Below are positions 1-64,000 of a stretch of 64,000 bases of DNA, piece after piece. The translations under genes were made by a program, and so were the position numbers. Source of the DNA: Pseudomonadota bacterium (GTDB lineage: Bacteria; Pseudomonadota; Gammaproteobacteria; Xanthomonadales; SZUA-38); the NCBI GenBank assembly GCA_039195135.1, contig JBCCVP010000002.1, positions 11,841-75,840 on the forward strand, written 5' to 3'. The notes below the pieces were generated by a model. That model searched no databases, had not been told where the DNA came from, and worked only from the letters and a program-made list of their open reading frames with translations. Position 1 is the first letter of the stretch, and each line of letters begins with the position of its first letter.

Positions 1-124
1 CGTTAACGCCCTCCTGACCCGCCTTGCATCTGCCGCACCTTAACCCCGTCCCACTTTTGTTTTTCTGATCCACCAGTGATGAAATCGCTTCACCGTAGGA
101 TCCACCACTGCTGAGTACGTAGCG

Positions 125-724
125 ATGAACTGGACCGAAATTGCCTCCGCAGCGGTAACGCTGTTTCTGATCATGGACCCCCTTGGCAACGTTCCGGTGT
201 TTAACGCCGTGATCGCCAAGGTGGAACCGACAAAGCGCCTGCCGGTTATCGCCCGGGAGCTGGCGATTGCGCTGGCGCTCCTGATGGGGTTCCTGTTTGC
301 CGGCAATGCGATTCTGGCCTTCCTTGGGCTGTCCCAGTCGTCGCTGAATATCGCCGGCGGGATTTTGCTGTTTATCATCTCGCTGCGGATGATTTTTCCC
401 GGCCGCCACACGGCGGACGACGACGAGACGGACGATCCGTTCATTGTTCCCCTGGCCGTGCCGCTGATCGCCGGCCCTTCCACCATCGCCGTATTACTCC
501 TGCTCAGCTCCAACCAGCCGGAGCAGCTCAGCCAGTGGGCGATTGCGTTGCTGCTGGCCTGGCTGGGCACGACGGTGCTGCTGGTGGCGTCGCCTCAGAT
601 CCTGGCCCTCATCGGCCAGCGCGGCTCCCGGGCCCTGGAACGGCTCATGGGCATGATCCTTGTGATCCTCGCCACTCAGATGCTGCTCAACGGCATACGT
701 GACTTTATCGAGAGCCTGCCTTGA
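125..724 (+). CDS. MarC family (UPF0056) integral membrane protein
   Basis: ATG at 125, TGA at 722-724. The 199-aa polytopic protein starts MNWTEIASAAVTLFLIMDPLGNVPVF, which is typical of the MarC/UPF0056 family. Confidence 0.85.
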   Translation: MNWTEIASAAVTLFLIMDPLGNVPVFNAVIAKVEPTKRLPVIARELAIALALLMGFLFAGNAILAFLGLSQSSLNIAGGILLFIISLRMIFPGRHTADDDETDDPFIVPLAVPLIAGPSTIAVLLLLSSNQPEQLSQWAIALLLAWLGTTVLLVASPQILALIGQRGSRALERLMGMILVILATQMLLNGIRDFIESLP

Positions 725-842
725 GCAGCGCCTATGCCCAGCGATACATCTGGGATATATCTGGGATAGCAAAATCGATCTGGCTCAGCGGCGGCAGCTG
801 TTCCACACTGGTCAGCCCTTGCTCTCACCTTCAGGAGCTTTT

Positions 843-2354
843 ATGAGCACCTCCGCCACCGGCGCATTTTCTGTGCAGACCGAAACCGAAACTTTTCTGG
901 CCAAACCCGATCGTCAGCTGCTGATCGACAACCAGTGGCGCGCAGCGGCGGGGGACAAGTTTCCCTCCCTCAACCCGGCCAACAACGAACCGCTGGCGCA
1001 GATTCCGGAGGCGGTGCAGGCGGATGTGGACGCGGCCGTGGGCGCCGCCCGCAGCGCCCTCAAGTCGCCGGGCTGGCGCGGACTGACCGGCGCTGACCGG
1101 GCCAATCTGCTCTGGCGGCTGGCAGACCTGATGGAGGCCAGCATCGACTCCCTGGCAGAGCTGGAAACGCTGGATCAGGGCAAGCCGCTGGGCGTGGGCC
1201 GCTGGGCGGAGATTCCCGGTGCCATCGCGCAGTTTCGGTTTTTTGCCGGACAGTGCACGCGTCTGGAGGGGCAGACCATCCCCACATCGATCAATTACCA
1301 GCCGGAAGGTAAGCGCATGCTGGCCTACACCCGGAAACAGCCCGTGGGCGTGGTCGCAGCCATCATCCCCTGGAACTCGCCGCTGATCATGGCCGCCATG
1401 AAGCTTGCGCCGGCCCTGGCTGCCGGCTGCACGGTGGTGCTCAAGCCGGCGGAGGACACCTCCCTGACCGCCCTGCGGCTGGGCGAACTGATCCTCGAAG
1501 CGGGATTCCCGCCGGGGGTGGTGAACATCGTTACGGGCCGGGGCGAGGTTACCGGCGTGGCGCTGGCGGAGCATCCCGACGTGGACAAGGTGGCGTTTAC
1601 CGGCTCCACCGAGGTGGGCCGCCACATCCTCGCGGCTTCCGCGTCCAATATGAAGCGGGTCACGCTGGAGCTCGGCGGCAAATCGCCGGTGATTATCCTG
1701 CCAGACGCAGATCTTGAGCCCGCCATCGCCGGCGCCGCCAACGCGATCTTTTTCAACGGCGGCCAGGTCTGTGTGGCCGGCTCCCGACTTTATGCCCACC
1801 GCAGCGTGTACGAGCAGGTGGTCGACGGGGTCACCCAGGCGGCGCGAGCGATGACTCTGGGCCCGGGTCTGGATCCGCAGACGCAGTGCGGCCCGCTGGT
1901 CAGCGATCACCACGCCAACCGGGTCATGGGTTATGTGGAGGCGGGCCGCGCCGACGGCGCGCAGATCCGCTGCGGCGGCGCCCGGGCTGAGCAGCCCGGT
2001 GCTTTCGTTGAGCCTACCGTGATGACGGACGTCTCGCCGGAGATGAGCGTGTGCCGCGACGAGATCTTCGGCCCGGTGCTGGTGTGCAGCCCGTTTGACG
2101 AGATCGACGAGGTGGTTACCTGGGCCAACGACAGCCAGTACGGGCTGGCGGCCAGCGTGTGGACCGAAAATCTGAGCACTGCCCACCAGCTGGAAGAAGA
2201 TCTGGAAGCCGGCACCGTCTGGATCAACTGCCACTCCATGTTTGATGCCGCGCTGCCGATCGGCGGGCTCAAACAGTCCGGCTGGGGCCGGGAAAGCGGC
2301 CAGCAGGCGGTCGACAACTATCTGGAACTGAAAACCGTCTGCGCGGTGGTCTGA
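843..2354 (+). CDS. NAD(P)+-dependent aldehyde dehydrogenase
   Basis: Start re-called to ATG 843, preceded by tcaggag. The track ORF from 699 has a non-homologous N-terminal extension. ALDH motifs present: PWNSPL, VTLELGGKSP, FFNGGQVCVAGSR (catalytic Cys), EIFGPV. Confidence 0.9.
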   Translation: MSTSATGAFSVQTETETFLAKPDRQLLIDNQWRAAAGDKFPSLNPANNEPLAQIPEAVQADVDAAVGAARSALKSPGWRGLTGADRANLLWRLADLMEASIDSLAELETLDQGKPLGVGRWAEIPGAIAQFRFFAGQCTRLEGQTIPTSINYQPEGKRMLAYTRKQPVGVVAAIIPWNSPLIMAAMKLAPALAAGCTVVLKPAEDTSLTALRLGELILEAGFPPGVVNIVTGRGEVTGVALAEHPDVDKVAFTGSTEVGRHILAASASNMKRVTLELGGKSPVIILPDADLEPAIAGAANAIFFNGGQVCVAGSRLYAHRSVYEQVVDGVTQAARAMTLGPGLDPQTQCGPLVSDHHANRVMGYVEAGRADGAQIRCGGARAEQPGAFVEPTVMTDVSPEMSVCRDEIFGPVLVCSPFDEIDEVVTWANDSQYGLAASVWTENLSTAHQLEEDLEAGTVWINCHSMFDAALPIGGLKQSGWGRESGQQAVDNYLELKTVCAVV

Positions 2355-2711
2355 TTAGCTGGAAGCCTGGGCCTGTGGGCCGAGATATCGCCTGGCGACC
2401 GCGCCTAGCGCAAGGACCGCATTGAACCCCAGAAATCCCGCCGTCGTGGTGAGGATGACGGCCCACATGCGGTCGTATTCCAGCGCGGTGGGGCCGAGCC
2501 AGAAAACAAGGGCCAGCCACAACCCGGTCGCCGCAAGCACCACCCCGAGGTCAAGTCCGCGCCGCGGCTGCTGACGCCCGGACCACAGGTACAAAGCGGC
2601 CCAGCCGATCTGCACCGGCAGAAGGAACAGCTGCGCGAACCACACCGCCGTCATCGGCAGGGGCTGTTCAATTGGGAAAGGGGCGTCGCCATCGGCGCGT
2701 ACTTTACCCAA
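2355..2711 (-). CDS. hypothetical small membrane protein (3-4 predicted TM helices)
   Basis: ORF lies convergent and directly abutting the ALDH stop, with hydrophobic helices. The start is uncertain: TTG at 2711 or ATG at 2654. No recognisable family. Confidence 0.45.
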   Translation of the reverse strand: MGKVRADGDAPFPIEQPLPMTAVWFAQLFLLPVQIGWAALYLWSGRQQPRRGLDLGVVLAATGLWLALVFWLGPTALEYDRMWAVILTTTAGFLGFNAVLALGAVARRYLGPQAQASS

Positions 2712-2893
2712 AAACGCGGCTCCCGCGCCGAACGGTCTTCCGCCGGGACGCTGGGCGGATTCGCCAACAGTTGGTCAAGCGGCGATCACTTCGCCCCTGA
2801 AGCCGCGCTAAGTGTTTGATTTATAAAGCCACCAGGCGATGGTATAACTCTTGCTTTCTGAGCAGGAGGATATGACCGATCGGAACCCGCGCC

Positions 2894-3409
2894 ATGAATA
2901 GAAAAGACGCCAAAAAACGCATCAAGGACCTGAAAGGCTTTTACGCTCACCTGACGGCCTACGCTTCGGTCAACCTGTTCCTGATGGCGGTCAATCTCAT
3001 CACCGGATCCGATTTCTGGTGGTTCGTGTTTCCGCTGCTGGGCTGGGGTATCGGACTGGCGATTCATGCCGCCACCGTTTTCTGGATCGGGCGCGAATGG
3101 GAAGCGCGCAAGATGGAAGAGCTTACCGGTCTGAAAACCACCCGGGATGAGCTGGAAAAACTGTCCGAGCGCACCGAGACGCTGGTGACCATCATGTCCA
3201 GCGTGGACTGGGAGAAAATTGATCCCAGCCTTCAGGGTACCCGGGAAAACCTCGAAAATGCGCGGCGGCGCATCGCCGAGCTCAAAGCGAACGGCGACGC
3301 CGGCAGCCAGGCGGAGGTCGCCCGGGAAATTGAGAAGCTGGAGGCGTTTGTCACCAGCTCCCGGTTCGACTTCTACGACCGGGTCGCCGCGGACCCAAAA
3401 CCCAACTGA
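2894..3409 (+). CDS. 2TM domain-containing protein with C-terminal coiled-coil
   Basis: N-terminus KDLKGFYAHLTAYASVNLFLMAVNLITGSDFWWFVFPLLGWGIGLAIHA matches the 2TM-domain pattern. The C-terminal half is charged and helical. Confidence 0.75.
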   Translation: MNRKDAKKRIKDLKGFYAHLTAYASVNLFLMAVNLITGSDFWWFVFPLLGWGIGLAIHAATVFWIGREWEARKMEELTGLKTTRDELEKLSERTETLVTIMSSVDWEKIDPSLQGTRENLENARRRIAELKANGDAGSQAEVAREIEKLEAFVTSSRFDFYDRVAADPKPN

Positions 3410-3421
3410 CCCTGGGCCCGG

Positions 3422-4258
3422 TCAGGGGCGGCAGCTGTTGCTGTCCTTAAGCGGCGGTTCGGCAGCGAACCCGTCGATCGCCGCCAGCCAGTTGCGCTGC
3501 ATCAGATCCAATACTTTGCGGCCCTTTTCCGCTGTGGCCAACGTTGGATCGCCGCGAATGCCGGCCTGCCGCTCCCCTGCCTCGTTGGTCCCGGGCAGCA
3601 GGCCGGGACGGTAGCCCGGATAGTCCTTTGGAGGACTCCCCAGCGCCGTTTCCGCCCGGTCCATCTTCACAAGATCCGGCTGCAGCACCAGATTGACCGA
3701 TGTTTCCGTCTCATCCCCGTGGCCTCCCCAGGGCTGCTCCGCGATAGCGTCCGCTTCCGCCGTTTCCAGATCATCCCAGGACACTACCAGGGTAGCGACG
3801 CCGCACTGGGCACGGATTTCCCGGGCGGCGATAGCAATCGGCAGGCCCGTCGCTCGCGTGATGCCGGTATTCAAAAACACAATTCGCTGCGCGCCGCTCG
3901 CCACCAGCGATTTGGCGGCGAGAAAGACGTACTCGTGAAACACGGCCGGATCTTCGATCTCGGTGCTCGGAAAATTGCGAAATGCGGGAAACCAGCCGTA
4001 GAGAATGGGCGGCGCCGCGATCACGTCCCGCTCGCGCACCGCATAATCCACCAGATGCTCCATCAGCACCCGGTCCGCGTTCAGCGGCAGATGCCGCCCA
4101 TGCTCCTTGGCGCCGCCGGCAAACGGCAGCACCACCACGGGGGTAGCGGCCAGGCGCTTTTCCGCCTCGGGCCAGGTGAGGTCCCCCAGATAAACGCCTT
4201 GCGCCCAGCCGGGTCCACACAGGCACCCCAGCAGCAACCACGGCAAACACTGTCTCAT
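3422..4258 (-). CDS. creatininase-family amidohydrolase with N-terminal signal peptide
   Basis: ATG at 4258 with ggaga RBS. Signal-like N-terminus MRQCLPWLLLGCLCGPGWAQG. Family motifs: LPFAGGAKEHGRHLPL, VFLNTG, GGHGDETETS. Confidence 0.8.
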   Translation of the reverse strand: MRQCLPWLLLGCLCGPGWAQGVYLGDLTWPEAEKRLAATPVVVLPFAGGAKEHGRHLPLNADRVLMEHLVDYAVRERDVIAAPPILYGWFPAFRNFPSTEIEDPAVFHEYVFLAAKSLVASGAQRIVFLNTGITRATGLPIAIAAREIRAQCGVATLVVSWDDLETAEADAIAEQPWGGHGDETETSVNLVLQPDLVKMDRAETALGSPPKDYPGYRPGLLPGTNEAGERQAGIRGDPTLATAEKGRKVLDLMQRNWLAAIDGFAAEPPLKDSNSCRP

Positions 4259-4288
4259 GAGCTTCTCCAGGCCAATGTCGGACCCATC

Positions 4289-4753
4289 TCAGTCGAGGCT
4301 CAGTTTGAAGCCTTCGTGGCTCGCTGTGAAACCCAGGGCCTCGTAGAACTCGGCCGCGTCACCGCGCCTTTTGTCACTGGTCAACTGCACCAGACCACAG
4401 CCGCGCTGGCGGCTGTGCTCGATAGCCCACTCGAGCAGCCGCCGCCCCAGACCCTGGCCGCGCTGCTGCCGGGCGATGCGCACGCTCTCGATCTGGCTGC
4501 GCCACATGCCCCGGCGGGACAGTCCGGGGATAAAGGTCAGCTGAAGGCAGCCCACCAGCTCGGCGCCCGCGGCCAGCACCACAAGCTGCTGCTGCGGGTC
4601 CCGGGTGATGGTGTCAAAGGCGTCGACGTACGCCTGCGGGATCGGATCAGCGGGCTGTTCCCGCATTTTTCCCAGCGGGTCGTCCGCGAGCAGTTTCAGC
4701 AGCGCCAGCAAATCGCTGCGCTCGGCGGCCCGTATCGTATAGCCCGAATTCAT
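4289..4753 (-). CDS. GNAT family N-acetyltransferase
   Basis: 154 aa. Acetyl-CoA binding motif RQQRGQGLGRRLLEWAIE and a typical GNAT length. Confidence 0.85.
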   Translation of the reverse strand: MNSGYTIRAAERSDLLALLKLLADDPLGKMREQPADPIPQAYVDAFDTITRDPQQQLVVLAAGAELVGCLQLTFIPGLSRRGMWRSQIESVRIARQQRGQGLGRRLLEWAIEHSRQRGCGLVQLTSDKRRGDAAEFYEALGFTASHEGFKLSLD

Positions 4754-4770
4754 CAGGTCCCGCCGAAAGG

Positions 4771-5928
4771 CTAAACCAGAGCCGGCGGCTCCCAGCTGAA
4801 CAGCCGGTCCGCCTGCATGGCCCGGTCGCCCCGGAAGTTGTCCGGCGAGGGCTTTTCGTTGGCAAAACGCTCGCCGGCCCGCCGGGAGTCCAGGAGCACC
4901 CAGTTGGCGCGCTCTACCCGGGCTTTCGCGTACTGCTCATAGGCATCCGCTACGCTCGTTTGCTCAGTGAGCGCCGCTGCCAGAACCGCCGCGTCTTCCA
5001 GCGCCATGGAGGCGCCCTGCCCCAGAAATGGGAGCATGGGGTGCGCAGCATCTCCCAGCAGCGCCACCGCGCCGCGGGCCCAGCGGGTGATGGGTTCCCG
5101 GTCAAACAGGGCCCATTTGAACAGCTGGTCCCCCGGGATGGCTTCCACCACCGTTCGCGCGTCGCCCTGGTAGGTGGAAAACGCGGCCCGCACCTCGCTC
5201 GGATCGGCCCGGTCCCGCCAGCCTTCCTGGGTCCATTCACTGTCACCGGCAAACAGCGCCACGTTGAGCAGCCCCTCTCCCCGGATGGGGTAGCAGGCCA
5301 TGTTGCGCTGGGGACCGACCCAGATGCGCGAGCGGGGTTCAGCAAAATGGGCCGGCAGCCGGTCCATCGGCACCAGCGCCCGCCAGGCCACGTAGCCGGT
5401 GAAGCGGGCCTTATCGGGACCGGCAACGTAGGGCCGCACCACCGACCGCAGCCCGTCAGCGGCGAGCACCGCGTCCGCCCGGTACTCGCTGCCGTCCTCG
5501 CAGCGGGCGACCGCGCCGGCGTCCGCCTCGCGGATGTCGGTGAGTCGTTTGCCCGTGTGGATGGCCTCCTGGTCCACCTGCGCAAGCAGCAGGTCCAGCA
5601 GGTCAGCGCGGTGCAGCTGGTGGTAGTAGTCGCCGTAGCGGGTACGTACTGCTTCGCCGAACGACGTCGTGTTCAGCAGCTCGCCGCTCGCCCCGCTCCG
5701 TACTTGCCCGTTCTCCGGCTTGCTGGAGACTGAGTCCAGCGGCACCGCCAGCGCCCGCAGCACCTTCGCCGCGTTGGGCGCGATGGAGATGCCGGCGCCC
5801 ACCTCCGAGAGTTCCGGCGCCTGCTCCAGCACCTCTACGGAAAAGCCCGCGCGCTGCAGCGCCAGCGTGGCGGTCAGACCGGCCAGGCCGGCGCCCACCA
5901 CCAGCACGGAAGTCGTCACATCGGTCAA
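4771..5928 (-). CDS. FAD-dependent monooxygenase (salicylate/aromatic hydroxylase-like)
   Basis: Dinucleotide-binding VLVVGAGLAGL. Motifs DGLRSVVR and GDAAHPMLPFLGQGASMALEDA. Apparent TTG start at 5928 overlaps the upstream stop (TTGA); an alternative GTG lies at 5919. Confidence 0.88.
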   Translation of the reverse strand: MTDVTTSVLVVGAGLAGLTATLALQRAGFSVEVLEQAPELSEVGAGISIAPNAAKVLRALAVPLDSVSSKPENGQVRSGASGELLNTTSFGEAVRTRYGDYYHQLHRADLLDLLLAQVDQEAIHTGKRLTDIREADAGAVARCEDGSEYRADAVLAADGLRSVVRPYVAGPDKARFTGYVAWRALVPMDRLPAHFAEPRSRIWVGPQRNMACYPIRGEGLLNVALFAGDSEWTQEGWRDRADPSEVRAAFSTYQGDARTVVEAIPGDQLFKWALFDREPITRWARGAVALLGDAAHPMLPFLGQGASMALEDAAVLAAALTEQTSVADAYEQYAKARVERANWVLLDSRRAGERFANEKPSPDNFRGDRAMQADRLFSWEPPALV

Positions 5929-7517
5929 CCGGCCGTCGGGGGCAGGCCCAGGGCGCCAGGATTCATCAGGCCCTGCGGATCCAACGCTGACTTAAGCGCC
6001 TGCACCAGTGCCTGGGCGGGCGGCTGGAGCTGCTCGAAGTAGGGATACGCCTTGCCCAGCTGAAAGTGGGTGGCGCCGTGGGACCGGTACAGCGCTATCA
6101 GGTCCTGGCGGAACCGCTCCACCACGTCCCGGGCCTCCGGGTTGTCGTCATACGTGGGCAGATTGGCCAGGTAGTCCGCATCCACCACGCGCTGGTGATA
6201 CGGCGACTGGGCATCCGGCCAGTAGATCGCCACCTCGTAAAGGAAACTGTTCGGCCCGACCGCTTCGAACATAGCCCCGACCCAGATCTTGAGCCGATCA
6301 AAGTCGGCCTGGAAGCGCTCGAGGAGCTCATCGTAGGCCACGTGAAACTTGAGCACATCGTCATGCGGCAGGAACCCGTGGAGCGGCGCCCAGCGTTCAC
6401 CGTGGGGACCAAGCACGTTATACAGCGGCGCAAACGGCAGACCGCGCACCACCGCCGGCACCGTGTTGGGTGCTTCGCTGCCCAGCTCTGCCAGCAGCTC
6501 CCGCAGCAGGCGGGCCCGGGCTTTGGTTTCCGCCGGATCGGAGCCGTCGATAATGAAGTGGCAAAGATATTCCGCCTCCTTCAGCGCCCGATCTCCGGCG
6601 ATGCCCATCTTGGCGAGCTGTTTCAGCCCGCCCGCCAGGGAACTGGCGTTTTTGATCACCGAAACGGCTACCTCGGTTTTGCGGCCGGCCCGCTCCTCCC
6701 GCGCCAGCTGGCCCTGGGACAGGGCCGCGTCCACCGCAAAGTGTTCGTCGTCCAGGCCGTGCAGGGAGGCGATGCGCATCGCCGCGTGCAGCGCGGCAAA
6801 GTGCGGGAAGGCAAACGACAGGGCTTCGAAGTGCTCGAAGCGGCGCTGCAGCGGCAGCGTGACCCTCGCTTTGACGCCCAGCGTGCCGCAGTCGCCGGTA
6901 AACAAGCCGGTGAGATCCGGTCCAAAGTGCCGGAAGAATGGCTTACCCCCGGTGGCCGCCGAGCCGGTGCTGATCAGCTCACCATGGCCGGTGACCACGT
7001 CGAGGCTCACCACCGATCCGGCGGACGCGCCGTAGGCGCCGGTACCGTGGCTGATAGCGTGCTGGCTGACGGAACCGGCAACGGTGGCGGCCAGCCCGGA
7101 AAAGGGGCCAAAAAAGGGCGTTCGCAGCCCGAGCGGATCCAGCGCCTCTTTCAGTTCCGCCCACGTGACGCCGGCCTCGACGGTGACCAGGTTGTTCGTT
7201 TCGTCCACGTTGATGTGCTTCAGCGCGGAGGTATCCACCAGCAGCGTGCCAGGACGGGTCGCCAGGTAGCCGTCGGTGTAGGACGCGCCGCCGCCGCGCA
7301 CCACGATCGGGCTACCCGTCCGTACCGCGGTCTGGACGCAGGCCACGAGGTCGTCGACCGTGGCGGGCCGCACGACCGCTGAAGGCCGCTCGCCGCTGCG
7401 ATACACATCGTGGGTTAGAAAGGTGATATCCGAATCGTCCAGCACCAATACGTGCGTGCCGGGGCTGTGTTGCAAGGCGTCCGAGAGAGCCTGCGTTTCG
7501 CTCAGGGCGGTGGCCAT
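5925..7517 (-). CDS. FAD-binding (PCMH-type, FAD-linked) oxidase
   Basis: Start re-called to ATG 7517, preceded by aaggaga. Motif IVVRGGGASYTDG and the overall length fit FAD-linked oxidases. Confidence 0.85.
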   Translation of the reverse strand: MATALSETQALSDALQHSPGTHVLVLDDSDITFLTHDVYRSGERPSAVVRPATVDDLVACVQTAVRTGSPIVVRGGGASYTDGYLATRPGTLLVDTSALKHINVDETNNLVTVEAGVTWAELKEALDPLGLRTPFFGPFSGLAATVAGSVSQHAISHGTGAYGASAGSVVSLDVVTGHGELISTGSAATGGKPFFRHFGPDLTGLFTGDCGTLGVKARVTLPLQRRFEHFEALSFAFPHFAALHAAMRIASLHGLDDEHFAVDAALSQGQLAREERAGRKTEVAVSVIKNASSLAGGLKQLAKMGIAGDRALKEAEYLCHFIIDGSDPAETKARARLLRELLAELGSEAPNTVPAVVRGLPFAPLYNVLGPHGERWAPLHGFLPHDDVLKFHVAYDELLERFQADFDRLKIWVGAMFEAVGPNSFLYEVAIYWPDAQSPYHQRVVDADYLANLPTYDDNPEARDVVERFRQDLIALYRSHGATHFQLGKAYPYFEQLQPPAQALVQALKSALDPQGLMNPGALGLPPTAG

Positions 7518-7632
7518 GGGGTGAGTCTCCTTGGATGGTCTGGCGGACCTGTTCCCAGAGGCTACCAACCCCTCGGCAGATCGCCAATCTTAATTGGGGA
7601 AAGCTGCTTGTGTGCTTTTGGAAACCGCCACT

Positions 7633-8064
7633 TCACAGCCACGCCGCAAGCCACCGAAACAGGCCAAAACCCACCAGCACAATCGCCACCACAAAAAGGA
7701 GCGGCAGCAGAGCGCCGGCCCAGCGCTGGAGGCGCGGCTCCGGCGAACGCTGCTGCCGGCTTTCCAGCGCCTGAATCACGAGGGTGAGGTTGCGCCGGTT
7801 GGCGCGATAGGCCACGTCCAGAATATCGCCCAGTACCGGCACGAGACCCACCAGCGCGTCGAGCCCAATATTGCCGAGCATGCGGGCCCGGGTGGCAAGC
7901 GGCAGGTGCACCGCGTAGGACTGCCAGAAGATCACCAGGCTGAGCACGGTACCGGCGGCGTCGCCCACCCCCGGCACCAGCCCGATGAGACCATCCAGCC
8001 CAAAGCGCCACCTGGTGCCGGGGATGCGCAGGGACTGATCCAGCAGCCAGGACAGGCGACGCAT
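7633..8064 (-). CDS. DUF4112 domain-containing membrane protein
   Basis: LDQSLRIPGTRWRFGLDGLIGLVPGVGDAAG and VPVLGDILDVAYRANRRN are the characteristic DUF4112 pattern. Confidence 0.8.
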   Translation of the reverse strand: MRRLSWLLDQSLRIPGTRWRFGLDGLIGLVPGVGDAAGTVLSLVIFWQSYAVHLPLATRARMLGNIGLDALVGLVPVLGDILDVAYRANRRNLTLVIQALESRQQRSPEPRLQRWAGALLPLLFVVAIVLVGFGLFRWLAAWL

Positions 8065-8147
8065 CCGGGACAGGGCGCGGCGCTGCTGCTCACTGAGGCC
8101 GGGGAGCTCCGATCCAGCGTCAGGCAGGCGTGGCAGCTTCTGGCCCC

Positions 8148-10067
8148 TCAGGGAGAAAACGGGTCATCCGGAATCTCAAAGCTGTCGTCAAACAAACCGC
8201 CTTTCCTCGCCACCTGAATGTCGACGGTAATGCCAAAGCCCGGGGTCGTGGTGGGCACCACCACGGGGTCAGCTTCCCACTGCTCCGAAACCACGTTCAG
8301 GGTCATTTCCTCAAAATCGGTGACCAGGATCTGGTAGCGGCCGGTGCCGGGGGCAGAAAACCCGGCCGAGTTTTCGTCTCCGATCACAAAAACGCCGCCC
8401 ACGGGCAGGCTGCTGCTCGCCTCCGTGACCTCACCGGAAATGCGGATACCCGGCGCACAGACGACGGTATCCGGCCCCACCCCATCAATGCGGTAGCGCA
8501 GCGGTTCCGACGGATCAATGGCCTGCTCCGGACAGTTGCGGATCCGGGCGAAAGCGTCCCGCAGCCCCGGGACAAACAGCGGGCCCGGCTGGCCACATTG
8601 GCCCAGGGTCATTGACGGCGGGGTATTGGGCACCACAAGGGCCTCCTGCGGGTAGATTTCGATCAGCGGCTGAAACCGGGAATCGTCTGAGCGAAACATC
8701 AGGCCTTCGACAAACACGCTGCTCCAGTCGTTGTCGACATCGCAGGGCACACCGCCGTAGATCCAGTCTTCATCCGTGCTGGTGTCAAACGTTCGGAAAA
8801 ATCCGTCGGAGCCCTCCGTGCCCAGGTCCGCCCGCAGCGGCCGGTTATCGTTTTCAAACCGATCCTGCGCCACCGGCCGCAGGCGCGAAAGCTTCTCGAG
8901 CTCGTTTAGCTCCAGATAGCTGTTAAACACCCGGATGCGCGCCCATTCCCCGGATGGCGTTTGCCGCCCGCCGGTCACCAGGTCATCGACAAAAAAGCGT
9001 AGCTCCGAATCGGCACCGACCAGCGCCCGCTCATCATCATCAAAAAACCGGAACTGTTCCGCATCATCTATAACGCCGGTCAGCTGAAACCTCGAGCGCT
9101 GAATCACCAGCTGAACCCAGGTATCGACAGGAATGACGCCAAAATCTCCGGCCGCCACGTCGACAAAGTTCAAGCCGCCGTCAAAAACATACAGGCCTAG
9201 ATCGCTGCGGCCGGCATTCAGATCAAGCATCTTCTGTAAACCGCGCACGCTGTCCAGCTTGACCAGCATCACAACGGTATAGCTGATCCCGGTCAGCAGA
9301 TTTTCGACGTCCAGTGTCAGGCCGCCTCCCATCGGGTGGGTGGTCACCCGACGACCATCAATCATCGCGCTGCTGGTCTGCGCCAGCCCGAACCCCTGCA
9401 GAACGGGCGCGCCTGGAATGAGGCTCTCCCCGTTGTTTCCCGCCACATACTCCGCCACCAGATTTGGCGAGGGGTTTAGAAATGCGGCGATGAAGGCCGC
9501 ATTATCATCCCCAAGCTGCGGACTGATGATGCCGGCGGCCGGGTCGCTGCACTGGCTGTCGGTGAGCGGCGCGCCGGCCGGATAGTCGTCTTCGCCGGGG
9601 ATAGCGCTGACCACCAGGGTCGCGCATTCCGAAAAGACGATATACGCCGTCTCATCGAACGGCACGGCGACCGGATCAAAGTTGTAGCGGCAGGCATCGC
9701 CGGTCGGAAACGTGCCGCAAAACTCAAGCGGGGCCTGGGCCAGGGCACCGTTCCCGGTGGCGGCGTCCGCCGCGGCAGGAATCTCTGTGTAGACCAGCAG
9801 CTGGCCGGGCGGTGTTGTGCCGGTCGCCACGCGCAGCTCAATGAAATCGAGCACCGCCTGCCCCGCCACGGTGACCGGCTTGAACTCCGGCACCTGCACC
9901 GCCTGCGTTGGCGTGCGGCCATTTTGTGACGGTACCAGGGAAAAGCCGCGATACTCCGCGGTGCCGGCCGGCACCAGGGATGCAATCTCATAAGCCTGGG
10001 TGGGCCCGGCGAGTGCCAGCAACGCCAGCGCCACCCGGCGAACGTTAGCTTTGTGCCAAGCTGCCAT
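8148..10067 (-). CDS. secreted hypothetical protein (signal peptide; central LamG/ConA-like region; PPC-like segment)
   Basis: Signal peptide [18 protein letters not shown]. The central segment ([10 protein letters not shown]...[10 protein letters not shown]...LRFFVDD) resembles Laminin_G_3. [14 protein letters not shown]...DEDW resembles a pre-peptidase C-terminal domain. Domain calls were made by eye only. Confidence 0.7.
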
Positions 10068-10159
10068 TCGCCAATTGTTCCCGGGTGCCGCCGCGCCGTC
10101 AAAAACGCCCGCCGGGGACGAGCGGCGCTACAATAGCCGCTTTAGTTAAAGCCCTCCCC

Positions 10160-11191
10160 ATGACCGTTCGTCTCACCCAGTTCAGCCACGGCGCCGGCTG
10201 CGGTTGCAAGATCGCTCCGGGCATTCTCGAGACCATCCTACGCAGTGAGCTCACCCTGCCGGATGTCCCCAACCTGATCGTGGGTCACCAGACCCGGGAC
10301 GATGCCGCGGTCTACGACCTTGGCGACGGCACCGGCGTGGTCAGCACCACCGATTTTTTCATGCCCATCGTGGATGACCCGTTCGACTTCGGCCGCATTG
10401 CCGCCACCAACGCAATCAGCGACATCTACGCCATGGGGGGCACCCCGCTGGTGGCCATCGCCATCCTGGGATGGCCCGTCGATAAGCTGGATGCCTCCGT
10501 GGCCCAGCGCGTGGTGGACGGCGGTCGCCAGGTCTGCGCAGACCTGAATATGGCCCTGGCCGGCGGCCACAGCATCGATTCGCCGGAGCCCATCTTTGGC
10601 CTGGCGGTGACCGGTCGGGTCACCCTGAAGCACCTGAAGCGAAACACCGGGGCCCGGCCGGGTGATCGCCTGCTGCTGACCAAGCCGCTGGGCATTGGCA
10701 TTCTGACCACGGCGGAAAAGAAGGGCCTGCTGACATCGCAGCACCAGGGCCTGGCCCGGGACGTGATGTGTCAGCCCAATCGCGGAGGCCAGCATTTGGG
10801 CCCAGTGGACGGCGTCACCGCCATGACGGATGTGACCGGGTTTGGCCTCGCCGGGCATCTGCTGGAAATGCTGGCCAAGGGGGCGCTTCAGGCTCAGATC
10901 CACTTGGACCAGCTGCCGCTGCTGGCCGGCGTAGAGGATTATCTCAATGCCGGCGCCAGTCCCGGCGGCAGCCACCGAAACTACGCCAGCTACGGCTATC
11001 AGCTTAGCCCCCTGACCGATCACTGGCAGCAGATGGTATGCGATCCGCAAACCAGCGGCGGACTGCTGCTCTCGGTGGACCCGCAGGCGGTGGAGCAGGT
11101 CACGGAGATCCTCACGACCCACGGCGCCGGCGCCGACGTGATCGGCGAGGTGGTCCCGGCCGGGGACGGCGCGACCATCCACTTCTCGTGA
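10160..11191 (+). CDS. selD: selenide, water dikinase (selenophosphate synthetase), Cys-type
   Basis: Start re-called to ATG 10160. N-terminus [20 protein letters not shown] matches the SelD active-site loop, with Cys rather than an in-frame TGA. AIR-synthase-like body with DAAV, TTDFF and GGHSID. Confidence 0.93.
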
Positions 11192-12273
11192 GCTACACCC
11201 GGGACGACTACGAGCAGCTCCTGCTCGACGGCACGCCGCTGCTCGACGTGCGGGCCCCGGTTGAGTTTGCGCGGGGGGCCCTGCCGGGGGCGGTGAACCT
11301 GCCACTGCTCAACGACGCCGAACGTGAAGCGGTGGGTATTCGCTACAAAAACGCCGGGAACGATGCCGCCGTGGCCCTGGGCCACGAGCTGGTGACCGGC
11401 GCGGTAAAGCAGGAGCGTGTTGGCGCGTGGCTGGCGTATGCCCGGCAACACCCGGCAGCGTCGCTTTACTGCTTTCGCGGCGGTCAGCGATCGCAGATTG
11501 CCCAGGCCTGGCTCGCCGAAGCGGGCTGCCAGCTGCCGCGCGTCGCCGGCGGGTACAAAGCGGCGCGGCGTTTTGTGCTGGAGCGTCTGGAGTCGTTTTG
11601 CCGCGACGTGCCGATCACGGTGCTCGGCGGCTACGCCGGCAGCGGCAAAACCGACGTCATCGCCGACCTGCCGGACACGGTGGATCTCGAAGGTCTTGCC
11701 AATCATCGCGGCTCAGCATTTGGCCGGCGCGTTGGCGGTCAGCCCACCACCATCAACTTTGAGCACGAGCTCACGCTCGCCTGGCTGAAGCTCGAGGCGA
11801 GCGACGCGGGCCGGGTGATGATGGAAGACGAAAGCCGGCTGGTAGGGCGCCTGTCGCTGCCGCCGACGCTGTGGGAATCACTGACTCAGAGCCCCGTTGC
11901 AGTGCTGAATGTGCCTTTTGCCGAGAGGGTTGAGCGGATCATCCGCGACTACGTGGTCACCAATCTGGCGGACTGGGAGGCGAGCGGCGCGGAGGATGCC
12001 CGGGAGCAGTTTGAGCAGGGCCTGCGCGACAGCCTGGATCGGGTGCAAAAACGCCTGGGCGGCGCGCGCCACCGGCAGCTGAGAGACGCGCTGGATGGTG
12101 CGCTGAAAACACAGCGGGCCAGCGGCGGGGTGACGCAGCACGGCGCGTGGGTCGAGCCGCTGCTGCAGGAATACTACGACCCGATGTATCAGTATCAGAT
12201 GGAGCGCAAGGCCGAACGGGTCGTGTACGAGGGCACCCCGGCCGACCTGCAGGACTGGTGGATCAGTCGCTGA
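11188..12273 (+). CDS. selU: tRNA 2-selenouridine synthase
   Basis: GTG 11188 overlaps the selD stop (GTGA). Rhodanese domain with [12 protein letters not shown] (active Cys). P-loop [11 protein letters not shown]. The track ORF from 11038 is an Arg/Gly-rich artefact upstream. Confidence 0.9.
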
Positions 12274-12943
12274 CGCGCAGGGCAAACCGCTCCCGCCAGG
12301 GCCGTTCGTCGGCAAAGGACACGGCGATGTGCGTAACCCGCCCCAGTATCCGATCCTCGCTGGCAAAACCCCACTCCCGCGAGTCTTTGCTGTTGTTGCG
12401 GTGGTCACCCATCATGAAGTACCGGCCCGGTGGCACGACATAGCGCCGCTCGCCCGGGCGGATCGGCCGCTCGGCGGAGTAATAGATGCTGTACTCACGA
12501 TCCCCGAGGCGCTGCGTCGCGGCGATATCGCCGTCCGGCTGCCGCTCGAAACGGGTCGGGAGCCGCTGCCCATTCACCCAGACCTCAGCCCCGCGAATCA
12601 TCACCTGGTCCCCCGGCACGCCGATCACGCGCTTGATGTAGACGTCGTCGGTGTGGGGCGGAAGAAACGTGACGATGTCGCCGCGCTCGGGGCTGCCCCA
12701 GCCGGGCAGCCGCCGATTGAGCAGCGGGATGGAAGGTCCGTAGCTGAATTTCTCCACCCAGATGTAGTCGCCGGGGAAAAAATTGGGCTCCATCGACGTA
12801 CTCGGAATGTGGGACCAGTCCGCCACCGCCGTGCGGAAGGTGGCGATGCCCACCAGCACAAACAGCGTCGGCAGGTGGTCTTTGAAGCGCTGACCCCAGG
12901 TTCTTTTTGCCGACACTTGGGGACTGGCTTGCTTTGACGTCAT
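12263..12943 (-). CDS. lepB: signal peptidase I
   Basis: Catalytic boxes IPSTSMEPNF (Ser), IKRVIGVPGD (Lys), GDHRNNSKDSREWGF. Single N-terminal TM helix. Confidence 0.9.
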   Translation of the reverse strand: MTSKQASPQVSAKRTWGQRFKDHLPTLFVLVGIATFRTAVADWSHIPSTSMEPNFFPGDYIWVEKFSYGPSIPLLNRRLPGWGSPERGDIVTFLPPHTDDVYIKRVIGVPGDQVMIRGAEVWVNGQRLPTRFERQPDGDIAATQRLGDREYSIYYSAERPIRPGERRYVVPPGRYFMMGDHRNNSKDSREWGFASEDRILGRVTHIAVSFADERPWRERFALRVSD

Positions 12944-12996
12944 GACGGGAATGCCCTGCTACCGGTGACCGTAGGACCGGGCGCGGCGCCGAAGGT

Positions 12997-13758
12997 TCAA
13001 CCCGCCCGGGGTCGCGGCACCAGCGCCAGCTGCCGCGACTGGCAGACAAGCTGGTCGCTTTCATCCCACAGCTCCACCTCTTCCTCCAGCAGGCCGTACT
13101 GTACGAAGCGCGTGCGTATCCGGGCCCGGAGCCAGCCCGGCGCCGGCACCCCTCGCGCGTGGACCGTCAGTTCCACTGTAGGAACCCAGTTCACCGGCAG
13201 CTTTAGATCAAACACCGGCGGCGGGAAACCGTCGGCCATGATGGGCAGGTCCTTGAGCGCTACAGTATCGGTACCCGGCAGAGGGCTGATCCAGCAGGCG
13301 TAGTCGCCTCGACCCGAGGGTTCGCCGGATAGAAAGAACTTAGCGGCCGGATCGGTTCGGATCTCGACCTTGCGAAAAAACGGACTGGCCATCGGCGGCA
13401 CCGTCGCCTGGCGACATTCGCTCAGCGGCGGCAGGGCCGGCGGGCCGGAGGCGGCAAACCGGGCCAGACCTTCGGCCTCGGGTTTGTCGCCAAACGCGCC
13501 GAGCAGCCGCAGCGCCGGCTTGCCGTTGAATTGCATTTCGGCCCCAACGGTCGCGAGCATGCGGCCCTCTTTGATGATCTCCGTGACCACCTCCGCCTCG
13601 CCGAAGGAGACCGGCCGGAGGAAATGACCGGTGAGGCTGAGGGCGCAATCGCGCTGGCACGCGGCGGCCATAGGCTCGAGCGCCAGCATCATCAGCACCC
13701 CGCCGTTGGTATTGCCGCCGATGTCCCAACCTTCGGGGACGGATACGGTGTGCTTCAT
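12997..13758 (-). CDS. thioesterase-family protein (acyl-CoA thioesterase-like double hot-dog)
   Basis: N-terminus WDIGGNTNGGVLMMLAL is typical of the TesB-like 4HBT_3 family. Start ATG 13758 overlaps the upstream stop (ATGA). Confidence 0.7.
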   Translation of the reverse strand: MKHTVSVPEGWDIGGNTNGGVLMMLALEPMAAACQRDCALSLTGHFLRPVSFGEAEVVTEIIKEGRMLATVGAEMQFNGKPALRLLGAFGDKPEAEGLARFAASGPPALPPLSECRQATVPPMASPFFRKVEIRTDPAAKFFLSGEPSGRGDYACWISPLPGTDTVALKDLPIMADGFPPPVFDLKLPVNWVPTVELTVHARGVPAPGWLRARIRTRFVQYGLLEEEVELWDESDQLVCQSRQLALVPRPRAG

Positions 13759-15167
13759 ACGATCGCGGCGGCAGCCCGCTCGCCGGACTCCATCGCCCCC
13801 TCCATGCCGGAGGCGGTGAGCGCGGTATGCTCGCCGGCAAAATGTAACCGCGCCAGCGGCTCGCGCAGCGCGTTCGACAGCCGCGCGGTCTGGCCCGGGG
13901 GCCAGTAGGCGTAGGCGCCGCCGTTTTCCGGCTGCTGCGCCCAGGAAAAGCGCCGAACGTAGGACACCCGTCCTTTCAGCGACGGCCGGATCCGGGGCAT
14001 TTCCGTCTCCACCAGCGTCCGCACCTCGCCCTCGCTCAGGTTATCGATGGCCGCGGAACGCGTGCCGTTGATCCAGATCTTGTACCCCACCAGTTCGCCT
14101 GCCGCGTCCACCCGGGGAAACCAGCGTTCCAGCGGCGTGTCGGTCCACATGGTGGCCGGCATTTCATCGTCATCAAAAAACCGGCCCTGCGTATCGACGT
14201 AAACGTGGCTGACGCGGGTGTAGGGCACGGCAAAGATGGCATCCCGCTGGGCTGCGCTCAGCGGCGCTTCGATAGCCACGTCGCGCAGCGCCGGGAGCGG
14301 CAGGGTGCAGATGGCATGGCCGGCCTGCCAGCGGCGGCCGTCGGCGGTAACCGCGGTCACGCCGGTGCTGTCCTGACTGATCGAAGTCACCCGCGCCGCG
14401 TATTCAATCGGCGAGGTCAGCGCCGCGGCCATCGCCTCCGGCAGCAGGCTGCTGCCGCCCTGAATCTGGGTCGACCGTTGGCCGCGGAACAGCACCTGGT
14501 TGCGCCAGGTGCGAATCACCGACGCGGTGCCGAGACCGTTGTTATCGGCGTTGACATTCATCAGGCGCAGCGCCTCGGGGGATGCGCCAGCCTGTTTCAG
14601 AGCAAGATGCAGCGACTGATCCTGTGGACTAAATGCCTGGCTGGCCCAGTCCTCGGTGCCCTGGAGCGGATTCAGCGGTGCCAGCACGTGGTGCATCAGG
14701 CGGAAAGGCGGCACCTCCCGCAGCGATCCGGTCAGCGGGTTTGCCGGTGACCCGGCCCAATCGGCGGAGTTCAGCGTGGCGCCGTTTACGTGCAGCGCCA
14801 GGCCCTCAGCGGCGGCGTCGCGGCGAAAACTCTCCATGCCGGGCTGATCTCCAAAGGCCACACCCACCCGTTTGGCCGCCGCCAGCAGGCGCGCATAACC
14901 GGTGCCGGCCTGCACCGCGCCGTTCTCCGGCTGATCCGGCAGGTCCCGGTTGGTCCAGAGGCGGCCGCCGGGCCGGTTGCGGGCTTCCAGCAGAACCACT
15001 CGGGCGCCCTTGGCTTCGAGCGCCGCAGCGGCGGCCAGGCCGGACAGACCGGCGCCCAGGATCAGCACGTCGGTCTGCTGGGGCACCGATCTGACAGCGC
15101 AGCCCAGCGGCCCCAGCGTGGCAGCACCGGCTAACCCGGTGATCAGTGTGCGGCGGCGAATCTGCAT
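13755..15167 (-). CDS. flavin monoamine oxidase family protein with twin-arginine signal
   Basis: MQIRRRTLITGLAGAATLG is Tat-like. FAD fold VLILGAGLSGLAAA...LEARNRPGGR. C-terminal FAGEHT motif. Confidence 0.85.
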   Translation of the reverse strand: MQIRRRTLITGLAGAATLGPLGCAVRSVPQQTDVLILGAGLSGLAAAAALEAKGARVVLLEARNRPGGRLWTNRDLPDQPENGAVQAGTGYARLLAAAKRVGVAFGDQPGMESFRRDAAAEGLALHVNGATLNSADWAGSPANPLTGSLREVPPFRLMHHVLAPLNPLQGTEDWASQAFSPQDQSLHLALKQAGASPEALRLMNVNADNNGLGTASVIRTWRNQVLFRGQRSTQIQGGSSLLPEAMAAALTSPIEYAARVTSISQDSTGVTAVTADGRRWQAGHAICTLPLPALRDVAIEAPLSAAQRDAIFAVPYTRVSHVYVDTQGRFFDDDEMPATMWTDTPLERWFPRVDAAGELVGYKIWINGTRSAAIDNLSEGEVRTLVETEMPRIRPSLKGRVSYVRRFSWAQQPENGGAYAYWPPGQTARLSNALREPLARLHFAGEHTALTASGMEGAMESGERAAAAIV

Positions 15168-16594
15168 CAGCTGCCCTCCCTCATCGCGTCAATGGGACGC
15201 ACATCGCCCCGGTTTACAAACAATGCCTTGGTCCGCAGAAAACGGGTGAGGCCGGTGGGGCCCATGCGTGAGGCGCCCAGGCCGGATTCACCGAACGCGT
15301 TTTTTTCCGACTCAAAAATCATGGTGGTGAGACCGGCGTCGTTGATGCTCACGGCGCCCACGTTCATATGCTGGGCCACGTCCAGGCACTGGGTTTCGTC
15401 GGCGCCAAACACGCAGCCGGAGAGGCCGTAGATCGAGTCGTTAGCAAGCGCCACCGCTTCGTCCACCGAGTCGAAGGCCATCACCGGCAGCACCGGGCCA
15501 AAAGTTTCCTCGCTCATCAGCGCCATGTCGTGGTCAATGCCAGACACCACCGTTGGCGCAAGCCAGCGCCCGCCGCCATGATGCTGGATCTCGCCGCCGC
15601 AGTGAATGGTGGCGCCGGCCGCCACCGCCGCCTCGAGCTGCGCCGCGACCTTGTCCGCCTGGGGCGCAAAAATAAACGGCCCGAGATGACCCTGGTCCGG
15701 ATCGGGGTGCGTCAGCTCGACGGCCCGCGCCTTGTCGACCAGCATGGTGAGAAACGACTCGTATACGCTCCGGGCCACGTAGATGCGCTCGATGCTCTGG
15801 CACGCCTGGCCCGTGGCCACCACGCTGGCGCGCAGCAGGGCGGTGGAGGCTCGATCAAGATCAGCATCTTCAAGGACAATAGCGGGGTCCTTACCGCCGA
15901 GTTCCAAAAACGCAGGTATAAAGTTGCGCGCTGCCGCTTCCCCCACCTTGCGACCCGTCGCCACGCTGCCGGTAAACACCACGGCGGACACCTGATCCAC
16001 CAGCGCCTGACCAGTCTCCGCCGCGCCGGGGGTAAACGCCAGCACCCGCGCCAGCCCCGGCACCTGGGTGAGCGTATCGTTGAGCGGCTCAATAAACCGC
16101 GGCGTCACCTCACTGGGCTTGATCATGACCGCGCAGCCGGCGAGCAGGGCCGGGATCGCGTCGATGAGGGAAAGGGTCAGCGGAAAGTTCCAGGGGCTGA
16201 TCACGCCGACCAGGTCGTAGGGGACCCGCTGCTCCCGTAGCTCCACCGACGGCACCGCCACGCTGGGCCGGGCCCCGGTTTCGAGCAGCGCCGGCGCCAG
16301 CCGGCACCAGTTTTCGATCGCGGCGATGGTGCCGAAAAACTCGCCCCGGGCCACCGCGCGGCGCCCCGTGTCGGCACTCAGGGCCGCCACAATCTCCGCC
16401 TCGCTATTGCGCAGCGCCTCAACCCAGGCGCTGAGTTTTTCGATCCGGCCCTGCACGCCGCCGGCGTTCCAGACGACCTGCGCCGCGCGCAGGCTGTCGG
16501 CCACCCGCGCGAGCTGATCGGCGGTGTAAGGTTCGATGTGGTAATCCACCTCGCCGGTGCGGGGATTGCGCACCTTAAGGTCAGCCTGACTCAT
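15167..16594 (-). CDS. aldehyde dehydrogenase family protein
   Basis: Start re-called to ATG 16594 with ggaga RBS. Motifs: PWNFPL, FLELGGKDP, TGQACQSIER (catalytic Cys), ETFGPV. Confidence 0.9.
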   Translation of the reverse strand: MSQADLKVRNPRTGEVDYHIEPYTADQLARVADSLRAAQVVWNAGGVQGRIEKLSAWVEALRNSEAEIVAALSADTGRRAVARGEFFGTIAAIENWCRLAPALLETGARPSVAVPSVELREQRVPYDLVGVISPWNFPLTLSLIDAIPALLAGCAVMIKPSEVTPRFIEPLNDTLTQVPGLARVLAFTPGAAETGQALVDQVSAVVFTGSVATGRKVGEAAARNFIPAFLELGGKDPAIVLEDADLDRASTALLRASVVATGQACQSIERIYVARSVYESFLTMLVDKARAVELTHPDPDQGHLGPFIFAPQADKVAAQLEAAVAAGATIHCGGEIQHHGGGRWLAPTVVSGIDHDMALMSEETFGPVLPVMAFDSVDEAVALANDSIYGLSGCVFGADETQCLDVAQHMNVGAVSINDAGLTTMIFESEKNAFGESGLGASRMGPTGLTRFLRTKALFVNRGDVRPIDAMREGS

Positions 16595-16655
16595 GAATCG
16601 GTCTCCGTTACCCTTCTGCGGCAGCCTTAGGTCGACGCCGACGCCTCCCGGGTTA

Positions 16656-17453
16656 TCAGTCGATAGGGTTCGCCGGATCGATGACAAAAATCTGGTCGTC
16701 TACCGGACCGTTGATTTTAAAGGTGTGCCAGAAAATATCGTTAGTGAGGCGACCGTCGTAATAAAGCCGCACCCGCTGCGGCTGGCGAAACCGGGGATTT
16801 TCGTGCCAGGCAAACGCCGAGTAGATCCGTTCGTGCCAGCCCCGGGGCGTGGCAAATCCCACCTGACGCACTGCGTAGCTGTCCCGGTCGATACCGAAGA
16901 TGGTGCTGCCGCCGGCGGCGTCGGTGATCTCAACGAAGTAACACGGATACCCCTCCACCTGGTCGTCCGCCAGGCGCCGGACCGAAAAGCCGGGGGAATC
17001 GGCGAAGCGGATAATGCCGAAGCCGAACGCGGCGGACCATTGGGTGGTGGCCACGGCATCTTCCACCAGGCCGGCCTCGTTGTAGGTCTTTTCGCCATCG
17101 AAAGCGATCTGGAAAACGACCTCGTTGCTGCTGCGCGCGTCAAACCGCACTTTACCGTTCGCCCGGTGGGCCGCCTCGGACACGGCGGGGAACCGTCGCC
17201 ACATGCGGTAGCGGTCTACCAGGGTTTTTTTTGCCGGATCCCCTTCCGGATACAGGGTCATGCGCCCCTCAAAGTAAAGCGTTTGCGGGCGTTTCCAGCC
17301 GTGACCGCCCGCTGCCTCCGTCGCCATGTTGACGATGTCCAGGCCCGTCTGGGCGCGCACCGCGGGCAGCGGCGCCGCGGCAAGAAGCAGCGCGAGGCAA
17401 AGCAATCGGGTCACGTTGAGGGGGCACCGGCAATAGTTATAATGTCCTAACAT
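16656..17453 (-). CDS. secreted hypothetical protein (possibly LolA-like fold)
   Basis: Signal peptide LLCLALLLAAAPLPAVRAQ. The start is ambiguous: ATG 17453 or GTG 17414. The fold suggestion is a guess from composition and length. Confidence 0.55.
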   Translation of the reverse strand: MLGHYNYCRCPLNVTRLLCLALLLAAAPLPAVRAQTGLDIVNMATEAAGGHGWKRPQTLYFEGRMTLYPEGDPAKKTLVDRYRMWRRFPAVSEAAHRANGKVRFDARSSNEVVFQIAFDGEKTYNEAGLVEDAVATTQWSAAFGFGIIRFADSPGFSVRRLADDQVEGYPCYFVEITDAAGGSTIFGIDRDSYAVRQVGFATPRGWHERIYSAFAWHENPRFRQPQRVRLYYDGRLTNDIFWHTFKINGPVDDQIFVIDPANPID

Positions 17454-17492
17454 TATATCATTTGCGCCTATCGCTTTTCGGAGGCTCTCGTC

Positions 17493-18377
17493 ATGAAATT
17501 TGCGCTCATTCTGCCATTATCCCTGTTCGCTGCCGCTGCGGCCGCAGACGGCCACGGGCTGGACCCCAACAAGCCGGCGGACGCCATAACGCTGGCGCGG
17601 AAAATCATGTGCTCGACCGAGGATGGTGCCGAGGCAACCTACTGGTGGCACGGTCGCGCCTATTCCCGTCGTATGGGGGAACGGGACAAGCTGCTGTTCC
17701 TCGTTGAGGGCATGAACGTGCGGGCCTGCACCTCCGATACCCACCCGGAGCGAGGCAACGGTTACCGGCTGGTGTCCCGGGAAATCCTGCTCTACAAGGA
17801 TCCGAAAACCGGAGAGGTTTTGAGCAAGTGGGAAAACCCCTGGACTGGCGAGGAAGTGGACGTGCTCCACGTGGCCAACGACCCGGTGAATTTTCAGTCC
17901 TACGAGATGGGCCGGGACGGCCAGGGCGCCACGTGGTCGGGCGAGTTTAAGAACGACGGCTGGTTTCAGAGCAACACCGTGCCGCTGTTTTATCCCAATC
18001 CGCTGGCCAGCGAGTTTCAGGCAGAGATTGGCGGCACCTATCACGCCACGGAGATGTTTAACTTCTTTGGCCCCAAAGAGGATCTGCTGGACCCGAACGT
18101 GAAATCCGCTGACGTCCGTGTGGGTTGGTCCCGCATGTCGGACTGGCTCCCCTGGATGAAGATGGGCGGGCGCGACGGCATGATCTATATGCACACCGCC
18201 GGATCCAAGCTGCGCAGCTGGGATGAGCTCAGCGATACGCTGAAAACGGAAATCCGTAAACATTATCCGGAATACACCAACGCGCCGCCGCTAGACGATG
18301 ACCGCCGCAACGTGACCAGCTGGTCCTACTTCCGCGACGTCCGCGCCGGCAAGGTCAAAGTCCCCGAGCGCGACTAG
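17493..18377 (+). CDS. DUF1838 domain-containing secreted protein
   Basis: Signal peptide MKFALILPLSLFAAAAAA. The segment TYWWHGRAYSRRMGERDKLLFLVEGMNVRAC resembles the DUF1838 family. Confidence 0.7.
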   Translation: MKFALILPLSLFAAAAAADGHGLDPNKPADAITLARKIMCSTEDGAEATYWWHGRAYSRRMGERDKLLFLVEGMNVRACTSDTHPERGNGYRLVSREILLYKDPKTGEVLSKWENPWTGEEVDVLHVANDPVNFQSYEMGRDGQGATWSGEFKNDGWFQSNTVPLFYPNPLASEFQAEIGGTYHATEMFNFFGPKEDLLDPNVKSADVRVGWSRMSDWLPWMKMGGRDGMIYMHTAGSKLRSWDELSDTLKTEIRKHYPEYTNAPPLDDDRRNVTSWSYFRDVRAGKVKVPERD

Positions 18378-18408
18378 CCTCGGCAGGCGTACCGAGTCGC
18401 GAGGTGCC

Positions 18409-18435
18409 GGGTCAGACCCCAAGTGGGTCTGACCC
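18409..18435. repeat. REP-like 27-nt palindromic element, copy 1 (inverted orientation; loop CAAGT)
   Basis: GGGTCAGACCC-CAAGT-GGGTCTGACCC: perfect 11-bp arms. Confidence 0.85.
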
Positions 18436-18482
18436 AGTGGCGGCGGAAACCTAGCTTTCGCGCTCGACAGATTCCTGGCTCA

Positions 18483-18509
18483 GGGTCAGACCCGCTCGGG
18501 GTCTGACCC
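18483..18509. repeat. REP-like 27-nt palindromic element, copy 2 (loop GCTCG)
   Basis: GGGTCAGACCC-GCTCG-GGGTCTGACCC: perfect 11-bp arms. It starts 74 nt after the start of copy 1 (47-nt gap between the two copies). Confidence 0.85.
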
Positions 18510-18647
18510 GGAGCGCACGCCCGCTCCGCCGACGCCTCCTCGACTCATCGTGTTTTCTTCTCGCCCTGCCGCCGCTGTGACTACCGCCACACGCCGGGCC
18601 GGGCGCACCCGCTACCCTGACGCCAGCGATCAGCCTAGGGGAATGAA

Positions 18648-19106
18648 ATGGCGACTTTTTCTGTCAATGGCCAGCGCGTTGAGTTCGACGGACCGCAGGA
18701 TACGCCGCTGCTCTGGGTACTGCGGGACCACCTGAATCTCACCGGCACCAAATACGGCTGCGGCATTGGCCAGTGCGGCGCCTGCACCGTGCACATAGAT
18801 GGGGCGGCCCAGCGCTCCTGCATGCGGCCGGTCAGCAGCGTCCAAGACACCCAGATCACCACCATCGAGGGCCTGTCGGATGACGGCAATCATCCGGTAC
18901 AGGCGGCCTGGAAAGAAATCGACGTGCCCCAGTGCGGGTACTGCCAGGCGGGCCAGATCATGGCGACGGCGGCTTTTCTCAAAACCCATCCCAACCCCAC
19001 CGACGACGCCATCGACAAAAACCTGACGAACCGATGCCGCTGCGGCACCTACGTGCGAATCCGCAAGGCGATTCACCGCGCCGCCGAACTGAGCGATTCG
19101 CCATGA
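18648..19106 (+). CDS. iorA: (2Fe-2S)-binding small subunit of an IorAB / aldehyde-oxidase-type molybdenum hydroxylase
   Basis: Two [2Fe-2S] motifs: [12 protein letters not shown] and [10 protein letters not shown]...CRCGTY. 152 aa. Confidence 0.9.
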
Positions 19107-21328
19107 ACGCCCCGCAGCTGCCCTCGCGACGGCGATTCCTGGTCAGCGGCCTCACCGCCACCGGCGCGCTGCTCATCGGCGTGCCGGCCGCGTCCGGCAA
19201 AGCCGCCCACGGCAAACGCGAGCTGGGCTTTTTTGTCACCATCATCCAGGACAATACGCTGATTATCGGCAGCAACCAGCCAGAGATCGGCCAGGGCATC
19301 CGCACGACCTTACCGATGCTGGTGGCCGAAGAGCTGGAAGCCGACTGGAGCCGGGTCAGCGTCCGCCAGATGCCGCTGGGAATCGTGCGCAGCGGCGACG
19401 GCTACACCTGGAAATATGGCGGCCAGGGGGTTGGCGGCAGCACCGGTCTGACCAGCAACTTTGATTTCATGCGCGAGGTGGGGGCCCGATGCCGCGTGCT
19501 GCTGGAAAAGGCGGCGGCGGACCGCTGGGGCATCAAAGCGGGTTCTGTCACCTGCCGCGACAGCTTCGTCGTCCACCCGGACGGCCAGCAGAAGCTGCCC
19601 TACAGTGCCCTCATCGAAGACGCCGCGGCGCACCCGATGCCGGAAACGGCACCAGAACTGAAGCCGGTAAGCGCGTTTCGCATCGCGGGAAAACACCAGC
19701 CCACCACAGACCTTGATGAGCTGGTCACCGGCCGCGCCCGCTACGGCCTGGACACGCGGATCAATGGCATGAAATACGCGGTGCTGGCGCGCTGCCCACA
19801 CCTCGACGGCTCCGTTCAATCGGTCGACGCCGCCGCCGCCCGGGCGGTGCCCGGCGTGGTGGACGTGCGGGTGATCACCGGGCCGGAACCCGGTGCGCCG
19901 TACCACATCCTGGCGGCGGGGGTCGCGGTGATCGCCGACAACACCTGGGCCGCGCTGAAGGGCCGGCAGGCGCTTGAGATCGCCTGGAAAAAAGGGCCGG
20001 GTGCTGATGAGTCCACTTCGGGCTTTGAGGAGCAGTGCCGTCAGCTGCTGGCGGGAGAAGGACAGATCGTGCGCAACGACGGCGACGCTGCCGCGGCCCT
20101 GAAAGGCGCCGAGCGCACGCTTACGGCCCGCTACGCGATCCCCTTCGTGTCGCATGCCCCGCTGGAGCCACCCAACTGCTTTGCCCACGTCACCGCGGAC
20201 GGGGCAAAGATCATCGTGCCGACCCAAAGTCCTTCCGGCGTTTCCCGCACCGTGGCCAACGCCACCGGTCTGGAGCGAGACCGAATCAGCGTGCAGATGA
20301 CACGGGTGGGCGGGGGCTTCGGTCGCCGGCTTAGCGTGGACTACGCCGCCGAAGCGGCGCTGATCTCGAAGGCCAGCGGTTATCCGATCCAGCTGGTGTG
20401 GACGCGGGAGGACGATCTGCGTCACGACTTCTACCGACCGGCGGGGCTTCACGAGCTCACCGCGGGGTTAGGCGAAGACGGTACCGTGGTGGCCTGGAAA
20501 CACCGGCTGGCAAGCGCGAGCAAATACTACCGCCGTCCCAACGTGCCGGACGAGGACATGTGGAAGCCGGAGCTTTACGCGGACGATTTCCCGGCGGGCC
20601 GCGTGGCCAACTTTACCCGCGAGTATTTTCCGGTGAAGTCTTTTGTGCCGCGGGGGTCCTGGCGCGCGCCAGCGCATACGGCCAACGCGTTTGTGATCCA
20701 GAGTTTTATCGATGAGCTGGCCCACCAGCACGGCGAAGACATGCTGACCTTCCAGCTGCGCCTGCTGGGGGAAGCGGAAGATCTATCCTATGAACAACAT
20801 GGCGGCCCCACGTTCAATCCGGGCCGGCTGGCCAGCCTGCTCAGGTTTGTGGCCGAAGAGTCGGGCTACGGCCGCTCCCTGCCTCCGGGCCGGGGCATTG
20901 GCCTGGCCTGCCACTTCACGTTCGGCGGCTATGCCGCCCACGCCGTGGAGGTGAGCGTGAGCGACACCGGCGACCTCGCCATTCACCGTATCGTTGCCGC
21001 CATGGACTGCGGCCTGGCGGTGAACCCGAACGCGGCGCTGGCGCAGGTGGAGGGAGGCACGGTAGACGGATTGAGTACCGCGCTGAATCTCGAGATCACG
21101 GTGCGCGACGGCGAGGTGGAGCAGAGCAACTTTCACAACTATCCGCTGGCGACGATTGCGCAGATTCCGCGCCGCATCGAGGCGCATCTGAAACCCTGGG
21201 ACGATCGCCCGACCGGCGTCGGGGAGATCCCCCTGCCACCGGTTGCGCCGGCCCTCACCAACGCCATTTTCGCCGCGAGCGGCAAACGCATCCGAACGCT
21301 GCCCCTGGGGGATCAGCTCAAGGCCTGA
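19103..21328 (+). CDS. iorB: molybdopterin-cytosine-dinucleotide-type hydroxylase large subunit (IorB-like) with Tat signal
   Basis: Start re-called to ATG 19103, overlapping the iorA stop (ATGA). Tat signal [19 protein letters not shown]. The body matches the isoquinoline oxidoreductase / aldehyde dehydrogenase beta-subunit family (GGGFGRR motif). Confidence 0.9.
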
Positions 21329-23027
21329 GCGCCAGCCGCTCAAGCGCCTCCAGCGCTGGATGGTAGCGAGGGGTAATCGCAAGCGCCCGGCGCTGCGCCG
21401 TCGCCGCGGCCTTGAGATCCCCTGCTGCCTCCAGCGCCAGCCCGTAGACGTGATGCGCGCTGTGGAACTCGGGATATTGCTTCCGGTAGAGGCGGTAATG
21501 CTGAACGGCAAGCGCCGCCGCTGCGGGATCGCGGGTCAACCCCTCTTCGCCGTAGAGCCAGCGAAAACCGTAGAAAAAGGCCGGGTACTGAGAGAAATAG
21601 CGGCCGGCCGGGTCCTGCGCACGATACTCATCGAACAGCGCATTGGCCGCCTCCGGATCTCCGGCGAAGATCAGTTTTGTCAGCGCGCTGACCTTCGGCT
21701 CTGCGGCCCGGTTGATCCGGGCCAGCCGGTCGCGGTGGGCGGTCAGGTCCTCTGCACCAAGCCAACGGCCGCGCAGCACCACGGCTTTGGGAGTCTTGAG
21801 CGCCGCAAGACCGTCCCGCGGGTCTTTTTCGATCATCAGCAGATCCGCTCGGGCGCCCGGCTCGAGCACGCCTACCCTGGGAAAATCCGGCGCGAGCGCC
21901 GCCACCAGCTTGCCCGCATAGGCGGTGGCGGTTTTCAGCGCAGTCCGGGTATCGAGCCCTGCCGCCTCGTAGGCCAGCAGCTCGCCCACCAGCGACGCTC
22001 CCGGGTAGGCGCCGGGCACCGGGGTGTCGGTACCGGCGATCAGCAGCTGGGGCGCCAGCGCTCCCGCGATACCAGCGATTGCGGCCACATCATCGGCCGA
22101 CCGCAGAGCTCGCCCCACCCACGCCTGATCGCGCCGGGCATAGCGATTGAATCCAGGGCGATACGGCTGCAGCGATACCGGGTGAAGCAGCTCTCGCGCC
22201 GGATTCCCCAGCAGGTCATCCAGCCCCGCCGGCATGGCGGCGGTCATTCGCAGCAGCTGGTGGTTTGCCGTGAGGGTCACCTCCGCTTGCTTAAGGGCCT
22301 CCAGCAGTGCTGAGATTTCCTCCGGGTCCTGTCGGTCATTAAGCAGTTTGAACGCCTGCTCTCCGTGCGCGATGTTGCGATGCGGGCAGGTTAAAACGTC
22401 ATCCAAAGACACGGCGTCGGGGATATGGCCAGCCACGGCGAGGCCAACCTCCCGAGCGGTGGCGCAGATTGCCTGATACTGGGGCCGGGACAGCTCGCTG
22501 TAGACCTTGATGAAGTCGTAGCCGGCAAGCTTTTCGCGGATGACCGTTTCCCGCGCATCCTCCGGGGAGCTCAACACCGTCATGGGCAGCATGTTGGGCG
22601 GATTACCATCCAGATAATCACCACTGGTGATGAAATCTGGAGCAATCAGCCCACCGCCGCGGGCTTTCTCGCGCAGCGTCAGATGCCAGGGCAGGCCGCG
22701 CATGTTGACCACGGTGGTCACGCCGTAAAGCGGGAAAACCTCCAGATCCTGCGGATGATCGATATGGACGTGGGCGTCGATCAGCCCGGGCACCACCCAG
22801 GCTCCAGCGCCATCCACCACGTAGACCCCGTCGGGCTGCTGCGCCTCCTGCGTTATCTCCGCGATCAGCCCATCCCGGACGACCACGGTGTGATTGAGCA
22901 GCACCTGATCGCTGGCCATGGTAAGGACATGGACGTTCGTCAGCACAAGATCCTGAGCCGCCGCGGCCGGCGCGCCGACGATCAGGGAGGCGGCGGCTAA
23001 AACCCGCCAAAACCAGTGATTTCTCAT
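21318..23027 (-). CDS. secreted amidohydrolase-family protein with C-terminal TPR-like helical region
   Basis: Signal peptide followed by the metal-binding GLIDAHVHIDH. The C-terminal ~130 aa are helical with TPR-like content (YFSQYPAFFYGF...HHVYGLALEAAGDLKAA). Confidence 0.85.
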   Translation of the reverse strand: MRNHWFWRVLAAASLIVGAPAAAAQDLVLTNVHVLTMASDQVLLNHTVVVRDGLIAEITQEAQQPDGVYVVDGAGAWVVPGLIDAHVHIDHPQDLEVFPLYGVTTVVNMRGLPWHLTLREKARGGGLIAPDFITSGDYLDGNPPNMLPMTVLSSPEDARETVIREKLAGYDFIKVYSELSRPQYQAICATAREVGLAVAGHIPDAVSLDDVLTCPHRNIAHGEQAFKLLNDRQDPEEISALLEALKQAEVTLTANHQLLRMTAAMPAGLDDLLGNPARELLHPVSLQPYRPGFNRYARRDQAWVGRALRSADDVAAIAGIAGALAPQLLIAGTDTPVPGAYPGASLVGELLAYEAAGLDTRTALKTATAYAGKLVAALAPDFPRVGVLEPGARADLLMIEKDPRDGLAALKTPKAVVLRGRWLGAEDLTAHRDRLARINRAAEPKVSALTKLIFAGDPEAANALFDEYRAQDPAGRYFSQYPAFFYGFRWLYGEEGLTRDPAAAALAVQHYRLYRKQYPEFHSAHHVYGLALEAAGDLKAAATAQRRALAITPRYHPALEALERLALRP

Positions 23028-23090
23028 GGCTTGCAGCCTGCCCCAAACCTGTCATTCTGACCATGAATTTAAGCTTGGGACTTGCTTGGG

Positions 23091-25169
23091 ATGCCCAAAA
23101 CAGGCCCCCTCAAGGTTGCACAGATCACCGTCGACCCGGCCCTGTACCAGTTAAGCCGCGGGCCCCGGGTGCTGCAGATTGAGCCTCGGGCCATGCAGGT
23201 CCTTTCGGTATTGCTGGCGCAGCGCAACCAGGTGGTCCGCCGAGAGGTCATCTTCCGTGAGGTCTGGGGCCGCGGCGAGGCCAGCGACGATACGCTCAAC
23301 CGGCTGATTTTCGACCTGCGTCGCACGCTTCGGGAACTGGACCCGGGTTGGGAGCCGATCGAAACCATTCGCCGGGTCGGCTACCGGTGGGTGGAGCGGA
23401 AAACGCCACTGTGGCGCCGCCGGGGCGCGGCCGCCGCAGCGGCGCTGGTGGTCCTGGCGGCAGCGGCGCTGCTGCTCTCGCGCCCCTCGCAGGTGGTGGT
23501 GGGGACGGTCCGCCCTTTGAGCGCCGATCTTGGCCTGGAGACCTATCCGGCCTTCAGCCCCGATGGATCCACCGTTTACTTTGGCTGCAGCCCCGGGGAC
23601 CGGGGCAGCGGCACCAGCGTGGCCCTGTGCCGCCGGGACGTCGGCGGCTCGGTCATTGAAACCGTGCTTGAGCAGGTAGCGGACGGCGTAGCGCCGCATC
23701 CCGACGGGGTTCACCTCGCCTTCCAGACCGCAACCGGGGATTGCACCATCAACCGACTCAATCAGCGCACCGGCGAGCAGGTCCGGCTGACCCCGTGCCT
23801 CGACCGCAACGACGGCAGCCTGGCCTGGTCAGCGGATGGGCAATGGCTGTACTTCTCCGATCGCACCGCTGCCGGCGGCCCGTTTCGGATTAAGGCCGTC
23901 AACTTTGCAGGCGCTGAGACGCTCCCGATCAGCCGTCCCGCTCCGGACACGGTCGGCGATCTGTATCCAACACCCTCTCCGGACGGCACCCGGCTGGCTT
24001 TCTTTCGCGCCAGCAGCGCTCCCGCCACCACGACCTATATCACGCCCGGCAGCGGCCGGGTCTGGCACGGCTGGCTGAATCAGGCCCAGTTTGCGCAAAC
24101 CCCGGAGCCGCTGGCCCCCGGTGCCGCGGAGACGCAGGTGACGGGGCTGGCCTGGTACAACCGCGATCTGCTCTGGTTCGCCAATCCGGATGGGCGGGAG
24201 TTTGCCCTCCTGATTTCCCGGGACGGCAAAGCGGCGCCGGTGTCGCTGGGCACGTTCACCGGTATCCCCCGTCACCCCACGATCAGCAACCAGGGGCTGG
24301 TGATTGCCGAAGCGTGGAGCGCTGACGCCGATCTGTGGCGGTTGTCCCTGGCGAATGACAACGCGCCGCAGCGGGTACTTTCGTCAACCCGGTTTGACCT
24401 GAGCCCCACCTTCGCGCCCGACGGCGAGCGCGTTGCCTGGGTAAGCGCGCGCCGGGGGCGGTCGGAAATCTACATCGGCAGTCTGGCCGACAACAGAGTG
24501 ATCCGACGGCTTGATCCGGGGGACGGTTTCGAGGCCGAATCGCCCAAATTTTCCCCGGACGGGCAGCAGCTCGTTTTTGAACGCCGCCGGAACGAGCGCA
24601 GTGAGGTTGCCGTGTACGACCTGTCGTCCGGGACCCTCCGGCAGCTGCCGAATCCGGACGGACAAAGTCGAGCGCCATCTTTCGCTGCTGATGGTCAATC
24701 AGTTTTTCTCGCCTCCGATCGCAGCGGGAGTTGGAACATCTGGCAGCAAATGCTGGAGGATGAGTCGCTGAGGCAGGTGACCCGCGGCGGGGGTTATGGC
24801 CATGCCAGCCGCGGCGACCTGCTCGTTTTCTCTCGCCGGGATGAGCCGGGGCTCTGGCGCCAGGATCTTACAACAGGAGCGGTGACCCAGCTGTCGGATC
24901 GCCTGCCGCCCTGGTCCTGGGGAAACTGGGTGCTCGTCGAAGATGAGGTCTGGGCAGCCCTGGGCAACAGTTCCGGCGACACAGACCTCGTCGCCATCGA
25001 TGTGGCAAACGGACAATCCCGAACCCTGCGCCGCCTGCCGCAGCCGCTGCTTCGGGAATCCACCAACCTGGCCGCCGCCCCAGACGGTCAGACCATCGTG
25101 TTTGCGCTGCGCAGTTTCCTGAGCGCTGACCTGATCCAGTTTTCCCTGAGCACTTCCGGCGGCCACTGA
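23091..25169 (+). CDS. ToxR/CadC-like membrane-anchored transcriptional regulator (OmpR/PhoB wHTH + TM + TolB-like beta-propeller)
   Basis: ATG 23091 (a TTG alternative lies at 23082). The wHTH ends in IETIRRVGYRWV. One TM helix (AAAAAALVVLAAAALLL, ~23425-23485). The C-terminal part has repeated PD40/TolB-type blades (FSPDGSTVYF, WSADGQWLYFSD, PSPDGTRLAFF, FAPDGERVAWVS, FSPDGQQLVFE, FAADGQSVFLASDRSG). Confidence 0.8.
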   Translation: MPKTGPLKVAQITVDPALYQLSRGPRVLQIEPRAMQVLSVLLAQRNQVVRREVIFREVWGRGEASDDTLNRLIFDLRRTLRELDPGWEPIETIRRVGYRWVERKTPLWRRRGAAAAAALVVLAAAALLLSRPSQVVVGTVRPLSADLGLETYPAFSPDGSTVYFGCSPGDRGSGTSVALCRRDVGGSVIETVLEQVADGVAPHPDGVHLAFQTATGDCTINRLNQRTGEQVRLTPCLDRNDGSLAWSADGQWLYFSDRTAAGGPFRIKAVNFAGAETLPISRPAPDTVGDLYPTPSPDGTRLAFFRASSAPATTTYITPGSGRVWHGWLNQAQFAQTPEPLAPGAAETQVTGLAWYNRDLLWFANPDGREFALLISRDGKAAPVSLGTFTGIPRHPTISNQGLVIAEAWSADADLWRLSLANDNAPQRVLSSTRFDLSPTFAPDGERVAWVSARRGRSEIYIGSLADNRVIRRLDPGDGFEAESPKFSPDGQQLVFERRRNERSEVAVYDLSSGTLRQLPNPDGQSRAPSFAADGQSVFLASDRSGSWNIWQQMLEDESLRQVTRGGGYGHASRGDLLVFSRRDEPGLWRQDLTTGAVTQLSDRLPPWSWGNWVLVEDEVWAALGNSSGDTDLVAIDVANGQSRTLRRLPQPLLRESTNLAAAPDGQTIVFALRSFLSADLIQFSLSTSGGH

Positions 25170-25422
25170 GCCGGCGTCCCAACCTGGCGCGCCCTGCGAT
25201 GGTGCGGAATGAAGGTGCGCCGGCCACATTGGTGCGCCGACGCCGTTTTGGCGCCTGGAATTGTTCCCTTTGTCATGAAACGGCAATCCATATTTTCTAT
25301 AGCAATCAACCATCTAAGCATGACTCGCGTTTTTTGCCGGGCAAAGTGGCCCGTCTCTTGCTCTTTGAGTGCCGTCCCGGCTGCGCCGGCGACTTCACTT
25401 TGATTGAGCGAGGAGATACTCG

Positions 25423-26139
25423 ATGACCCAGACCAGCAGGCGAGCGCTTTGGATTGCCGCTGCCCTCATGCTAGCGGCTGCCGGCAATTCTCATGCCCAG
25501 CTAACCGCCAATTTCGCCGCCGACAATAACTACATCTGGCGGGGCCTGACCCAGACGGAAAACGAGGTAGCCGTATCCGGTGGACTCGACTACGCCTGGG
25601 ACAACGGTGCCTACGTAGGTACCTGGATATCCAATGTCAGCTACGCCCCGGGGGACGTCTTCTCCTACGAGCACGATATGTACTTCGGCTACGCGTTTGA
25701 GGCGAGCGGTGTCAGCTACGACTTTGGCTATCTGTATTACAACTACGATGACGAAGCCGAATTCGACTTTGCTGAAATCTACGGCTCCGTGGGCATCGGC
25801 GACTTCAGCCTCGGGCTGAACATCCTTGCGCATACGGAAGCCGACGAAGGACCTGGCCAGGACTTTGGGTTTGGTGAGACCTTCTACTTCTCCGCTGACT
25901 ACGCCACGGAGATTCGCGAAGGCCTCGAACTCGGTCTGCACGTCGGCTACCACGACGGCGACTTTAACGAGGCGTTTAACGGCGTGCCCGAGGGTTACCT
26001 GGATTACGCGATTTCTCTGTCCAAAGATGGTTTCACGATCAAGCTGACCGGCACTGATCTGGACGACGCAGGGCCCGACGGCCTGGACAACGACGAGGTG
26101 AAATTCGTCGTGGGTTACTCGATGGACTTTGAGCTCTGA
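25423..26139 (+). CDS. TorF-family putative outer-membrane beta-barrel porin (Gcw_chp / TIGR02001-like)
   Basis: Signal peptide, then NFAADNNYIWRGLTQTENEVAVSGGLDY and alternating amphipathic strands. Terminal F-containing strand GYSMDFEL. Confidence 0.75.
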   Translation: MTQTSRRALWIAAALMLAAAGNSHAQLTANFAADNNYIWRGLTQTENEVAVSGGLDYAWDNGAYVGTWISNVSYAPGDVFSYEHDMYFGYAFEASGVSYDFGYLYYNYDDEAEFDFAEIYGSVGIGDFSLGLNILAHTEADEGPGQDFGFGETFYFSADYATEIREGLELGLHVGYHDGDFNEAFNGVPEGYLDYAISLSKDGFTIKLTGTDLDDAGPDGLDNDEVKFVVGYSMDFEL

Positions 26140-26160
26140 GCTAGCTGCGCCCGGACTGGC

Positions 26161-26194
26161 GGCCGGGGCCCCGGAGCCCCGGCCGTCGGTTTTT
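26161..26194 (+). terminator. putative intrinsic terminator between convergent genes
   Basis: GGCCGGGGC (26161-69) pairs with GCCCCGGCC (26176-84). It is followed by gtcggTTTTT (T-run 26190-94). It sits between the torF-like stop (26139) and the ompA-like stop (26225). Confidence 0.55.
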
Positions 26195-26224
26195 GAATGC
26201 TCGTCTGACGGCAACCGTCCGACG

Positions 26225-26890
26225 TTAGCTGGTGATCGGCACCAGCGTTAGCTCCACCCGGCGGTTGGCTGCCCGGCCGCTGGAGCTGGCATTACTGGCG
26301 ACCGGATAGTCTTCGCCGTAGCCGGCGGAGGCCACGCGGCGCGGCAGCACACCACCGCGCATCAGATAGCCGGCCACCGACTCGGCCCGCCGCTCGGACA
26401 GCAGCTGGTTGTACCGATCGCTGCCGGTGCTGTCGGTGTGACCAACCACCTCAATCAGCGTTTGATCATACTCATCCAGCACCAGCGTGACCGAATCCAG
26501 CACCGACGAAAACTCCGGCCGCAGCGCCGCACGGTCCACGTCGAAGGTGATGTGGCCCGGCATGTTGAGGACGATCTGGTCGCCGGCGCGGGTGACCGAC
26601 ACGCCGGTGCCCTCAAGCTGCTGCCGCAGCTTCGCCTCCTGCACGTCCATGTAGTAGCCAATGGAACCGCCGGCCAGCGCACCGACGCCGGCGCCAATGA
26701 GCGCCCGTTTGCGCCGCTCGCGGCTGTCGTCACCGCTCAAAATGCCGGCCACCGCGCCCGCCGCGGCGCCGATCGCCGCCCCTTTGGTCGCCTTGGCCGT
26801 CTGGTCCTCCCGGGTGTAGGGGTTGATCGTGGTGCACCCGGAAAAAACGCCAATAATCAATGAAATAGCAATCAAGCGAGAGGTTTTCAT
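26225..26890 (-). CDS. OmpA-family lipoprotein (glycine-zipper region + OmpA C-terminal peptidoglycan-binding domain)
   Basis: Lipobox VFSGC. Gly-zipper GAAIGAAAGAVAGILSG. OmpA_C motifs: GHTDSTGSDRYNQLLSERRAESV, NRRVEL. Confidence 0.88.
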   Translation of the reverse strand: MKTSRLIAISLIIGVFSGCTTINPYTREDQTAKATKGAAIGAAAGAVAGILSGDDSRERRKRALIGAGVGALAGGSIGYYMDVQEAKLRQQLEGTGVSVTRAGDQIVLNMPGHITFDVDRAALRPEFSSVLDSVTLVLDEYDQTLIEVVGHTDSTGSDRYNQLLSERRAESVAGYLMRGGVLPRRVASAGYGEDYPVASNASSSGRAANRRVELTLVPITS

Positions 26891-27015
26891 GGGGTTGTCT
26901 CTTCAGCCTCAGGATCCATTTCAGGCTAGCAACCTGAGGCTTAACCACGGATTAACCGGGCGTGTGACGCGGATCACACTTTCCGTCCTTAGCCGAGCGG
27001 CTTTCCGAACATCTT

Positions 27016-27070
27016 TTGTCTCTTTTTAGGAGACAATATGTCAACAAATTAACCAATTGTCTCTTTTTGG
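27016..27070. promoter_or_regulatory. candidate operator / repeat motif in an AT-rich divergent promoter region
   Basis: TTGTCTC (27016-22) and GAGACAA (27030-36) form a perfect 7-bp inverted repeat with a 7-nt spacer. TTGTCTCTTTTT recurs as a direct repeat at 27057-68. The site lies between the ompA-like (-) and pirin (+) starts. Confidence 0.3.
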
Positions 27071-27126
27071 AATCCGATGCACACTGTCGACCATTCAACG
27101 GATAAACCTAAATAAGGAGCCAAGCC

Positions 27127-27828
27127 ATGATGAATCTAAGAGCGGCCAACGACCGCGGGCTGGCCAATTTCGGTTGGCTTAGCAGCCGTCATACGTTCTC
27201 TTTTGGCCATTACTTTGACCGGGCGCATATGGGCTTTGGCCCGCTGCGCGTGATCAATGAGGACCAGGTCAAACCCGCCAAAGGTTTCGACACCCACGGC
27301 CACCAGGACATGGAGATCCTTTCCTACGTGCTGAGCGGCGAGCTGGAACACCAAGACAGCATGGGCACCGGATCGGTGATCCGCCCCGGCGACGTGCAGC
27401 GCATGAGCGCCGGTACCGGCGTGCGGCACAGCGAGTACAACGCGTCGGACACGAACCCGGTGCATTTTCTGCAGATCTGGGTGATTCCGGAGCGCAACGG
27501 GTTGAACCCGAGCTACGAGCAGAAAACGTTCAGCGAAGCCGAGAAGCGCGGTCGCCTGCGTCTGGTGGGTTCCCGCGATGGTCGCGAGGGCTCCGTGGTG
27601 ATTCACCAGGATGTGAATCTCTACGCCGGTCTGTTCGACGGCAGCGAAACGGCCACGCTGGACCTGGCAGCGGACCGCAAGGTCTGGGTCCAGGTCGCTC
27701 GGGGCGCTGTCGAGGTTAACGGCCAACGGCTCACCGCAGGTGACGGACTGGCACTCGAAGCACCCGATTCGGTGACCCTCGCAAACGGCGAGCGGGCGGA
27801 AGTGCTCGTGTTTGATATGGGCCACTGA
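27127..27828 (+). CDS. pirin family protein (YhhW/quercetinase-like bicupin)
   Basis: N-terminus GWLSSRHTFSFGHYFD...GFGPLRVINEDQVKPAKGFDTHGHQDMEILSYVLSGELEHQDSMG is a canonical pirin. Confidence 0.92.
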   Translation: MMNLRAANDRGLANFGWLSSRHTFSFGHYFDRAHMGFGPLRVINEDQVKPAKGFDTHGHQDMEILSYVLSGELEHQDSMGTGSVIRPGDVQRMSAGTGVRHSEYNASDTNPVHFLQIWVIPERNGLNPSYEQKTFSEAEKRGRLRLVGSRDGREGSVVIHQDVNLYAGLFDGSETATLDLAADRKVWVQVARGAVEVNGQRLTAGDGLALEAPDSVTLANGERAEVLVFDMGH

Positions 27829-27859
27829 CCACCGAAACCGGACGCGTTATGCTCGCAAG

Positions 27860-28543
27860 ATGAGCAACGACTCCATCAACGGTGATTTGACCCAAAGGGT
27901 CTCGGTGGACACCGAGACCCTGGCTTTTACGCCCAGCCCGAGCGGCACCGTCTGGCGCAAGCGGGTGCACCTGGTTGGCCCGCCCGAAGCCGGCCAGGTG
28001 ACTTCGTTAGTGCGCTATCAGCCGGATTCGAGTTTTCCGGCCCACGATCATCCGGAGGGTGAAGAAATCCTGGTGCTCGAAGGGGTCTTTTCCGACGAGC
28101 ACGGCGACTGGCCGGCCGGCACCTACCTCCTCAATCCGGAAGGCTTTCGCCACGCCCCCTTTTCCAAACCAGGGTGCCTGCTGCTGGTAAAGCTGCGCCA
28201 GTTCCCCGGCATCGATCGGGAGCACGTGGTGATCGCGAGCGATCAGCTGAGCTGGGAGGAAACCTCGCAGCCGGGCATTTCAAGCAAGCCGCTCTATCAA
28301 CAGGCAGGCTTCAGTGATCAGGTTTCGCTGGAGCGCTGGGCGCCGGGCGCTGCCGCGGCGCGCAGGTTTCCGGACGGGGTCGAGTATTTTGTGCTGGAAG
28401 GTTCGTTGGAGGATGAGGCTGGCAGCTATTCCCAGAGAAGCTGGCTGCGCCTGCCGGCGGGAGCGTCGCACCAGCCCATGAGCAGCACCGGTTGCACCCT
28501 CTACGTCAAGACCGGGGGGCTTCCCTACCTCCGTGCCGGGTGA
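27860..28543 (+). CDS. ChrR-like cupin domain-containing protein (two cupin halves)
   Basis: Start re-called to ATG 27860. Motif FPAHDHPEGEEILVLEGVFSDEHGDWPAGTYLLNPEGFRHAP matches the ChrR cupin-like domain. Confidence 0.75.
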   Translation: MSNDSINGDLTQRVSVDTETLAFTPSPSGTVWRKRVHLVGPPEAGQVTSLVRYQPDSSFPAHDHPEGEEILVLEGVFSDEHGDWPAGTYLLNPEGFRHAPFSKPGCLLLVKLRQFPGIDREHVVIASDQLSWEETSQPGISSKPLYQQAGFSDQVSLERWAPGAAAARRFPDGVEYFVLEGSLEDEAGSYSQRSWLRLPAGASHQPMSSTGCTLYVKTGGLPYLRAG

Positions 28544-28588
28544 TGGGCCCGAGTGATACGGCCTGGTGATGCGGCGTGGTGATGTGCT

Positions 28589-28615
28589 GGGTCAGACCCG
28601 CTTGGGGTCTGACCC
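28589..28615. repeat. REP-like 27-nt palindromic element, copy 3 (loop GCTTG)
   Basis: GGGTCAGACCC-GCTTG-GGGTCTGACCC, located between convergent gene ends (28543 / 28679). Confidence 0.85.
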
Positions 28616-28678
28616 GGCATCCGTCGGAAACTTCAAAGCGGCGCCCGATACAGCGGGGTGTGGGCTCTCCGAGTTGGC

Positions 28679-31600
28679 CTAGGGCAGCGGCTGGCCCGGG
28701 GACCAGGGCGCGCCGGCGTCGCGCAGCTTGCCCTCGAACGCGGGAATCTGTTCCTCCGTTAACGCCTTCAGGCGCGTGCGCAGCTCGGCAAACTGCGATT
28801 TTGCGAGGTCCAGGCTTGCCCGGTGCTCCGGCGTGGGACCACGCGTGGATCGCCCGGTGCCGAGCAGCACGTGGAACAGGCGGCCTCCAACACTGGGGTC
28901 GGTCAACGAGCCAAACGTATTACGGTCGGGACTCCCCGACAGTGCCAGCGTGATGTCTGCCAGCTCCTGGTCCAGGCCGTGGAGGTCCGCATCCAGCGCT
29001 CCGGGGGCAGCCTGGGCCCGACCCAGCGCTGCCCGCAGGCCTTTGAGCCGATCTCGCGTAACGCCGAGCAGCTGGCCCGCAGCGGTGCTCTGGCGCTGCA
29101 TAGCGCTCAGCTCATCCCAGAACGCAGCCACCTGGTCGTAGTCGGCCCCCGCCGGTGCATAAAGCGGCACCACCGCGACATCTACCGGCGACCCCAGGCC
29201 GGTGGACTCGCCGTCCACAACTTGGCTCATAGACACCTGATAGGTGCCCGGTGCCGCCAGAAAACCTACCGCGTCGGAAAAGTAGTCCCCGCCGACGCCT
29301 ACGGCCTGGGGTGCGGGGAAACGCAGATCCCAAGCAATGCGGTGGAACCCTTTCTTGGCCGGCCCCTCGAGGCGGCGCACCACGTTGCCGTCGGCGTCGC
29401 GCACGGTCAGCATGATCGTCGGCTCCCGCTCGCTGCGCTCCGCCGCGATTTCTTCCCAGCTCGGAAACGGTACGTCCTCATCCGCTTCCAGCGCTTTCTC
29501 CCGCGCCTTCCGGGCGGCCTTACGGGTCTTGAGATCTTCCGGCAGGTAGTAGGTGATCACCGCACCAAACGGCGGGTTTGGCGCCATGTAGAGCGAGTTG
29601 CCCTGGCTCGCCGTACCGCCACCCCCCAGCGGGGTTCGCTCGACATACCAGCGGGCATCCCGGGGTTTAAACAGCTGCGGGGAGTCCAGCGCGTCGGCGC
29701 TCAGGCCGCGCAGCGGTGAGTAGTCATCCAGGATGTAAAAGCCTCGACCAAAGGTTGCGCCGACCAGATCATTCTCCCGGCGCTGAATCGCCAGATCGCG
29801 GAACGCAATGGTCGGCACGCCGCCATCCAGCTCGACCCAGCGGGCGCCGCCGTCCAGGCTGAAAAACACCCCAAACTCGGTCCCGACAAACAGCAGGCTG
29901 GCCTGCTCGTGGTCCTGCACCAGACGCCAGACGAGGTGCCGGTCCGGCAGGTTGGCGGCGATGCTGCGCCAGCGCTTGCCCCGGTCGGTGCTTTTCAGCA
30001 GGTACGGCTTGTAGTCGCCATACTTGTGGTTGTCGAGCGCCACGTACACCGTGTCGGCGTCAAACAGATCGGCCTTGATATCGTTCACAAACGCCGTGTC
30101 CGGCACCCCGGGCAGGCTGCCCACCTCAATCTGCTGCCAGCTGTCGCCGCCGTTTTCACTGACCTGAATCAACCCGTCATCCGTGCCGGCGTAGAGCAGC
30201 CCTTCAACGAGCGGCGACTCCGCCAGCGAGGTGACGGTGTTGTACTGGGACATGGCGTACATGTCCCAGGGCGCGTCCACACTCTGCCGGCGCCCCATGA
30301 TCGGCAGCGTTTCGCGCTGCTGATCCCGGGTCAGGTCTCCGGAGATGGCGGTCCACTCATCGCCGCGGTTGTCCGACCGCCAAACCCGCTGGGAGGCGTG
30401 GTAGATGCGCGTGGGCGAGTGGGGGCTCACCAGAATCGGGGCATCCCAGTTGAACCGCTCCGGCGCATCGCCGGCCCGGGCCTGGGGCTTGATGTACACC
30501 ATTTCACCGGTATCCCGATGCACCCGCACCAGGTTGCCCTGCTGCCACTGGGAGTAAACGATGTTCGGATTGCCCGGTTCCGTGGCCGGCTGGTGGCCGT
30601 CACCAAACAGCGTGACGTACCAGTCGGCGTTGCGGATCCCGTTCACGTTGTCGGTGCGCGAGGGCCCGCCCTGGGTGTTGTTGTCCTGGGTGCCGCCGAA
30701 TACGTGATAGAACGGCTCCGCGTCATCCACCGCCACTTTGTAGTACTGCGTAATCGGCAGGTTGCCGACGTACTTCCAGGTTTTGGTGTGATCGAAGCTC
30801 TCGTAGAGACCGCCGTCGCTGCCGAAGATCACGTAGTCCGGGTTATCCGGACGAAAAGCGATCGCGTGATCATCACCGTGTTTGCCTTCGTTGTTAAGGC
30901 CTTTGAAGGTCACGCCGCCGTCGTCGGAAATCTGACTCGTATTGTTCATCAGGTAGAGCCGCCCCGGATGGTGCGGACTCACGTAGAGCTCCTGGTAATA
31001 ATGCGGGCCGGTGCCGCCGGACACCGTGTCGGAGCGCTTTTCCCAGGTGGCGCCGCGATCGGTAGACCGGTAGATGCCCCCCTCCCGCCGGTCGAGCTCA
31101 ATCGCCGCGTAAAGGGTGTCGGGGTTATGCGGGGAGATCGCCAGTCCAATCTTGCCCATGTTGCCGCTGGGCAGCCCCTGCTTGAGCTCCTCCCAGGTTC
31201 TGCCCCCGTCTTCCGACTTGTGGATGCGGGATTTTGGCCCGCCGCCCATGTAAGCCGCCACGGTACGGTGGTGCTGCCAGGTAGCGGCGTAGAGCACGTC
31301 CGGATCCCGCAGATCAATCACCAGGGACGCGGCACCGGTGTACGCATCGTCGCCAAGCGTGCGTTCCCAGGTTTCGCCGCCGTCCGTGGTCAGGTAAATG
31401 CCCCGCTCGCCGCCGGGATTCCACAGCGGGCCCTGGGAAGCCACCCAGACCGTGCCCGAGTCTTCCGGGTGCACAATAATCTGCGTGATGTGCTCGGAGG
31501 CGGGCAGTCCCCGGTTTTCCCAGTTGGCCCCGCCGTCCCGGCTCAGGTAAATGCCGTCACCGAAGCTGACATGGCGACCACCCACGTCTTCGCCGCTACC

Positions 31601-31924
31601 CACCCAGATGCGGTTGGGGTCGGACGGATCGATGGTCAGGGCGCCGATCGAGTACACCTTCTGCTTGTCGAACACCGGCGACCAGGTGGTACCGGCGTTG
31701 GTGGTTTTCCACACGCCGCCGGAGCCCACCGCCACGTACCAGGTGTTGGGATCTTGCGGATGCAGGTCGATGTCGGCAATGCGGCCGGACATGAAGGCCG
31801 GCCCAATGCCGCGCAGCTTCATGCCCTTGAAGTTGCCCGCAGTCAGCGGGCCTTCGCTATCGTCCTGCGCAAACGCCGGGAGGCTGCAGACAGCAAGGGC
31901 GATCAAAGCGATCAGATTTTTCAT
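28679..31924 (-). CDS. VPS10/sortilin-like BNR-repeat beta-propeller protein, secreted (paralog B)
   Basis: ATG 31924 with gagga RBS, 11 nt after the upstream stop. Signal peptide MKNLIALIALAVCSLPAFA. Repeated S-x-D-x-G-x-T-W (BNR/Asp-box) motifs: TNAGTTWSP, SRDGGANWEN, TTDGGETWER, SEDGGRTWEE, STDRGATWEK. Confidence 0.85.
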   Translation of the reverse strand: MKNLIALIALAVCSLPAFAQDDSEGPLTAGNFKGMKLRGIGPAFMSGRIADIDLHPQDPNTWYVAVGSGGVWKTTNAGTTWSPVFDKQKVYSIGALTIDPSDPNRIWVGSGEDVGGRHVSFGDGIYLSRDGGANWENRGLPASEHITQIIVHPEDSGTVWVASQGPLWNPGGERGIYLTTDGGETWERTLGDDAYTGAASLVIDLRDPDVLYAATWQHHRTVAAYMGGGPKSRIHKSEDGGRTWEELKQGLPSGNMGKIGLAISPHNPDTLYAAIELDRREGGIYRSTDRGATWEKRSDTVSGGTGPHYYQELYVSPHHPGRLYLMNNTSQISDDGGVTFKGLNNEGKHGDDHAIAFRPDNPDYVIFGSDGGLYESFDHTKTWKYVGNLPITQYYKVAVDDAEPFYHVFGGTQDNNTQGGPSRTDNVNGIRNADWYVTLFGDGHQPATEPGNPNIVYSQWQQGNLVRVHRDTGEMVYIKPQARAGDAPERFNWDAPILVSPHSPTRIYHASQRVWRSDNRGDEWTAISGDLTRDQQRETLPIMGRRQSVDAPWDMYAMSQYNTVTSLAESPLVEGLLYAGTDDGLIQVSENGGDSWQQIEVGSLPGVPDTAFVNDIKADLFDADTVYVALDNHKYGDYKPYLLKSTDRGKRWRSIAANLPDRHLVWRLVQDHEQASLLFVGTEFGVFFSLDGGARWVELDGGVPTIAFRDLAIQRRENDLVGATFGRGFYILDDYSPLRGLSADALDSPQLFKPRDARWYVERTPLGGGGTASQGNSLYMAPNPPFGAVITYYLPEDLKTRKAARKAREKALEADEDVPFPSWEEIAAERSEREPTIMLTVRDADGNVVRRLEGPAKKGFHRIAWDLRFPAPQAVGVGGDYFSDAVGFLAAPGTYQVSMSQVVDGESTGLGSPVDVAVVPLYAPAGADYDQVAAFWDELSAMQRQSTAAGQLLGVTRDRLKGLRAALGRAQAAPGALDADLHGLDQELADITLALSGSPDRNTFGSLTDPSVGGRLFHVLLGTGRSTRGPTPEHRASLDLAKSQFAELRTRLKALTEEQIPAFEGKLRDAGAPWSPGQPLP

Positions 31925-31935
31925 AGCACTCGTCC

Positions 31936-34900
31936 TCAATTTGCTGCCGGCGCGCGGCCCGGCGTCCAGGGTGCATCCGCTCCCAGCGCTGCGTCGATCG
32001 CGTCAAGCTCAGCGTTGGCCTGCGCCAGCTGCTGTTTGACCTCGCCCAGCTGCTGGCCCGCGATAGCCAGCGATGCCCGCTGATTGGGCGTGACCGCCGC
32101 CAGCGCATCCCAGTGGGCAAACTGGAAGTTACCCACCCGCCCGGCGATGGACATGGGCGTGGGTTCGGCAAGGCCTGCCACCACCCGGTCGCCACGCAGC
32201 GTGAGCGCCACCGCATCGAGGCTCTCCTCCACGGCCGCCAGCCGGGTGTAGAGCGCCGTGTCGCCCACCGGCCCATCGCGCAGCGCCGCCTTCAGGTGAT
32301 TAATTCGGCCGCTGAGTTCGCCGTGGAAGCCCACCGCGCTGTTGACGCCGCGGGCCAGATCGTTCGCCGCCGCCATCTCCTGGGCGTGCGCTTCGGCCGA
32401 CTCCGGCCGGAACTGGCCGCGCTCGAGCGTTTTCACCACAAACGTCTGGGCCTCGCCCACTTCGACCACCTCGCCGAGCTGCCGCTTGGCCATCTGTACC
32501 CGGTATTGCCCGGGTGCTACCAGCGGTCCCCGGGGACCCGAATCCCACGGCGCCCGGAAGCCCGGCGGATTCAGGTTTACGTTGTCCGGCGCCGGCAGCC
32601 GCAGGTTCCAGGCCACGCGATGCATACCTTTGCCCGCTGGGCCGGTGATGCGCCGCAGCAGGTTGTTGTCCGCGTCAAAGATGCTGAACTCGATGACCGG
32701 GTCGTCCTCGGCCGCTTCGGCCCGCAGATCGTCGACGGACGGATACGGGTTGTCCTCGCCGTCTTTCTGGCGTTTGCGTTCCGCGTCCCGGCGCTGGGCG
32801 TTCAGCGTTTTCAGCCCGTCCTTCAGGTAGTACGTAAACACCGCGCCGAAGTGCGGGTTGGGCGCCACGAAGTGCGTCTCGCCGAGGAACCCCTTCGGGC
32901 CATAGCCAAAGTAGTCGTCTTCGGCGTAGAGCCAGGTTTCTTTCACCGGGAATAGGTAGCCTTCGCCGGCCTGCACCTCATCCCGGGCGACGCGCAGCGG
33001 CGTGTAGTCATCAAGGATGCGGATGCCGCGGCCGAAGGTGCCCAGCACCACGTCGTTTTCGCGGCGCTGAAGCTCCATGTCGCGCACGGCGATAGTGGGC
33101 ATGCCGCCGGTGAGCTCACCCCAGTTTTCCCCACCGTCCTGCGTGTAATACACGCCAAATTCGGTACCTGCGAACAGCAGGTTGGGATTGACGTGGTCTT
33201 CCACAACCGTGTGCACGGTGCCGCGCTCCGGCAGGTTGCCGACAATCGAGGTCCAGCTGTTGCCGCGGTCGTCGCTGCGCAGCAGATAGGGTTTGAAGTC
33301 GCCCTGCTTGTGGTTGTCAAACGCCGCGTAGACCCGATCTGCGTTGTGCTGCGACACCGCAATATCGCCGACGTAGGTCATGTCGGGCACCCGGCCGAAG
33401 CGGTCTTCCCGGCGCCAGTTTTCGCCGCCGTCTTCGCTCACCTGGATCAGACCGTCGTCGGTGCCGACGTACATCAGGCCTTCCTCCAGCGGGCTTTCCT
33501 CCAGCGAGATGATCGAGCCGTACATGGAGGTGGAGTCGTTCTTGGCTACCGCGTCCACACCCCAGATCCTGCCCATCACTTCGAGCGCGTTGCGGTCCAG
33601 CTGGCGGGTCAGGTCCGGCGACATGGCTCGCCAGCTGGCGCCCCCGTTGTCGCTGACAAACACCTTCTCCGCGGCGTAGTAGAGCCGCTGGGAGTTATGC
33701 GGGCTGATGAGCAGCGCCGAGTTCCAGTTCCACTTGTAGTTGTTTTCGTCGGCGGCCGGCATCGGAGTGATGATCACCCGCTCGAAACTCTGCCGGTCGA
33801 AACGCGCGAGCGATCCGTACTGAAGCTGCGAGTAAACGGTGTCGGGGTTGGTGGGATCCACCTGGGTTTTAAAACCGTCACCGCCCAGGGTGAAGGTCCA
33901 GTCCTGGTTGGCGATGCCGTAGGAAAACGTCGTGCGCGACGGTGCGCCAAGCGAAGAGTTGTCCTGGGTGCCGCCGTACACGTTGTAGAAGGGAAAATCG
34001 TTGTCCGGCGTGGCGCGGTAGAACTGGGTAATCGGCAGGTTCTGCACAAACCGCCAGTTAGCGCCGCCGTCCCAGGATTCGTAGATACCGCCATCGTTGC
34101 CGGTAATCAGGTGGGCCGTGTTGGCCGGATCGATAAACAGCGCGTGCTCATCCACATGCTTGTGGGCGCCGCCGACCCGGGAAAAGCTTTTCCCGCCGTC
34201 GTTGGACACCCGCATGAATGTGTCCATGGAAAAGAGCCGGTTGGGGTTCTTCGGATCCACCACCAGCTCGTTGTAGTACTGGGGGCTGCTGGCCATGTAG
34301 TCCGACTGCTTGGACCAGCTGGCGCCAAAATCGCTCGACCGGTAAACGCCTTCATGCTTATCGTCAGTCTCGATAATGGCGTACACCACGTCGGGCGCCG
34401 ACGGCGCGAAGGCCAGCCCCACCCGGCCCATATCGTGCGGCGGCAATCCGGCGGTAATCTCGCTGAAGGTCTCGCCCCCATCGGTGGAGCGGTAAACACC
34501 GCTGCCGGGACCGCCGTTGATCAGGGTCCACACGTGGCGTCGGCGCTGGTAGGTGGACGCAAGCACCAGGTTGGGCCGGTCCGGATGAATCAGCACGTCA
34601 TTTGCGCCGGTGTGTTCGTCTACCGAGAGCACCTGGTCCCAGGTTTCGCCGCCGTCCCGGGTGCGATAAACGCCCCGGTCGCCGCCCTCGCTCCACAGCG
34701 GTCCCTGGGCCGCGACAAACACCACGTTCGAATCATCCGGATGGATGCTGATGTCGCCAATGTGCTCGGAGTCCTTCAACCCCACGTTTTTCCAGCTGGC
34801 GCCGCCGTCCACCGATTTGTAGACGCCGTCGCCGTAGGCCACCGACCGCTGGCTGTTGTTTTCGCCGGTCCCCACCCAGACCACGTTGGGATTGGCCGGG

Positions 34901-35187
34901 TCCAGCTCCACCACGCCGATGGAATAGGAGCCTTCGTTGTCGAAGATCGGCTTCCAGGTGATGCCGCCGTTGTTCGTCTTCCACAGCCCGCCGGAAGCGG
35001 TGGCGGCGTAGAACACGTGCCAGCCGGCGGGATGCATCGCAAAATCACTGATGCGGCCGGAAGTGATGGCGGGCCCAATATCGCGGAATTTCAGTCCCGC
35101 AGCGTAGGAAGTCAGGGGGTTGTCCTGCGCACTCACGGGCGCCGACAGGCTGGCGGCCAGAAGCGCCGCGAAGGTAAGGTTTCTCAA
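31936..35187 (-). CDS. VPS10/sortilin-like BNR-repeat beta-propeller protein, secreted (paralog A)
   Basis: TTG start at 35187, preceded by aagaggaaacc. Signal peptide MRNLTFAALLAASLSAPVSA. Asp-box repeats: NNGGITWKP, SVDGGASWKN, TRDGGETWDQ, STDGGETFSE, SSDFGASWSK. Collinear with paralog B throughout. Confidence 0.85.
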   Translation of the reverse strand: MRNLTFAALLAASLSAPVSAQDNPLTSYAAGLKFRDIGPAITSGRISDFAMHPAGWHVFYAATASGGLWKTNNGGITWKPIFDNEGSYSIGVVELDPANPNVVWVGTGENNSQRSVAYGDGVYKSVDGGASWKNVGLKDSEHIGDISIHPDDSNVVFVAAQGPLWSEGGDRGVYRTRDGGETWDQVLSVDEHTGANDVLIHPDRPNLVLASTYQRRRHVWTLINGGPGSGVYRSTDGGETFSEITAGLPPHDMGRVGLAFAPSAPDVVYAIIETDDKHEGVYRSSDFGASWSKQSDYMASSPQYYNELVVDPKNPNRLFSMDTFMRVSNDGGKSFSRVGGAHKHVDEHALFIDPANTAHLITGNDGGIYESWDGGANWRFVQNLPITQFYRATPDNDFPFYNVYGGTQDNSSLGAPSRTTFSYGIANQDWTFTLGGDGFKTQVDPTNPDTVYSQLQYGSLARFDRQSFERVIITPMPAADENNYKWNWNSALLISPHNSQRLYYAAEKVFVSDNGGASWRAMSPDLTRQLDRNALEVMGRIWGVDAVAKNDSTSMYGSIISLEESPLEEGLMYVGTDDGLIQVSEDGGENWRREDRFGRVPDMTYVGDIAVSQHNADRVYAAFDNHKQGDFKPYLLRSDDRGNSWTSIVGNLPERGTVHTVVEDHVNPNLLFAGTEFGVYYTQDGGENWGELTGGMPTIAVRDMELQRRENDVVLGTFGRGIRILDDYTPLRVARDEVQAGEGYLFPVKETWLYAEDDYFGYGPKGFLGETHFVAPNPHFGAVFTYYLKDGLKTLNAQRRDAERKRQKDGEDNPYPSVDDLRAEAAEDDPVIEFSIFDADNNLLRRITGPAGKGMHRVAWNLRLPAPDNVNLNPPGFRAPWDSGPRGPLVAPGQYRVQMAKRQLGEVVEVGEAQTFVVKTLERGQFRPESAEAHAQEMAAANDLARGVNSAVGFHGELSGRINHLKAALRDGPVGDTALYTRLAAVEESLDAVALTLRGDRVVAGLAEPTPMSIAGRVGNFQFAHWDALAAVTPNQRASLAIAGQQLGEVKQQLAQANAELDAIDAALGADAPWTPGRAPAAN

Positions 35188-35340
35188 TGTGGTTTCCTCT
35201 TAGGGATAGCAGCCGCCCCAAGCTGCAGCGGGGCGGTCGGCATCGACCGGGCGGCCAACAGGCGCACCTGCGCCGGAAGATCCGGCGGTGACTATAGAAT
35301 TGTCGTCCCCTTGTTGCAAAAAAAGCGGCTGACGCGATAG

Positions 35341-35616
35341 ATGCAAAACTTCATCGAAAGCGGCGCAATTGTCATATTGATGCTCGTGGTGGTGGCGCTG
35401 GAAGCCGTGGCCCTGATCGTCTACTTCCGGCGCACCGGCCGCGGCATCGCGCCGCTTAAGCTGCTCACCAACCTCGGCGCCGGCACCAGCCTGATGCTCG
35501 CGCTGGGCAGCGTGCTGTATGCCTATCCCTGGTGGACCACGGCGGCGCTGCTGGTGCTTTCGGCGGTATTTCACACCGCGGACCTGGTCTGCCGCTGGCA
35601 CGGCGACAACACCTGA
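35341..35616 (+). CDS. hypothetical small membrane protein (3 TM helices)
   Basis: 91-aa ORF with hydrophobic helices and ATG start. No recognisable family. Confidence 0.45.
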   Translation: MQNFIESGAIVILMLVVVALEAVALIVYFRRTGRGIAPLKLLTNLGAGTSLMLALGSVLYAYPWWTTAALLVLSAVFHTADLVCRWHGDNT

Positions 35617-35660
35617 CGAAGGTACCATGCAGTCATCACCGAGACTCGAGGAGAAGTGAC

Positions 35661-36578
35661 GTGACGCGAACCGGCCTGCTTGCCCTGGCCGCGCTGCTGG
35701 CGACCGCCAGCTTCGAGCCAAGCCACGCCGAAGATTGGAAATCGGGTTTTGCCGACAGTCCGGACGGGACTCAGATCGCCTACTACGTGCTTGGCAACCT
35801 GAAAGCGGCAACCCCGCTGCTGGTGGTTTCCGGCGGCCCCGGCAGCGACCACCGATATATGCGGGTCGGCGGCAGCTTTGCGCGGCTGGCGGCGAACCGT
35901 GCGGTAATCATGTTTGACCAGCGGGGCACGTCAAAATCAGGCCCGGTCAGCGGTGAGCCAAAGCTCCGGCAGTGGACCGAAGATGTCGAAGCCGTTCGTC
36001 AGACCCTAAAAGCGCCGTCGCTGCATCTGCTGGGCCATTCCTTCGGCGGCCTGGTGGTGATGGACTATGCGCGCCGGTTCCCCACCCACATTGCGTCCAT
36101 GGCGCTGGTGGACTCCACCGCCGCAACGCTGGCGGGCACGCAGCAGCTGCTGGCGGACGTGTTTCCGGACCGGGTGGATCGGTGGCGCGAGGTGCGGCAG
36201 AACCTGACGCCCCGCTTTAAGGCCTCCGACATCGAGGTGTTCACCCGCATGGAATTTGTCGACCCGGACGCCCGGGACCGCTTTCTGGCTGCCATTGCCG
36301 GGTACACCTACAACATCGAGGTGAACAACGCCCTGCGCGTGGATCTCGCCGGGCAGGATTTCAGCGACACGCTGGCCAGCTTCCACAAGCCAGCGCTGGT
36401 GGTGCACGGCCGCTTCGACGCAATCATTGCGCCGGCAACCTCCTGGGAACTGCACCAGGCGCTGCCCAGCTCGCGGCTGGCTATGATTGAACGCGCCGGG
36501 CACCTGCCGTTTGCCGAGCGGCCGGCAGCTTTTGTCGAAGCGGTGGAGACTTTTCTCGACGCGGCGGAATCGCCCTGA
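35661..36578 (+). CDS. secreted alpha/beta hydrolase (proline iminopeptidase-like)
   Basis: Start re-called to GTG 35661, 6 nt after gaggaga. Signal peptide VTRTGLLALAALLATASFEPSHA. Oxyanion SGGPGS, nucleophile elbow GHSFGG, C-terminal GH (AGHLPF). Confidence 0.85.
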   Translation: MTRTGLLALAALLATASFEPSHAEDWKSGFADSPDGTQIAYYVLGNLKAATPLLVVSGGPGSDHRYMRVGGSFARLAANRAVIMFDQRGTSKSGPVSGEPKLRQWTEDVEAVRQTLKAPSLHLLGHSFGGLVVMDYARRFPTHIASMALVDSTAATLAGTQQLLADVFPDRVDRWREVRQNLTPRFKASDIEVFTRMEFVDPDARDRFLAAIAGYTYNIEVNNALRVDLAGQDFSDTLASFHKPALVVHGRFDAIIAPATSWELHQALPSSRLAMIERAGHLPFAERPAAFVEAVETFLDAAESP

Positions 36579-36590
36579 CTCAATACTGGC

Positions 36591-37355
36591 CTAGCGGGCT
36601 GCGGTCGCGGTATCACCCACCGCCGTCGCCCCTCGGGCCTTGCGGGCCGCAACCCGGCGCCGGGCCAGCATGATGCGGGCCTGGTGGTAAATGAGGTAGA
36701 TCACCCCCAGCGTACAGGGGGTTGCCCAAACCGCCGGGCTGAAGGCCAGGGCGGGCACGTAGTTCACCGCGCCGAAGGCAAGAAAAGCCGTGTAAACGGA
36801 AATACCCGCGCCCACCAGGCCCCGGGAGTGCTGCACCAGCCACTCATTCATGGGCGGGTTTTCGCGCAGAATAAATCGCGTATTGAGCACGCCCGCGGCG
36901 AGCCCCACGATGGCCATGCCGATCAGCAGCGGCTGATTCAGGGACCAGCCCTGCGCGGCGCAGTTGAAAGCGGTCAGGAAGGTGGCAGCCTGCCAGAACA
37001 GGTTGCCGGGCGTACGGTTACCCGCATGGTTACCGCGGTTCTGCACACAAAGCCGGCCGTAGCGCGACAGATTGATAGTCATCACGGCCAGATACAGCAT
37101 CATCCAGCCAAACACGCCGCGCACCAGCGCCGCATCATCCCAGAACGGGTGCGTTTCCAGCGGCGCAGCGAGCGTGCACAGGCTGATGCCCACGGCAAAG
37201 CCGCCGGTCAGCAGCAAAGACCACGCAAAAACCTTGCCCCAAAGTTTGTGATTGACGCTGCCCTTGCGGCCTACGATCGGCACCCACAGCGTGATCAACC
37301 CGACGGTTCCGGTCACGATGTGGGCGATCACGAGCCCATGAAAAAGCTGCACCAT
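36591..37355 (-). CDS. hypothetical polytopic membrane protein (~7 TM)
   Basis: 254-aa ORF with regularly spaced hydrophobic helices and a basic C-terminal tail. Family not recognised. Confidence 0.6.
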   Translation of the reverse strand: MVQLFHGLVIAHIVTGTVGLITLWVPIVGRKGSVNHKLWGKVFAWSLLLTGGFAVGISLCTLAAPLETHPFWDDAALVRGVFGWMMLYLAVMTINLSRYGRLCVQNRGNHAGNRTPGNLFWQAATFLTAFNCAAQGWSLNQPLLIGMAIVGLAAGVLNTRFILRENPPMNEWLVQHSRGLVGAGISVYTAFLAFGAVNYVPALAFSPAVWATPCTLGVIYLIYHQARIMLARRRVAARKARGATAVGDTATAAR

Positions 37356-37459
37356 TTGACCTAAATTCTCACTAACCCCTGGCGCTGATGTCCAGTCGTC
37401 GTTACATTGCTTTGTGTCATTCTATTGCTGACACCCCAAAGGTCAAACAGGAGCTAATT

Positions 37460-38980
37460 GTGAGCAAAGCCATCGTCATTGGCAGTGGCTTCGGCGGGCT
37501 CGCAGCGGCGGTGCGGCTGCAGGCCCGGGGCTACCAGGTCACGGTGTGCGAGCAGCTGGATGCCCCCGGCGGCCGGGCCTACGTCTATCGCCAGGACGGT
37601 TTCACCTTTGATGCCGGCCCGACCATTGTCACCGCCCCGTTTCTGCTGGAAGAACTCTGGCAGCTGAGCGGTCGCAATATGGCTGATGACGTCACCCTGG
37701 TGCCCATGGACCCGTTCTACCGAATCCGGTTTCACGATGGCACCCACTTTGACTACAGCGCCGACGACGAGGCGATGAAAGCGCAGATCAGCAAGTTCAG
37801 CCCCGCGGATGCCGCCGCCTTCGACGGGTTCATGCGCATCAGCCGCCGCCTCTACGAGGTGGGTTTTGACGACCTCATGTACGAGTCGTTCCACCGTTTC
37901 AAAAAAATGCTGACAACGCTGCCTGACCTGTTTCGCACCCGGTTCTACAAAACGGTGTACGGCATGGTGAAAAGCATCTTCAAGCATTCGAAGATTCGCC
38001 AGGTGTTCAGCTTTCACCCGCTGCTGATCGGCGGCAACCCGATGACGACCACGGCCATTTATCTCCTGATTGCGCACCTCGAGCGGAGTCACGGCGTGCA
38101 CTACGCCATGGGCGGCACGGGGGCGATCGTCCAGGGGCTGGTCAAACTGATCGAGACGCAGGGCGGCAGCGTGCGCTGCAGCGCTCCGGTCGAGGAAATT
38201 CTTGTCGAAGGAGGCGCGGCCCAGGGCGTGCGGCTCAAAAACGGCGAGACGCTGACAGCGGACGTGGTTGTTTCCAACGCCGACAGCGCCACCACCTATC
38301 GGGACCTGCTGGCGGAGAAACACCGCCGCCGCTGGACCGACCGGCGGCTGGCGCGCACCCGGTATTCGATGAGTCTGGTCGTCTGGTACTTCGGCACCCG
38401 ACGGCAGTATCCCGACGTGCCGCATCACCTGATTTCGCTGGGGCCGCGCTACGAAGGCCTGCTGAAGGATATTTTCAAACGAAAGGTGCTGGCGAAAGAC
38501 TTCAGCGTCTATCTGCACCGGCCCACGGCCACCGATCCGAGCATGGCGCCGGAAGGCTGTGATGCGTTTTACGTGCTTTCGCCGGTGCCCAACCTGCAAT
38601 CGGGCATCGACTGGACGACGCAGGGGGAACCCTACCGGGCCGCGATTCAGCAGTCGCTGGAGGAGACGGTGCTGCCTGGCCTGGGCGAGAACCTGGTGAC
38701 CTCCCACCTGCTGACGCCGCAGGACTTTAAGGATCGCCTGAGCTCCGTGCAGGGCGCCGCCTTCGGCATGGAGCCCATCCTCACCCAGACCGCCTGGTTC
38801 CGACCGCACAACATCAGCGAGGAGATCCGCGGGCTTTATCTGGTCGGCGCCGGCACCCATCCCGGGGCGGGCATGCCAGGAGTGATCTCCTCCGCCAAGG
38901 TATTGGAAAACCTCGTGCCCGAGGTCCGTAAAACGGTCCGCCCAACCGCCGGATCCGGGTCAGATCCACTCGGGGTCTGA
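37460..38980 (+). CDS. crtI: phytoene desaturase (CrtI family)
   Basis: Start re-called to GTG 37460 after caggag. N-terminus KAIVIGSGFGGLAAAVRLQARGYQVTVCEQLDAPGGRAYVYRQDGFTFDAGPT. C-terminal motif LYLVGAGTHPGAGMPGV. The stop TGA (38978-80) lies inside a REP element. Confidence 0.85.
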   Translation: MSKAIVIGSGFGGLAAAVRLQARGYQVTVCEQLDAPGGRAYVYRQDGFTFDAGPTIVTAPFLLEELWQLSGRNMADDVTLVPMDPFYRIRFHDGTHFDYSADDEAMKAQISKFSPADAAAFDGFMRISRRLYEVGFDDLMYESFHRFKKMLTTLPDLFRTRFYKTVYGMVKSIFKHSKIRQVFSFHPLLIGGNPMTTTAIYLLIAHLERSHGVHYAMGGTGAIVQGLVKLIETQGGSVRCSAPVEEILVEGGAAQGVRLKNGETLTADVVVSNADSATTYRDLLAEKHRRRWTDRRLARTRYSMSLVVWYFGTRRQYPDVPHHLISLGPRYEGLLKDIFKRKVLAKDFSVYLHRPTATDPSMAPEGCDAFYVLSPVPNLQSGIDWTTQGEPYRAAIQQSLEETVLPGLGENLVTSHLLTPQDFKDRLSSVQGAAFGMEPILTQTAWFRPHNISEEIRGLYLVGAGTHPGAGMPGVISSAKVLENLVPEVRKTVRPTAGSGSDPLGV

Positions 38981-38983
38981 CCC
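38957..38983. repeat. REP-like 27-nt palindromic element, copy 4 (one arm mismatch; loop ACTCG)
   Basis: GGGTCAGATCC-ACTCG-GGGTCTGACCC. It overlaps the last 8 codons and the stop of crtI. Confidence 0.8.
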
Positions 38984-38986
38984 AGG

Positions 38987-39583
38987 CTACGCGGACGTCA
39001 GCGGCGCGGGGCTGAAGAGCACGCCGAACAGTTCGCACCAGATCACGATTGACCCAAGATCCCCGTCGGCAACGTCTGCCGGAATCTCGTAATTCTGATT
39101 GCCGACGTTGCCTTTTAGCTTGCCGAGATTGACGAAACCGCTGCTGGTCACGTCATCAGCGTTTTGCGGATCGCGGTGCTGCGCGGCGTAAACCACCAGC
39201 GCTGGTCCATTGGTGGTGCGGAAGTCCTCCAGCCGCAGCACCCGTTTGCCGTCCGGCAGGCGATAGACGGTTGCGCTGCCGGACCCCTTGTGGATTGCAT
39301 CGGCATCCCGAAACTGACCCTGCACCAGAACGATCGGCTCCGCCGGCATCGGCTCCGCTGCGTTTTTGTCCGGGGCGCCCGCCGCCGCCTCCATGATGGC
39401 GTCGCGGTTGGCCAAACGATCGGCGTCCGACATGGCGTCGACGGCCGTCATATCCAGACCTCCCTCGGCCAGTACAAACGAGAGCGGCTCATCCACCGTT
39501 TCATCAATAAACAGCGGCGACAGGAAAAACCAGCCGGCGGCAGCAGCCCCCAGCAGGACAACCAGCATGAGTATTTTTTTCAT
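38987..39583 (-). CDS. DM13 domain-containing protein (N-terminal membrane anchor / signal)
   Basis: The C-terminal ~110 aa match the DM13 pattern: GQFRDADAIHKGSGSATVYRLPDGKRVLRLEDFRTTNGPALVVY...LGKLKGNVGNQNYEIP...SIVIWCELFGVLF. Confidence 0.75.
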   Translation of the reverse strand: MKKILMLVVLLGAAAAGWFFLSPLFIDETVDEPLSFVLAEGGLDMTAVDAMSDADRLANRDAIMEAAAGAPDKNAAEPMPAEPIVLVQGQFRDADAIHKGSGSATVYRLPDGKRVLRLEDFRTTNGPALVVYAAQHRDPQNADDVTSSGFVNLGKLKGNVGNQNYEIPADVADGDLGSIVIWCELFGVLFSPAPLTSA

Positions 39584-39687
39584 TCTTGATCTCGCTTCGT
39601 CGATTGCACAAAAGACACGTGATACCGCTCGCGGCTTTCACGCCGTGTTTGCGAGTAAGATCTGAGCGGTCGAACCGAAGCAGAAGC

Positions 39688-40020
39688 ATGGCAGATAAGC
39701 CGGAACAAATCCTTCAGAACCTGCGCACCCGACTGGTGGATGAAGAGCGGGCCTTCAGCGAAGCCAGCGCCACGGTGGAACTGGACCAGACCCGGCAGGG
39801 CCGCCTCACCCGCATGGACGCCCTGCAGGCGCAGCAGATGGCGGTCGCAGCCTCGCGGCGCCGCCGGCAGCGGATTCAGCAGATCGATGCGGCCCTTCGG
39901 CGGGTCCAAAACGGTGAGTACGGCGAGTGCCTGACCCGTGGGGAGGAGATCGACCCGCGCCGACTCGAGATCGATCCGACATCGACCCGGTGTATGCCCT
40001 GCCTGGAGAAGAACGCGTGA
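39688..40020 (+). CDS. TraR/DksA family zinc-finger protein (first CxxC degenerate: CxxR)
   Basis: Start re-called to ATG 39688. Coiled-coil region followed by GECLTRGEEIDPRRLEIDPTSTRCMPC, the DksA C4 pattern with Arg in place of the second Cys. Confidence 0.8.
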   Translation: MADKPEQILQNLRTRLVDEERAFSEASATVELDQTRQGRLTRMDALQAQQMAVAASRRRRQRIQQIDAALRRVQNGEYGECLTRGEEIDPRRLEIDPTSTRCMPCLEKNA

Positions 40021-40502
40021 CGGTTACCCTCGCGGAGCTGCGGCGCCAGTTTCCCCGCGCGGGCGAGGTGATCTGGATCGGGCTGCGTCCGGCCCGCCGG
40101 GCGGACATCGAAGTGGTGGATGAGGCCACCCTGAGCCCGCAGGAGGGCCTGGTCGGCGACCGTTATGGCGGACGCTCCAGCAAACGTCAGGTGACGCTGA
40201 TTGACGAGGCCCATCTTGCCGCCGCCGCGAGCTATCTCGGGCGGGACACGCTGGATCCGGCCCTGGTGCGCCGCAATATCGTAGTTCGCGGCATCAATCT
40301 CCGGGCCCTGAAGGAGGGCCACTTTCGCGTCGGTTCGGCAACGCTGGTCTATACAGACGAATGCCACCCCTGCTCACGCATGGAGGAGGTGCTGGGGCCC
40401 GGCGGCTACAACGCGCTGCGGGGCCACGGGGGCATCTGCGCCCGGGTCTTAAGCGGCGGCGTGGTGCGCCGCGGGGACCCGGTGACCGCGCTTCCCGATT
40501 AG
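40017..40502 (+). CDS. MOSC domain-containing protein
   Basis: GTG 40017 overlaps the upstream stop (GTGA). Motifs: GLVGDRY, RQVTLI, NIVVRGINL, YTDECHPCSRM (conserved MOSC Cys). Confidence 0.8.
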   Translation: MTVTLAELRRQFPRAGEVIWIGLRPARRADIEVVDEATLSPQEGLVGDRYGGRSSKRQVTLIDEAHLAAAASYLGRDTLDPALVRRNIVVRGINLRALKEGHFRVGSATLVYTDECHPCSRMEEVLGPGGYNALRGHGGICARVLSGGVVRRGDPVTALPD

Positions 40503-40510
40503 ACGTCCCG

Positions 40511-40882
40511 TCAGCGGTGCTGGTCGATCAGGATGGGATTACCGTCCGGGTCCGCAATCACAAAGCTGGCCGGGCCCGTGGTGTTTTCATCCGCCTCCGA
40601 CAACAGCTCAATCCCTTCTGCCCGCAGCTGTTTCTGCAGATCCCGCACATCGGTGAAGCTGTCCAGCGGCTGCGCGTCCTGGTCCCAGCCGGGATTGAAG
40701 GTCAGCATGTTCTTTTCAAACATCCCCTGAAACAAACCGATCAGGCAGTCGCCGTTGCGCAGGATCTGCCAGCCCTGGGATTCATCCCCGCCCATCGCCT
40801 GGAATCCGAGTTTCTTGTAAAAATCCAGGGAGACGGAAAGGTCTTTCACGGTAAGGCTCAAAGAAAAGCTGCCAAGTTGCAT
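40511..40882 (-). CDS. VOC (glyoxalase / bleomycin-resistance) family protein
   Basis: 123 aa. Contains [19 protein letters not shown] and ends in [16 protein letters not shown], typical of the VOC fold. Confidence 0.85.
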
Positions 40883-40943
40883 CGCTGCGGCTCCGTTGCG
40901 TTAGTGGGACCCCAAGGTGGCCAAAATTTGCGCCGCCGTCCAT

Positions 40944-40957
40944 CACCCAATTGGGTG
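40944..40957. promoter_or_regulatory. perfect 14-bp palindrome, candidate operator in a divergent intergenic region
   Basis: CACCCAATTGGGTG lies between the VOC gene start (40882, -) and the molybdoenzyme start (41080, +). An AT-rich stretch ttaattagataaaaat lies ~50 nt downstream. Confidence 0.3.
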
Positions 40958-41079
40958 AGACCTGTCCCCCAAACGGATGACGCACACCCAACCAGCTGAT
41001 TTAATTAGATAAAAATCCAGGCCTCCCGCCGCTTCGCCGGCGCGGTATCCTTGAAAGATCAGTCGGCGGAACTTGACCC

Positions 41080-43221
41080 ATGTCCGAAACCACGGTGATT
41101 CGGCGCGCCTGCAATCTCTGCGAGGCCATCTGCGGCCTGCGCTTCCACGTCCGCGACAACGCGGTGGTGAAGATCGAAGCCGATCCGGACGACCCGCTGA
41201 GCCTGGGTCATATATGCCCCAAAGCCATCGCCCTTCAGGATATCCAGAACGATCCGGACCGGCTGCGGCAGCCGCACCGGCGGCGGGGTGAGGGGGATGC
41301 GGCCACCTGGGAACCGGTCAGCTGGGACGAGGCGCTGGACGAGGCGGCAGATGCGCTGGCGCGCATCACGCAGCGCCATGGTATCGATGCTCTTGGCGTC
41401 TATTTCGGCAACCCCAGCGTGCACAACTACGGCATGCTCACCCATCAGAAGGCGCTGTTTTCGCACCTCAAAACGCGCAACCGGTTTTCCGCAACCAGCG
41501 TTGACCAGCTGCCGCATCACCTTGTCTCGCTGTGGCTCTACGGCCATAAGGACCTGCTGCCGATCCCGGACATCGACCGCACCGACTTTCTGCTGATCCT
41601 CGGCGGTAACCCCATGGCGTCCAACGGCAGTATCTGGACCGTACCGGCGTTTCCCCGGCGCGCCCGGGCGCTGACAGAACGCGGCGGCCAGCTGGTGGTG
41701 ATTGACCCGCGCCGCACCGAAACGGCAAAAATTGGAACGGATTATCTGCCGGTGCGCCCCGGCACGGACGCGCTGTTCCTGCTTGCCATGCTTCAGGTGA
41801 TCTTCGAGGAAAACCTTGATGACCTCGGCCACCTGGAACCCGTGGTCACCGGACTCGATGCGGTGCGCGAGGCCGTGGCCGCGTTTGCGCCGGAGCGCGT
41901 GGCCGAGATCACCGGCATTCCGGCGCCAGCCGTGCGCCGCATTGCCCGGACCTTTGCGACCGCCGACCGCGCGGCCTGCTACGGCCGCATGGGCCTTTCG
42001 GTGCAGCGCTTCGGCACGCTTAACCACTGGCTGATTCAGCTGCTCAACATCGTGACGGGCAACCTCGACCGGGAAGGCGGCATGATGCTGCCGCTGCCGG
42101 CCTGGGATACGCTGACAACCGGCAGCCGAGGCGGTTTTGGCCGGCACCAGAGCCGCGTTCGGGGACTCCCGGAGTTTGCCCGGGAACTACCGGTGGCCAC
42201 CCTGGCGGAGGAAGCCCTGACGCCGGGGCCCGACCAGATTCGCGCTCTGTTTACCGGCGCTGGCAATCCTGTGCTGTCCACGCCGGACGGCAATCGCCTC
42301 GATCGCGCCCTGGCGGGGCTGGAGTTCATGGTGAGCCTGGATCCCTATATCAACGAAACCACGCGCCACGCTCACCTGATCCTGCCTCCTACGCCGGCGC
42401 TGGAACACGATCACTACGATCTGGCGTTTCTTGCCCTTGCGACCCGCAATACCGCCCGCTTCAATCCGCCGGTGCTCGAGCGGCCGCCGGGAGCGCTCCA
42501 TGACTGGGAGATTTTCAATGCCCTGGGTGAACGGGTAGCGAAGCGACTGGGAAGCACGCCGCGATCGCTGCCCCCGCCGCACCAGATGGCGGATCAGGCG
42601 CTGCGCCACGGTCCCTACGCCGATAGCCACAAGCTGTCTTTAGCAACGTTGCAGCAGCACCCGTCCGGCATTGACCTGGGACCGCTTAAGCCGCAGTTTC
42701 CCGACCGCCTGTTTACCGACGGCAAAACGATTGCCTGCGACCACCCGCGTCTGCTGGAGGACCTCGACCGCTGCCGCGTGCTGATGGATTCGGCCGCTGC
42801 CAGCGAAGCGCCCCTGCTGCTGATCGGCCGGCGCCACGTGCGCTCCAACAACTCCTGGATGCACAACTACCACCGGCTGGTGAAGGGCCCCCGGCGGGAC
42901 ACGCTCCTGATGCACCCGCAGGACATCGACCAGCTCGGTCTCACCCCGGACCGCAACGTTCGGGTCCGCTCCCGGGTTGGCCAGGTGGAGGTGACGCTGG
43001 AACCCAGTGAAGACATGATGCCCGGCGTGGTGAGCCTGCCCCACGGCTTCGGCCATAACCGGCCCTGGGTGCGCCTGGGCATCGCGACACAGCATCCCGG
43101 CGCAAGCTGCAACGATCTGACCGATCCGGCGCAGCTGGAGCCCATTTCCGGCAACGCGGTACTGAACGGCGTCCCGGTAAGCGTCGAGACTGTCGCCTCA
43201 AATCGGGATGAGCCATGGTGA
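41080..43221 (+). CDS. cytoplasmic molybdopterin (bis-MGD) oxidoreductase family protein
   Basis: N-terminal 4Fe-4S motif CNLCEAICGL...HICPKA. No Tat signal. 713 aa with a C-terminal molydop-binding beta-barrel region. No in-frame TGA. Confidence 0.9.
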   Translation: MSETTVIRRACNLCEAICGLRFHVRDNAVVKIEADPDDPLSLGHICPKAIALQDIQNDPDRLRQPHRRRGEGDAATWEPVSWDEALDEAADALARITQRHGIDALGVYFGNPSVHNYGMLTHQKALFSHLKTRNRFSATSVDQLPHHLVSLWLYGHKDLLPIPDIDRTDFLLILGGNPMASNGSIWTVPAFPRRARALTERGGQLVVIDPRRTETAKIGTDYLPVRPGTDALFLLAMLQVIFEENLDDLGHLEPVVTGLDAVREAVAAFAPERVAEITGIPAPAVRRIARTFATADRAACYGRMGLSVQRFGTLNHWLIQLLNIVTGNLDREGGMMLPLPAWDTLTTGSRGGFGRHQSRVRGLPEFARELPVATLAEEALTPGPDQIRALFTGAGNPVLSTPDGNRLDRALAGLEFMVSLDPYINETTRHAHLILPPTPALEHDHYDLAFLALATRNTARFNPPVLERPPGALHDWEIFNALGERVAKRLGSTPRSLPPPHQMADQALRHGPYADSHKLSLATLQQHPSGIDLGPLKPQFPDRLFTDGKTIACDHPRLLEDLDRCRVLMDSAAASEAPLLLIGRRHVRSNNSWMHNYHRLVKGPRRDTLLMHPQDIDQLGLTPDRNVRVRSRVGQVEVTLEPSEDMMPGVVSLPHGFGHNRPWVRLGIATQHPGASCNDLTDPAQLEPISGNAVLNGVPVSVETVASNRDEPW

Positions 43222-43228
43222 GCCAGTG

Positions 43229-45298
43229 ATGAGCCAACGCGATTTCACCGAAGACGTAAGCGAGGTCCTGGCGGACGAACAGGCCTGGATTGCCCGCCGC
43301 CGCGAGGCCGCGGGCGTCGGCCCGGGTGAGGGTCTGCTCGGCCTCAGCCTGTCCGGCGGCGGGATCCGTTCTGCGGTATTCAACCTGGGGGTGCTGCAGG
43401 GGCTGGAATCGCTGGGCCTGCTGAAGCGGGTGGATGTCCTTTCCACCGTCTCCGGCGGCGGCTACATCGGCGCCACCCTGACCTGGCTGCGCCATCGGCT
43501 GGGGTCCAGCCATGACCAGGCTTTCTACGCTCCCCTGAGCGGCGACGAGGGCCATGTGCTGGACTGGCTGCGCAACCACGGCAAGTACCTGATCAGCCAG
43601 CCAGGCCTGTCGATCTGGACGGTGCTGGCCACCACCATCGCCGTGGTGCTGCTCAACCTGCTGGTGCTTCTGCCACCGATGCTGCTGCTGGTGGCGCTCG
43701 CGGCCCGGGATTGGCTGCCGCTGAGTTTCCCCGCGTTCCTGCTGCTCAACGATGCCGATCCGCTGATCGGTCACGATGGGTTTGTCGTGGCCCTGTACCT
43801 GTCCGCCGCGGCGGGGGCGGCTTTTCTGCTGATGATTGTGGTTTTTGCCGGCATTACCGCAACGCCACCCGGGCGGGCCGGCCGGGGCCTGACGGGCCTG
43901 CGCCGCTTCATGGGCAATCTGCTCCTGGCGGCCGTTGCGCTGTTTGCCGTTGGCATGGTCCCGATCTTCCACAGCCTGGATTCCCTCGCGGTGCGTTTTG
44001 TCGATACGGAGCTGGCGGCCGCGGTGACCCGCAACCTCACCTATTTGCTGCCGATGCTGGCCGGCGGGCTGACCTTGCTGCGTGCCCGCCGCGCGGCCGG
44101 TAGCGGCGCGGCGATTGGTCTTGGTCTGTTTCTCTACGGCTGTCTGGCGCTGACCTACCACCTCGTGGATCGCTTTGATCTGCTTTGGGACCCGGTCTTT
44201 AACACGTTTCTGCTGCTGTCGCTGACCCTCGCCGTGTTCTGCGACGTGAACCTCAATTCCATGCACCACTTCTACCGCGGCCGCCTGGCGCACGCGTTTT
44301 TGCCGCCGACCCGGGCCGGCGACGCAAACGGCAGCGCGGACCGGCAGGCCATGGCTTTTCGCCTGGCCGAGATCACCGCCGATTCCGGCGGACCGCTGCA
44401 TCTGATCAACACCACGATGAACACCACCACCTCCCCCTCGGTAAAGCTTCAGGGCCGCGGTGGTGACAACTTTGTGCTGTCGCCGCTTTACTGCGGCGCC
44501 CGGTCCACCGGCTATCGACGTACCGAAAGCTACCTCGCGGGTGCGCTTGAGCTGTCCACCGCGCTGACCATATCGGGCGCCGCCGTCGATCCGAACACCA
44601 GCCGGACCCGGTCCCGCCCGCTGGCGTTTCTGATGGCGCTGCTCAATATCCGACTCGGCTACTGGACCAACCATCCCCAGGAAAGCGGCGGCCGGCCGCT
44701 CGCGGCATGGCTGCGCTTTATCACCCGGGAGATGCTCGGCGTGGCCTTGAGCGAAAAACACCGCCACATTCACCTTTCTGACGGTGCCCACTTTGACAAC
44801 CTGGGGCTGTACGAACTGCTGCGCCGGCGCTGCCGCTACATCATCGCCACCGACGTCGGCGCAGACCCGCGCCTCACGCTGGCGGAACTGGGCAAAGCCA
44901 TCGAACGGGCCCGGGTCGACTTCCGCGCTCAGGTGGAGCTCAACGTAGACGCGCTCTACGACGAGCTGGATAAATCCCTGGCGGACCGGTCCTACGCGCT
45001 GGGCAGCGTCATCTACGCCGACGGCGCCGTGGGACAGCTGCTGTACATCCGCCCGATGATGTGCCGCGGCATGTCGGCCGACCTCTACGCCTACTGGCGC
45101 GACCATCCAACGTTCCCCAACGATCCGACTTCGGACCAGTTCTACGACGAAGCGCAATTTGAGGCCTATCGGGAACTGGGGCTGCAGACCGTCAGCCGCC
45201 TGGGGACTGGTCCGCAAACAGTGCTGCAACAGCTGTTCGAAGCCGAGGACAGCCCCGACCTCGGCGAGGCGGAGCTGCCCGAGGACCTGCGCGACTAG
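43229..45298 (+). CDS. patatin-like (cPLA2-like) phospholipase with internal polytopic membrane region
   Basis: Oxyanion SLSGGGIRS. Nucleophile motif STVSGGGY (Ser codon 43451-53). Catalytic Asp in HLSDGAHFDNLGLYELL (44780-82). About 6-7 hydrophobic helices lie between them. An alternative start at ATG 43208 would overlap the upstream gene by 14 nt. Confidence 0.82.
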   Translation: MSQRDFTEDVSEVLADEQAWIARRREAAGVGPGEGLLGLSLSGGGIRSAVFNLGVLQGLESLGLLKRVDVLSTVSGGGYIGATLTWLRHRLGSSHDQAFYAPLSGDEGHVLDWLRNHGKYLISQPGLSIWTVLATTIAVVLLNLLVLLPPMLLLVALAARDWLPLSFPAFLLLNDADPLIGHDGFVVALYLSAAAGAAFLLMIVVFAGITATPPGRAGRGLTGLRRFMGNLLLAAVALFAVGMVPIFHSLDSLAVRFVDTELAAAVTRNLTYLLPMLAGGLTLLRARRAAGSGAAIGLGLFLYGCLALTYHLVDRFDLLWDPVFNTFLLLSLTLAVFCDVNLNSMHHFYRGRLAHAFLPPTRAGDANGSADRQAMAFRLAEITADSGGPLHLINTTMNTTTSPSVKLQGRGGDNFVLSPLYCGARSTGYRRTESYLAGALELSTALTISGAAVDPNTSRTRSRPLAFLMALLNIRLGYWTNHPQESGGRPLAAWLRFITREMLGVALSEKHRHIHLSDGAHFDNLGLYELLRRRCRYIIATDVGADPRLTLAELGKAIERARVDFRAQVELNVDALYDELDKSLADRSYALGSVIYADGAVGQLLYIRPMMCRGMSADLYAYWRDHPTFPNDPTSDQFYDEAQFEAYRELGLQTVSRLGTGPQTVLQQLFEAEDSPDLGEAELPEDLRD

Positions 45299-45389
45299 GC
45301 AACCATTGGCCATCGTTCGGCGATCGTTAGCTGGCGGGATCACGGGTCCATCGCGTACCCTCAGCTTCCCGTCACCGCCAGGAAGTCTT

Positions 45390-46919
45390 ATGACTTTTTC
45401 CCGGAAACTGTCCTGCCTGCTGCTCGCCACCGGTCTGCTGGGCCTCAACGCCCAGGCGGCTGACCTCAAGGCGCTGAATGCCGAGACCGCCCGCTACGCA
45501 CACACCAACGGGGCTCAGATGCTGCGGGAGTTTCGCGAGTTTCTCAGCCTGCGCAACGTGTCCACCCGCGAGGAGGACATGCAGGCCAACGCAGCGTGGA
45601 TCACCGACTATATCGAGCGCCGGGGTTTTACCTCAAAAGTGGTATCGGCCGGCCGCTCCCCCTACGTGCTGGCCCACCGCCACGTGGACGACTCGGCCCC
45701 CACGCTGCTGATCTACGCCCACTTTGACGGCCAGCCGGTGCTGCCGCCCAACTGGGCCACGCCGCCTTTTACGCCCACGCTCAAGGACGGCGCCGAGGTA
45801 CTGGACTGGGAGCAGGCGCTGAGTGGCCCGCTCGATCCGGAGTGGCGGATCTACGCCCGCTCCGCCGGCGACGACAAGGCACCGGTCATCGCCCTGATGC
45901 ACGCCATCGACCTGCTGGCCGCCGGCGGCATCCCGCTAAGCGTCAACATCAAGCTGTTTCTGGACGGCGAAGAGGAGTTTGGCAGCCCCACCCTGCGCGG
46001 CATATTGGAGAACCACGCGGAGGAACTGGAAGCCGACCTCATGCTGTTCTGCGACGGCCCCATGCATCAGAGCCGGCAGCGGCAGGTGGTGTTCGGCGTG
46101 CGCGGCGACACGGCCGTCGACCTCACCACCTACGGCGCCATCCGGCCGCTGCATTCCGGCCACTACGGTAACTGGGCGCCCCACCCCACCGACAGCCTGA
46201 TCCGCTTGCTGGCCACGCTGAAGGACGAGCAGGGCAACATTCTGGTGCCGGGCTACGCGGAGGAAATGACGCCCGTCAGCGACGCGGAGCGGGCCGCGGT
46301 GGCAGCTATGCCGCGCATCGAAGACCAGCTGCGTGATGAGCTTTATCTGGGTCGGCTGGAGGGGGACGGCCGCCGTCTTGAGGAACTGGTGATGCAGCCC
46401 GCCATTACCATCAAGGGCTTCCAGGCCGGCGGCGTGGGCCGCCAGGCACGCAACGTGATCATCTCCAGCGCCACCGCTGCCCTGGACCTGCGGCTGGCAC
46501 CCGGTCAGACGGTCCTCGGCGTGCAGCAGGCGCTGAACGCGCACTTTCGCGCCCAGGGTTACCACCTGGTCTTTGAGGACCCCACGCCGCGGCAGCGGCG
46601 GGCGCATCCGAAACTGCTGAAGGTCGACTACGGGGAAAAAGGCTACCGGGCTTTTCGCACCCGGCTGGACGGCGCGGAGGCGAAAAAGCTGGTGGGCCTG
46701 ATCGAGGCGTTCGACGGCCAGCGTCCCCTGCTTACCCCGACCATGGGCGGCAGCCTCCCCATCTATCTGTTTGAGGACCTGCTCAAGCTGCCGATCATCA
46801 TCCTGCCGGTCGCCAACCACGACAATAATCAGCACGGCCGGGACGAAAACCTGCGGCTGGCCAACCTGTTTGACGCCGTGGGCCTTTACGCCGCGGTACT
46901 TGCAGGCTACGGCGACTGA
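45390..46919 (+). CDS. secreted M20/M25/M40 family metallopeptidase (dipeptidase-like)
   Basis: Start re-called to ATG 45390 after aggaag. Signal peptide LSCLLLATGLLGLNAQA. Motifs: IYAHFDGQP, ARSAGDDKAPV, LDGEEEFGSP. Confidence 0.85.
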   Translation: MTFSRKLSCLLLATGLLGLNAQAADLKALNAETARYAHTNGAQMLREFREFLSLRNVSTREEDMQANAAWITDYIERRGFTSKVVSAGRSPYVLAHRHVDDSAPTLLIYAHFDGQPVLPPNWATPPFTPTLKDGAEVLDWEQALSGPLDPEWRIYARSAGDDKAPVIALMHAIDLLAAGGIPLSVNIKLFLDGEEEFGSPTLRGILENHAEELEADLMLFCDGPMHQSRQRQVVFGVRGDTAVDLTTYGAIRPLHSGHYGNWAPHPTDSLIRLLATLKDEQGNILVPGYAEEMTPVSDAERAAVAAMPRIEDQLRDELYLGRLEGDGRRLEELVMQPAITIKGFQAGGVGRQARNVIISSATAALDLRLAPGQTVLGVQQALNAHFRAQGYHLVFEDPTPRQRRAHPKLLKVDYGEKGYRAFRTRLDGAEAKKLVGLIEAFDGQRPLLTPTMGGSLPIYLFEDLLKLPIIILPVANHDNNQHGRDENLRLANLFDAVGLYAAVLAGYGD

Positions 46920-46932
46920 CCAGTCCGAAGCA

Positions 46933-46951
46933 CCCCGGGTGAGACCCGGGG
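46933..46951 (+). terminator. GC-rich hairpin downstream of the M20 peptidase gene (possible terminator / RNA-stabilising stem)
   Basis: CCCCGGGT-gag-ACCCGGGG forms a perfect 8-bp stem 14 nt after the stop. No T-run follows, so intrinsic-terminator function is doubtful. Confidence 0.3.
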
Positions 46952-47044
46952 GCCCGGCTCGCTGGCGGGCGCTTCCGCGGCGGGTCAGCTCAAGGCTTGC
47001 GCGTTTTGACCGATCTATCCGGTGGATATGCGCAGGTTTACGTC

Positions 47045-48439
47045 ATGTTGAGCGAATCCCCGGATTCCGGTCACGGCAGCGCGCCAGCGGAGAATCCGCC
47101 CACGCGGAATGACGACCGCCTGGCATGGCGCGCTTTGCAGATGATCTTTGCCCAGAACGGACCCGCCACCGCCGGCGGTGCCGCCTGCTTTGTGATGGTG
47201 TGCATCGCATTCTGGTACGTGGTGCCCGGCTGGGTGTTGATCGGCTGGGCGATCGCTTATGGCCTGGTCGTTTCCTATCGCTATCTGCGGATGGCCGAGT
47301 ACGCCAAGACCCGGACACGGGATCCAGAGAAACTGGAGTCCTGGCTGACACGCATGGACCGGATGCAGCTGATGACCGGCGCGCTTTGGGGGGCGCTGCT
47401 GGCCCATCTGACGATGATCGGCAATGCCGGTCAGCTGGTGGTGGTCACCATCCTGATGACCGGACTGGTGACCGGCGGACTGCTGGCCTATTCCTCCCGG
47501 GAAAAAACGTTCGTGCTCTTCTCGTCCGCCATGAGCCTGCCGGTGATGGCCGGCATGCTCGCCCGGCCGGAGCCTCTTTACTTTGCCGCCGCCCTGGTGG
47601 GGCTGTGGTTCGTGTTTCTTAAATCTTGCGCCGGGAAGTTCAGCGAGTTCTACCTCCACTCGGTCACCCTGTCGCTGGAGAATAAGGACCTGGCCCGGGA
47701 TCTTGAGCAACGCAACGCCCAGGTCACCGAGCTCAACGCAGCGCTTGAGGAAAAGGTGCAGCAGCTTGGCGAAGCCAACGAACGGCTGCTCGAGGAACAG
47801 GACCGCATCGTGGCGTTTGCCTCGGAGCTGGATCGGCTCAGCACCACCGACTCCCTCACCGGCATCCCTAATCGGCGTCGTTTTGAACTGGTGCTGGAGC
47901 GCACCTGGGACAAGGCGATCCGGCATCGCCAGCCCATCGCGCTGATCCTGCTGGACATCGACCACTTCAAACCCTTCAACGATCATTATGGTCACCGCAG
48001 CGGCGACGATTGCCTGACGCGGGTGGCGCAGATCCTCGTGGCCACCGCCGGCCCCGACGCCACCGTGGCGCGCTACGGGGGAGAAGAGTTTGTCGTGATC
48101 CTGGCGGACACGGGGCTGAAGCAGGCCAGCGACGTCAGCCACGCGCTGGTGCAGGCGGTTACCGACGCGGGTATTCCCCACGAGGCCAGCGGGACCGGCT
48201 TGCCTCACGTTACCGTCAGCGCCGGCCTGGCGGTGCACCGCCCCACGTACAGCTGCAGCTCCGCCGAGCTGATCGAAAACGCGGACGCGGCGCTCTACCA
48301 GGCCAAAGATCGCGGCCGCAATCAGGTCGCCAGCGCGCAGACCGCCGGCCGTATCTCGCTGGATCCGCCGAAACAGATCGAACTCGACGACGGCTGGCCG
48401 GGGGATTACCGCCGCCGGGCCGAGGGCAAGCCCCGCTAG
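47045..48439 (+). CDS. membrane-bound diguanylate cyclase (N-terminal multi-TM sensor region, coiled coil, GGDEF domain)
   Basis: ATG 47045. Five to six TM helices, a coiled coil (LENKDLARDLEQRNAQVTELNAALEEKVQQL), then the GGDEF domain DSLTGIPNRR...LDIDHFKPFNDHYGH...RYGGEEF. Confidence 0.9.
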   Translation: MLSESPDSGHGSAPAENPPTRNDDRLAWRALQMIFAQNGPATAGGAACFVMVCIAFWYVVPGWVLIGWAIAYGLVVSYRYLRMAEYAKTRTRDPEKLESWLTRMDRMQLMTGALWGALLAHLTMIGNAGQLVVVTILMTGLVTGGLLAYSSREKTFVLFSSAMSLPVMAGMLARPEPLYFAAALVGLWFVFLKSCAGKFSEFYLHSVTLSLENKDLARDLEQRNAQVTELNAALEEKVQQLGEANERLLEEQDRIVAFASELDRLSTTDSLTGIPNRRRFELVLERTWDKAIRHRQPIALILLDIDHFKPFNDHYGHRSGDDCLTRVAQILVATAGPDATVARYGGEEFVVILADTGLKQASDVSHALVQAVTDAGIPHEASGTGLPHVTVSAGLAVHRPTYSCSSAELIENADAALYQAKDRGRNQVASAQTAGRISLDPPKQIELDDGWPGDYRRRAEGKPR

Positions 48440-48492
48440 TCCGGAATTCGGGGTGGTCGTTCTCGCGGGAGGTTCGGCATTTGCCGGCAGCG

Positions 48493-49239
48493 CTACGCGC
48501 GATATTGACGGTAAATGTCGCGCACGTAATTCAGCGACGGGCGCACCGCCCAGCCTTTCACATCCTCGGCGATGGCTGGCGGCAGCACCACGTCCGCATA
48601 CTCCGGGTGGTTATCCGGATCCACCAGCGGCGCCAGCAGGCTGGCGGCGGCAAGATCGGCGCGACTGAAGGTATCGCCCAGCAGCACTTTCCTGCCGTCG
48701 CTGAGCAGCCCATCCAGCCAGTCCAGCTCCGTTTCCAAAATCGCTTTTGAGTCCAGACGCTGCTCCGGTCCCAGGTCCATGGCCTTGATCATAAGCTTGC
48801 GGATGGTGCTCCATCCCAGACGCACCTTCAGGTTTTCCAGCAGCGGCTGGCGGCGCAGAAAAATCGGCCGCACGGTTTCGGAGTGATTCACCAGCGCCTC
48901 GGAGTAGAAGTAGCGGCGCACGTGAATGCCGATCTTTTCATCAAGGCGCTTTTCGATGGCCAGCGCCTCCGACCGGTTTTGCGCACTGCTCAGTGCCGGA
49001 CCGCGTGCTTCCCGCTCCTCCGCCCAACTGACGATATCCGCTGACCCCTGAAGCACCGCTTCGCCGGTTTCCATCATGGGCAGCGCGCCCCGCTTGAAGC
49101 CGAGAGACCGGGCCTTCTTGATGTGCGCCCCGGGCGCCAGCGTACTCAGCGTGTAATCGATGCCCCGGTAGTCCAGCGCCCAGCGGGCTTTCTCGCAGTA
49201 GTGGGAGATGGCAAAGATGTGGAGGACAGGTTTTGACAT
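48493..49239 (-). CDS. glutathione S-transferase family protein
   Basis: Start re-called to ATG 49239. The N-terminal thioredoxin-like half is LHIFAISHYCEKARWALDYRGIDY...LPMMETGEAVLQGSADIVSW. Confidence 0.78.
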   Translation of the reverse strand: MSKPVLHIFAISHYCEKARWALDYRGIDYTLSTLAPGAHIKKARSLGFKRGALPMMETGEAVLQGSADIVSWAEEREARGPALSSAQNRSEALAIEKRLDEKIGIHVRRYFYSEALVNHSETVRPIFLRRQPLLENLKVRLGWSTIRKLMIKAMDLGPEQRLDSKAILETELDWLDGLLSDGRKVLLGDTFSRADLAAASLLAPLVDPDNHPEYADVVLPPAIAEDVKGWAVRPSLNYVRDIYRQYRA

Positions 49240-49356
49240 GGGCGTGCGCGGCCGGTTGTTGGGACAATCCAGCGCAGTATCCCACAGGCCCCGCGGGGTT
49301 TGCTCACGGCCGGGGCGACTGCGATCATGGGCGCCCCCCAAAACGCCGGAAAGGTC

Positions 49357-51402
49357 ATGCGACGACTGTTTCTATTCCTGATTTTGCCCACCGCCGTGCT
49401 CGCGGCCGAGGCCGACCCAACTGCCTTCACCGGGCTGGATGTCTTTGAGCTGGAGGTTGCGGCGGACCCGCAGGTCGCGCCGGACGGCTCCCGCATTGCC
49501 TACACCCGCCGGTCCATGAACGTGATGGTCGATCGGCCGGTATCACAGATCTGGATCATCGATGTGGACGGCGACCGGCACCGCCCGCTGGTGACCGGCC
49601 CGGCCTCCTACAGCAGCCCCCGCTGGTCGCCGTCCGGGGATCGCCTCGCGTACGTCAGCAATGTCGAGGGTCGGGGTCCACAGATCCACGTTCGCTGGAT
49701 GGATACCGGGCAGACGGCGGTGGTGACCAACGTGCGCTCCGCGCCGGGTTCGGTCACCTGGTCGCCGGATGGTCGGCAGCTGGCTTTCAGCCGGTTTGTG
49801 GAGGCGGACGGTAAGCCGCTCGCAAGTCCGCCGAAGAAGCCGGAAGGCGCCAAGTGGGCACCGCCAGTAAAGGTCATCGACCGGATGCCCTATCGCTTTG
49901 ACGGCGCCGGCTATCTGGACCCGGGTTTTAATCAGGTGTTTGTGGTTTCCGCGGAGGGCGGCACGCCGCGGCAGCTGACGCAGGGAAACTACAATCATGG
50001 CGGCCGCCTGGCCTGGACCAGCGATGGGGCGCGGCTGATCCTGGCCGCCAACCGGCAGCCCGACGCCAACCATGACCCGGTGGAGAGCGAGCTGTGGTCG
50101 GTGGACGTTGCCAGCGGCGAGATGACCGCCCTGACCGACCGGAACGGACCGGACACAGCGCCGACAATCTCGCCCGGGGGAGACACCGTCGCTTACCTGG
50201 GATTTAATGACCGGCGCCTGGGGTACCAGTCCCCGGACGTCTACCTGCTGGATTTAGGCGACCGCACGTCCCGCAACCTGACGGAGACCTTTGACCGGCA
50301 GATTGACGACGTCCAGTGGGCCGGCCGCAACCGCCTGATGATCCAGTACGACGACCGCGGCCAGACCCACCTGGCCACGCTGACGCTCGACGGCACGATC
50401 ACCGAGGTGACCAACGATGTGGGCGGGGTAGCCCTGGGCCGCCCGTACACCTCCGGCGGATTTATGGTCAACCGCGGCGGCGTCTTCGCCTACACCGCCG
50501 GGCGGCCTGACCGGCCGGCAGACCTCGCCGCCGGCCGCCGCGGCAAGGTCCAGCGCCTGACGGATCTGAACGAAGACGCGCTGGGTCACAAGCAGCTCGC
50601 CGCCATCGAGGAGGTCACCTGGCCGTCAAAAGACGGCAAGTACGAAGTTCAGGGCTGGATCGCCAAACCGGCCGGCTTTGATCCGGAGCGGCGCTACCCG
50701 ATGATCCTGGAGATCCACGGCGGACCGTTTGCCGCCTACGGACCCCAGTTTTCCCCGGAGGTACAGCTGTTTGCCACCGCCGGCTATCTGGTTTTCTACG
50801 CCAACCCGCGGGGATCCACCAGCTACGGGGACGCGTTTGCCAACGAAATCCATCACAACTACCCCAATGAGGACTACGACGATCTCATGGCCGGCGTCGA
50901 TACGCTCATTGAGCGCGGCCTGGTGGACCCGGACCGGCTGTTTGTCACCGGCGGCTCCGGCGGCGGGGTGCTCACCTCCTGGATCGTCGGCAAAACCCAG
51001 CGGTTCCGCGCCGCCGTGGTGGCCAAACCGGTGATCAACTGGATCAGTTTTACGCTCACCGCGGACGGCACTCACTTTTTCACCCGCTACTGGTTTGAGA
51101 AATTTCCCTGGGATGACCCGATGGCCTACTGGAAGCGGTCGCCGCTTTCGCTCGTGGGCAACGTCACTACCCCCACGGCCCTGCTGACCGGCGAAGCCGA
51201 CTACCGCACGCCGATCTCCGAGTCGGAGCAGTACTACCAGGCGCTTAAGCTGAGAAAGGTGGACACGGCGCTGATCCGCATTCCCGAAGCCTCCCACGGC
51301 ATCGCCGCGCGGCCATCCCATCTGATTGCCAAGATCGACAACATCGTGGCCTGGTTCGGCCGCTACGACGAGCAGCCGGAGGCCGCCGGGGAGGACGGTT
51401 GA
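49357..51402 (+). CDS. secreted S9 family serine peptidase (TolB-like propeller + prolyl oligopeptidase catalytic domain)
   Basis: Start re-called to ATG 49357. Signal peptide MRRLFLFLILPTAVLAA. PD40-type blades (PRWSPSGDRLAYVS, VTWSPDGRQLAFS). Catalytic triad context GGSGGG ... EASHG. Confidence 0.9.
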   Translation: MRRLFLFLILPTAVLAAEADPTAFTGLDVFELEVAADPQVAPDGSRIAYTRRSMNVMVDRPVSQIWIIDVDGDRHRPLVTGPASYSSPRWSPSGDRLAYVSNVEGRGPQIHVRWMDTGQTAVVTNVRSAPGSVTWSPDGRQLAFSRFVEADGKPLASPPKKPEGAKWAPPVKVIDRMPYRFDGAGYLDPGFNQVFVVSAEGGTPRQLTQGNYNHGGRLAWTSDGARLILAANRQPDANHDPVESELWSVDVASGEMTALTDRNGPDTAPTISPGGDTVAYLGFNDRRLGYQSPDVYLLDLGDRTSRNLTETFDRQIDDVQWAGRNRLMIQYDDRGQTHLATLTLDGTITEVTNDVGGVALGRPYTSGGFMVNRGGVFAYTAGRPDRPADLAAGRRGKVQRLTDLNEDALGHKQLAAIEEVTWPSKDGKYEVQGWIAKPAGFDPERRYPMILEIHGGPFAAYGPQFSPEVQLFATAGYLVFYANPRGSTSYGDAFANEIHHNYPNEDYDDLMAGVDTLIERGLVDPDRLFVTGGSGGGVLTSWIVGKTQRFRAAVVAKPVINWISFTLTADGTHFFTRYWFEKFPWDDPMAYWKRSPLSLVGNVTTPTALLTGEADYRTPISESEQYYQALKLRKVDTALIRIPEASHGIAARPSHLIAKIDNIVAWFGRYDEQPEAAGEDG

Positions 51403-51432
51403 TGCGCAGCGGCGGCACCAGCGGCTGACGCC

Positions 51433-52680
51433 TCAGGGTGGGCTGTCTTGCGTCGCCTCCGGCGGGGGCGGCGCGGGACGACAGACCAGCAGGTAAAGCG
51501 CCACCGCGAGCAGCGAAAAGCCGGCGGCCACCACAAAAGGTGCGCCGGGAAAATAAAGTCCCTTGTCGTCCGCCGCGAGGGTAAACAGGCCGTTGTAAAC
51601 CACCGGCGCCAGAATCATCGCCACGCTGACAAGCGCCGACAGGCCACCCTGCAGTTCGCCCTGGGCATCCTCGGGCACCCGCGCCGACATGTCCTGACGA
51701 ATGGCCGGGTCCTGCATCATGGAAATCAGCGCCAACGTCACCATCCCGTAGACGAACCAGGTCTGGGTGGCAAAGCCGATACCCGCAAGCGCCACCGCCT
51801 CCACCGCCAGCGCAATCCAGATGGCGTGGCGAACGCCCAGCCGGGGCAGCAGGAACTGAATCACCAGCGCCTGGGAAATAAACGCGATGACGCCGTAGTA
51901 GGCAATCGAATACCCCACCTGGGACTCGGTCCACGCAAACTTCTCTATTGCCACGTAGGCCCAGACGGTGGGATACACCCAGGTTGACAGCGCAGCGAGG
52001 AAAAACACCGGGAGCAGGGCACCCACCCCTGGCGTACGAAACAGCCGCAGCAGCGTGCCGAAGGTATTGGCCCGGGCCCACTCAAAGGGACGTCGCTTGG
52101 CCTCGGGCAGAGACTCCCGAACCACAAAATAGCCGTACAGCGCGTTTGCCAGCGCCAGTGCCGCTCCCGCGTAGAAGGGCAGCCGGACGTCGATGTCCCC
52201 AAGTATCCCGCCGATGCCGGGGCCAAAAATAAAGCCCGCGCCAAAGGCGGCGCCCAGCATCGCAAAACGCGTACCCCGTTTATCCGCCGGGGTTACGTCC
52301 GCCACGTAGGCATTGGTGGTGGAAAACGTGGACGCAAAGATGCCGGCAAACGCCCGCAGCAGCACAAACCCCCAGATGGTGCCGACAAACCCGAGAATGA
52401 ACAGATCAATGGCAAACGCGGACAGGGAGATGAGCAGCACCGGCCGGCGTCCGAAGCGGTCGGAAAGCGCGCCGACCACCGGTGAAAACACAAACTGCAT
52501 GACCGCGTAAACCACCAGCGCCAGCCCGCCCCAGCGGGATGCGTCGGCGATATCGCCGCCGGAAATCTCCATAATCAGCGCCGGCATCACCGGCGTGGTG
52601 AGACCGATCCCCATGGAGTTGATAAACGCGGTCACCATGAGAAAAACAAATGCCGCGCTGGTTGGCGGCGCTTCGGCCAT
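51433..52680 (-). CDS. MFS transporter (TetA/TCR-like drug:H+ antiporter family)
   Basis: 12 TM helices. Motif A-like GALSDRFGRRPVLLISL. N-terminus resembles the TCR/TetA family. Confidence 0.9.
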   Translation of the reverse strand: MAEAPPTSAAFVFLMVTAFINSMGIGLTTPVMPALIMEISGGDIADASRWGGLALVVYAVMQFVFSPVVGALSDRFGRRPVLLISLSAFAIDLFILGFVGTIWGFVLLRAFAGIFASTFSTTNAYVADVTPADKRGTRFAMLGAAFGAGFIFGPGIGGILGDIDVRLPFYAGAALALANALYGYFVVRESLPEAKRRPFEWARANTFGTLLRLFRTPGVGALLPVFFLAALSTWVYPTVWAYVAIEKFAWTESQVGYSIAYYGVIAFISQALVIQFLLPRLGVRHAIWIALAVEAVALAGIGFATQTWFVYGMVTLALISMMQDPAIRQDMSARVPEDAQGELQGGLSALVSVAMILAPVVYNGLFTLAADDKGLYFPGAPFVVAAGFSLLAVALYLLVCRPAPPPPEATQDSPP

Positions 52681-52778
52681 GGCTTCGTTCGGCGCTGTCT
52701 CGCTAATGGCAGTTTCCCGGATGGCTAAGGTCGGCCGGAGATGCTCGGCCGCGCAGGATGGACTCAGGAGAATAGCAC

Positions 52779-52808
52779 CGGCCCGGGCAAACCGGGACCG
52801 CTTTTGTT
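52779..52808 (+). terminator. orphan terminator-like hairpin in a divergent intergenic region
   Basis: CGGCCCGG (52779-86), loop gcaaa, CCGGGACCG (52792-800; one bulged base), followed by cTTTTgTTg. No + strand gene lies upstream of it within the intergenic region. Confidence 0.3.
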
Positions 52809-52962
52809 GCGATTTCCGGTCGGCCGGCGGCGTTCATGCCTCCGGCGGGTCGAGCAAGAGGGTCGAGATAAAGTCCTGCGGCCGTACCACCAGAACCGAG
52901 CGATTTGCCAAGCTCCGGGGCAAAGTGGTTTGGTACACTGCCGGGGGGCGAGGAGGAGCCTT

Positions 52963-53754
52963 ATGACTGTGCTGCTAAGACCCGCTTTTCTTCTGCTTTG
53001 CCTGGCACCAGTTCCCGTTACCCAGGCGTCCATCACCAGCGGCTTCGGCGCGGTGGCGGACGTGGGCTTTTTCGACGACTGCCGCACCCTTTGCCTGCGA
53101 CCGGGCGGGCTCACCGACCAGACCGTGAACGGCGGAGAGTTTTCCACCGGCACCGCCATCACGCTGACCTACAACCCCGCCCAAAGGGGCTTTGCGGCCG
53201 CCTCGTTTACCGGCGACGTGTTCAGCCCGGTGCTGCGGTCGAGCTCCCGCACGCCCGTGGACGCCGGCAACGCGATCGATGCCATCGCCACCGCGGTGCA
53301 GGGCTACACCTATCTTGGGGCTGCACCGGCGGACTACTCGGTACAGGTATCGTTAAGCGGCACCGTGGCGCAGCCGGCAAGCAACTCCGAAGGAGTGATT
53401 CGCGGTCGGGCCGCGGTGTACAGATACGAAAACGCCCGCTTCAGCACCGACTTTTCTTCTTTCATCCTGGAGGAAGTAGCCAGCGAGGGCGAAGTGCTGG
53501 CCACGGCCCAGCTGTTCTTGCTGCCAACTCTGGATCTGAGCCAGGGCACGCTGGACTTCACCCTGAATCCCGGCGACGAAGTCTACGTCTGGATGCAGCT
53601 CAGCACCAAAAGTGAGCGCGGCGCCGTGGTGGACGCGACCAACACCTTCGACCTCACATTCACCGCTGGCGATGTGTCGATGCTCGGCGCCCAGGTTGTG
53701 GACGGGGTCGACCCCGTCAATCTGTTTGCAGACGGGTTTGAGGAAGCGGACTGA
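52963..53754 (+). CDS. secreted hypothetical protein ending in an LFADGFE motif
   Basis: Start re-called to ATG 52963, 6 nt after aggagga. Signal peptide MTVLLRPAFLLLCLAPVPVTQA. No recognisable domain. Confidence 0.6.
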   Translation: MTVLLRPAFLLLCLAPVPVTQASITSGFGAVADVGFFDDCRTLCLRPGGLTDQTVNGGEFSTGTAITLTYNPAQRGFAAASFTGDVFSPVLRSSSRTPVDAGNAIDAIATAVQGYTYLGAAPADYSVQVSLSGTVAQPASNSEGVIRGRAAVYRYENARFSTDFSSFILEEVASEGEVLATAQLFLLPTLDLSQGTLDFTLNPGDEVYVWMQLSTKSERGAVVDATNTFDLTFTAGDVSMLGAQVVDGVDPVNLFADGFEEAD

Positions 53755-53767
53755 CGACCGCTGCTGA

Positions 53768-55030
53768 TCAGGCCCGGCCGGCGTCTTCCGTCGCCGGATC
53801 AAACCGCTGCATCCAGTCCGCAAGGTCAGTCCCGCTGGGCTGCTGATACGCCTTCAATCCAAACTCGTCAAGAATCGCCAGCAGGTGATCAAACAGATCT
53901 CCCTGAATCGCCTCGTAATCGCCCCAGGCGGTGGTGCTGGTAAAGCAGTAAAGCTCGATGGGGATACCGTCCGCCGCCGGCGCCAGCTGGCGCACCAGCA
54001 GCGTCATGTCCTTGCGGATCGAGGGGTGGTGGTCTAAATAGTTCGCCACGTAGGCGCGGAACGTGCCGAGGTTGGTCAGGCGCCGCAGGTTCACCTCGTC
54101 GTCCACCGGCAGCTCGAGCGCCGCGTTGTAGCGCTCGAGCTCCTCCCTTTTCCGGTCGATGTAGTCCCGCAGGAGCGCAAAGCGGCGAAAGTGCTCAATC
54201 TCGTCCGGCGTTAAGAACCGAACGCTCTGCATGTCGATGGTGATAGACCGCTTGATGCGCCGGCCGCCGGACTCGGACATCCCGCGCCAGTTTCGGAACG
54301 AGTCGGCGATGAGCTTGTGGGTTGGGATCGTGGTGATGGTTTTATCCCAGTTCTGCACTCGGATCGTGTGCAATGCCACGTCGATCACGTCACCGTCGGC
54401 GTTGTACTGGGGCATCTCGATCCAGTCGCCCCGGCGCACCATGTCGTTACCGGACAGCTGAATGGAGGCCACCAGCGACAAAATGGTGTCGCGGAATACC
54501 AGCAGCAGCACCGCCGTCAGCGCGCCGAAGCCCGACAGCAGAATCACCGGCGACTTATTGATCAGCGCCGAGACCACTAAAATGGCGCCGAGGCAGTACA
54601 GCACAATCTTGGCCACCTGCACGTAGCCTTTGATCGGTCGCCGCACCGCCTCCGGCCGCAGCTCGTAGATGCTGTTGGCGGTGGACAGCAGCGCGCTCAC
54701 CGCCATCACCAGCGCAATCACCGCGTAGGCGGCGCTGACGTTAGTGAGAATGGTCGCCGCCAGCTCCGGCAGGCCCGGCACCAGGCTGACGCCGACGTAC
54801 ACCACACCGGCCGGAAGCACGTGAGCAATGCGGGCAAAAAATCGATGCTCGATCAGAAAGTCGTCCCAGCGCGTGGCGGTGGCCCGGGCAATACCGCGGG
54901 CGCCGCGCACCAGCAGCGACTTGGCAATGACGTCGACGATGGCGCCTACCAGCAGCAGCAAAGCCACCCCAGCGGTGGGAAGCAGGGCCGGATGAATCGC
55001 GTTCAGCGCTTCGCTGATCTGTTCGTACAT
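53768..55030 (-). CDS. mechanosensitive ion channel family protein (MscS / YbdG-like)
   Basis: N-terminal TM helices. MscS core: GDWIEMPQYNADGDVIDVALHTIRVQNWDKTITTIPTHKLIADSFRNWRGM. Confidence 0.9.
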   Translation of the reverse strand: MYEQISEALNAIHPALLPTAGVALLLLVGAIVDVIAKSLLVRGARGIARATATRWDDFLIEHRFFARIAHVLPAGVVYVGVSLVPGLPELAATILTNVSAAYAVIALVMAVSALLSTANSIYELRPEAVRRPIKGYVQVAKIVLYCLGAILVVSALINKSPVILLSGFGALTAVLLLVFRDTILSLVASIQLSGNDMVRRGDWIEMPQYNADGDVIDVALHTIRVQNWDKTITTIPTHKLIADSFRNWRGMSESGGRRIKRSITIDMQSVRFLTPDEIEHFRRFALLRDYIDRKREELERYNAALELPVDDEVNLRRLTNLGTFRAYVANYLDHHPSIRKDMTLLVRQLAPAADGIPIELYCFTSTTAWGDYEAIQGDLFDHLLAILDEFGLKAYQQPSGTDLADWMQRFDPATEDAGRA

Positions 55031-55090
55031 GGGAAGCCCGGGCGGTCGGAAACCGCGCTATTGTATCGCTGAAGGGACCTGCCGTTGACT

Positions 55091-55627
55091 ATGCTCATCG
55101 CGTTTAACAAACCCTGCGGCGTGCTTTGCCAGTTCTCCGGCGAGGGGGCAACGCTAGCGGACTATATCGATGTACCCGGCGTCTATCCCGCCGGCCGGCT
55201 CGATAAAGAGTCCGAGGGATTGCTGCTGCTCACCGACGACGGCAGCCTGCAGGCGCGCATCAGCTCACCCCGCTTCAAGCAGCCCAAAACCTACTGGGTG
55301 CTGGTGGAGCGGGTGCCGACGGAGGCCGCGTTGCAAAACCTGCGACAAGGCGTGCCGCTGAAAGACGGTCTGACCCGACCGGCGCAGGCCCGGCGCATAC
55401 TTGCCCCGCCCAATCTCTGGCCCCGGGACCCGCCGGTGCGGCAGCGCAAGAACGTCGAAGACGTCTGGCTGGAGATCATCCTGCGGGAGGGTCGAAACCG
55501 ACAGATCCGGCGCATGACCGCCGCGGTCGGGCACCCGACGCTGCGGCTGGTGCGGTACGCAATCGGCACCCGGACCGTTGCGGGCCTGGCGCCGGGGCAA
55601 TGGCGGGAGATCAACCCGCACGGCTGA
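55091..55627 (+). CDS. rluE: rRNA pseudouridine synthase, RsuA/RluE family (no S4 domain; RluE-like)
   Basis: ATG 55091 (the track start at 55085 is TTG). Motifs: FNKPCGVLCQF, catalytic AGRLDKESEGLLLLTDDG, KTYWVLV, GRNRQIRRM. Confidence 0.8.
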   Translation: MLIAFNKPCGVLCQFSGEGATLADYIDVPGVYPAGRLDKESEGLLLLTDDGSLQARISSPRFKQPKTYWVLVERVPTEAALQNLRQGVPLKDGLTRPAQARRILAPPNLWPRDPPVRQRKNVEDVWLEIILREGRNRQIRRMTAAVGHPTLRLVRYAIGTRTVAGLAPGQWREINPHG

Positions 55628-55712
55628 GGAGCCAGTGCCGCACTCGGGGCGCGTTGGCGCGGTGCCAGGGCGCGTGCTATACCTTTTGAGGGCAGGGAGC
55701 GGGAAGCAGTCC

Positions 55713-58700
55713 GTGGTCAGTCCAGGACGGATTGAGAAATCATTGGTCAAATCGTGTCGCGCGCTGAGCTTCATCTCGGCCTGCGGGCTCACGCTTGGCC
55801 TGATCACCGGCGCCGGCGCCCAGCCTTTCAACCTCATCGACCGGACCGGCCAGTGCGTTACCTCGCCGCTGCTGGGTCTCAGTCAAAATATTGATCCGCC
55901 GGGCACAAGCCAGATCGTGCGCAGTGCCGATCGGTTTCGCGTCCCGGACGGGCCGGACTGGCGCCTGGACAGCGTCCAGGCGCAGGGAACGTTCAGCGGC
56001 AGCCAGGTGAACCCTCTGGGGGCCGACGTGCGCATATTTGCCAACGACGGCGCTTCCCCGGGGCCGGGAACGCAGGTCTGCACCTACTCATTCCCTCTCG
56101 CGGAAATTGGTCCCCTGGCCAACAGTGGCCAGTTTGACATCACGCTCCCCGGGGGCGCCCAGGCCTGCCAGCTGTCCGCCGGCGACTACTGGTTTTCTGT
56201 CGCCTTTCTCGGGACTATCGGCGTGAATCCAGCCCAGGGTCGGTTCTGGTACTGGAACCAGTCCACGGAAAACCAGCAGGGGAATTGGCAGATGCGGGCG
56301 GCGGACGATATCGACGCCAGCGGCATCAACTGCCCCGACTGGGTGACCCGGGAGCAGTGCTCGGCCGTCACCCAGGAGCGCGGCCTGTGTTTTGCCATCA
56401 GCGGCAACACGCCGATCACGTTGGCCGAACCGCTGGCGGACCAGTTCACCAGCGCCGGCACCAGCTTCCTCATGGACGTGTCGTCCGCGTTCACCGATCC
56501 GGACGGCGACGACGCCTTCTACCAGGCCATCGGCCTGCCCGCCTCGCTGACGCTCAACGAGGCCACCGGACGCATCAGCGGCACGATCGAGGCCGGCGAT
56601 GTCGCCGGCAGTCCCTACACGGTGGAAATCACCGCCACCGACGACGATGACGTCAGCGCGGAGGACACGTTCCGCCTGGTGGTGGCGGACGATGAGGTGG
56701 CGGATTTTCGCTTTCAGCGCCTCTGGCCGGTGCTGCAGCAGCCCTGGTACTTCGGCACCAGCGCGCCCGACTTAAGCTTCAATGGCTCCACCCTGTTTGT
56801 CGCCAACCCCACCTTCTCCCGCATCCAGCGCTTCAGCCCGGCCGGGAAGCACATCAGCAACCTGTTCATTCCCGGCCCCGGCGGCCCCGCCACCCGGGGC
56901 AAGCCTCGCGTACTGGCCGCCAGCACCCGCGCGGTTTTTACCGCCGGAGATCTGGACCCCCAGATCTACAAGCTGGGCCTGAACGGTGAAGTCCTGGACC
57001 GCTTCGGCGCTGACGAGCTGGCGGGCCAGGTGCCGCAGTTTCTGGAAGCGACCGAAAGAGGCTGCCGCCGGCTGGGCGGCTGTGTCTATGTCGGTCTTGC
57101 GGATGAGGTGCTGAAATTCAGCGAAGACGGTCAGTTTCTGAGCCGGTTTGGCCTTTGCGCCGACCCGCCGTGCGAAAACGGTACGGTGCAGCAGCTCGGC
57201 GGCCTTACGGTGGGTCCCGATGGCCTTGTCTACCTGACGGATCAGGCGGAAGACCAGCTGATTATTCTGCGCACCTCGCCCGCCGCAGCGCTGATCGACC
57301 CGCCCGAGTTCCTTGCCGAAATTGGCGAACCAGGCAGCGGGCCGGGGCAGTTTGCCAGTCCCGGGGATGTCTCCCTGGACGGAGCCGGGCGCGTCTACGT
57401 GGCGGACGCAAACCGGGTGCAGGCGTTTTCGCCGCAGGGTGTGCCGCTGGATGAGTACGTGGCGCCTAGCGAAGCCCAGGTATTGCGGCGCCTGGAGTTT
57501 GGGCCAGAGCGGCTGGCGTTCGGCAGCAATGATCTGGCGCAGGTAACGCGCTTCCGCCGCGTCGGCGACGTGGACGCCGGCGCTTCGACGCTGAACTTCT
57601 CAACGCCGTTTTCCAGCGCCGACGACCGGGTGGGGTTTTTCCAGCAGCCGATTGATCTCGCCACCGGACCCAACAGCAACGTTTACGTGGCTGATGCGGG
57701 CAATCATCGGGTGCAGAAGTTTGATCCAGCCGGGCAGCTGCTCAACGCATTTGGCAAAGAAGGTGACGAGGACGGCGAGTTTGGCCGAATGATCGCTATC
57801 GGCACCGGTTCCATCGCGGGCGAACTGCGCGCCCACGTGCTGGACGAAAACATCACGGGCTATCGGATTCAGCGCTTCACGAGCGGCGGCGACTTTGTTG
57901 ACAGCATCGCCCTGCCCGGCAACGACGACTACGTCGACATGGAAATCGGCAGCGGCGGCGCCGCCTTTCTGGTCACCGCCGCAGGTCTCGCGGTCAAGGT
58001 GTCAACGCAGGGCGAGGTGCTGGCCACCTGGGAGCCGATGGCGTCCGGCGCGCAGTTTCTGCAGGTGGCCCAGGCGCCCAACGGCCTGTTTTACTTCACC
58101 GTGCAGGGTCAGAGCCAGGAAGGCTTTGCGATCTACGACCGGTTCGGCAACTTTGTTGCCTTTCTACCGGCCACCTTCAACGCGCCCGCGTCTTTGAGCG
58201 TCGCCGGCGACGGCAAGATTGTGCTGGGGGAGATTCCGGACATTGCGCCGGACGTGCCGCGCATCAAAATCTACCGCCAGGACGGCGTGCTGCTGCAGTC
58301 GGTGGGCCAGTACGGCTATTTCCCCGGGTCGTTTGCGGCGCCGGCAGGGCTGGATTTTGCACCCAACGGGCTGCTCTACATCAGCGACTCGGTCAACAAC
58401 TACGTGCAGGTGCTCGACCCGGTGCCGCCGGCGGAGATCACCCGGGCCGTAGTGGTGGCCGGCGGTGGTCCCTACCCGGGAAACAACCTGTGGGAAACCA
58501 CCCAGGCGCTGACCAACGGCGCCTACCTGGCGCTGGCCTACCAGGGCCTGCGGGCCGAGGACATTACCTACCTGTCGTCCAATCTCGACGAAGACCTCGA
58601 CGGCAACGGCATCTCCGACGTGGACTTTCCCGCCAGCGCCCCGTCGCTGGTGACCGCCATCAGCATGGCGGCGGACGGCGCGGACCGGCTTGTCGTCTAT

Positions 58701-61700
58701 CTTGCCGACCACGGCTCGGAAGATGTCTTTCGGGTGAGCCCCCAATCGGTGCTCGACGCCGCAGCGCTGGATGCGGCCCTCGACAGCGCCCAGAGCGGCC
58801 CGACCGCCGTCGACCAGCTTGTCCTGATCTACGATGCCTGCCGCGCCGGCAGCTTCGTCGACGACCTGGCCAGCCCCGGGCTCAACCGCATTGTGCTGGC
58901 CAGCACCGGTGCCGACGAAAGCGCCAAATTTGTATCCGGCGGGATCTTGAGCTTCTCCAACCAGTTCTGGACCCAGATCTTCACCGGGGCTGATCTGGCG
59001 GCTGCCTACGCCAGCGCCTCGCAGATCATGACCACGTCTTTTTCCGACCAGACCCCGCTGGCGGACGCCGACGGTGATGCCAACCCGAACGAAAGCGCCG
59101 ACGACCTGACCGCGCTCAGCGGCGTGTTTATTGGCGCCGGCACCAATTTCGATCCCGGCGCGCCGGTGATCGCCAGCGTCTCCGATCCGCAGGTGCTGGC
59201 CGACGGAAACGAGGCGCAGATAAGCGCCTTCGGCGTGACCGATCCCGACGGCGTGGCGCGCGTCTATGCCGAAATTGTGCCGCCCAATTTTGTCGACGGC
59301 GACATCGACCAGCCGGTGCAGGCGTTTCCCGGCTTCGAATTGGAGCCGGATGCACCGGGAAGCAGCGACTACACCCTGATCTTCGACCGCTTCAGCAGCG
59401 AGGGGACGTATACGATCAATGTTTACGCCCAGGATCGTTTTGGTAATCTCTCCGCCCCCGCGACCACTACCGTTACCGCTGGCAACCCGGAGCTGCGCAA
59501 GGCACTGCTGATTGTCGGCGGGGAAACCAGCGACCCGCGCTGGTCTGCCTACAGCGCCAACGGCGCCTTCGCGTACGCCGCCCTCACCGCCCAGGGCTAC
59601 AGCGACGCGGGCCTGGAAACCGTTCGCTACCTGTCCAACGGCGGAACGGACGGTGTCGATGACGTCGCCAGCAGCGCCACGGTTGCCGGCGCCTTTGCCT
59701 GGGCCGGCGAACAGGCCCAGGACGTGGTGGTCTACCTGGTGGGTGGGGTTCGCAGTGGCGCCCTGCGGCTCGCCAGCGGTGAACGGCTCACCGCCCTTGA
59801 GCTGAGCGGCTATCTGGATATGCTGGAGGCCAGCATCAGCGGCAAGCTGGTGGTGCTGTATGACGGCAACCGGTCCGGCGCGTTTCTGCCCCGGCTGACC
59901 TCCCCAAATCCCGGCAGGCGAATCCTGCTGACCAGCACCGCCGCGTCGGAAAGCGCCAGCTTTCTGCTGGAGGGAGCTTTAAGCTTCTCGCAGTTTTTCT
60001 GGAACCAGGTGCTGAACGGTGCCACGGTGCTCGAGGCGTTCGAGACGGCTCGGGATGCGGTAGGTTTTTCCGCCGGCGACCAGACGCCGCAGCTTGATGA
60101 CAATGCCAACGGCGAAGGCAACGACGCCGAAGATGGTTTTGTCGCCAGCACCTACGACATCGGCGCCGGGATTGTGCAGGACATCAATGGACCCAGCGCG
60201 GGTGCCCTGACGCCCGACATCCAGCTCACCGGCGGCGTCACCCAGGCCACCATCACGGTGAACAACGTCACCAGCGCCTCCGGCGTGGATGAGGTGTTCG
60301 CCATCGTGGGAAGCCCACCGCCGCAGCAGACTTCTGACACGTTTGTGCTGGCGCCGGTCACTGTGGATGGCAACGGCAACGGGCAGTACGACGGCACCTA
60401 CGCCAACTTCGGGCCTTTGCCGGGCGGTGGCTATGCCGCCGGGTTTTATCTGGTCACCGTCTATGTTCGGGATCAGCGCGGCAACATCGCGCTCCACGAC
60501 ACGGTGCGGGTTGAGCAGTCGGCGGGGCCGGACGGGTGGGAGGATGACGACATTCCGGTCGAGGCGTCGGTGATCTTTGTCGATGACGCCGACGCCCAGC
60601 GGCACACGTTGCATGAGGATGATGACAGCGACTTTGTCTCCTTCAACGCCGTGAACCGCAGCGGATCGGCCCAGACCTATGAGCTCTCGGTGTCGGAGAT
60701 TGATGATTACTCCGGCGGCACCTACAACGTTACCCTGGAGCTCTACGGGCCAACCACGCCGCCGGGTTCTCCCCTGGCCACCGCCACGGGCGGGATCAGC
60801 GGCAGCGTTTCCCTCACCTGGCCGTCTTCCGGCAATTCCTATGATGAAGGCGAAGGTGAGTACTACCTGCGGGTGCTGGCCGCCAGCGGTACTCAACGCG
60901 GGCGCTACGCGGTGCGGGTGTTCCGTCCGGCGGTGCCGCTGACGGGCGCGGTCCGGGGCAGCGTGGTAGACGCCCTGACGGGCGAACCGGTCCCGGGAGC
61001 CCTGATTGCCACCAGCGGCACCGTCGCCGCCGCGAGCAACCTGATCGGCGAATACCAGCTGGTGGAAAACCCGGGCACCTACAGCCTGACCGTGACGCCA
61101 CCGGCCGGATATCTGCCGCTCACGGAAAACAACGTGCCCGTTTCCGAAAGCCTCACCACCTGGCGGCTGCTGCAGGTTCAGCCCAGCGGCGCCGCGCCGT
61201 CGGTTCAGACGGGCGAAGCCACCGGCATTACCCAGACCACCGCCACCCTCAACGGCCTGGTGGCGCCCAACGGTGAGCTCACCGCCGTGGTGTTTGAAAT
61301 CCTGCCGGCGGGCCCGGCGATCACGCAGCCGCCGGACGTTGCGGGGGATGCCCCGCAGAGCGACGCGGCGGCGCAGGTTACGGGCCTGACCTGCGAAACC
61401 GACTACACCTTCCGGATCACCGCCAGCAACGCAACGGGCAGCAGCAACGGCGCCAGCGAAGCGCTGCGCACCGCCGACTGCGTTGCGCCGCCGGTGCTGA
61501 CCACCGTCACCGCCAGCAACCTTAGCGATGAGACCGCCCGGCTGGAGGCGTCGGTGGATCCGGTGGGCAGCGAAACCATCACCGCGTTCCGCTGGCGCCC
61601 CGCGGGCGGTGTGTTTAATCCCTACCAGGACTCGCCCGATGTGCTCACCGGCAGCGGGACCCAGGTGGCGGGCCTGAACATCGACACCCTGACCTGCGCC

Positions 61701-63053
61701 ACCGTCTACGACTACCAGGCGCGCGCCAGCAACGCCGGCGGCACCGCCGAATCGACGGTGCAGAATTTCAGCACGGCGGTCTGCCCACAGACGCCCCCGA
61801 CGGTGGTTACGCTGGCGGCCCAGAACATCACCGAAACCGGCGCGGACCTGCGCGCCTCGGTGGACGCGAACGGCGACACCGCGAGCGTTGAGTACCGCAT
61901 CAACGCGGTAGGCGACGCGCCGGGCGCCTGGCAGACCGCCGGCACCGTGGCCACCTCGGAGCAGGTGACGGTCACCGTCAGCAGTCTGGATTGCGGCCGC
62001 GACTACCAGTACCGCTTCCGCGCCAGCAACAGCGGCGGCACCACGGAAGGGTCCGACCAGGGGCTGACCACGCTGGACTGCGCCGACGATTTCCCCGAGG
62101 TCCAGACGGACCCCGCCACGCTCGTCGGGCAAACCAGCGCCACGGTAAATGCGCTGGTCGACCCCAATGGCAGCAGCACCCAGGTGTTTTTTGACTACGG
62201 CCTTTCCGGCCTGCTCGACGAAACGCTGGCGTTGGAAAGTCCACTTGAGGGCAGCGACCCCGTCAGCCAGTCGGCCCGGCTGGAAGGCCTGGCCTGCGGC
62301 CAGCAGTACAGCTACCGGGTGCGCGGCAGCAACACCGCCGGGACCGCTTTCGGTGCCACCCGCACCTTCACCACCAACCCCTGCGACCGGATCCTGCTGG
62401 TGGACGACGACAGCAATAGTCCGGACCTGACGCCGGTTTACGGCGGTTTGCTGGACACGCTGGGGTTCGCCTACACCGTATGGAATACGGGTGGGGAGGA
62501 CGCCGAGCCGCAGGCCGGTGACCTCGCGCCCTACAGCACCGTGCTGTGGTTTACCGGCGACAACGCCGCCGCCGGCACCGGACCGGGCCCCGCCGGTGAG
62601 GCGGCGCTGGCGGATTATCTCGACGCCGGGGGCTGTCTGGCGCTCAGCGCGCAGAATTATTTTGCCGTCCGCGGACCCACGCCGACGACGCTGATGAGCG
62701 ACTACCTCGGGGTGGCCGGCGGCGTCGCCAATGCCGGGCTGCAGAACGTTGCCGGGGTCTCCAGCGCCTTTGCCGGGCTCCCCACTTCCGGCACTTATCT
62801 GCTTGATTTTGCCGGCGCATCATTGAGCTCCGCAGCAGACGAACTCACCGTTACCGGCGGCGGCGAGGTGGCATTTGAAGGCGACGGCCAAGCCACGGCG
62901 GGCATCCAGGTGATCGCCGACAGCTATCGATCCCTGTTCCTCGGCTTTCCGCTGGCGGCCATTCCTGGAGCGGCCGAGGGGGGGGCAGCGCTGAGCGCGG
63001 TGCTCGACTTCTGCCGCGGCCAGGATGTTTTGTTCAGCAATGGATTTGAGTGA
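55713..63053 (+). CDS. giant secreted multidomain protein (He_PIG/cadherin-like Ig, NHL propellers, 2x C13 legumain-like+Ig modules, PPC-like, CarboxypepD_reg-like, 4 Cys-pair repeats, alpha/beta C-terminal domain)
   Basis: Continuous ORF to TGA 63051-53. There is no ATG near the signal peptide (KSCRALSFISACGLTLGLITGAGAQP). Candidate starts are GTG 55713 (6 nt after gggaag) or TTG 55743. The track start at 55578 overlaps rluE and encodes Arg/Gly-rich junk. Domain motifs are listed in the findings. Confidence 0.85.
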   Translation: MVSPGRIEKSLVKSCRALSFISACGLTLGLITGAGAQPFNLIDRTGQCVTSPLLGLSQNIDPPGTSQIVRSADRFRVPDGPDWRLDSVQAQGTFSGSQVNPLGADVRIFANDGASPGPGTQVCTYSFPLAEIGPLANSGQFDITLPGGAQACQLSAGDYWFSVAFLGTIGVNPAQGRFWYWNQSTENQQGNWQMRAADDIDASGINCPDWVTREQCSAVTQERGLCFAISGNTPITLAEPLADQFTSAGTSFLMDVSSAFTDPDGDDAFYQAIGLPASLTLNEATGRISGTIEAGDVAGSPYTVEITATDDDDVSAEDTFRLVVADDEVADFRFQRLWPVLQQPWYFGTSAPDLSFNGSTLFVANPTFSRIQRFSPAGKHISNLFIPGPGGPATRGKPRVLAASTRAVFTAGDLDPQIYKLGLNGEVLDRFGADELAGQVPQFLEATERGCRRLGGCVYVGLADEVLKFSEDGQFLSRFGLCADPPCENGTVQQLGGLTVGPDGLVYLTDQAEDQLIILRTSPAAALIDPPEFLAEIGEPGSGPGQFASPGDVSLDGAGRVYVADANRVQAFSPQGVPLDEYVAPSEAQVLRRLEFGPERLAFGSNDLAQVTRFRRVGDVDAGASTLNFSTPFSSADDRVGFFQQPIDLATGPNSNVYVADAGNHRVQKFDPAGQLLNAFGKEGDEDGEFGRMIAIGTGSIAGELRAHVLDENITGYRIQRFTSGGDFVDSIALPGNDDYVDMEIGSGGAAFLVTAAGLAVKVSTQGEVLATWEPMASGAQFLQVAQAPNGLFYFTVQGQSQEGFAIYDRFGNFVAFLPATFNAPASLSVAGDGKIVLGEIPDIAPDVPRIKIYRQDGVLLQSVGQYGYFPGSFAAPAGLDFAPNGLLYISDSVNNYVQVLDPVPPAEITRAVVVAGGGPYPGNNLWETTQALTNGAYLALAYQGLRAEDITYLSSNLDEDLDGNGISDVDFPASAPSLVTAISMAADGADRLVVYLADHGSEDVFRVSPQSVLDAAALDAALDSAQSGPTAVDQLVLIYDACRAGSFVDDLASPGLNRIVLASTGADESAKFVSGGILSFSNQFWTQIFTGADLAAAYASASQIMTTSFSDQTPLADADGDANPNESADDLTALSGVFIGAGTNFDPGAPVIASVSDPQVLADGNEAQISAFGVTDPDGVARVYAEIVPPNFVDGDIDQPVQAFPGFELEPDAPGSSDYTLIFDRFSSEGTYTINVYAQDRFGNLSAPATTTVTAGNPELRKALLIVGGETSDPRWSAYSANGAFAYAALTAQGYSDAGLETVRYLSNGGTDGVDDVASSATVAGAFAWAGEQAQDVVVYLVGGVRSGALRLASGERLTALELSGYLDMLEASISGKLVVLYDGNRSGAFLPRLTSPNPGRRILLTSTAASESASFLLEGALSFSQFFWNQVLNGATVLEAFETARDAVGFSAGDQTPQLDDNANGEGNDAEDGFVASTYDIGAGIVQDINGPSAGALTPDIQLTGGVTQATITVNNVTSASGVDEVFAIVGSPPPQQTSDTFVLAPVTVDGNGNGQYDGTYANFGPLPGGGYAAGFYLVTVYVRDQRGNIALHDTVRVEQSAGPDGWEDDDIPVEASVIFVDDADAQRHTLHEDDDSDFVSFNAVNRSGSAQTYELSVSEIDDYSGGTYNVTLELYGPTTPPGSPLATATGGISGSVSLTWPSSGNSYDEGEGEYYLRVLAASGTQRGRYAVRVFRPAVPLTGAVRGSVVDALTGEPVPGALIATSGTVAAASNLIGEYQLVENPGTYSLTVTPPAGYLPLTENNVPVSESLTTWRLLQVQPSGAAPSVQTGEATGITQTTATLNGLVAPNGELTAVVFEILPAGPAITQPPDVAGDAPQSDAAAQVTGLTCETDYTFRITASNATGSSNGASEALRTADCVAPPVLTTVTASNLSDETARLEASVDPVGSETITAFRWRPAGGVFNPYQDSPDVLTGSGTQVAGLNIDTLTCATVYDYQARASNAGGTAESTVQNFSTAVCPQTPPTVVTLAAQNITETGADLRASVDANGDTASVEYRINAVGDAPGAWQTAGTVATSEQVTVTVSSLDCGRDYQYRFRASNSGGTTEGSDQGLTTLDCADDFPEVQTDPATLVGQTSATVNALVDPNGSSTQVFFDYGLSGLLDETLALESPLEGSDPVSQSARLEGLACGQQYSYRVRGSNTAGTAFGATRTFTTNPCDRILLVDDDSNSPDLTPVYGGLLDTLGFAYTVWNTGGEDAEPQAGDLAPYSTVLWFTGDNAAAGTGPGPAGEAALADYLDAGGCLALSAQNYFAVRGPTPTTLMSDYLGVAGGVANAGLQNVAGVSSAFAGLPTSGTYLLDFAGASLSSAADELTVTGGGEVAFEGDGQATAGIQVIADSYRSLFLGFPLAAIPGAAEGGAALSAVLDFCRGQDVLFSNGFE

Positions 63054-63079
63054 CTGACCAACCCGCGGGGAGCCTTGCC

Positions 63080-63442
63080 ATGACCGAACGCGTTGCCCCG
63101 TCCGCCTGGTCCCAGGCCGCGTACCTCGCCGTGGGTGTGGTGCTTCTGCTGTGGGGCATCGGCGGGCTCATCATCTACGTTGCCTACTTCATCGAAACCC
63201 CGGATGAATTTGCCCTGACCGCCGAAACCGCCGCCAACCGGGACGCCTATGCCCAGTACGTGGCCAATATTCCCTGGTGGGCCATCGGTGCGGGACTCAT
63301 CGCCGCGGCAGCGCGCTTTCTCGGCGCGATTGGCCTGTTGCTGCGCAAAGCCTGGGCGCTGCCGCTGTATATCATCGCCCTCATCTTTTTTGCCGTCGCC
63401 CTGTTCCGCGCGTTTGGCTGGCAGACGTCGCCAGCGTCATGA
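63080..63442 (+). CDS. small membrane protein (3 TM as written; a 4th TM is encoded in a different reading frame (63277 ORF) through 63540 - possible frameshift)
   Basis: ATG 63080, or GTG 63050 overlapping the giant-gene stop as GTGA. Three clear TM helices. The overlapping frame from ~63415 to the TAG at 63538-40 encodes ADVASVMSPAHVGIEVTFVALSLFAIGFAYWHKSRGLLT. Confidence 0.5.
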   Translation: MTERVAPSAWSQAAYLAVGVVLLLWGIGGLIIYVAYFIETPDEFALTAETAANRDAYAQYVANIPWWAIGAGLIAAAARFLGAIGLLLRKAWALPLYIIALIFFAVALFRAFGWQTSPAS

Positions 63443-63544
63443 GCCCGGCCCACGTAGGCATCGAAGTCACCTTCGTAGCCCTGAGCCTGTTCGCCATCGG
63501 CTTCGCGTATTGGCACAAATCCCGCGGCCTCCTGACGTAGGCCC

Positions 63545-63571
63545 GGGTCAGACCCTCTCGGGGTCTGACCC
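63545..63571. repeat. REP-like 27-nt palindromic element, copy 5 (loop TCTCG)
   Basis: GGGTCAGACCC-TCTCG-GGGTCTGACCC, starting 5 nt after the TAG at 63538-40. Confidence 0.85.
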
Positions 63572-63664
63572 TCGAAAGTGCCGCTATATAGGACAAGCGT
63601 CGGAGTTAAGTTTCCGACGGATCTTGTTCGTCAGCCGCTCGAAAGAAATCCGCGCGAGGGGCCC

Positions 63665-63674
63665 GGGTCAGACC
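63665..63674. repeat. REP half-site (left arm only)
   Basis: GGGTCAGACC sits within a 15-nt direct repeat ggcccgggtcagacc, also present at 63540-54. No right arm follows. Confidence 0.5.
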
Positions 63675-63687
63675 AACCCGCCGAGTT

Positions 63688-64000
63688 TTAGCCCAGATCC
63701 TCGGCCACGCTGGCCGCGGCCAGGCGGCCGGACTGGGTCGCCATCGGCACGCCGGCGCCGGGATGAACACTCCCGCCGGCGACATACAAGCCGATAATTG
63801 CCGTCCGCGAGCCCGGGCGCTGAAACGACGCCCAGGGCCCGTGCACCGGCCGGCCGTAAAGCGCTCCCCGGGACCCGGGAAACAGCTGCCCGAACGCCGG
63901 TGGCGTGGTCACCACTTCGTGCTCCAGCTCGACGTCGAGCTGATGCGCCCGCAGATGTTCCGAAAGCCGCATTCGCGCCGCCTCGTAGTCCGGCGCAGGC
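63688..64000 (-). CDS. CrtI/CrtD-family FAD-dependent desaturase, C-terminal part (5' end beyond the window)
   Basis: C-terminal motif GLYVAGGSVHPGAGVPMATQSGRLAA, typical of carotenoid/squalene-type desaturases. The reading frame stays open upstream of the first Met to the window edge. Confidence 0.75.
   Translation of the reverse strand, partial: PAPDYEAARMRLSEHLRAHQLDVELEHEVVTTPPAFGQLFPGSRGALYGRPVHGPWASFQRPGSRTAIIGLYVAGGSVHPGAGVPMATQSGRLAAASVAEDLG

Follow-up and report, generated by a model that had tools for sequence, protein, structure and literature searches.

A 2436-residue protein joining NHL propellers to tandem legumain-type modules, a probable exported cysteine endopeptidase detached from its usual operon

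The 64-kb window (the whole stretch of 64,000 nucleotides that was analysed), which derives from an uncultured, Lysobacterales-like gammaproteobacterium, contains a giant gene whose product is proposed here to be a legumain-family cysteine endopeptidase that is exported by Sec, stabilised by disulfides and located outside the cytoplasm, using propellers for target binding and detached from the operon in which its orthologues are usually found. This reading is considered fairly probable. In the proposed mechanism, the 12-blade NHL double propeller, together with the N-terminal beta domain and the He_PIG domain, would bind the target, and the first C13 module (C13a) would cleave it through His990 and Cys1033. 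The second module (C13b), a duplicated twin without both catalytic residues, may act as a fixed scaffold or as a regulator of C13a; the A/B subdomains of gingipains and the pseudo-protease domain of separase are precedents for such a twin. The distal Ig, CarboxypepD_reg-like, fn3 and GATase1-like domains may form a stalk or provide additional binding modules, and the C-terminal tag (...F-x-D/N-G-F-E) could be a linear motif that directs sorting, retention or processing once Sec has exported the protein. Envelope proteolysis of this kind might be connected with cyclic-nucleotide signalling and with a filament exported by two-partner secretion, for example through the maturation or release of TpsA; the window copy would have to function uncoupled from an operon, or rely on partners encoded at other sites. 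The features of the gene and its neighbours are listed in Table 1.

Table 1. Features of the giant gene, its product and the two flanking genes, in window coordinates.
Feature	Position	Strand	Remarks
rluE-like pseudouridine synthase, upstream neighbour	55085..55627	+	PF00849, 4.8e-17; context only
Giant gene	55743..63053	+	2436 codons plus stop; TTG start, as in the NCBI call
Sec-type signal peptide	55743..55820	+	MVKSCRALSFISACGLTLGLITGAGA, followed by QP; read from sequence
N-terminal Cys-rich domain	55821..56414	+	Predicted all-beta; six invariant Cys
He_PIG (dystroglycan/cadherin-like) Ig domain	56415..56684	+	PF05345, E 1.6e-13
NHL region	56697..58430	+	Opens with the hallmark FRFQRLWPVLQQPWYF; ~12 blades
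C13a, legumain-type peptidase domain	58431..59153	+	PF01650; dyad intact
His990	58710-58712	+	Catalytic dyad of C13a, motif ADHG
Cys1033	58839-58841	+	Catalytic dyad of C13a, motif YDACRAGSF
Ig/PKD-like domain 1	59154..59489	+	Weak PKD (4e-4) and InlK_D3 (1e-3)
C13b, pseudo-peptidase paralogous to C13a	59490..60182	+	Gly1334 for His, Gly1375 for Cys
Ig-like domain 2	60183..60524	+	Assigned by position and length only; parallels Ig domain 1 in the duplicated module
Acidic beta-rich domain	60525..60935	+	Conserved in orthologues and P0007
CarboxypepD_reg-like (transthyretin-like) domain	60936..61190	+	PF13715 (CarbopepD_reg_2), 6e-5, below cut-off
Four diverged fn3-like repeats	61191..62384	+	~100 aa each; one conserved Cys pair per repeat
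C-terminal domain, class I glutamine-amidotransferase-like (flavodoxin-like) fold	62385..63026	+	AF2 and Foldseek
C-terminal tag VLFSNGFE	63027..63050	+	General form hydrophobic-F-x-D/N-G-F-E; predicted unstructured
Small membrane-protein gene, downstream neighbour	63080..63442	+	ATG 63080, GGGGAG Shine-Dalgarno

The original prediction described two tandem modules, each made of a C13-like and an Ig-like domain. Both C13 domains were recovered, but the catalytic dyad is present in the first only, and the second Ig-like domain gave no significant HMM match; of the PKD-like matches that had been expected, the first Ig domain gave its weak one and the second none. C13a matches PF01650 with 38.0 bits (cut-off 22.8, E 1.7e-9), covering only positions 108-186 of the 258 of the profile, and the paralogues score 31-34 bits. 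The two modules are 33% identical to each other (tblastn E ~1e-17 to 1e-23). The PDB matches of a family profile of 23 modules were AEP (5h0i, 3.7e-6), butelase, GPI-anchor transamidase and legumain, with values up to 0.07 (matched entries 5h0i, 6dhi, 4aw9 and 7w72_K, the catalytic subunit of the GPI transamidase, chain K of 7w72); the non-C13 matches were weak and stood at the end of the list (metacaspase-4, 0.086; CHAT, 0.9). In the alignment with 5h0i, the DHG (His) and EAC/DAC (Cys) motifs line up. These comparisons point to C13a as a member of peptidase family C13 (MEROPS C13, clan CD). As the sole query of a homologue search, the C13 tandem returned 7 matches only.

All 12 a-modules, even at 46% identity, keep the motifs DHG and Y(D/E)AC.SGSF, and thus the His/Cys dyad; the His is missing in 11 of 11 b-modules, as is the Cys at the aligned column. 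In the distant relatives, the spacing between the His and Cys motif matches is fixed at 41 residues; in the giant protein, 43 residues separate His and Cys. Because the module-a residues are invariant and their counterparts in module b were free to drift, selection on catalysis is indicated for the former. Judged by these residues, catalysis is possible in the first C13 module only, and the second is a conserved pseudo-peptidase. The S1 pocket did not bear out an Asn/Asp specificity. The Asx-specific pocket of legumain, which we take to be Arg44-His45 and Glu187, has its RH (within NYRHQ) aligned to T-T or A-T of a conserved LWE(T/A)TQ in the family, and the sole retained residue is the acidic one before Ala-Cys, Y(D/E)AC.

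In the orthologue alignment, all 21 Cys of the mature protein are invariant; twenty of them form ten pairs, each within one domain, and the catalytic Cys1033 is the one left without a partner. Ten pairs and a single unpaired Cys are what one would expect of a thiol protease that works in oxidising surroundings, and the pattern fits an extracytoplasmic enzyme. These observations bear directly on an alternative, in which the protein would serve adhesion or binding at the cell surface and have no catalytic activity, with active propellers, Ig and fn3 domains and with the C13 folds as structural spacers. Binding- and stalk-type domains do make up most of the protein, one C13 copy is certainly dead and the legumain S1 residues are not kept; however, orthologues, paralogues and distant relatives all retain the His and Cys of module a, with a fixed motif spacing in the distant relatives, module b drifted freely at the catalytic positions, and the only unpaired Cys is the catalytic one. 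A purely binding role is regarded as unlikely on these grounds, and the endopeptidase reading is preferred.

The domains upstream of the C13 modules agree with what had been read from the sequence. The NHL-type blades are confirmed by PF01436, which matched four scored stretches above its cut-off (2.6e-16 to 3.6e-19, 68 bits), and by the PDB NHL domains of Thin (6d69, 7e-26) and TRIM71 (8j72, 1e-18); the NCBIfam model ScyF also matched (2e-32), far below its 350-bit cut-off. The ~12 blades, which were counted by eye from the sequence, probably form two six-bladed propellers. The hallmark motif or a close variant of it is found in several distant relatives, being exact in P0009, P0011, P0012, P0013 and P0199. 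The He_PIG Ig domain was likewise recovered as predicted, with a clear Pfam match. The N-terminal Cys-containing region, described before as ~210 aa of no recognised family, indeed gave no Pfam, NCBIfam or PDB sequence match over its ~200 aa. Its AF2 model, from an alignment of 6 sequences, is weak (pLDDT 52.8) and contains beta strands only; nothing was found with it in Foldseek at E<=0.001, and no proteins were returned when this domain was the sole query of the homologue search. The domain is restricted to the orthologue group and the paralogues are without it: tblastn matches to paralogues start at residue ~320 of the giant protein, and in the paralogues whose N-terminus was read, the RLWP motif comes straight after the signal peptide.

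Export of the protein, predicted before as a secreted mosaic with a signal peptide, is supported by the orthologues, which conserve the signal-peptide core and the cleavage site; this site lies likely between AGA and QP, and its AxA/Q pattern is kept in five of the six orthologues. A lipoprotein reading of the ISAC sequence in the signal peptide was rejected, as no orthologue has Cys there. The reported lack of T1SS, TPS, autotransporter, PEP-CTERM and T9SS signatures held in the Pfam and NCBIfam scans of the giant protein. The TPS domain (PF05860) had no match at E<=1, no NCBIfam or Pfam sorting model was matched for PEP-CTERM, GlyGly-CTERM, IPTL-CTERM, LPXTG, T9SS CTD or RTX, and the NCBIfam matches were limited to ScyF (NHL) and a weak OmpL47. 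No hydrophobic 19-mer scoring above 1.6 occurs anywhere in the protein, and its C-terminus, ...FSNGFE, lacks a TM helix with a basic tail.

Among the distal domains, the PPC-like assignment was the one that failed. PF04151 gave no match at E<=10 when three copies of the segment were scanned in isolation, nor any match with the complete protein, and the PDB profile search with this domain was empty; the PPC identity was rejected for lack of any such signal. The CarboxypepD_reg-like domain was sustained, since its CarbopepD_reg_2 match below cut-off is backed by carboxypeptidase D in the PDB (4e-5); PF13620 is precomputed for orthologue P0003. The four repeats of ~100 aa proved to be fn3-like (fn3, 1e-13; FN3_DSCAM, 4e-12; Pur_ac_phosph_N, 3e-11). 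The alpha/beta nature of the C-terminal domain was confirmed by a confident AF2 model (pLDDT 91.4, pTM 0.90), whose top Foldseek matches were 8hx9_B, 2a9v, 8rp0 and 2d7j (probability 1.00, TM 0.54-0.63); the GATase subunits 2a9v and 8hx9, as well as 2gk3, were matched with E ~1e-6 and TM ~0.6. The domain has an LLVDDD strand, a GGC elbow and a GFPxE relic. The invariant columns among 34 homologues include Cys89 and Cys215 and no His, and the elbow Cys probably pairs with Cys2424. Because no His is conserved, there is no Cys-His-Glu triad, and the domain is therefore not filed as an amidotransferase. Its family comprises 1001 representative clusters at E<=1e-3, and no Pfam or NCBIfam model covering it was found.

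No sorting element had been recognised in the original prediction, which overlooked the conserved C-terminal tag ...VLFSNGFE, a candidate sorting or processing signal. Over these last residues, the pLDDT of the C-terminal model drops to 52. A regular expression for the tag gave 33 matches in 196 proteins, all but one of them (32/33) within 25 aa of the C-terminus. The tag is also carried by unrelated exported proteins, two of them in the 64-kb window and others in related loci; many proteins have a long form, ...GFESGDTSAWSxxVP, and in some tags the Asx is replaced by Ser (ASGFE, VSGFE, DSGFE). No description of the tag sequence was found in the literature searched. A more far-reaching reading would make the tag an undescribed sorting or processing signal of exported proteins in Gammaproteobacteria and other phyla, with the NHL-C13 proteins as its dedicated legumain/GPI-transamidase-like processing enzymes. 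C13a would be a transpeptidase or sorting enzyme that recognises Asx-Gly-Phe-Glu tags, trims off the sequence beyond Asx and either links the protein or releases it; its substrates would be the giant protein's own C-terminus and other exported proteins, as in GPI transamidase and plant asparaginyl ligases. If this were true, NHL-C13 proteins would cleave after Asx and release or covalently attach their cargo, as a bacterial counterpart of C13-mediated C-terminal transpeptidation. GPI-anchor transamidase and peptide asparaginyl ligases are indeed C13 enzymes and among the profile matches, and F-x-(D/N)-G-F-E, with Asx, a small and a hydrophobic residue, resembles ligase recognition tripeptides, e.g., N-G-L. 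The tag is also terminal, unstructured and present both on C13 proteins and on other signal-peptide proteins of the same genomes. However, the Asx-binding Arg-His of legumain is missing, Ser replaces Asx in some tags, and no acceptor or anchor candidate was found. Both the transpeptidase role of C13a and the wider sorting scheme are judged quite improbable, and hydrolysis by an endopeptidase is retained as the preferred activity.

The NHL-C13 tandem family has a common layout of signal peptide, RLWPxLQQPW motif, NHL blades, active C13, Ig, dead C13 and Ig, and the core from residue ~320 to ~1600 is common to the giant protein, its orthologues, the paralogues L011, L012 and L013-L016, and P0007. 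The distant relatives, with signal peptide, RLWPxLQQPW, NHL and C13, have PEP-CTERM-like TM+RRRR or dockerin-like modules at their C-terminal ends, which argues for a family built for the cell surface or exterior. The NCBI names of family members are generic. No characterised homologue or description of a bacterial NHL-C13 protein was found in PDB sequence searches or the literature searched, in agreement with the earlier statement that no characterised protein has this domain combination, and the family is uncharacterised.

The giant gene lies, as noted before, between the rluE-like gene and a small membrane-protein gene. The start of the latter had been placed over the stop of the giant gene; ATG 63080 with its GGGGAG is more plausible than the GTG at 63050 that overlaps this stop. 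The small membrane protein has a weak tetraspanin-like match only, and no match to its gene was found in any orthologue locus; the suggested co-occurrence is absent, and the gene was rejected as a linked partner. Promoter and terminator scans near the giant gene gave nothing useful beyond one hairpin, at 63598-63619, downstream of the small gene. In all 8 other orthologue loci recovered, from six or seven assemblies, the gene is part of an operon in the order TpsA - giant - C14 peptidase - TpsB - CHASE2 adenylate/guanylate cyclase - 275-aa protein, whose genes overlap by 1-8 nt and are translationally coupled. The operon adjoins a CHAT-DUF928-OmpA and an EAL, Hpt, hybrid-kinase, Roc module. 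TpsA (1752 aa, TPS domain 7.4e-38) is adjacent to the giant protein and TpsB, a ShlB/POTRA_2 transporter, is encoded two genes downstream of it; the C14 and CHAT neighbours keep the HG and AC motifs, the C14 peptidase having a signal peptide. None of these operon genes was found in the 64-kb window, of which ~20 of the ~47 ORFs were scanned against Pfam. The claim that no secretion partner lies nearby is thus correct for the window and not elsewhere, where a TpsA/TpsB pair is present in all 8 loci, and the window copy is intact but detached from its usual secretion and signalling operon. In the literature searched, no paper was found on two-partner secretion with CHAT or CHASE2, and no description of the orthologue operon or of DUF928.

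The proximity of TpsB in the orthologue operons, together with an N-terminal domain specific to the operon-linked orthologue group, allows the giant protein to be seen as a passenger of this transporter, a second, atypical TpsA-like exoprotein with the N-terminal Cys-rich domain as recognition module. Nevertheless, TpsB has an obvious substrate in the adjacent 1752-aa protein, the N-terminal domain is predicted to be a disulfide-rich beta-sandwich, unlike an unfolded beta-helix passenger, and there is no TpsB in the window. A TpsA identity was rejected, because the giant protein has no TPS domain whereas its neighbour has one, and export through TpsB is considered highly improbable; the Sec-exported endopeptidase remains the reading followed here.

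The single uninterrupted ORF of 7.3 kb was confirmed. The open frame on the + strand spans 55578..63053 in the ORF list, with the stop at 63053, and the translation from TTG 55743 is identical to the 2436-aa NCBI MAG protein P0001. Two alternative in-frame starts are GTG 55713, which is preceded by a better Shine-Dalgarno-like sequence (GGGAAG, read upstream), and GTG 55635, where the Logan gene call begins; TTG 55743 and GTG 55713 preserve the same signal-peptide core. GC3 is even at ~0.82 and the composition is uniform. No tandem repeats were found at the DNA level within the ORF, and a repeat-collapse artefact was rejected for this reason. Six orthologues align collinearly over 100% of the length, with the catalytic and Cys positions all kept, and the entire architecture is common to full-length orthologues from separate assemblies (54-65% identity). 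The same rluE-to-giant junction is present in a separate Logan assembly, L017 (99.68% identical). Given the lack of DNA tandem repeats, the full-length orthologues and this shared junction, a fusion or assembly artefact is unlikely. The sole orthologue found outside the operon, with a MAG as its sequence source, could be suspected of being chimeric in its assembly, fused from separate genes, or a pseudogene in decay after a rearrangement had stranded it; this has next to no probability in view of the unbroken frame, the even composition, the full-length collinearity with retained residues, the repeat-free DNA and the independently backed 5' junction.

To our knowledge, no bacterial protein of the legumain family (C13) has been biochemically characterised, and the NHL-C13 family offers a defined and conserved model: its catalytic Cys is predicted to be the only free one, a pseudo-enzyme partner is built in, and targets would be recognised through the propellers. 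From the orthologues, an unstudied envelope operon also emerges, in which a two-partner secretion pair is combined with a CHASE2 cyclase and with three proteases of clan-CD type (C13, C14 and CHAT); it may link secretion, extracytoplasmic proteolysis and cyclic-nucleotide signalling. Annotation by-products are a large extracellular GATase1-like domain family without a Pfam model and a short C-terminal tag, perhaps a new sorting signal, that unrelated exported proteins have in common. No current view is overturned by the giant protein or its relatives, and the window copy is without operon context.

Several known systems resemble parts of this protein or of the orthologue operon. The C-terminal domain shares its fold with class I GATases (2a9v, a GMP synthase subunit; PabA; STM3548, 2gk3; and GH-associated GATase1-like domains), differing in its lack of the Cys-His-Glu triad and in being extracytoplasmic; an elbow-like motif, GGC(L)xxSxQ, is present, as is GFPxE at the place of the GATase HPE. 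The NHL propellers of TRIM71, Thin, Brat and the bacterial ScyF are single and six-bladed, in RNA- or protein-binding or scytonemin proteins, whereas the giant protein has ~12 blades upstream of a protease, preceded by the family-specific RLWPxLQQPW. C14/CHAT peptidases have been associated with the CHASE2 sensor in cyanobacterial metacaspases (PMC2853523) and in EACC2 systems (PMC8195603), which are fusions and intracellular effector systems (PMC2853523, PMC8195603). The association of C14 and CHAT with CHASE2 is what the orthologue operon shares with these caspase/metacaspase systems. The same operon, by its TPS exoprotein and transporter, exported cysteine proteases and cyclic-nucleotide enzymes (cyclase and EAL), also resembles the LapG system, a likeness of gene order alone that is absent in the window and includes no LapD-like receptor seen in the operon. 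LapG is a periplasmic cysteine protease that acts on LapA and the TPS adhesin CdrA under c-di-GMP, and is transglutaminase-like, not of clan CD. Gingipains RgpA and Kgp of Porphyromonas (MEROPS C25, clan CD) are large secreted cysteine proteases with two related alpha/beta halves, one of them catalytic, followed by an Ig-like domain, adhesin-type domains and a C-terminal sorting element. They are a works-like analogue, of family C25 and not C13, with a different order of active and inactive halves; gingipains have a T9SS CTD and no NHL propellers, whereas the giant protein has NHL propellers and no T9SS CTD match. The best sequence relatives of module a are legumain/AEPs and the GPI transamidase GPI8/PIGK (MEROPS C13), to which C13a corresponds only in the central part of the PF01650 profile. 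Compared with legumain, the S1 Arg-His is replaced by the conserved LWE(T/A)TQ and the C-terminal prodomain is absent; compared with both, the C13 domain described here is bacterial and duplicated into an active and a dead copy inside a 2,436-aa multidomain protein.

A single ORF on the forward strand (55578..63053 in the ORF list of the window) encodes the giant NHL-C13 protein, and its product from TTG 55743 is identical to the 2436-aa NCBI MAG protein P0001, whose residue numbers are used here; both confirm the one uninterrupted frame of the original prediction. Several of the predicted domains were recovered, including He_PIG, the NHL blades (through PF01436 as well as PDB matches to Thin and TRIM71), the four repeats, which are diverged fn3-like, and the alpha/beta C-terminal domain. 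The blades were counted by eye, and the region may form two six-bladed propellers; it starts with FRFQRLWPVLQQPWYF, a motif shared with paralogues and distant relatives, whose mature proteins begin with it. The CarboxypepD_reg-like assignment is held up by the carboxypeptidase D match, but the PF13715 match falls under its cut-off. The PPC-like label had to be abandoned, as PF04151 gave no match even at E<=10 and a profile search of the PDB with this segment was empty. The Cys-rich N-terminal region had no match in Pfam, NCBIfam or the PDB, and its AF2 model was weak and all-beta (pLDDT 52.8), with no credible Foldseek match. All 21 Cys of the mature protein are invariant among orthologues, and 20 of these make up ten pairs, each within one domain, leaving Cys1033 as the sole unpaired residue, a pattern expected of a thiol protease folding in an oxidising, extracytoplasmic compartment.

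Features of the giant protein, with residue numbers following P0001
Feature	Residues	Window position	Evidence or comment
Cys-rich N-terminal region	27-224		six invariant Cys
He_PIG	225-314		1.6e-13
NHL, about 12 blades	319-896		PF01436 up to 3.6e-19; NHL of Thin (7e-26) and TRIM71 (1e-18) in PDB
C13a	897-1137		PF01650
Catalytic His	990	58710-58712	in C13a
Catalytic Cys	1033	58839-58841	in C13a
Ig/PKD-like	1138-1249		weak matches
C13b	1250-1480		paralogous to C13a
Ig-like	1481-1594		by position only
Acidic beta-rich domain	1595-1731		conserved segment formerly labelled PPC-like
CarboxypepD_reg-like	1732-1816		PF13715 6e-5, below cut-off; carboxypeptidase D 4e-5
Four diverged fn3-like repeats	1817-2214		one Cys pair in each
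Alpha/beta C-terminal domain	2215-2428	62385-63026	AF2, Foldseek: class I glutamine-amidotransferase-like fold
VLFSNGFE tag	2429-2436		C-terminal end

The two tandem C13-like modules are both real, but only the first (C13a) keeps the catalytic dyad, and the second (C13b) is dead. The PF01650 score of C13a is 38 bits (cut-off 22.8), with only profile positions 108-186 of 258 covered, and the modules share 33% identity, being, as judged from their sequences, an internal duplication. When 12 a-modules were aligned with 11 b-modules (the sources being orthologues, paralogues and one distant relative), DHG and Y(D/E)AC.SGSF were seen in every a-module, whereas the catalytic His is missing from all 11 b-modules, and Gly stands at the aligned Cys position in ten of them (in the eleventh, from locus L012, a Cys is shifted by one position). 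The window protein has Gly1334 and Gly1375 at the equivalents of His990 and Cys1033. Searched against PDB sequences, the profile of this alignment matches the plant asparaginyl endopeptidase 5h0i at 3.7e-6, with the catalytic DHG and EAC/DAC motifs lined up, as well as butelase (6dhi), the catalytic subunit of the GPI-anchor transamidase (7w72_K) and legumain (4aw9); metacaspase and CHAT are reached only at E>=0.09. Where legumain has its S1 Arg-His (NYRHQ), the family has a conserved LWE(T/A)TQ, so that Asn specificity is not to be assumed.

All six giant orthologues end in (I/L)(Y/F/H)x(D/N/S)GFE plus 0-4 residues, the general form of the tag being hydrophobic-F-x-D/N-G-F-E. This tag also ends the paralogues, there after an Ig-like domain, four different proteins of locus L005, a beta-helix protein of L016 and two signal-peptide proteins of the window, at 52963-53754 (+, ending NLFADGFEEAD) and 8148-10067 (-). 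Unrelated signal-peptide proteins at L011 and L013-L016 carry it too, with 0-11 residues after GFE, and other lineages have a long form, FADGFESGDTSAWSxxVP. A strict regex matched 33 times in a set of 196 proteins (269,754 residues), and 32 of these matches fall <=25 residues from the C-terminus, a zone holding only 2.3% of the residues. The tag is unstructured in the AF2 model (pLDDT about 52), and neither an NCBIfam or Pfam model nor a paper on its sequence was found. In place of the tag, distant NHL-C13 proteins have a PEP-CTERM-like TM+RRRR tail or a dockerin-like module, which suggests that the tag may hold the sorting/anchoring slot. An attractive but improbable rival reading is that C13a would act as a tag-directed transpeptidase, given that the C13 family includes the GPI-anchor transamidase and that the tag has the sequence Asx-Gly-Phe; two points weaken it, the lack of the Asx pocket and the presence of Ser instead of Asx in some tags.

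Neither Pfam nor NCBIfam has a model for the family of the C-terminal domain, for which phmmer against 1.84 billion representatives returned 1001 clusters with E<=1e-3, of which 139 reach <=1e-30, with the domain at variable positions in many different multidomain proteins. The relatives fetched (P0048-P0196) are extracellular multidomain proteins, sometimes with several copies each. The AF2 model, from 34 sequences, is confident (pLDDT 91.4, pTM 0.90), and Foldseek placed it with 2a9v, 8hx9, 8rp0 and 2gk3 (E about 1e-6, TM about 0.6). Its invariant residues comprise an acidic LLVDDD strand, a GGC elbow and a second Cys; none of them is a His, and a role as amidotransferase was therefore rejected.

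In the window, the genes before the giant encode an rluE-like protein, MscS, a tagged protein of 263 aa, an MFS transporter and an S9 peptidase; those after it encode a small membrane protein and, at the edge of the window and in convergent orientation, an amine oxidase. The predicted lack of a secretion partner stands for the parts checked, where Pfam on about 20 window ORFs and tblastn with operon proteins detected no TPS, T1SS or Omp85 genes; however, TpsA and TpsB, the two-partner secretion exoprotein and transporter, share an operon with the giant elsewhere. As far as contigs reach, all the other orthologue loci, eight from six or seven assemblies, have one common arrangement, in this order: TpsA (~1750 aa, TPS domain 7.4e-38), the giant, a C14 peptidase (~575 aa, signal peptide, DUF4384), a ShlB/POTRA_2 TpsB, CHASE2 with adenylate/guanylate cyclase and a 275-aa protein. 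Neighbouring genes of the operon overlap by 1-8 nt; the flank before TpsA reads OmpA <- DUF928 <- TPR-CHAT, and the flank after the 275-aa protein reads RR-EAL and Hpt <- hybrid kinase <- Roc GTPase. Operon loci are L001-L004, L006-L011, L018 and L019, with translationally coupled genes, and with the CHAT flank they bring three clan-CD-type proteases into one envelope locus, which appears undescribed.

At L011, a paralogous NHL-C13 gene lies immediately upstream of the giant, indicating that the family has duplicated in situ; this shorter paralogue (5666-9922), between TpsA and the giant, has the active and dead tandem and ends in YIFVSGFEQ. Other paralogues and the homologue P0007 lie outside the operon. 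Judged by identity, the window protein falls inside the orthologue group (P0006 is the most divergent, 55%), which makes it an orthologue-grade copy, one that has gone from the operon or is possibly a second copy. The small membrane gene, for which the original prediction called for a check of co-occurrence, has no match in the orthologue loci among L001-L017. Its ORF (63080-63442) is overlapped by one in another frame (63277-63540) with one more hydrophobic helix, and a frameshift or sequencing error may have split one gene; further on, at 63598-63619, there is a hairpin resembling a terminator. Elsewhere in the window, two adjacent genes at 28679-35187 (-) encode BNR/Sortilin-Vps10-type beta-propeller proteins of about 1085 aa each, a tandem pair whose large products are probably exoproteins. 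A 696-aa protein (43208-45298) with a short patatin-like N-terminal match only, and a nearby GGDEF diguanylate cyclase (46997-48439), are without connection to the giant as far as checked.

Here it is proposed that the giant would be an extracytoplasmic endopeptidase, whose propellers would pick the target and whose C13b pseudo-domain would scaffold or regulate the active C13a. The proposal is based on the exported architecture, one conserved C13-type dyad with one conserved dead twin, the catalytic Cys as the only unpaired one, surface anchors in family members, and an operon that, in other genomes, couples the gene tightly to TPS, C14, CHASE2 and CHAT. In its ancestral setting, the giant may work together with the TpsA filament or act upon it, controlled by cyclic nucleotides, for which protease-controlled adhesin release is an analogue. 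A pure adhesin is unlikely, as His and Cys are selectively kept in module a only, and so is a passenger of TpsB, since the giant lacks a TPS domain.

For practical purposes an artefact can be set aside, and the ORF is real and not a fusion: composition and GC3 are uniform along it, no DNA tandem repeats were found within it, the rluE-to-giant junction recurs in a separate Logan assembly of the locus (L017, 99.68% identical over window 49153-55979), and full-length orthologues from separate assemblies (54-65% identity) are collinear end to end. The predicted start, GTG 55713, is in frame with TTG 55743, where the NCBI product starts, and has the better SD-like GGGAAG upstream, and the Logan gene call begins at GTG 55635; all three share the hydrophobic signal core and the sequence AGA|QP, where cleavage is likely and which is kept as AxA|Q in five of the six orthologues. 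The protein (55743-63050) has a very acidic composition (D+E 11.9%) with little lysine (K 0.5%) and with His at 0.3% in total, one of them catalytic, a composition resembling saline-habitat exoproteins.

The original prediction knew of no characterised protein with this combination of domains; searches of PDB sequences and literature found no characterised homologue, solved structure or paper for the giant's architecture, operon or tag, and NCBI names of family members are generic ("C13 family peptidase", "putative Ig domain-containing protein"). The family gives testable leads on the biochemistry of legumains in bacteria, on an operon that unites three proteases with TPS and a cyclase, on a C-terminal sequence that is a candidate tag, and on a domain family that lacks annotation. 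MAGs often encode large mosaic exoproteins, and the individual domains of the giant are of known types; new in this family are the conserved way in which they are combined, the pairing of an active with a dead C13 module, and the link to the operon.

Follow-up and report, generated by a model that had tools for sequence, protein, structure and literature searches.

A conserved tandem of an intact and a dyad-less legumain-like domain in a secreted bacterial multidomain protein

Why would a bacterial protein carry two homologous peptidase-like domains in tandem when only the first has a catalytic dyad? The question is raised by a gene in a 64,000-nucleotide window (the whole stretch of DNA analyzed, to which all coordinates refer), where a sequence-only reading had picked out a duplicated module with a His/Cys dyad in the first copy (copy 1) and substitutions at both positions in the second (copy 2). 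The tandem lies centrally in a multidomain secreted protein from an environmental Gram-negative bacterium, and the closest relatives of this protein come from Lysobacterales metagenome-assembled genomes. A single plus-strand ORF spans positions 55578-63053, within which TTG at 55743 is the likely start codon, yielding a signal peptide that matches the mature N-termini of orthologs. At the level of the gene, the features are as follows.

55743-63053, plus strand: gene for the 2,436-aa secreted multidomain protein (ORF, start candidates, Pfam architecture, orthologs)
55743-55820, plus strand: predicted signal peptide MVKSCRALSFISACGLTLGLITGAGA, read directly from the sequence, with the cleavage site placed before QPFNLIDR
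56730-58442 (boundaries approximate), plus strand: NHL-repeat region directly before copy 1 (Pfam NHL, NCBIfam, family consensus)
63006-63053, plus strand: extreme C-terminal tail DFCRGQDVLFSNGFE, followed by the stop codon (sequence and ortholog comparison)

Signal peptides are present in the window protein and in its orthologs alike, pointing to secretion, and at the place equivalent to the predicted cleavage site the orthologs read ...AHA immediately followed by QLLNLVDRTGSC. The signal peptide is succeeded by an N-terminal domain, a He_PIG Ig domain, the NHL region, a C13 domain and an Ig-like domain, and then by a pseudo-C13 domain, a second Ig-like domain, an unassigned region, a CarboxypepD_reg-like domain, FN3 repeats, a C-terminal domain, and a short GFE tail, a layout that is the same in orthologs of 2,452-2,465 aa. 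The NHL-repeat region, presumably a β-propeller, matches Pfam NHL (E 2.6e-16, three stretches) and, partially, NCBIfam ScyF-NHL, and the family consensus contains ~12 repeats of GxxYVxDxxNxRIQKF ahead of the tandem. The C-terminal tail may be a sorting tag, because it is common to Lysobacterales family members irrespective of the domain that precedes it.

The two ~345-aa modules, each made up of a legumain-like domain (family C13, clan CD) followed by a β-sandwich, are homologous, as had been proposed from the sequence: pairwise BLASTP of 58446-59495 against 59499-60520 aligns them over 343 aa with 31% identity (E 3e-32). The module start originally placed at 58444 falls outside the reading frame; the module begins with the codon at 58446. 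The label "Ig" for the β-sandwiches stands in part, in that the predicted secondary structure is all-β at model residues 240-345 and 590-690 for the first and second domain, respectively, but the Pfam matches to PKD, Big_3, and InlK_D3 are all sub-threshold (E 0.005-0.06). The tandem is composed of the following elements.

58446-59144, plus strand: copy 1, a C13 (legumain-like, clan CD) peptidase domain of 233 aa with the His-Gly ... Ala-Cys dyad intact (Pfam, PDB alignments, hhalign, model)
58587-58625, plus strand: Asp/Asn-rich loop DEDLDGNGISDVD of copy 1, resembling an EF-hand or DxDxDG loop and deleted in copy 2 (family columns)
58710-58712, plus strand: codon CAC for the catalytic His, residue 990 with Met at 55743 as 1 (aligned to legumain His148)
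58839-58841, plus strand: catalytic Cys codon TGC, residue 1033 (aligned to legumain Cys189)
59145-59495, plus strand: Ig-like β-sandwich 1 and the conserved NPxxR-K linker to copy 2 (model, Pfam, spacing)
59499-60173, plus strand: copy 2, a pseudo-protease domain of 225 aa with the C13 fold and neither His nor Cys (BLASTP to copy 1, model, Foldseek)
59745-59747, plus strand: Gly codon GGG in place of the catalytic His (alignment to copy 1)
59868-59870, plus strand: Asn codon AAC in place of the catalytic Cys (alignment to copy 1)
60174-60533, plus strand: Ig-like β-sandwich 2 (model, homology to the first Ig-like domain in the module alignment)

Copy 1 was assigned to C13 by Pfam Peptidase_C13 (PF01650; 34.7-38 bits, with a cut-off of 22.8) and by hhalign against human legumain (96% probability). 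In HMMER alignments to solved legumains, its DHG falls on the legumain DHG and its DACRAGS on EACESGS, and alignments with Pfam C13 and with legumain, AEP, and PIGK structures put the His and Cys where the sequence-only reading had located them; the four codons that it had named, two in each copy, are all as it gave them. The copy 1 domain contains no His or Cys besides these two catalytic residues, which lie 43 positions apart. Among ~200 non-redundant tandem relatives, the His of copy 1 is kept in 99% and the Cys in 97%, and in the copy 1 family the Gly after His is conserved in 100%, the Ala before Cys in 96%, and the Asp two residues before Cys in 96%. That neither domain is an enzyme, both being structural or adhesive and copy 1 having kept its His and Cys for non-catalytic reasons, would fit with our literature search, in which no paper and no enzymatic or biochemical data were found for any bacterial C13 homolog, and with the lack of conservation of the legumain S1 residues. 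The conservation of the dyad and its neighbors, together with the absence of any other His or Cys from the copy 1 domain, is, however, the pattern expected under selection on a clan CD active site, and we consider a non-enzymatic copy 1 very improbable.

As to the specificity of copy 1, the Asn/Asp-specific S1 residues of legumain, Arg44 and His45, align with Thr-Thr (T19 of copy 1 being the counterpart of His45), so that the P1 residue is probably not Asn or Asp; the C-terminal prodomain of legumain is absent from the protein as well. Copy 1 resembles C13 enzymes in fold and dyad, yet is probably not an asparaginyl endopeptidase. It might also not be a general protease, but instead cleave or re-ligate the giant polypeptide to which it belongs, or else a dedicated partner, by self-processing in the manner of the cysteine protease domains of MARTX and TcdA/B or as a transpeptidase like GPI8/PIGK and the plant peptide asparaginyl ligases (PALs). 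Family C13 takes in the GPI transamidase and PALs, both of which are among the structural matches, the copy 1 domain lies mid-way in an adhesin-like giant protein, and autoprocessing is common among clan CD enzymes (PMC4357240). Nevertheless, no conserved candidate cleavage site was identified, hydrolase and ligase are not told apart at this level of analysis, and we rate a self-processing or transpeptidase activity as distinctly unlikely; it would be compatible with the explanation that we prefer for copy 2. The Asp/Asn-rich loop of copy 1 is well conserved in copy 1 domains (D 0.96, D 0.93, N 0.88, G 0.89, and D 0.85-0.87 in the respective family columns), whereas most copy 2 domains (75-87%, or 51% for the Gly column) have gaps in the same columns, and its residue pattern makes it a possible Ca2+ site.

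In copy 2, the contexts of the dyad read YLVGGVRS and LYDGNRSG, against YLADHGSE and IYDACRAG in copy 1. The combination of one intact copy with a catalytically dead paralog in the same polypeptide, which had been the central claim about this region, is not only borne out but exceeded, the copy 2 domain having no His and no Cys anywhere. The Asp that precedes the His position is also replaced by Gly (59742-59744), as it is in 92% of the copy 2 domains of the family, in which the His column is occupied by N, P, E, A, D, or K, and by His only once. In the Cys column, the copy 2 domains of relatives have D in 26 cases, C in 18, S in 12, E in 5, and N in 4. About a quarter of the copy 2 domains in relatives retain the Cys, an observation that a scaffolding role does not explain. 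A direct Pfam search with copy 2 gave no match, and the best, though weak, sequence match of its profile was PIGK/GPI8 (E 0.25); its C13 assignment rests on its relationship to copy 1 together with the fold-search result. The top PDB matches found by Foldseek for its AlphaFold model (pTM 0.92) were PALs and legumains (E 1e-8, TMq 0.6-0.71), with PIGK and the caspase-8:cFLIP complex (3h11) also among the matches. Best matches to legumains or PALs were obtained for both domains (E ~1e-8, TM 0.6-0.7 for the catalytic domain), in agreement with the clan CD fold claimed for them.

The pairing of a live with a dead domain recurs in hundreds of uncharacterized bacterial proteins from several phyla. 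The family comprises 1,985 representative clusters at E <= 1e-30, and 142 of the 149 top representatives have two modules, 129 of these 142 with His and Cys in the first and no His in the second, in a ranking by summed score that favors two-module proteins. Among 69 two-module ORFs recovered from genomes (78 loci), 51 have the dyad in the first module and neither residue in the second, 17 differ in keeping the Cys of the second, and one has the reversed order, so that His and Cys followed by no His is the arrangement in 68 of the 69. The sequence-only reading had made its case dependent on conservation of the copy 1 dyad in relatives, which the percentages above bear out; in the same relatives, copy 2 essentially never has the His. 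The two protease-like domains are 117-119 aa apart in 161 relatives, a fixed spacing that, like the order of live before dead and the sequence of copy 2, is conserved across phyla. In 187 of 202 cases, a copy 1 domain has another copy 1 as its nearest neighbor, and for copy 2 domains the nearest is likewise a copy 2 in 187 of 201; since copy 2 domains group with one another, the duplication, as judged from sequence relationships, is ancient.

These data bear on whether copy 2 is a decaying, functionless relic of the duplication. The loss of the dyad would be expected of a relic, as would the faster evolution of copy 2 across the family (copy 2 domains are on average 39% identical to one another, copy 1 domains 49%). 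Against this, copy 2 has been kept at the same place in Pseudomonadota, Desulfobacterota, Hydrogenedentota, and Nitrospirales, has conserved residues of its own (QGY, D74, and G81, in copy 2 only), and is modeled with high confidence (pLDDT 94.6). Among the closest orthologs its conservation exceeds that of copy 1 (0.72 amino-acid identity between the window protein and L001, as against 0.67 in copy 1), and its dN/dS of ~0.05 equals that of copy 1 (between L001 and L002, 0.047 in copy 2 and 0.039 in copy 1, with dS saturated at >1). The dead copy thus appears to be under purifying selection, and we strongly disfavor the relic scenario, to which we give almost no credence.

What, then, might copy 2 do? 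The sequence-only reading had suggested regulation, substrate binding, or scaffolding. Both copies share the core motifs D130, G135, R148, S153, G166, SFS, and FW, and the legumain-like fold is preserved in the copy 2 model, so that its cleft could in principle hold substrates or inhibitors uncut and present them to copy 1, as a substrate-binding exosite or decoy; ligand-binding pseudo-proteases are known in clan CD, for example pseudo-orthocaspases and the Trypanosoma brucei MCA4 pseudopeptidase (PMC7475262). However, the elements that surround the dyad and are conserved only in copy 1, namely the GGGPYPGNxLW loop, T19, the DLDxNG loop, D88, and E158, are lost or deleted in copy 2, and its cleft therefore seems to have been remodeled rather than merely disarmed, making an exosite or decoy a possible but improbable role. 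Since copy 2 lacks the loops bordering the active-site cleft of copy 1, the evidence speaks more for a partner with a structural or regulatory task than for a substrate-binding domain. The high-confidence model of the tandem (pLDDT 91.5, pTM 0.87), whose top PDB matches are legumains, implies through its pTM that the four domains would hold a defined mutual arrangement, and the pTM and the conserved spacing together suggest physical contact between copy 1 and copy 2. We hold, with moderate confidence, that the region is a conserved cassette of an active C13-like domain, an Ig-like domain, a dead paralog, and a second Ig-like domain, which sits after the NHL β-propeller and is ancient. Copy 1 would be its only hydrolytic center, cutting substrates or its own protein, and copy 2 a rigidly attached structural or allosteric partner, the mate in an intramolecular pseudo-dimer, that stabilizes, positions, or regulates copy 1. 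Binding of targets would be supplied by the NHL propeller, Ig, and FN3 domains, and Ca2+ might be required through the EF-hand-like loops. Legumain is active as a monomer (PMC4357240), and a partner domain is thus no general requirement of C13 enzymes.

Legumains (asparaginyl endopeptidases of MEROPS C13, clan CD, such as human legumain, 4aw9, and OaAEP1, 5h0i) are the best PDB matches of copy 1 by both sequence and fold. They share with it the caspase-like α/β fold, the dyad order His-Gly ... Ala-Cys with a spacing of 41 residues in legumain versus 43 in copy 1, and the motifs DHG, (D/E)AC-x-SGS, and ES. Unlike legumain, copy 1 has Thr-Thr in place of the S1 pair Arg44/His45, is followed by an Ig-like domain instead of a C-terminal activation-peptide/LSAM prodomain, has two EF-hand-like loops, forms part of a bacterial extracellular protein of 2,436 aa, and, in contrast to the legumain monomer, is paired in cis with a dead paralog. 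The role suggested for copy 2, to stabilize, position, or regulate the active domain, looks like that of the gingipain A subdomain toward subdomain B, of the separase pseudo-protease domain toward its active neighbor, and of cFLIP toward caspase-8. Gingipain R (RgpB) is likewise a bacterial secreted clan CD enzyme with an Ig-like domain after the catalytic domain; it is Ca2+-dependent (PMC4357240), and it combines the active subdomain B with a similar but non-catalytic subdomain A (PMC4626109). Its family, however, is C25; the dead subdomain comes first and the two are fused with no Ig domain between them, whereas both copies in the tandem are complete C13 domains of evident homology, each with an Ig domain to itself. 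Separase (C50) also combines a dead clan CD-like domain with an active one in a single polypeptide (10.1101/069906), the remainder of which is a large non-catalytic region, but it is a eukaryotic, intracellular protein of another family, in which the pseudo-protease domain precedes the active one and is highly diverged; it went undetected in an earlier modeling study (PMC4626109). The C13 fold also occurs in a multi-component assembly with non-catalytic partners in the GPI transamidase subunit PIGK/GPI8, although this is a eukaryotic ER membrane complex that carries out transamidation to GPI and whose partners are not C13 paralogs. Finally, cFLIP (the partner of caspase-8), pseudo-orthocaspases, and metacaspase MCA4 are, like copy 2, dyad-less clan CD paralogs. 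Selection retains them, and they serve active enzymes as partners or regulators; the His-Cys dyad is absent from 13% to 44% of cyanobacterial orthocaspases (PMC7475262). All of these proteins are separate polypeptides of family C14, whereas the pair described here is covalently linked, in an architecture fixed across phyla.

Both modules lie within a single very long open reading frame, 55578-63053 (+). The upstream pseudouridine-synthase gene ends at 55627, and among the in-frame starts past this point TTG 55743 yields a typical signal peptide, MVKSCRALSFISACGLTLGLITGAGA, followed by QPFNLIDRTGQC; the orthologs carry signal peptides of their own, followed by mature chains beginning QLLNLVDRTGSC. 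Based on this signal peptide and the mature N-termini of the orthologs, we place the gene at 55743-63053, encoding a giant protein of 2,436 aa with a predicted signal peptide. Together with the domains detected by Pfam, its layout, from the N to the C terminus, is as follows:

55821-56540 (+), N-terminal domain, first in the protein, without a Pfam family
following the N-terminal domain (+), He_PIG Ig domain
between He_PIG and Peptidase_C13 (+), NHL repeats
58446-59144 (+), Peptidase_C13, after the NHL repeats (copy 1)
further downstream of Peptidase_C13 (+), CarboxypepD_reg-like domain
after the CarboxypepD_reg-like domain (+), several FN3 repeats
62340-63005 (+), C-terminal domain, last in the layout, without a Pfam family

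The N-terminal domain has no match in Pfam or among PDB sequences and a weak, sub-threshold NCBIfam match to 'choice-of-anchor R' (E 0.0033, 17 bits vs the cut-off of 30). It is confined to the ~2,450-aa Lysobacterales orthologs, most relatives opening instead with 'Y(R/E)FERLWPxLQQPWYF' and NHL repeats. The C-terminal domain (~220 aa, ILLVDDDSNSPDL...SAVLDFC) is conserved among orthologs and has no match in Pfam, NCBIfam or PDB sequences. The protein ends at 63006-63053 with '...DVLFSNGFE*', a tail common in Lysobacterales members (a hydrophobic residue, x, F/Y, x, N/D/S, G-F-E and 0-3 further residues), which also closes the ORFs of nine loci from the scan of species-representative genomes described below (L001, L002, L003, L006, L007, L011, L013, L014 and L018). 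This tail, which matches no NCBIfam model, is found behind quite different domains across the Lysobacterales family members and has the look of a C-terminal tag for sorting or secretion that is specific to this lineage.

The sequence-only reading had proposed that the protein contains two homologous modules, of which the first retains a clan CD His/Cys dyad and the second, copy 2 (protease-like domain at 59499-60173, +), has lost both catalytic residues. This observation as a whole is confirmed and its interpretation is supported, although the start assigned to the first module, 58444, is out of frame, the first codon being 58446. The modules are related at a BLASTP E value of 3e-32, with 31% identity over 343 residues, the match spanning both the protease-like part and the subsequent β-rich part. 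All four codons had been read correctly: CAC (58710-12) and TGC (58839-41) in copy 1, GGG (59745-47) and AAC (59868-70) in copy 2. In copy 1, the dyad follows the order His then Cys, in the motifs DHG (H990) and DAC (C1033; numbering from the start codon at 55743), equivalent to legumain H148 and C189, and these are the only His and the only Cys in the domain. Copy 2 has Gly and Asn at the respective positions and contains no His and no Cys anywhere in the domain, so that an alternative thiol-imidazole arrangement is impossible. Thus, copy 1 carries the complete clan CD active-site signature (His-Gly ... Ala-Cys), whereas copy 2 carries none of it.

The position of the copy 1 dyad is the same in the phmmer, family-profile and hhalign alignments to legumain. 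In the phmmer search against PDB sequences, 'YLADHGS' aligned to legumain 'YYTDHGA' and 'YDACRAGS' to 'LEACESGS'; a copy 1 family profile matched legumains at E 3e-7, an improvement over phmmer, and hhalign of a 200-sequence copy 1 profile against human legumain gave a 96% probability with the same dyad equivalences. The numbering of human legumain in the latter alignment was checked against the residues quoted in PMC4357240. Copy 1 also clears the Pfam threshold for family C13, scoring 34.7-38 bits against Peptidase_C13 (PF01650), for which the gathering cut-off is 22.8. By contrast, copy 2 has no match in Pfam or NCBIfam, and its profile yielded no significant sequence match to PDB sequences or human legumain; its tie to C13 runs solely through homology to copy 1 (E 3e-32) and the fold search.

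The predicted structures point in the same direction. The tandem as a whole (691 aa), modeled with AlphaFold2 from an alignment of 50 sequences, yielded a mean pLDDT of 91.5 and a pTM of 0.87. In the PDB it most closely matches the legumains of plants and human and the peptide asparaginyl ligases (PALs; E ~1e-8), with TM ~0.6 against the mature catalytic domains. Modeled alone, copy 2 reached pLDDT 94.6 and pTM 0.92, and its best Foldseek matches in the PDB are again PALs and legumains (E 1e-8, TMq 0.6-0.71), with PIGK and the caspase-8:cFLIP complex (3h11) lower in the list; overall, the top matches range from E 1e-8 to 1e-5 at TM of about 0.6-0.7. In the models, both copies thus adopt a caspase-like α/β fold, with a central β-sheet flanked by helices. 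Collectively, the fold, the dyad and the Pfam score support the assignment of copy 1 to clan CD and family C13. The stretch behind each protease-like domain is all-β in the model, which makes the earlier Ig label reasonable in the sense of an Ig-like β-sandwich; the label does not extend to a family assignment, the PKD, Big_3 and InlK_D3 matches of these stretches all being sub-threshold.

Placement of copy 1 within the legumain/AEP subfamily is a different matter. The Asn/Asp-specific zwitterionic S1 pocket of legumain is formed by Arg44 and His45, both on helix α1, together with Ser216 and Asp231 (PMC4357240). In the hhalign alignment, which is confident around α1 and weak in loop L5, copy 1 has Thr18 and Thr19 at Arg44 and His45, Ala at Ser216 and Asn at Asp231, and hence lacks a pocket of the legumain type. 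Nor does it have the C-terminal activation peptide and LSAM prodomain of a pH-activated zymogen: in place of the helical, death-domain-like LSAM, copy 1 is followed by an all-β Ig-like domain. Because both the S1 residues and the prodomain are absent, membership in the legumain/AEP subfamily is unsupported. Given the two threonines at these positions, copy 1 probably does not share the Asn/Asp preference of legumain.

The family to which the tandem belongs had appeared rare in word-indexed searches (9 and 7 matches), a reading overturned by an exhaustive profile search, which recovered 5,666 representative clusters with E <= 1e-3, 1,985 of them also passing E <= 1e-30. The relatives are annotated by NCBI as 'C13 family peptidase'. 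Scanning species-representative genomes with copy 1-type sequences as the query identified 78 loci, the closest of which, in Lysobacterales and other Pseudomonadota, show 66-68% identity to copy 1; many others come from Desulfobacterales, Desulfococcaceae and Desulfonema, among them the culturable Desulfonema magnum (L068 and L074), and further loci from Hydrogenedentota, Nitrospirales and Syntrophobacteraceae. Every module was aligned to the family HMM and the catalytic columns were read.

Catalytic residues in two-module proteins, given as copy 1 + copy 2 (HC + --, copy 1 with His and Cys, copy 2 with neither; HC + -C, copy 1 with both, copy 2 with Cys and without His)
Genome loci, 69 two-module proteins: HC + --, 51; HC + -C, 17; other, 1 (order reversed)
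149 top representatives, 142 two-module proteins: HC + --, 98; HC + -C, 31; other, 13

Hence, copy 2 lacks the His in 68 of the 69 two-module proteins from genome loci and in 129 of the 142 representatives; the list of representatives was ranked by summed score and so favors two-module proteins, but the pattern within each pair is independent of this bias. Across ~200 non-redundant tandems, the copy 1 dyad is retained by the relatives, as the sequence-only reading would predict (His 99%, the next Gly 100%, Ala-Cys 96% and 97%), and the Asp-His pair is replaced in copy 2 by Gly-x, with the Gly at 92%. Of 202 copy 1 domains, 187 have the copy 1 of another protein as their nearest neighbor, and of 201 copy 2 domains, 187 are nearest to another copy 2; given that the copies group by type, the duplication is older than the spread of the family. 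Among 161 proteins, most separate the protease-like domains by 117-119 aa. Among the closest orthologs of the window protein, the conservation of copy 2 equals or exceeds that of copy 1, with amino-acid identities of 0.72 and 0.67, respectively, and dN/dS between L001 and L002 of 0.047 for copy 2 and 0.039 for copy 1, ratios that are approximate because dS is saturated. Copy 2 therefore qualifies as a pseudo-protease, lacking the dyad of its predicted active homolog and evolving under purifying selection, and the two domains form an ordered cassette maintained by selection. What this analysis chiefly adds is that a large, uncharacterized bacterial family carries the live-plus-dead pair as a fixed and ancient cassette.

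Variation on this arrangement was observed as well. About a quarter of the copy 2 domains lack the His, with GNG, GKG or GDG in place of DHG, and yet retain YDACxSGS in full, Cys included (for example, L004, L005, L010, L021, L023, L025, L033, L047, L055 and L070); such domains may be intermediates in evolution, or their Cys may serve a purpose other than catalysis. Wherever copy 2 was read in Lysobacterales loci, it is devoid of both residues. Paralogs often occur in head-to-tail arrays in which single-module and tandem forms are mixed (four genes in L022 and in L074, three in L028 and two each in L003, L004 and L021). Adjacent or overlapping ORFs hold the live and dead modules in L039 and L044, possibly as a result of gene splitting or frameshifts.

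The two copies also differ beyond the dyad. Conserved only in copy 1 are the GGGPYPGNxLW loop after strand 1, residues T19 (97%), N24, D88-H89, R96, C132 and E158, and an EF-hand-like loop, DLDxNGxxDDVD, which is deleted in copy 2. Common to both copies are Y27, L30, Q33-G34, D130, G135, F137, R148, S153, G166, the S-F-S motif, F174-W175 and G181, as well as a second Asp/Asn-rich loop, QTPxLDDNGNGxGNE, the LDDNGNGxGNE part of which sits after both protease-like domains. The Tyr of QGY, D74, G81, D200 and G212 are conserved only in copy 2. Since copy 2 has lost cleft-lining elements in addition to the dyad, a structural or regulatory partner fits better than a substrate-binding decoy. The Asp/Asn-rich loops of the EF-hand or DxDxDG type are located in the window as follows:

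58587-58625 (+), loop in copy 1
59055-59105 (+), loop in copy 1
~60078-60125 (+), loop in copy 2

Their motifs make these loops candidate Ca2+ sites, in keeping with the dependence on Ca2+ seen in other bacterial clan CD enzymes.

In the window, the giant gene is flanked by genes for a pseudouridine synthase, an MscS-type channel and a small membrane protein. None of the flanking genes is conserved beside the orthologs, and a functionally linked neighbor in the window was accordingly rejected. The following features of the window were recorded:

63050-63442 (+), predicted small membrane protein, 130 aa; its GTG start overlaps the stop codon of the giant gene
59979-62132 (-), antisense ORF opposite the giant gene, 717 aa, rich in Arg, Gly and Ala
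46997-48439, GGDEF diguanylate cyclase
23082-25169, 45159-46919 and 49300-51402, peptidase-like genes: two TolB-propeller/S9 Dpp5-like proteins and one M20-type dipeptidase

The stop/start overlap suggests putative translational coupling of the small membrane protein with the giant gene, and the 65-67% G+C content most likely accounts for the antisense ORF, which would then not be a gene. Downstream of the giant gene, the three closest orthologous loci carry four genes on the same strand, encoding a Peptidase_C14 caspase-domain/DUF4384 protein, a ShlB/FhaC-type POTRA outer-membrane transporter, a CHASE2-adenylate/guanylate cyclase and a 280-aa protein (L001, 7958-14089; L002, 8037-14156; L003, 14791-20695), and a 203-aa ORF upstream of the giant gene is also common to the three. 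A tblastn search of the 64-kb window detected none of these ortholog-neighbor genes; the cluster may be a secretion or signaling partner set that was lost or is located elsewhere in this genome. A role in a defense system was also considered and rejected, since neither the complete protein nor any of the two domains has a PADLOC match.

Taking these observations together, we infer that copy 1 would be the sole catalytic center and that the dead copy would act as its rigid intramolecular partner, a role suggested by the conserved spacing, the short conserved NPLxR-K linker and the pTM of 0.87 for the four domains. Target binding would fall to the NHL, Ig and FN3 domains, and Ca2+ binding to the EF-hand-like loops. 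A more ambitious proposal, which we regard as rather unlikely, is that the family would constitute an undescribed bacterial branch of clan CD: a legumain-fold peptidase active only as a heterodimer covalently linked to its dead paralog, in the manner of a single-chain caspase-8 and cFLIP, the dead domain shaping or gating the active site, with a P1 specificity unlike that of every characterized C13 enzyme, serving as a widespread extracellular processing engine in a family of ~2,000 representative clusters from Desulfobacterota, Pseudomonadota and Hydrogenedentota. C13 enzymes are important in immunology, plant biology and protein engineering, where peptide ligases such as butelase and OaAEP1 serve as tools; because its S1 pocket is not legumain-like, the family may supply new cleavage or ligation specificities. 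It also offers a natural, genetically simple system in which to study the roles of pseudo-protease partners in clan CD enzymes. Should copy 2 turn out to be dispensable and the cleavage specificity unremarkable, the finding would shrink to a correct domain annotation.

Full-text literature searches returned nothing relevant on bacterial or prokaryotic legumain, C13 with NHL repeats or C13 pseudoproteases, and no paper on a bacterial C13 enzyme was found. The closest functional precedents, none of which contains a C13 tandem, come from elsewhere in clan CD. Gingipain has A and B subdomains, a dead one beside a live one, with an Ig-like domain next (PMC4626109, PMC4357240); separase combines a pseudo-protease with an active protease domain (10.1101/069906); and pseudo-orthocaspases and T. 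brucei MCA4 are free-standing dead clan CD proteins (PMC7475262). In caspase-8 with cFLIP, the structure of which (3h11) is among the fold matches of copy 2, a dead clan CD domain likewise lies beside a live one.
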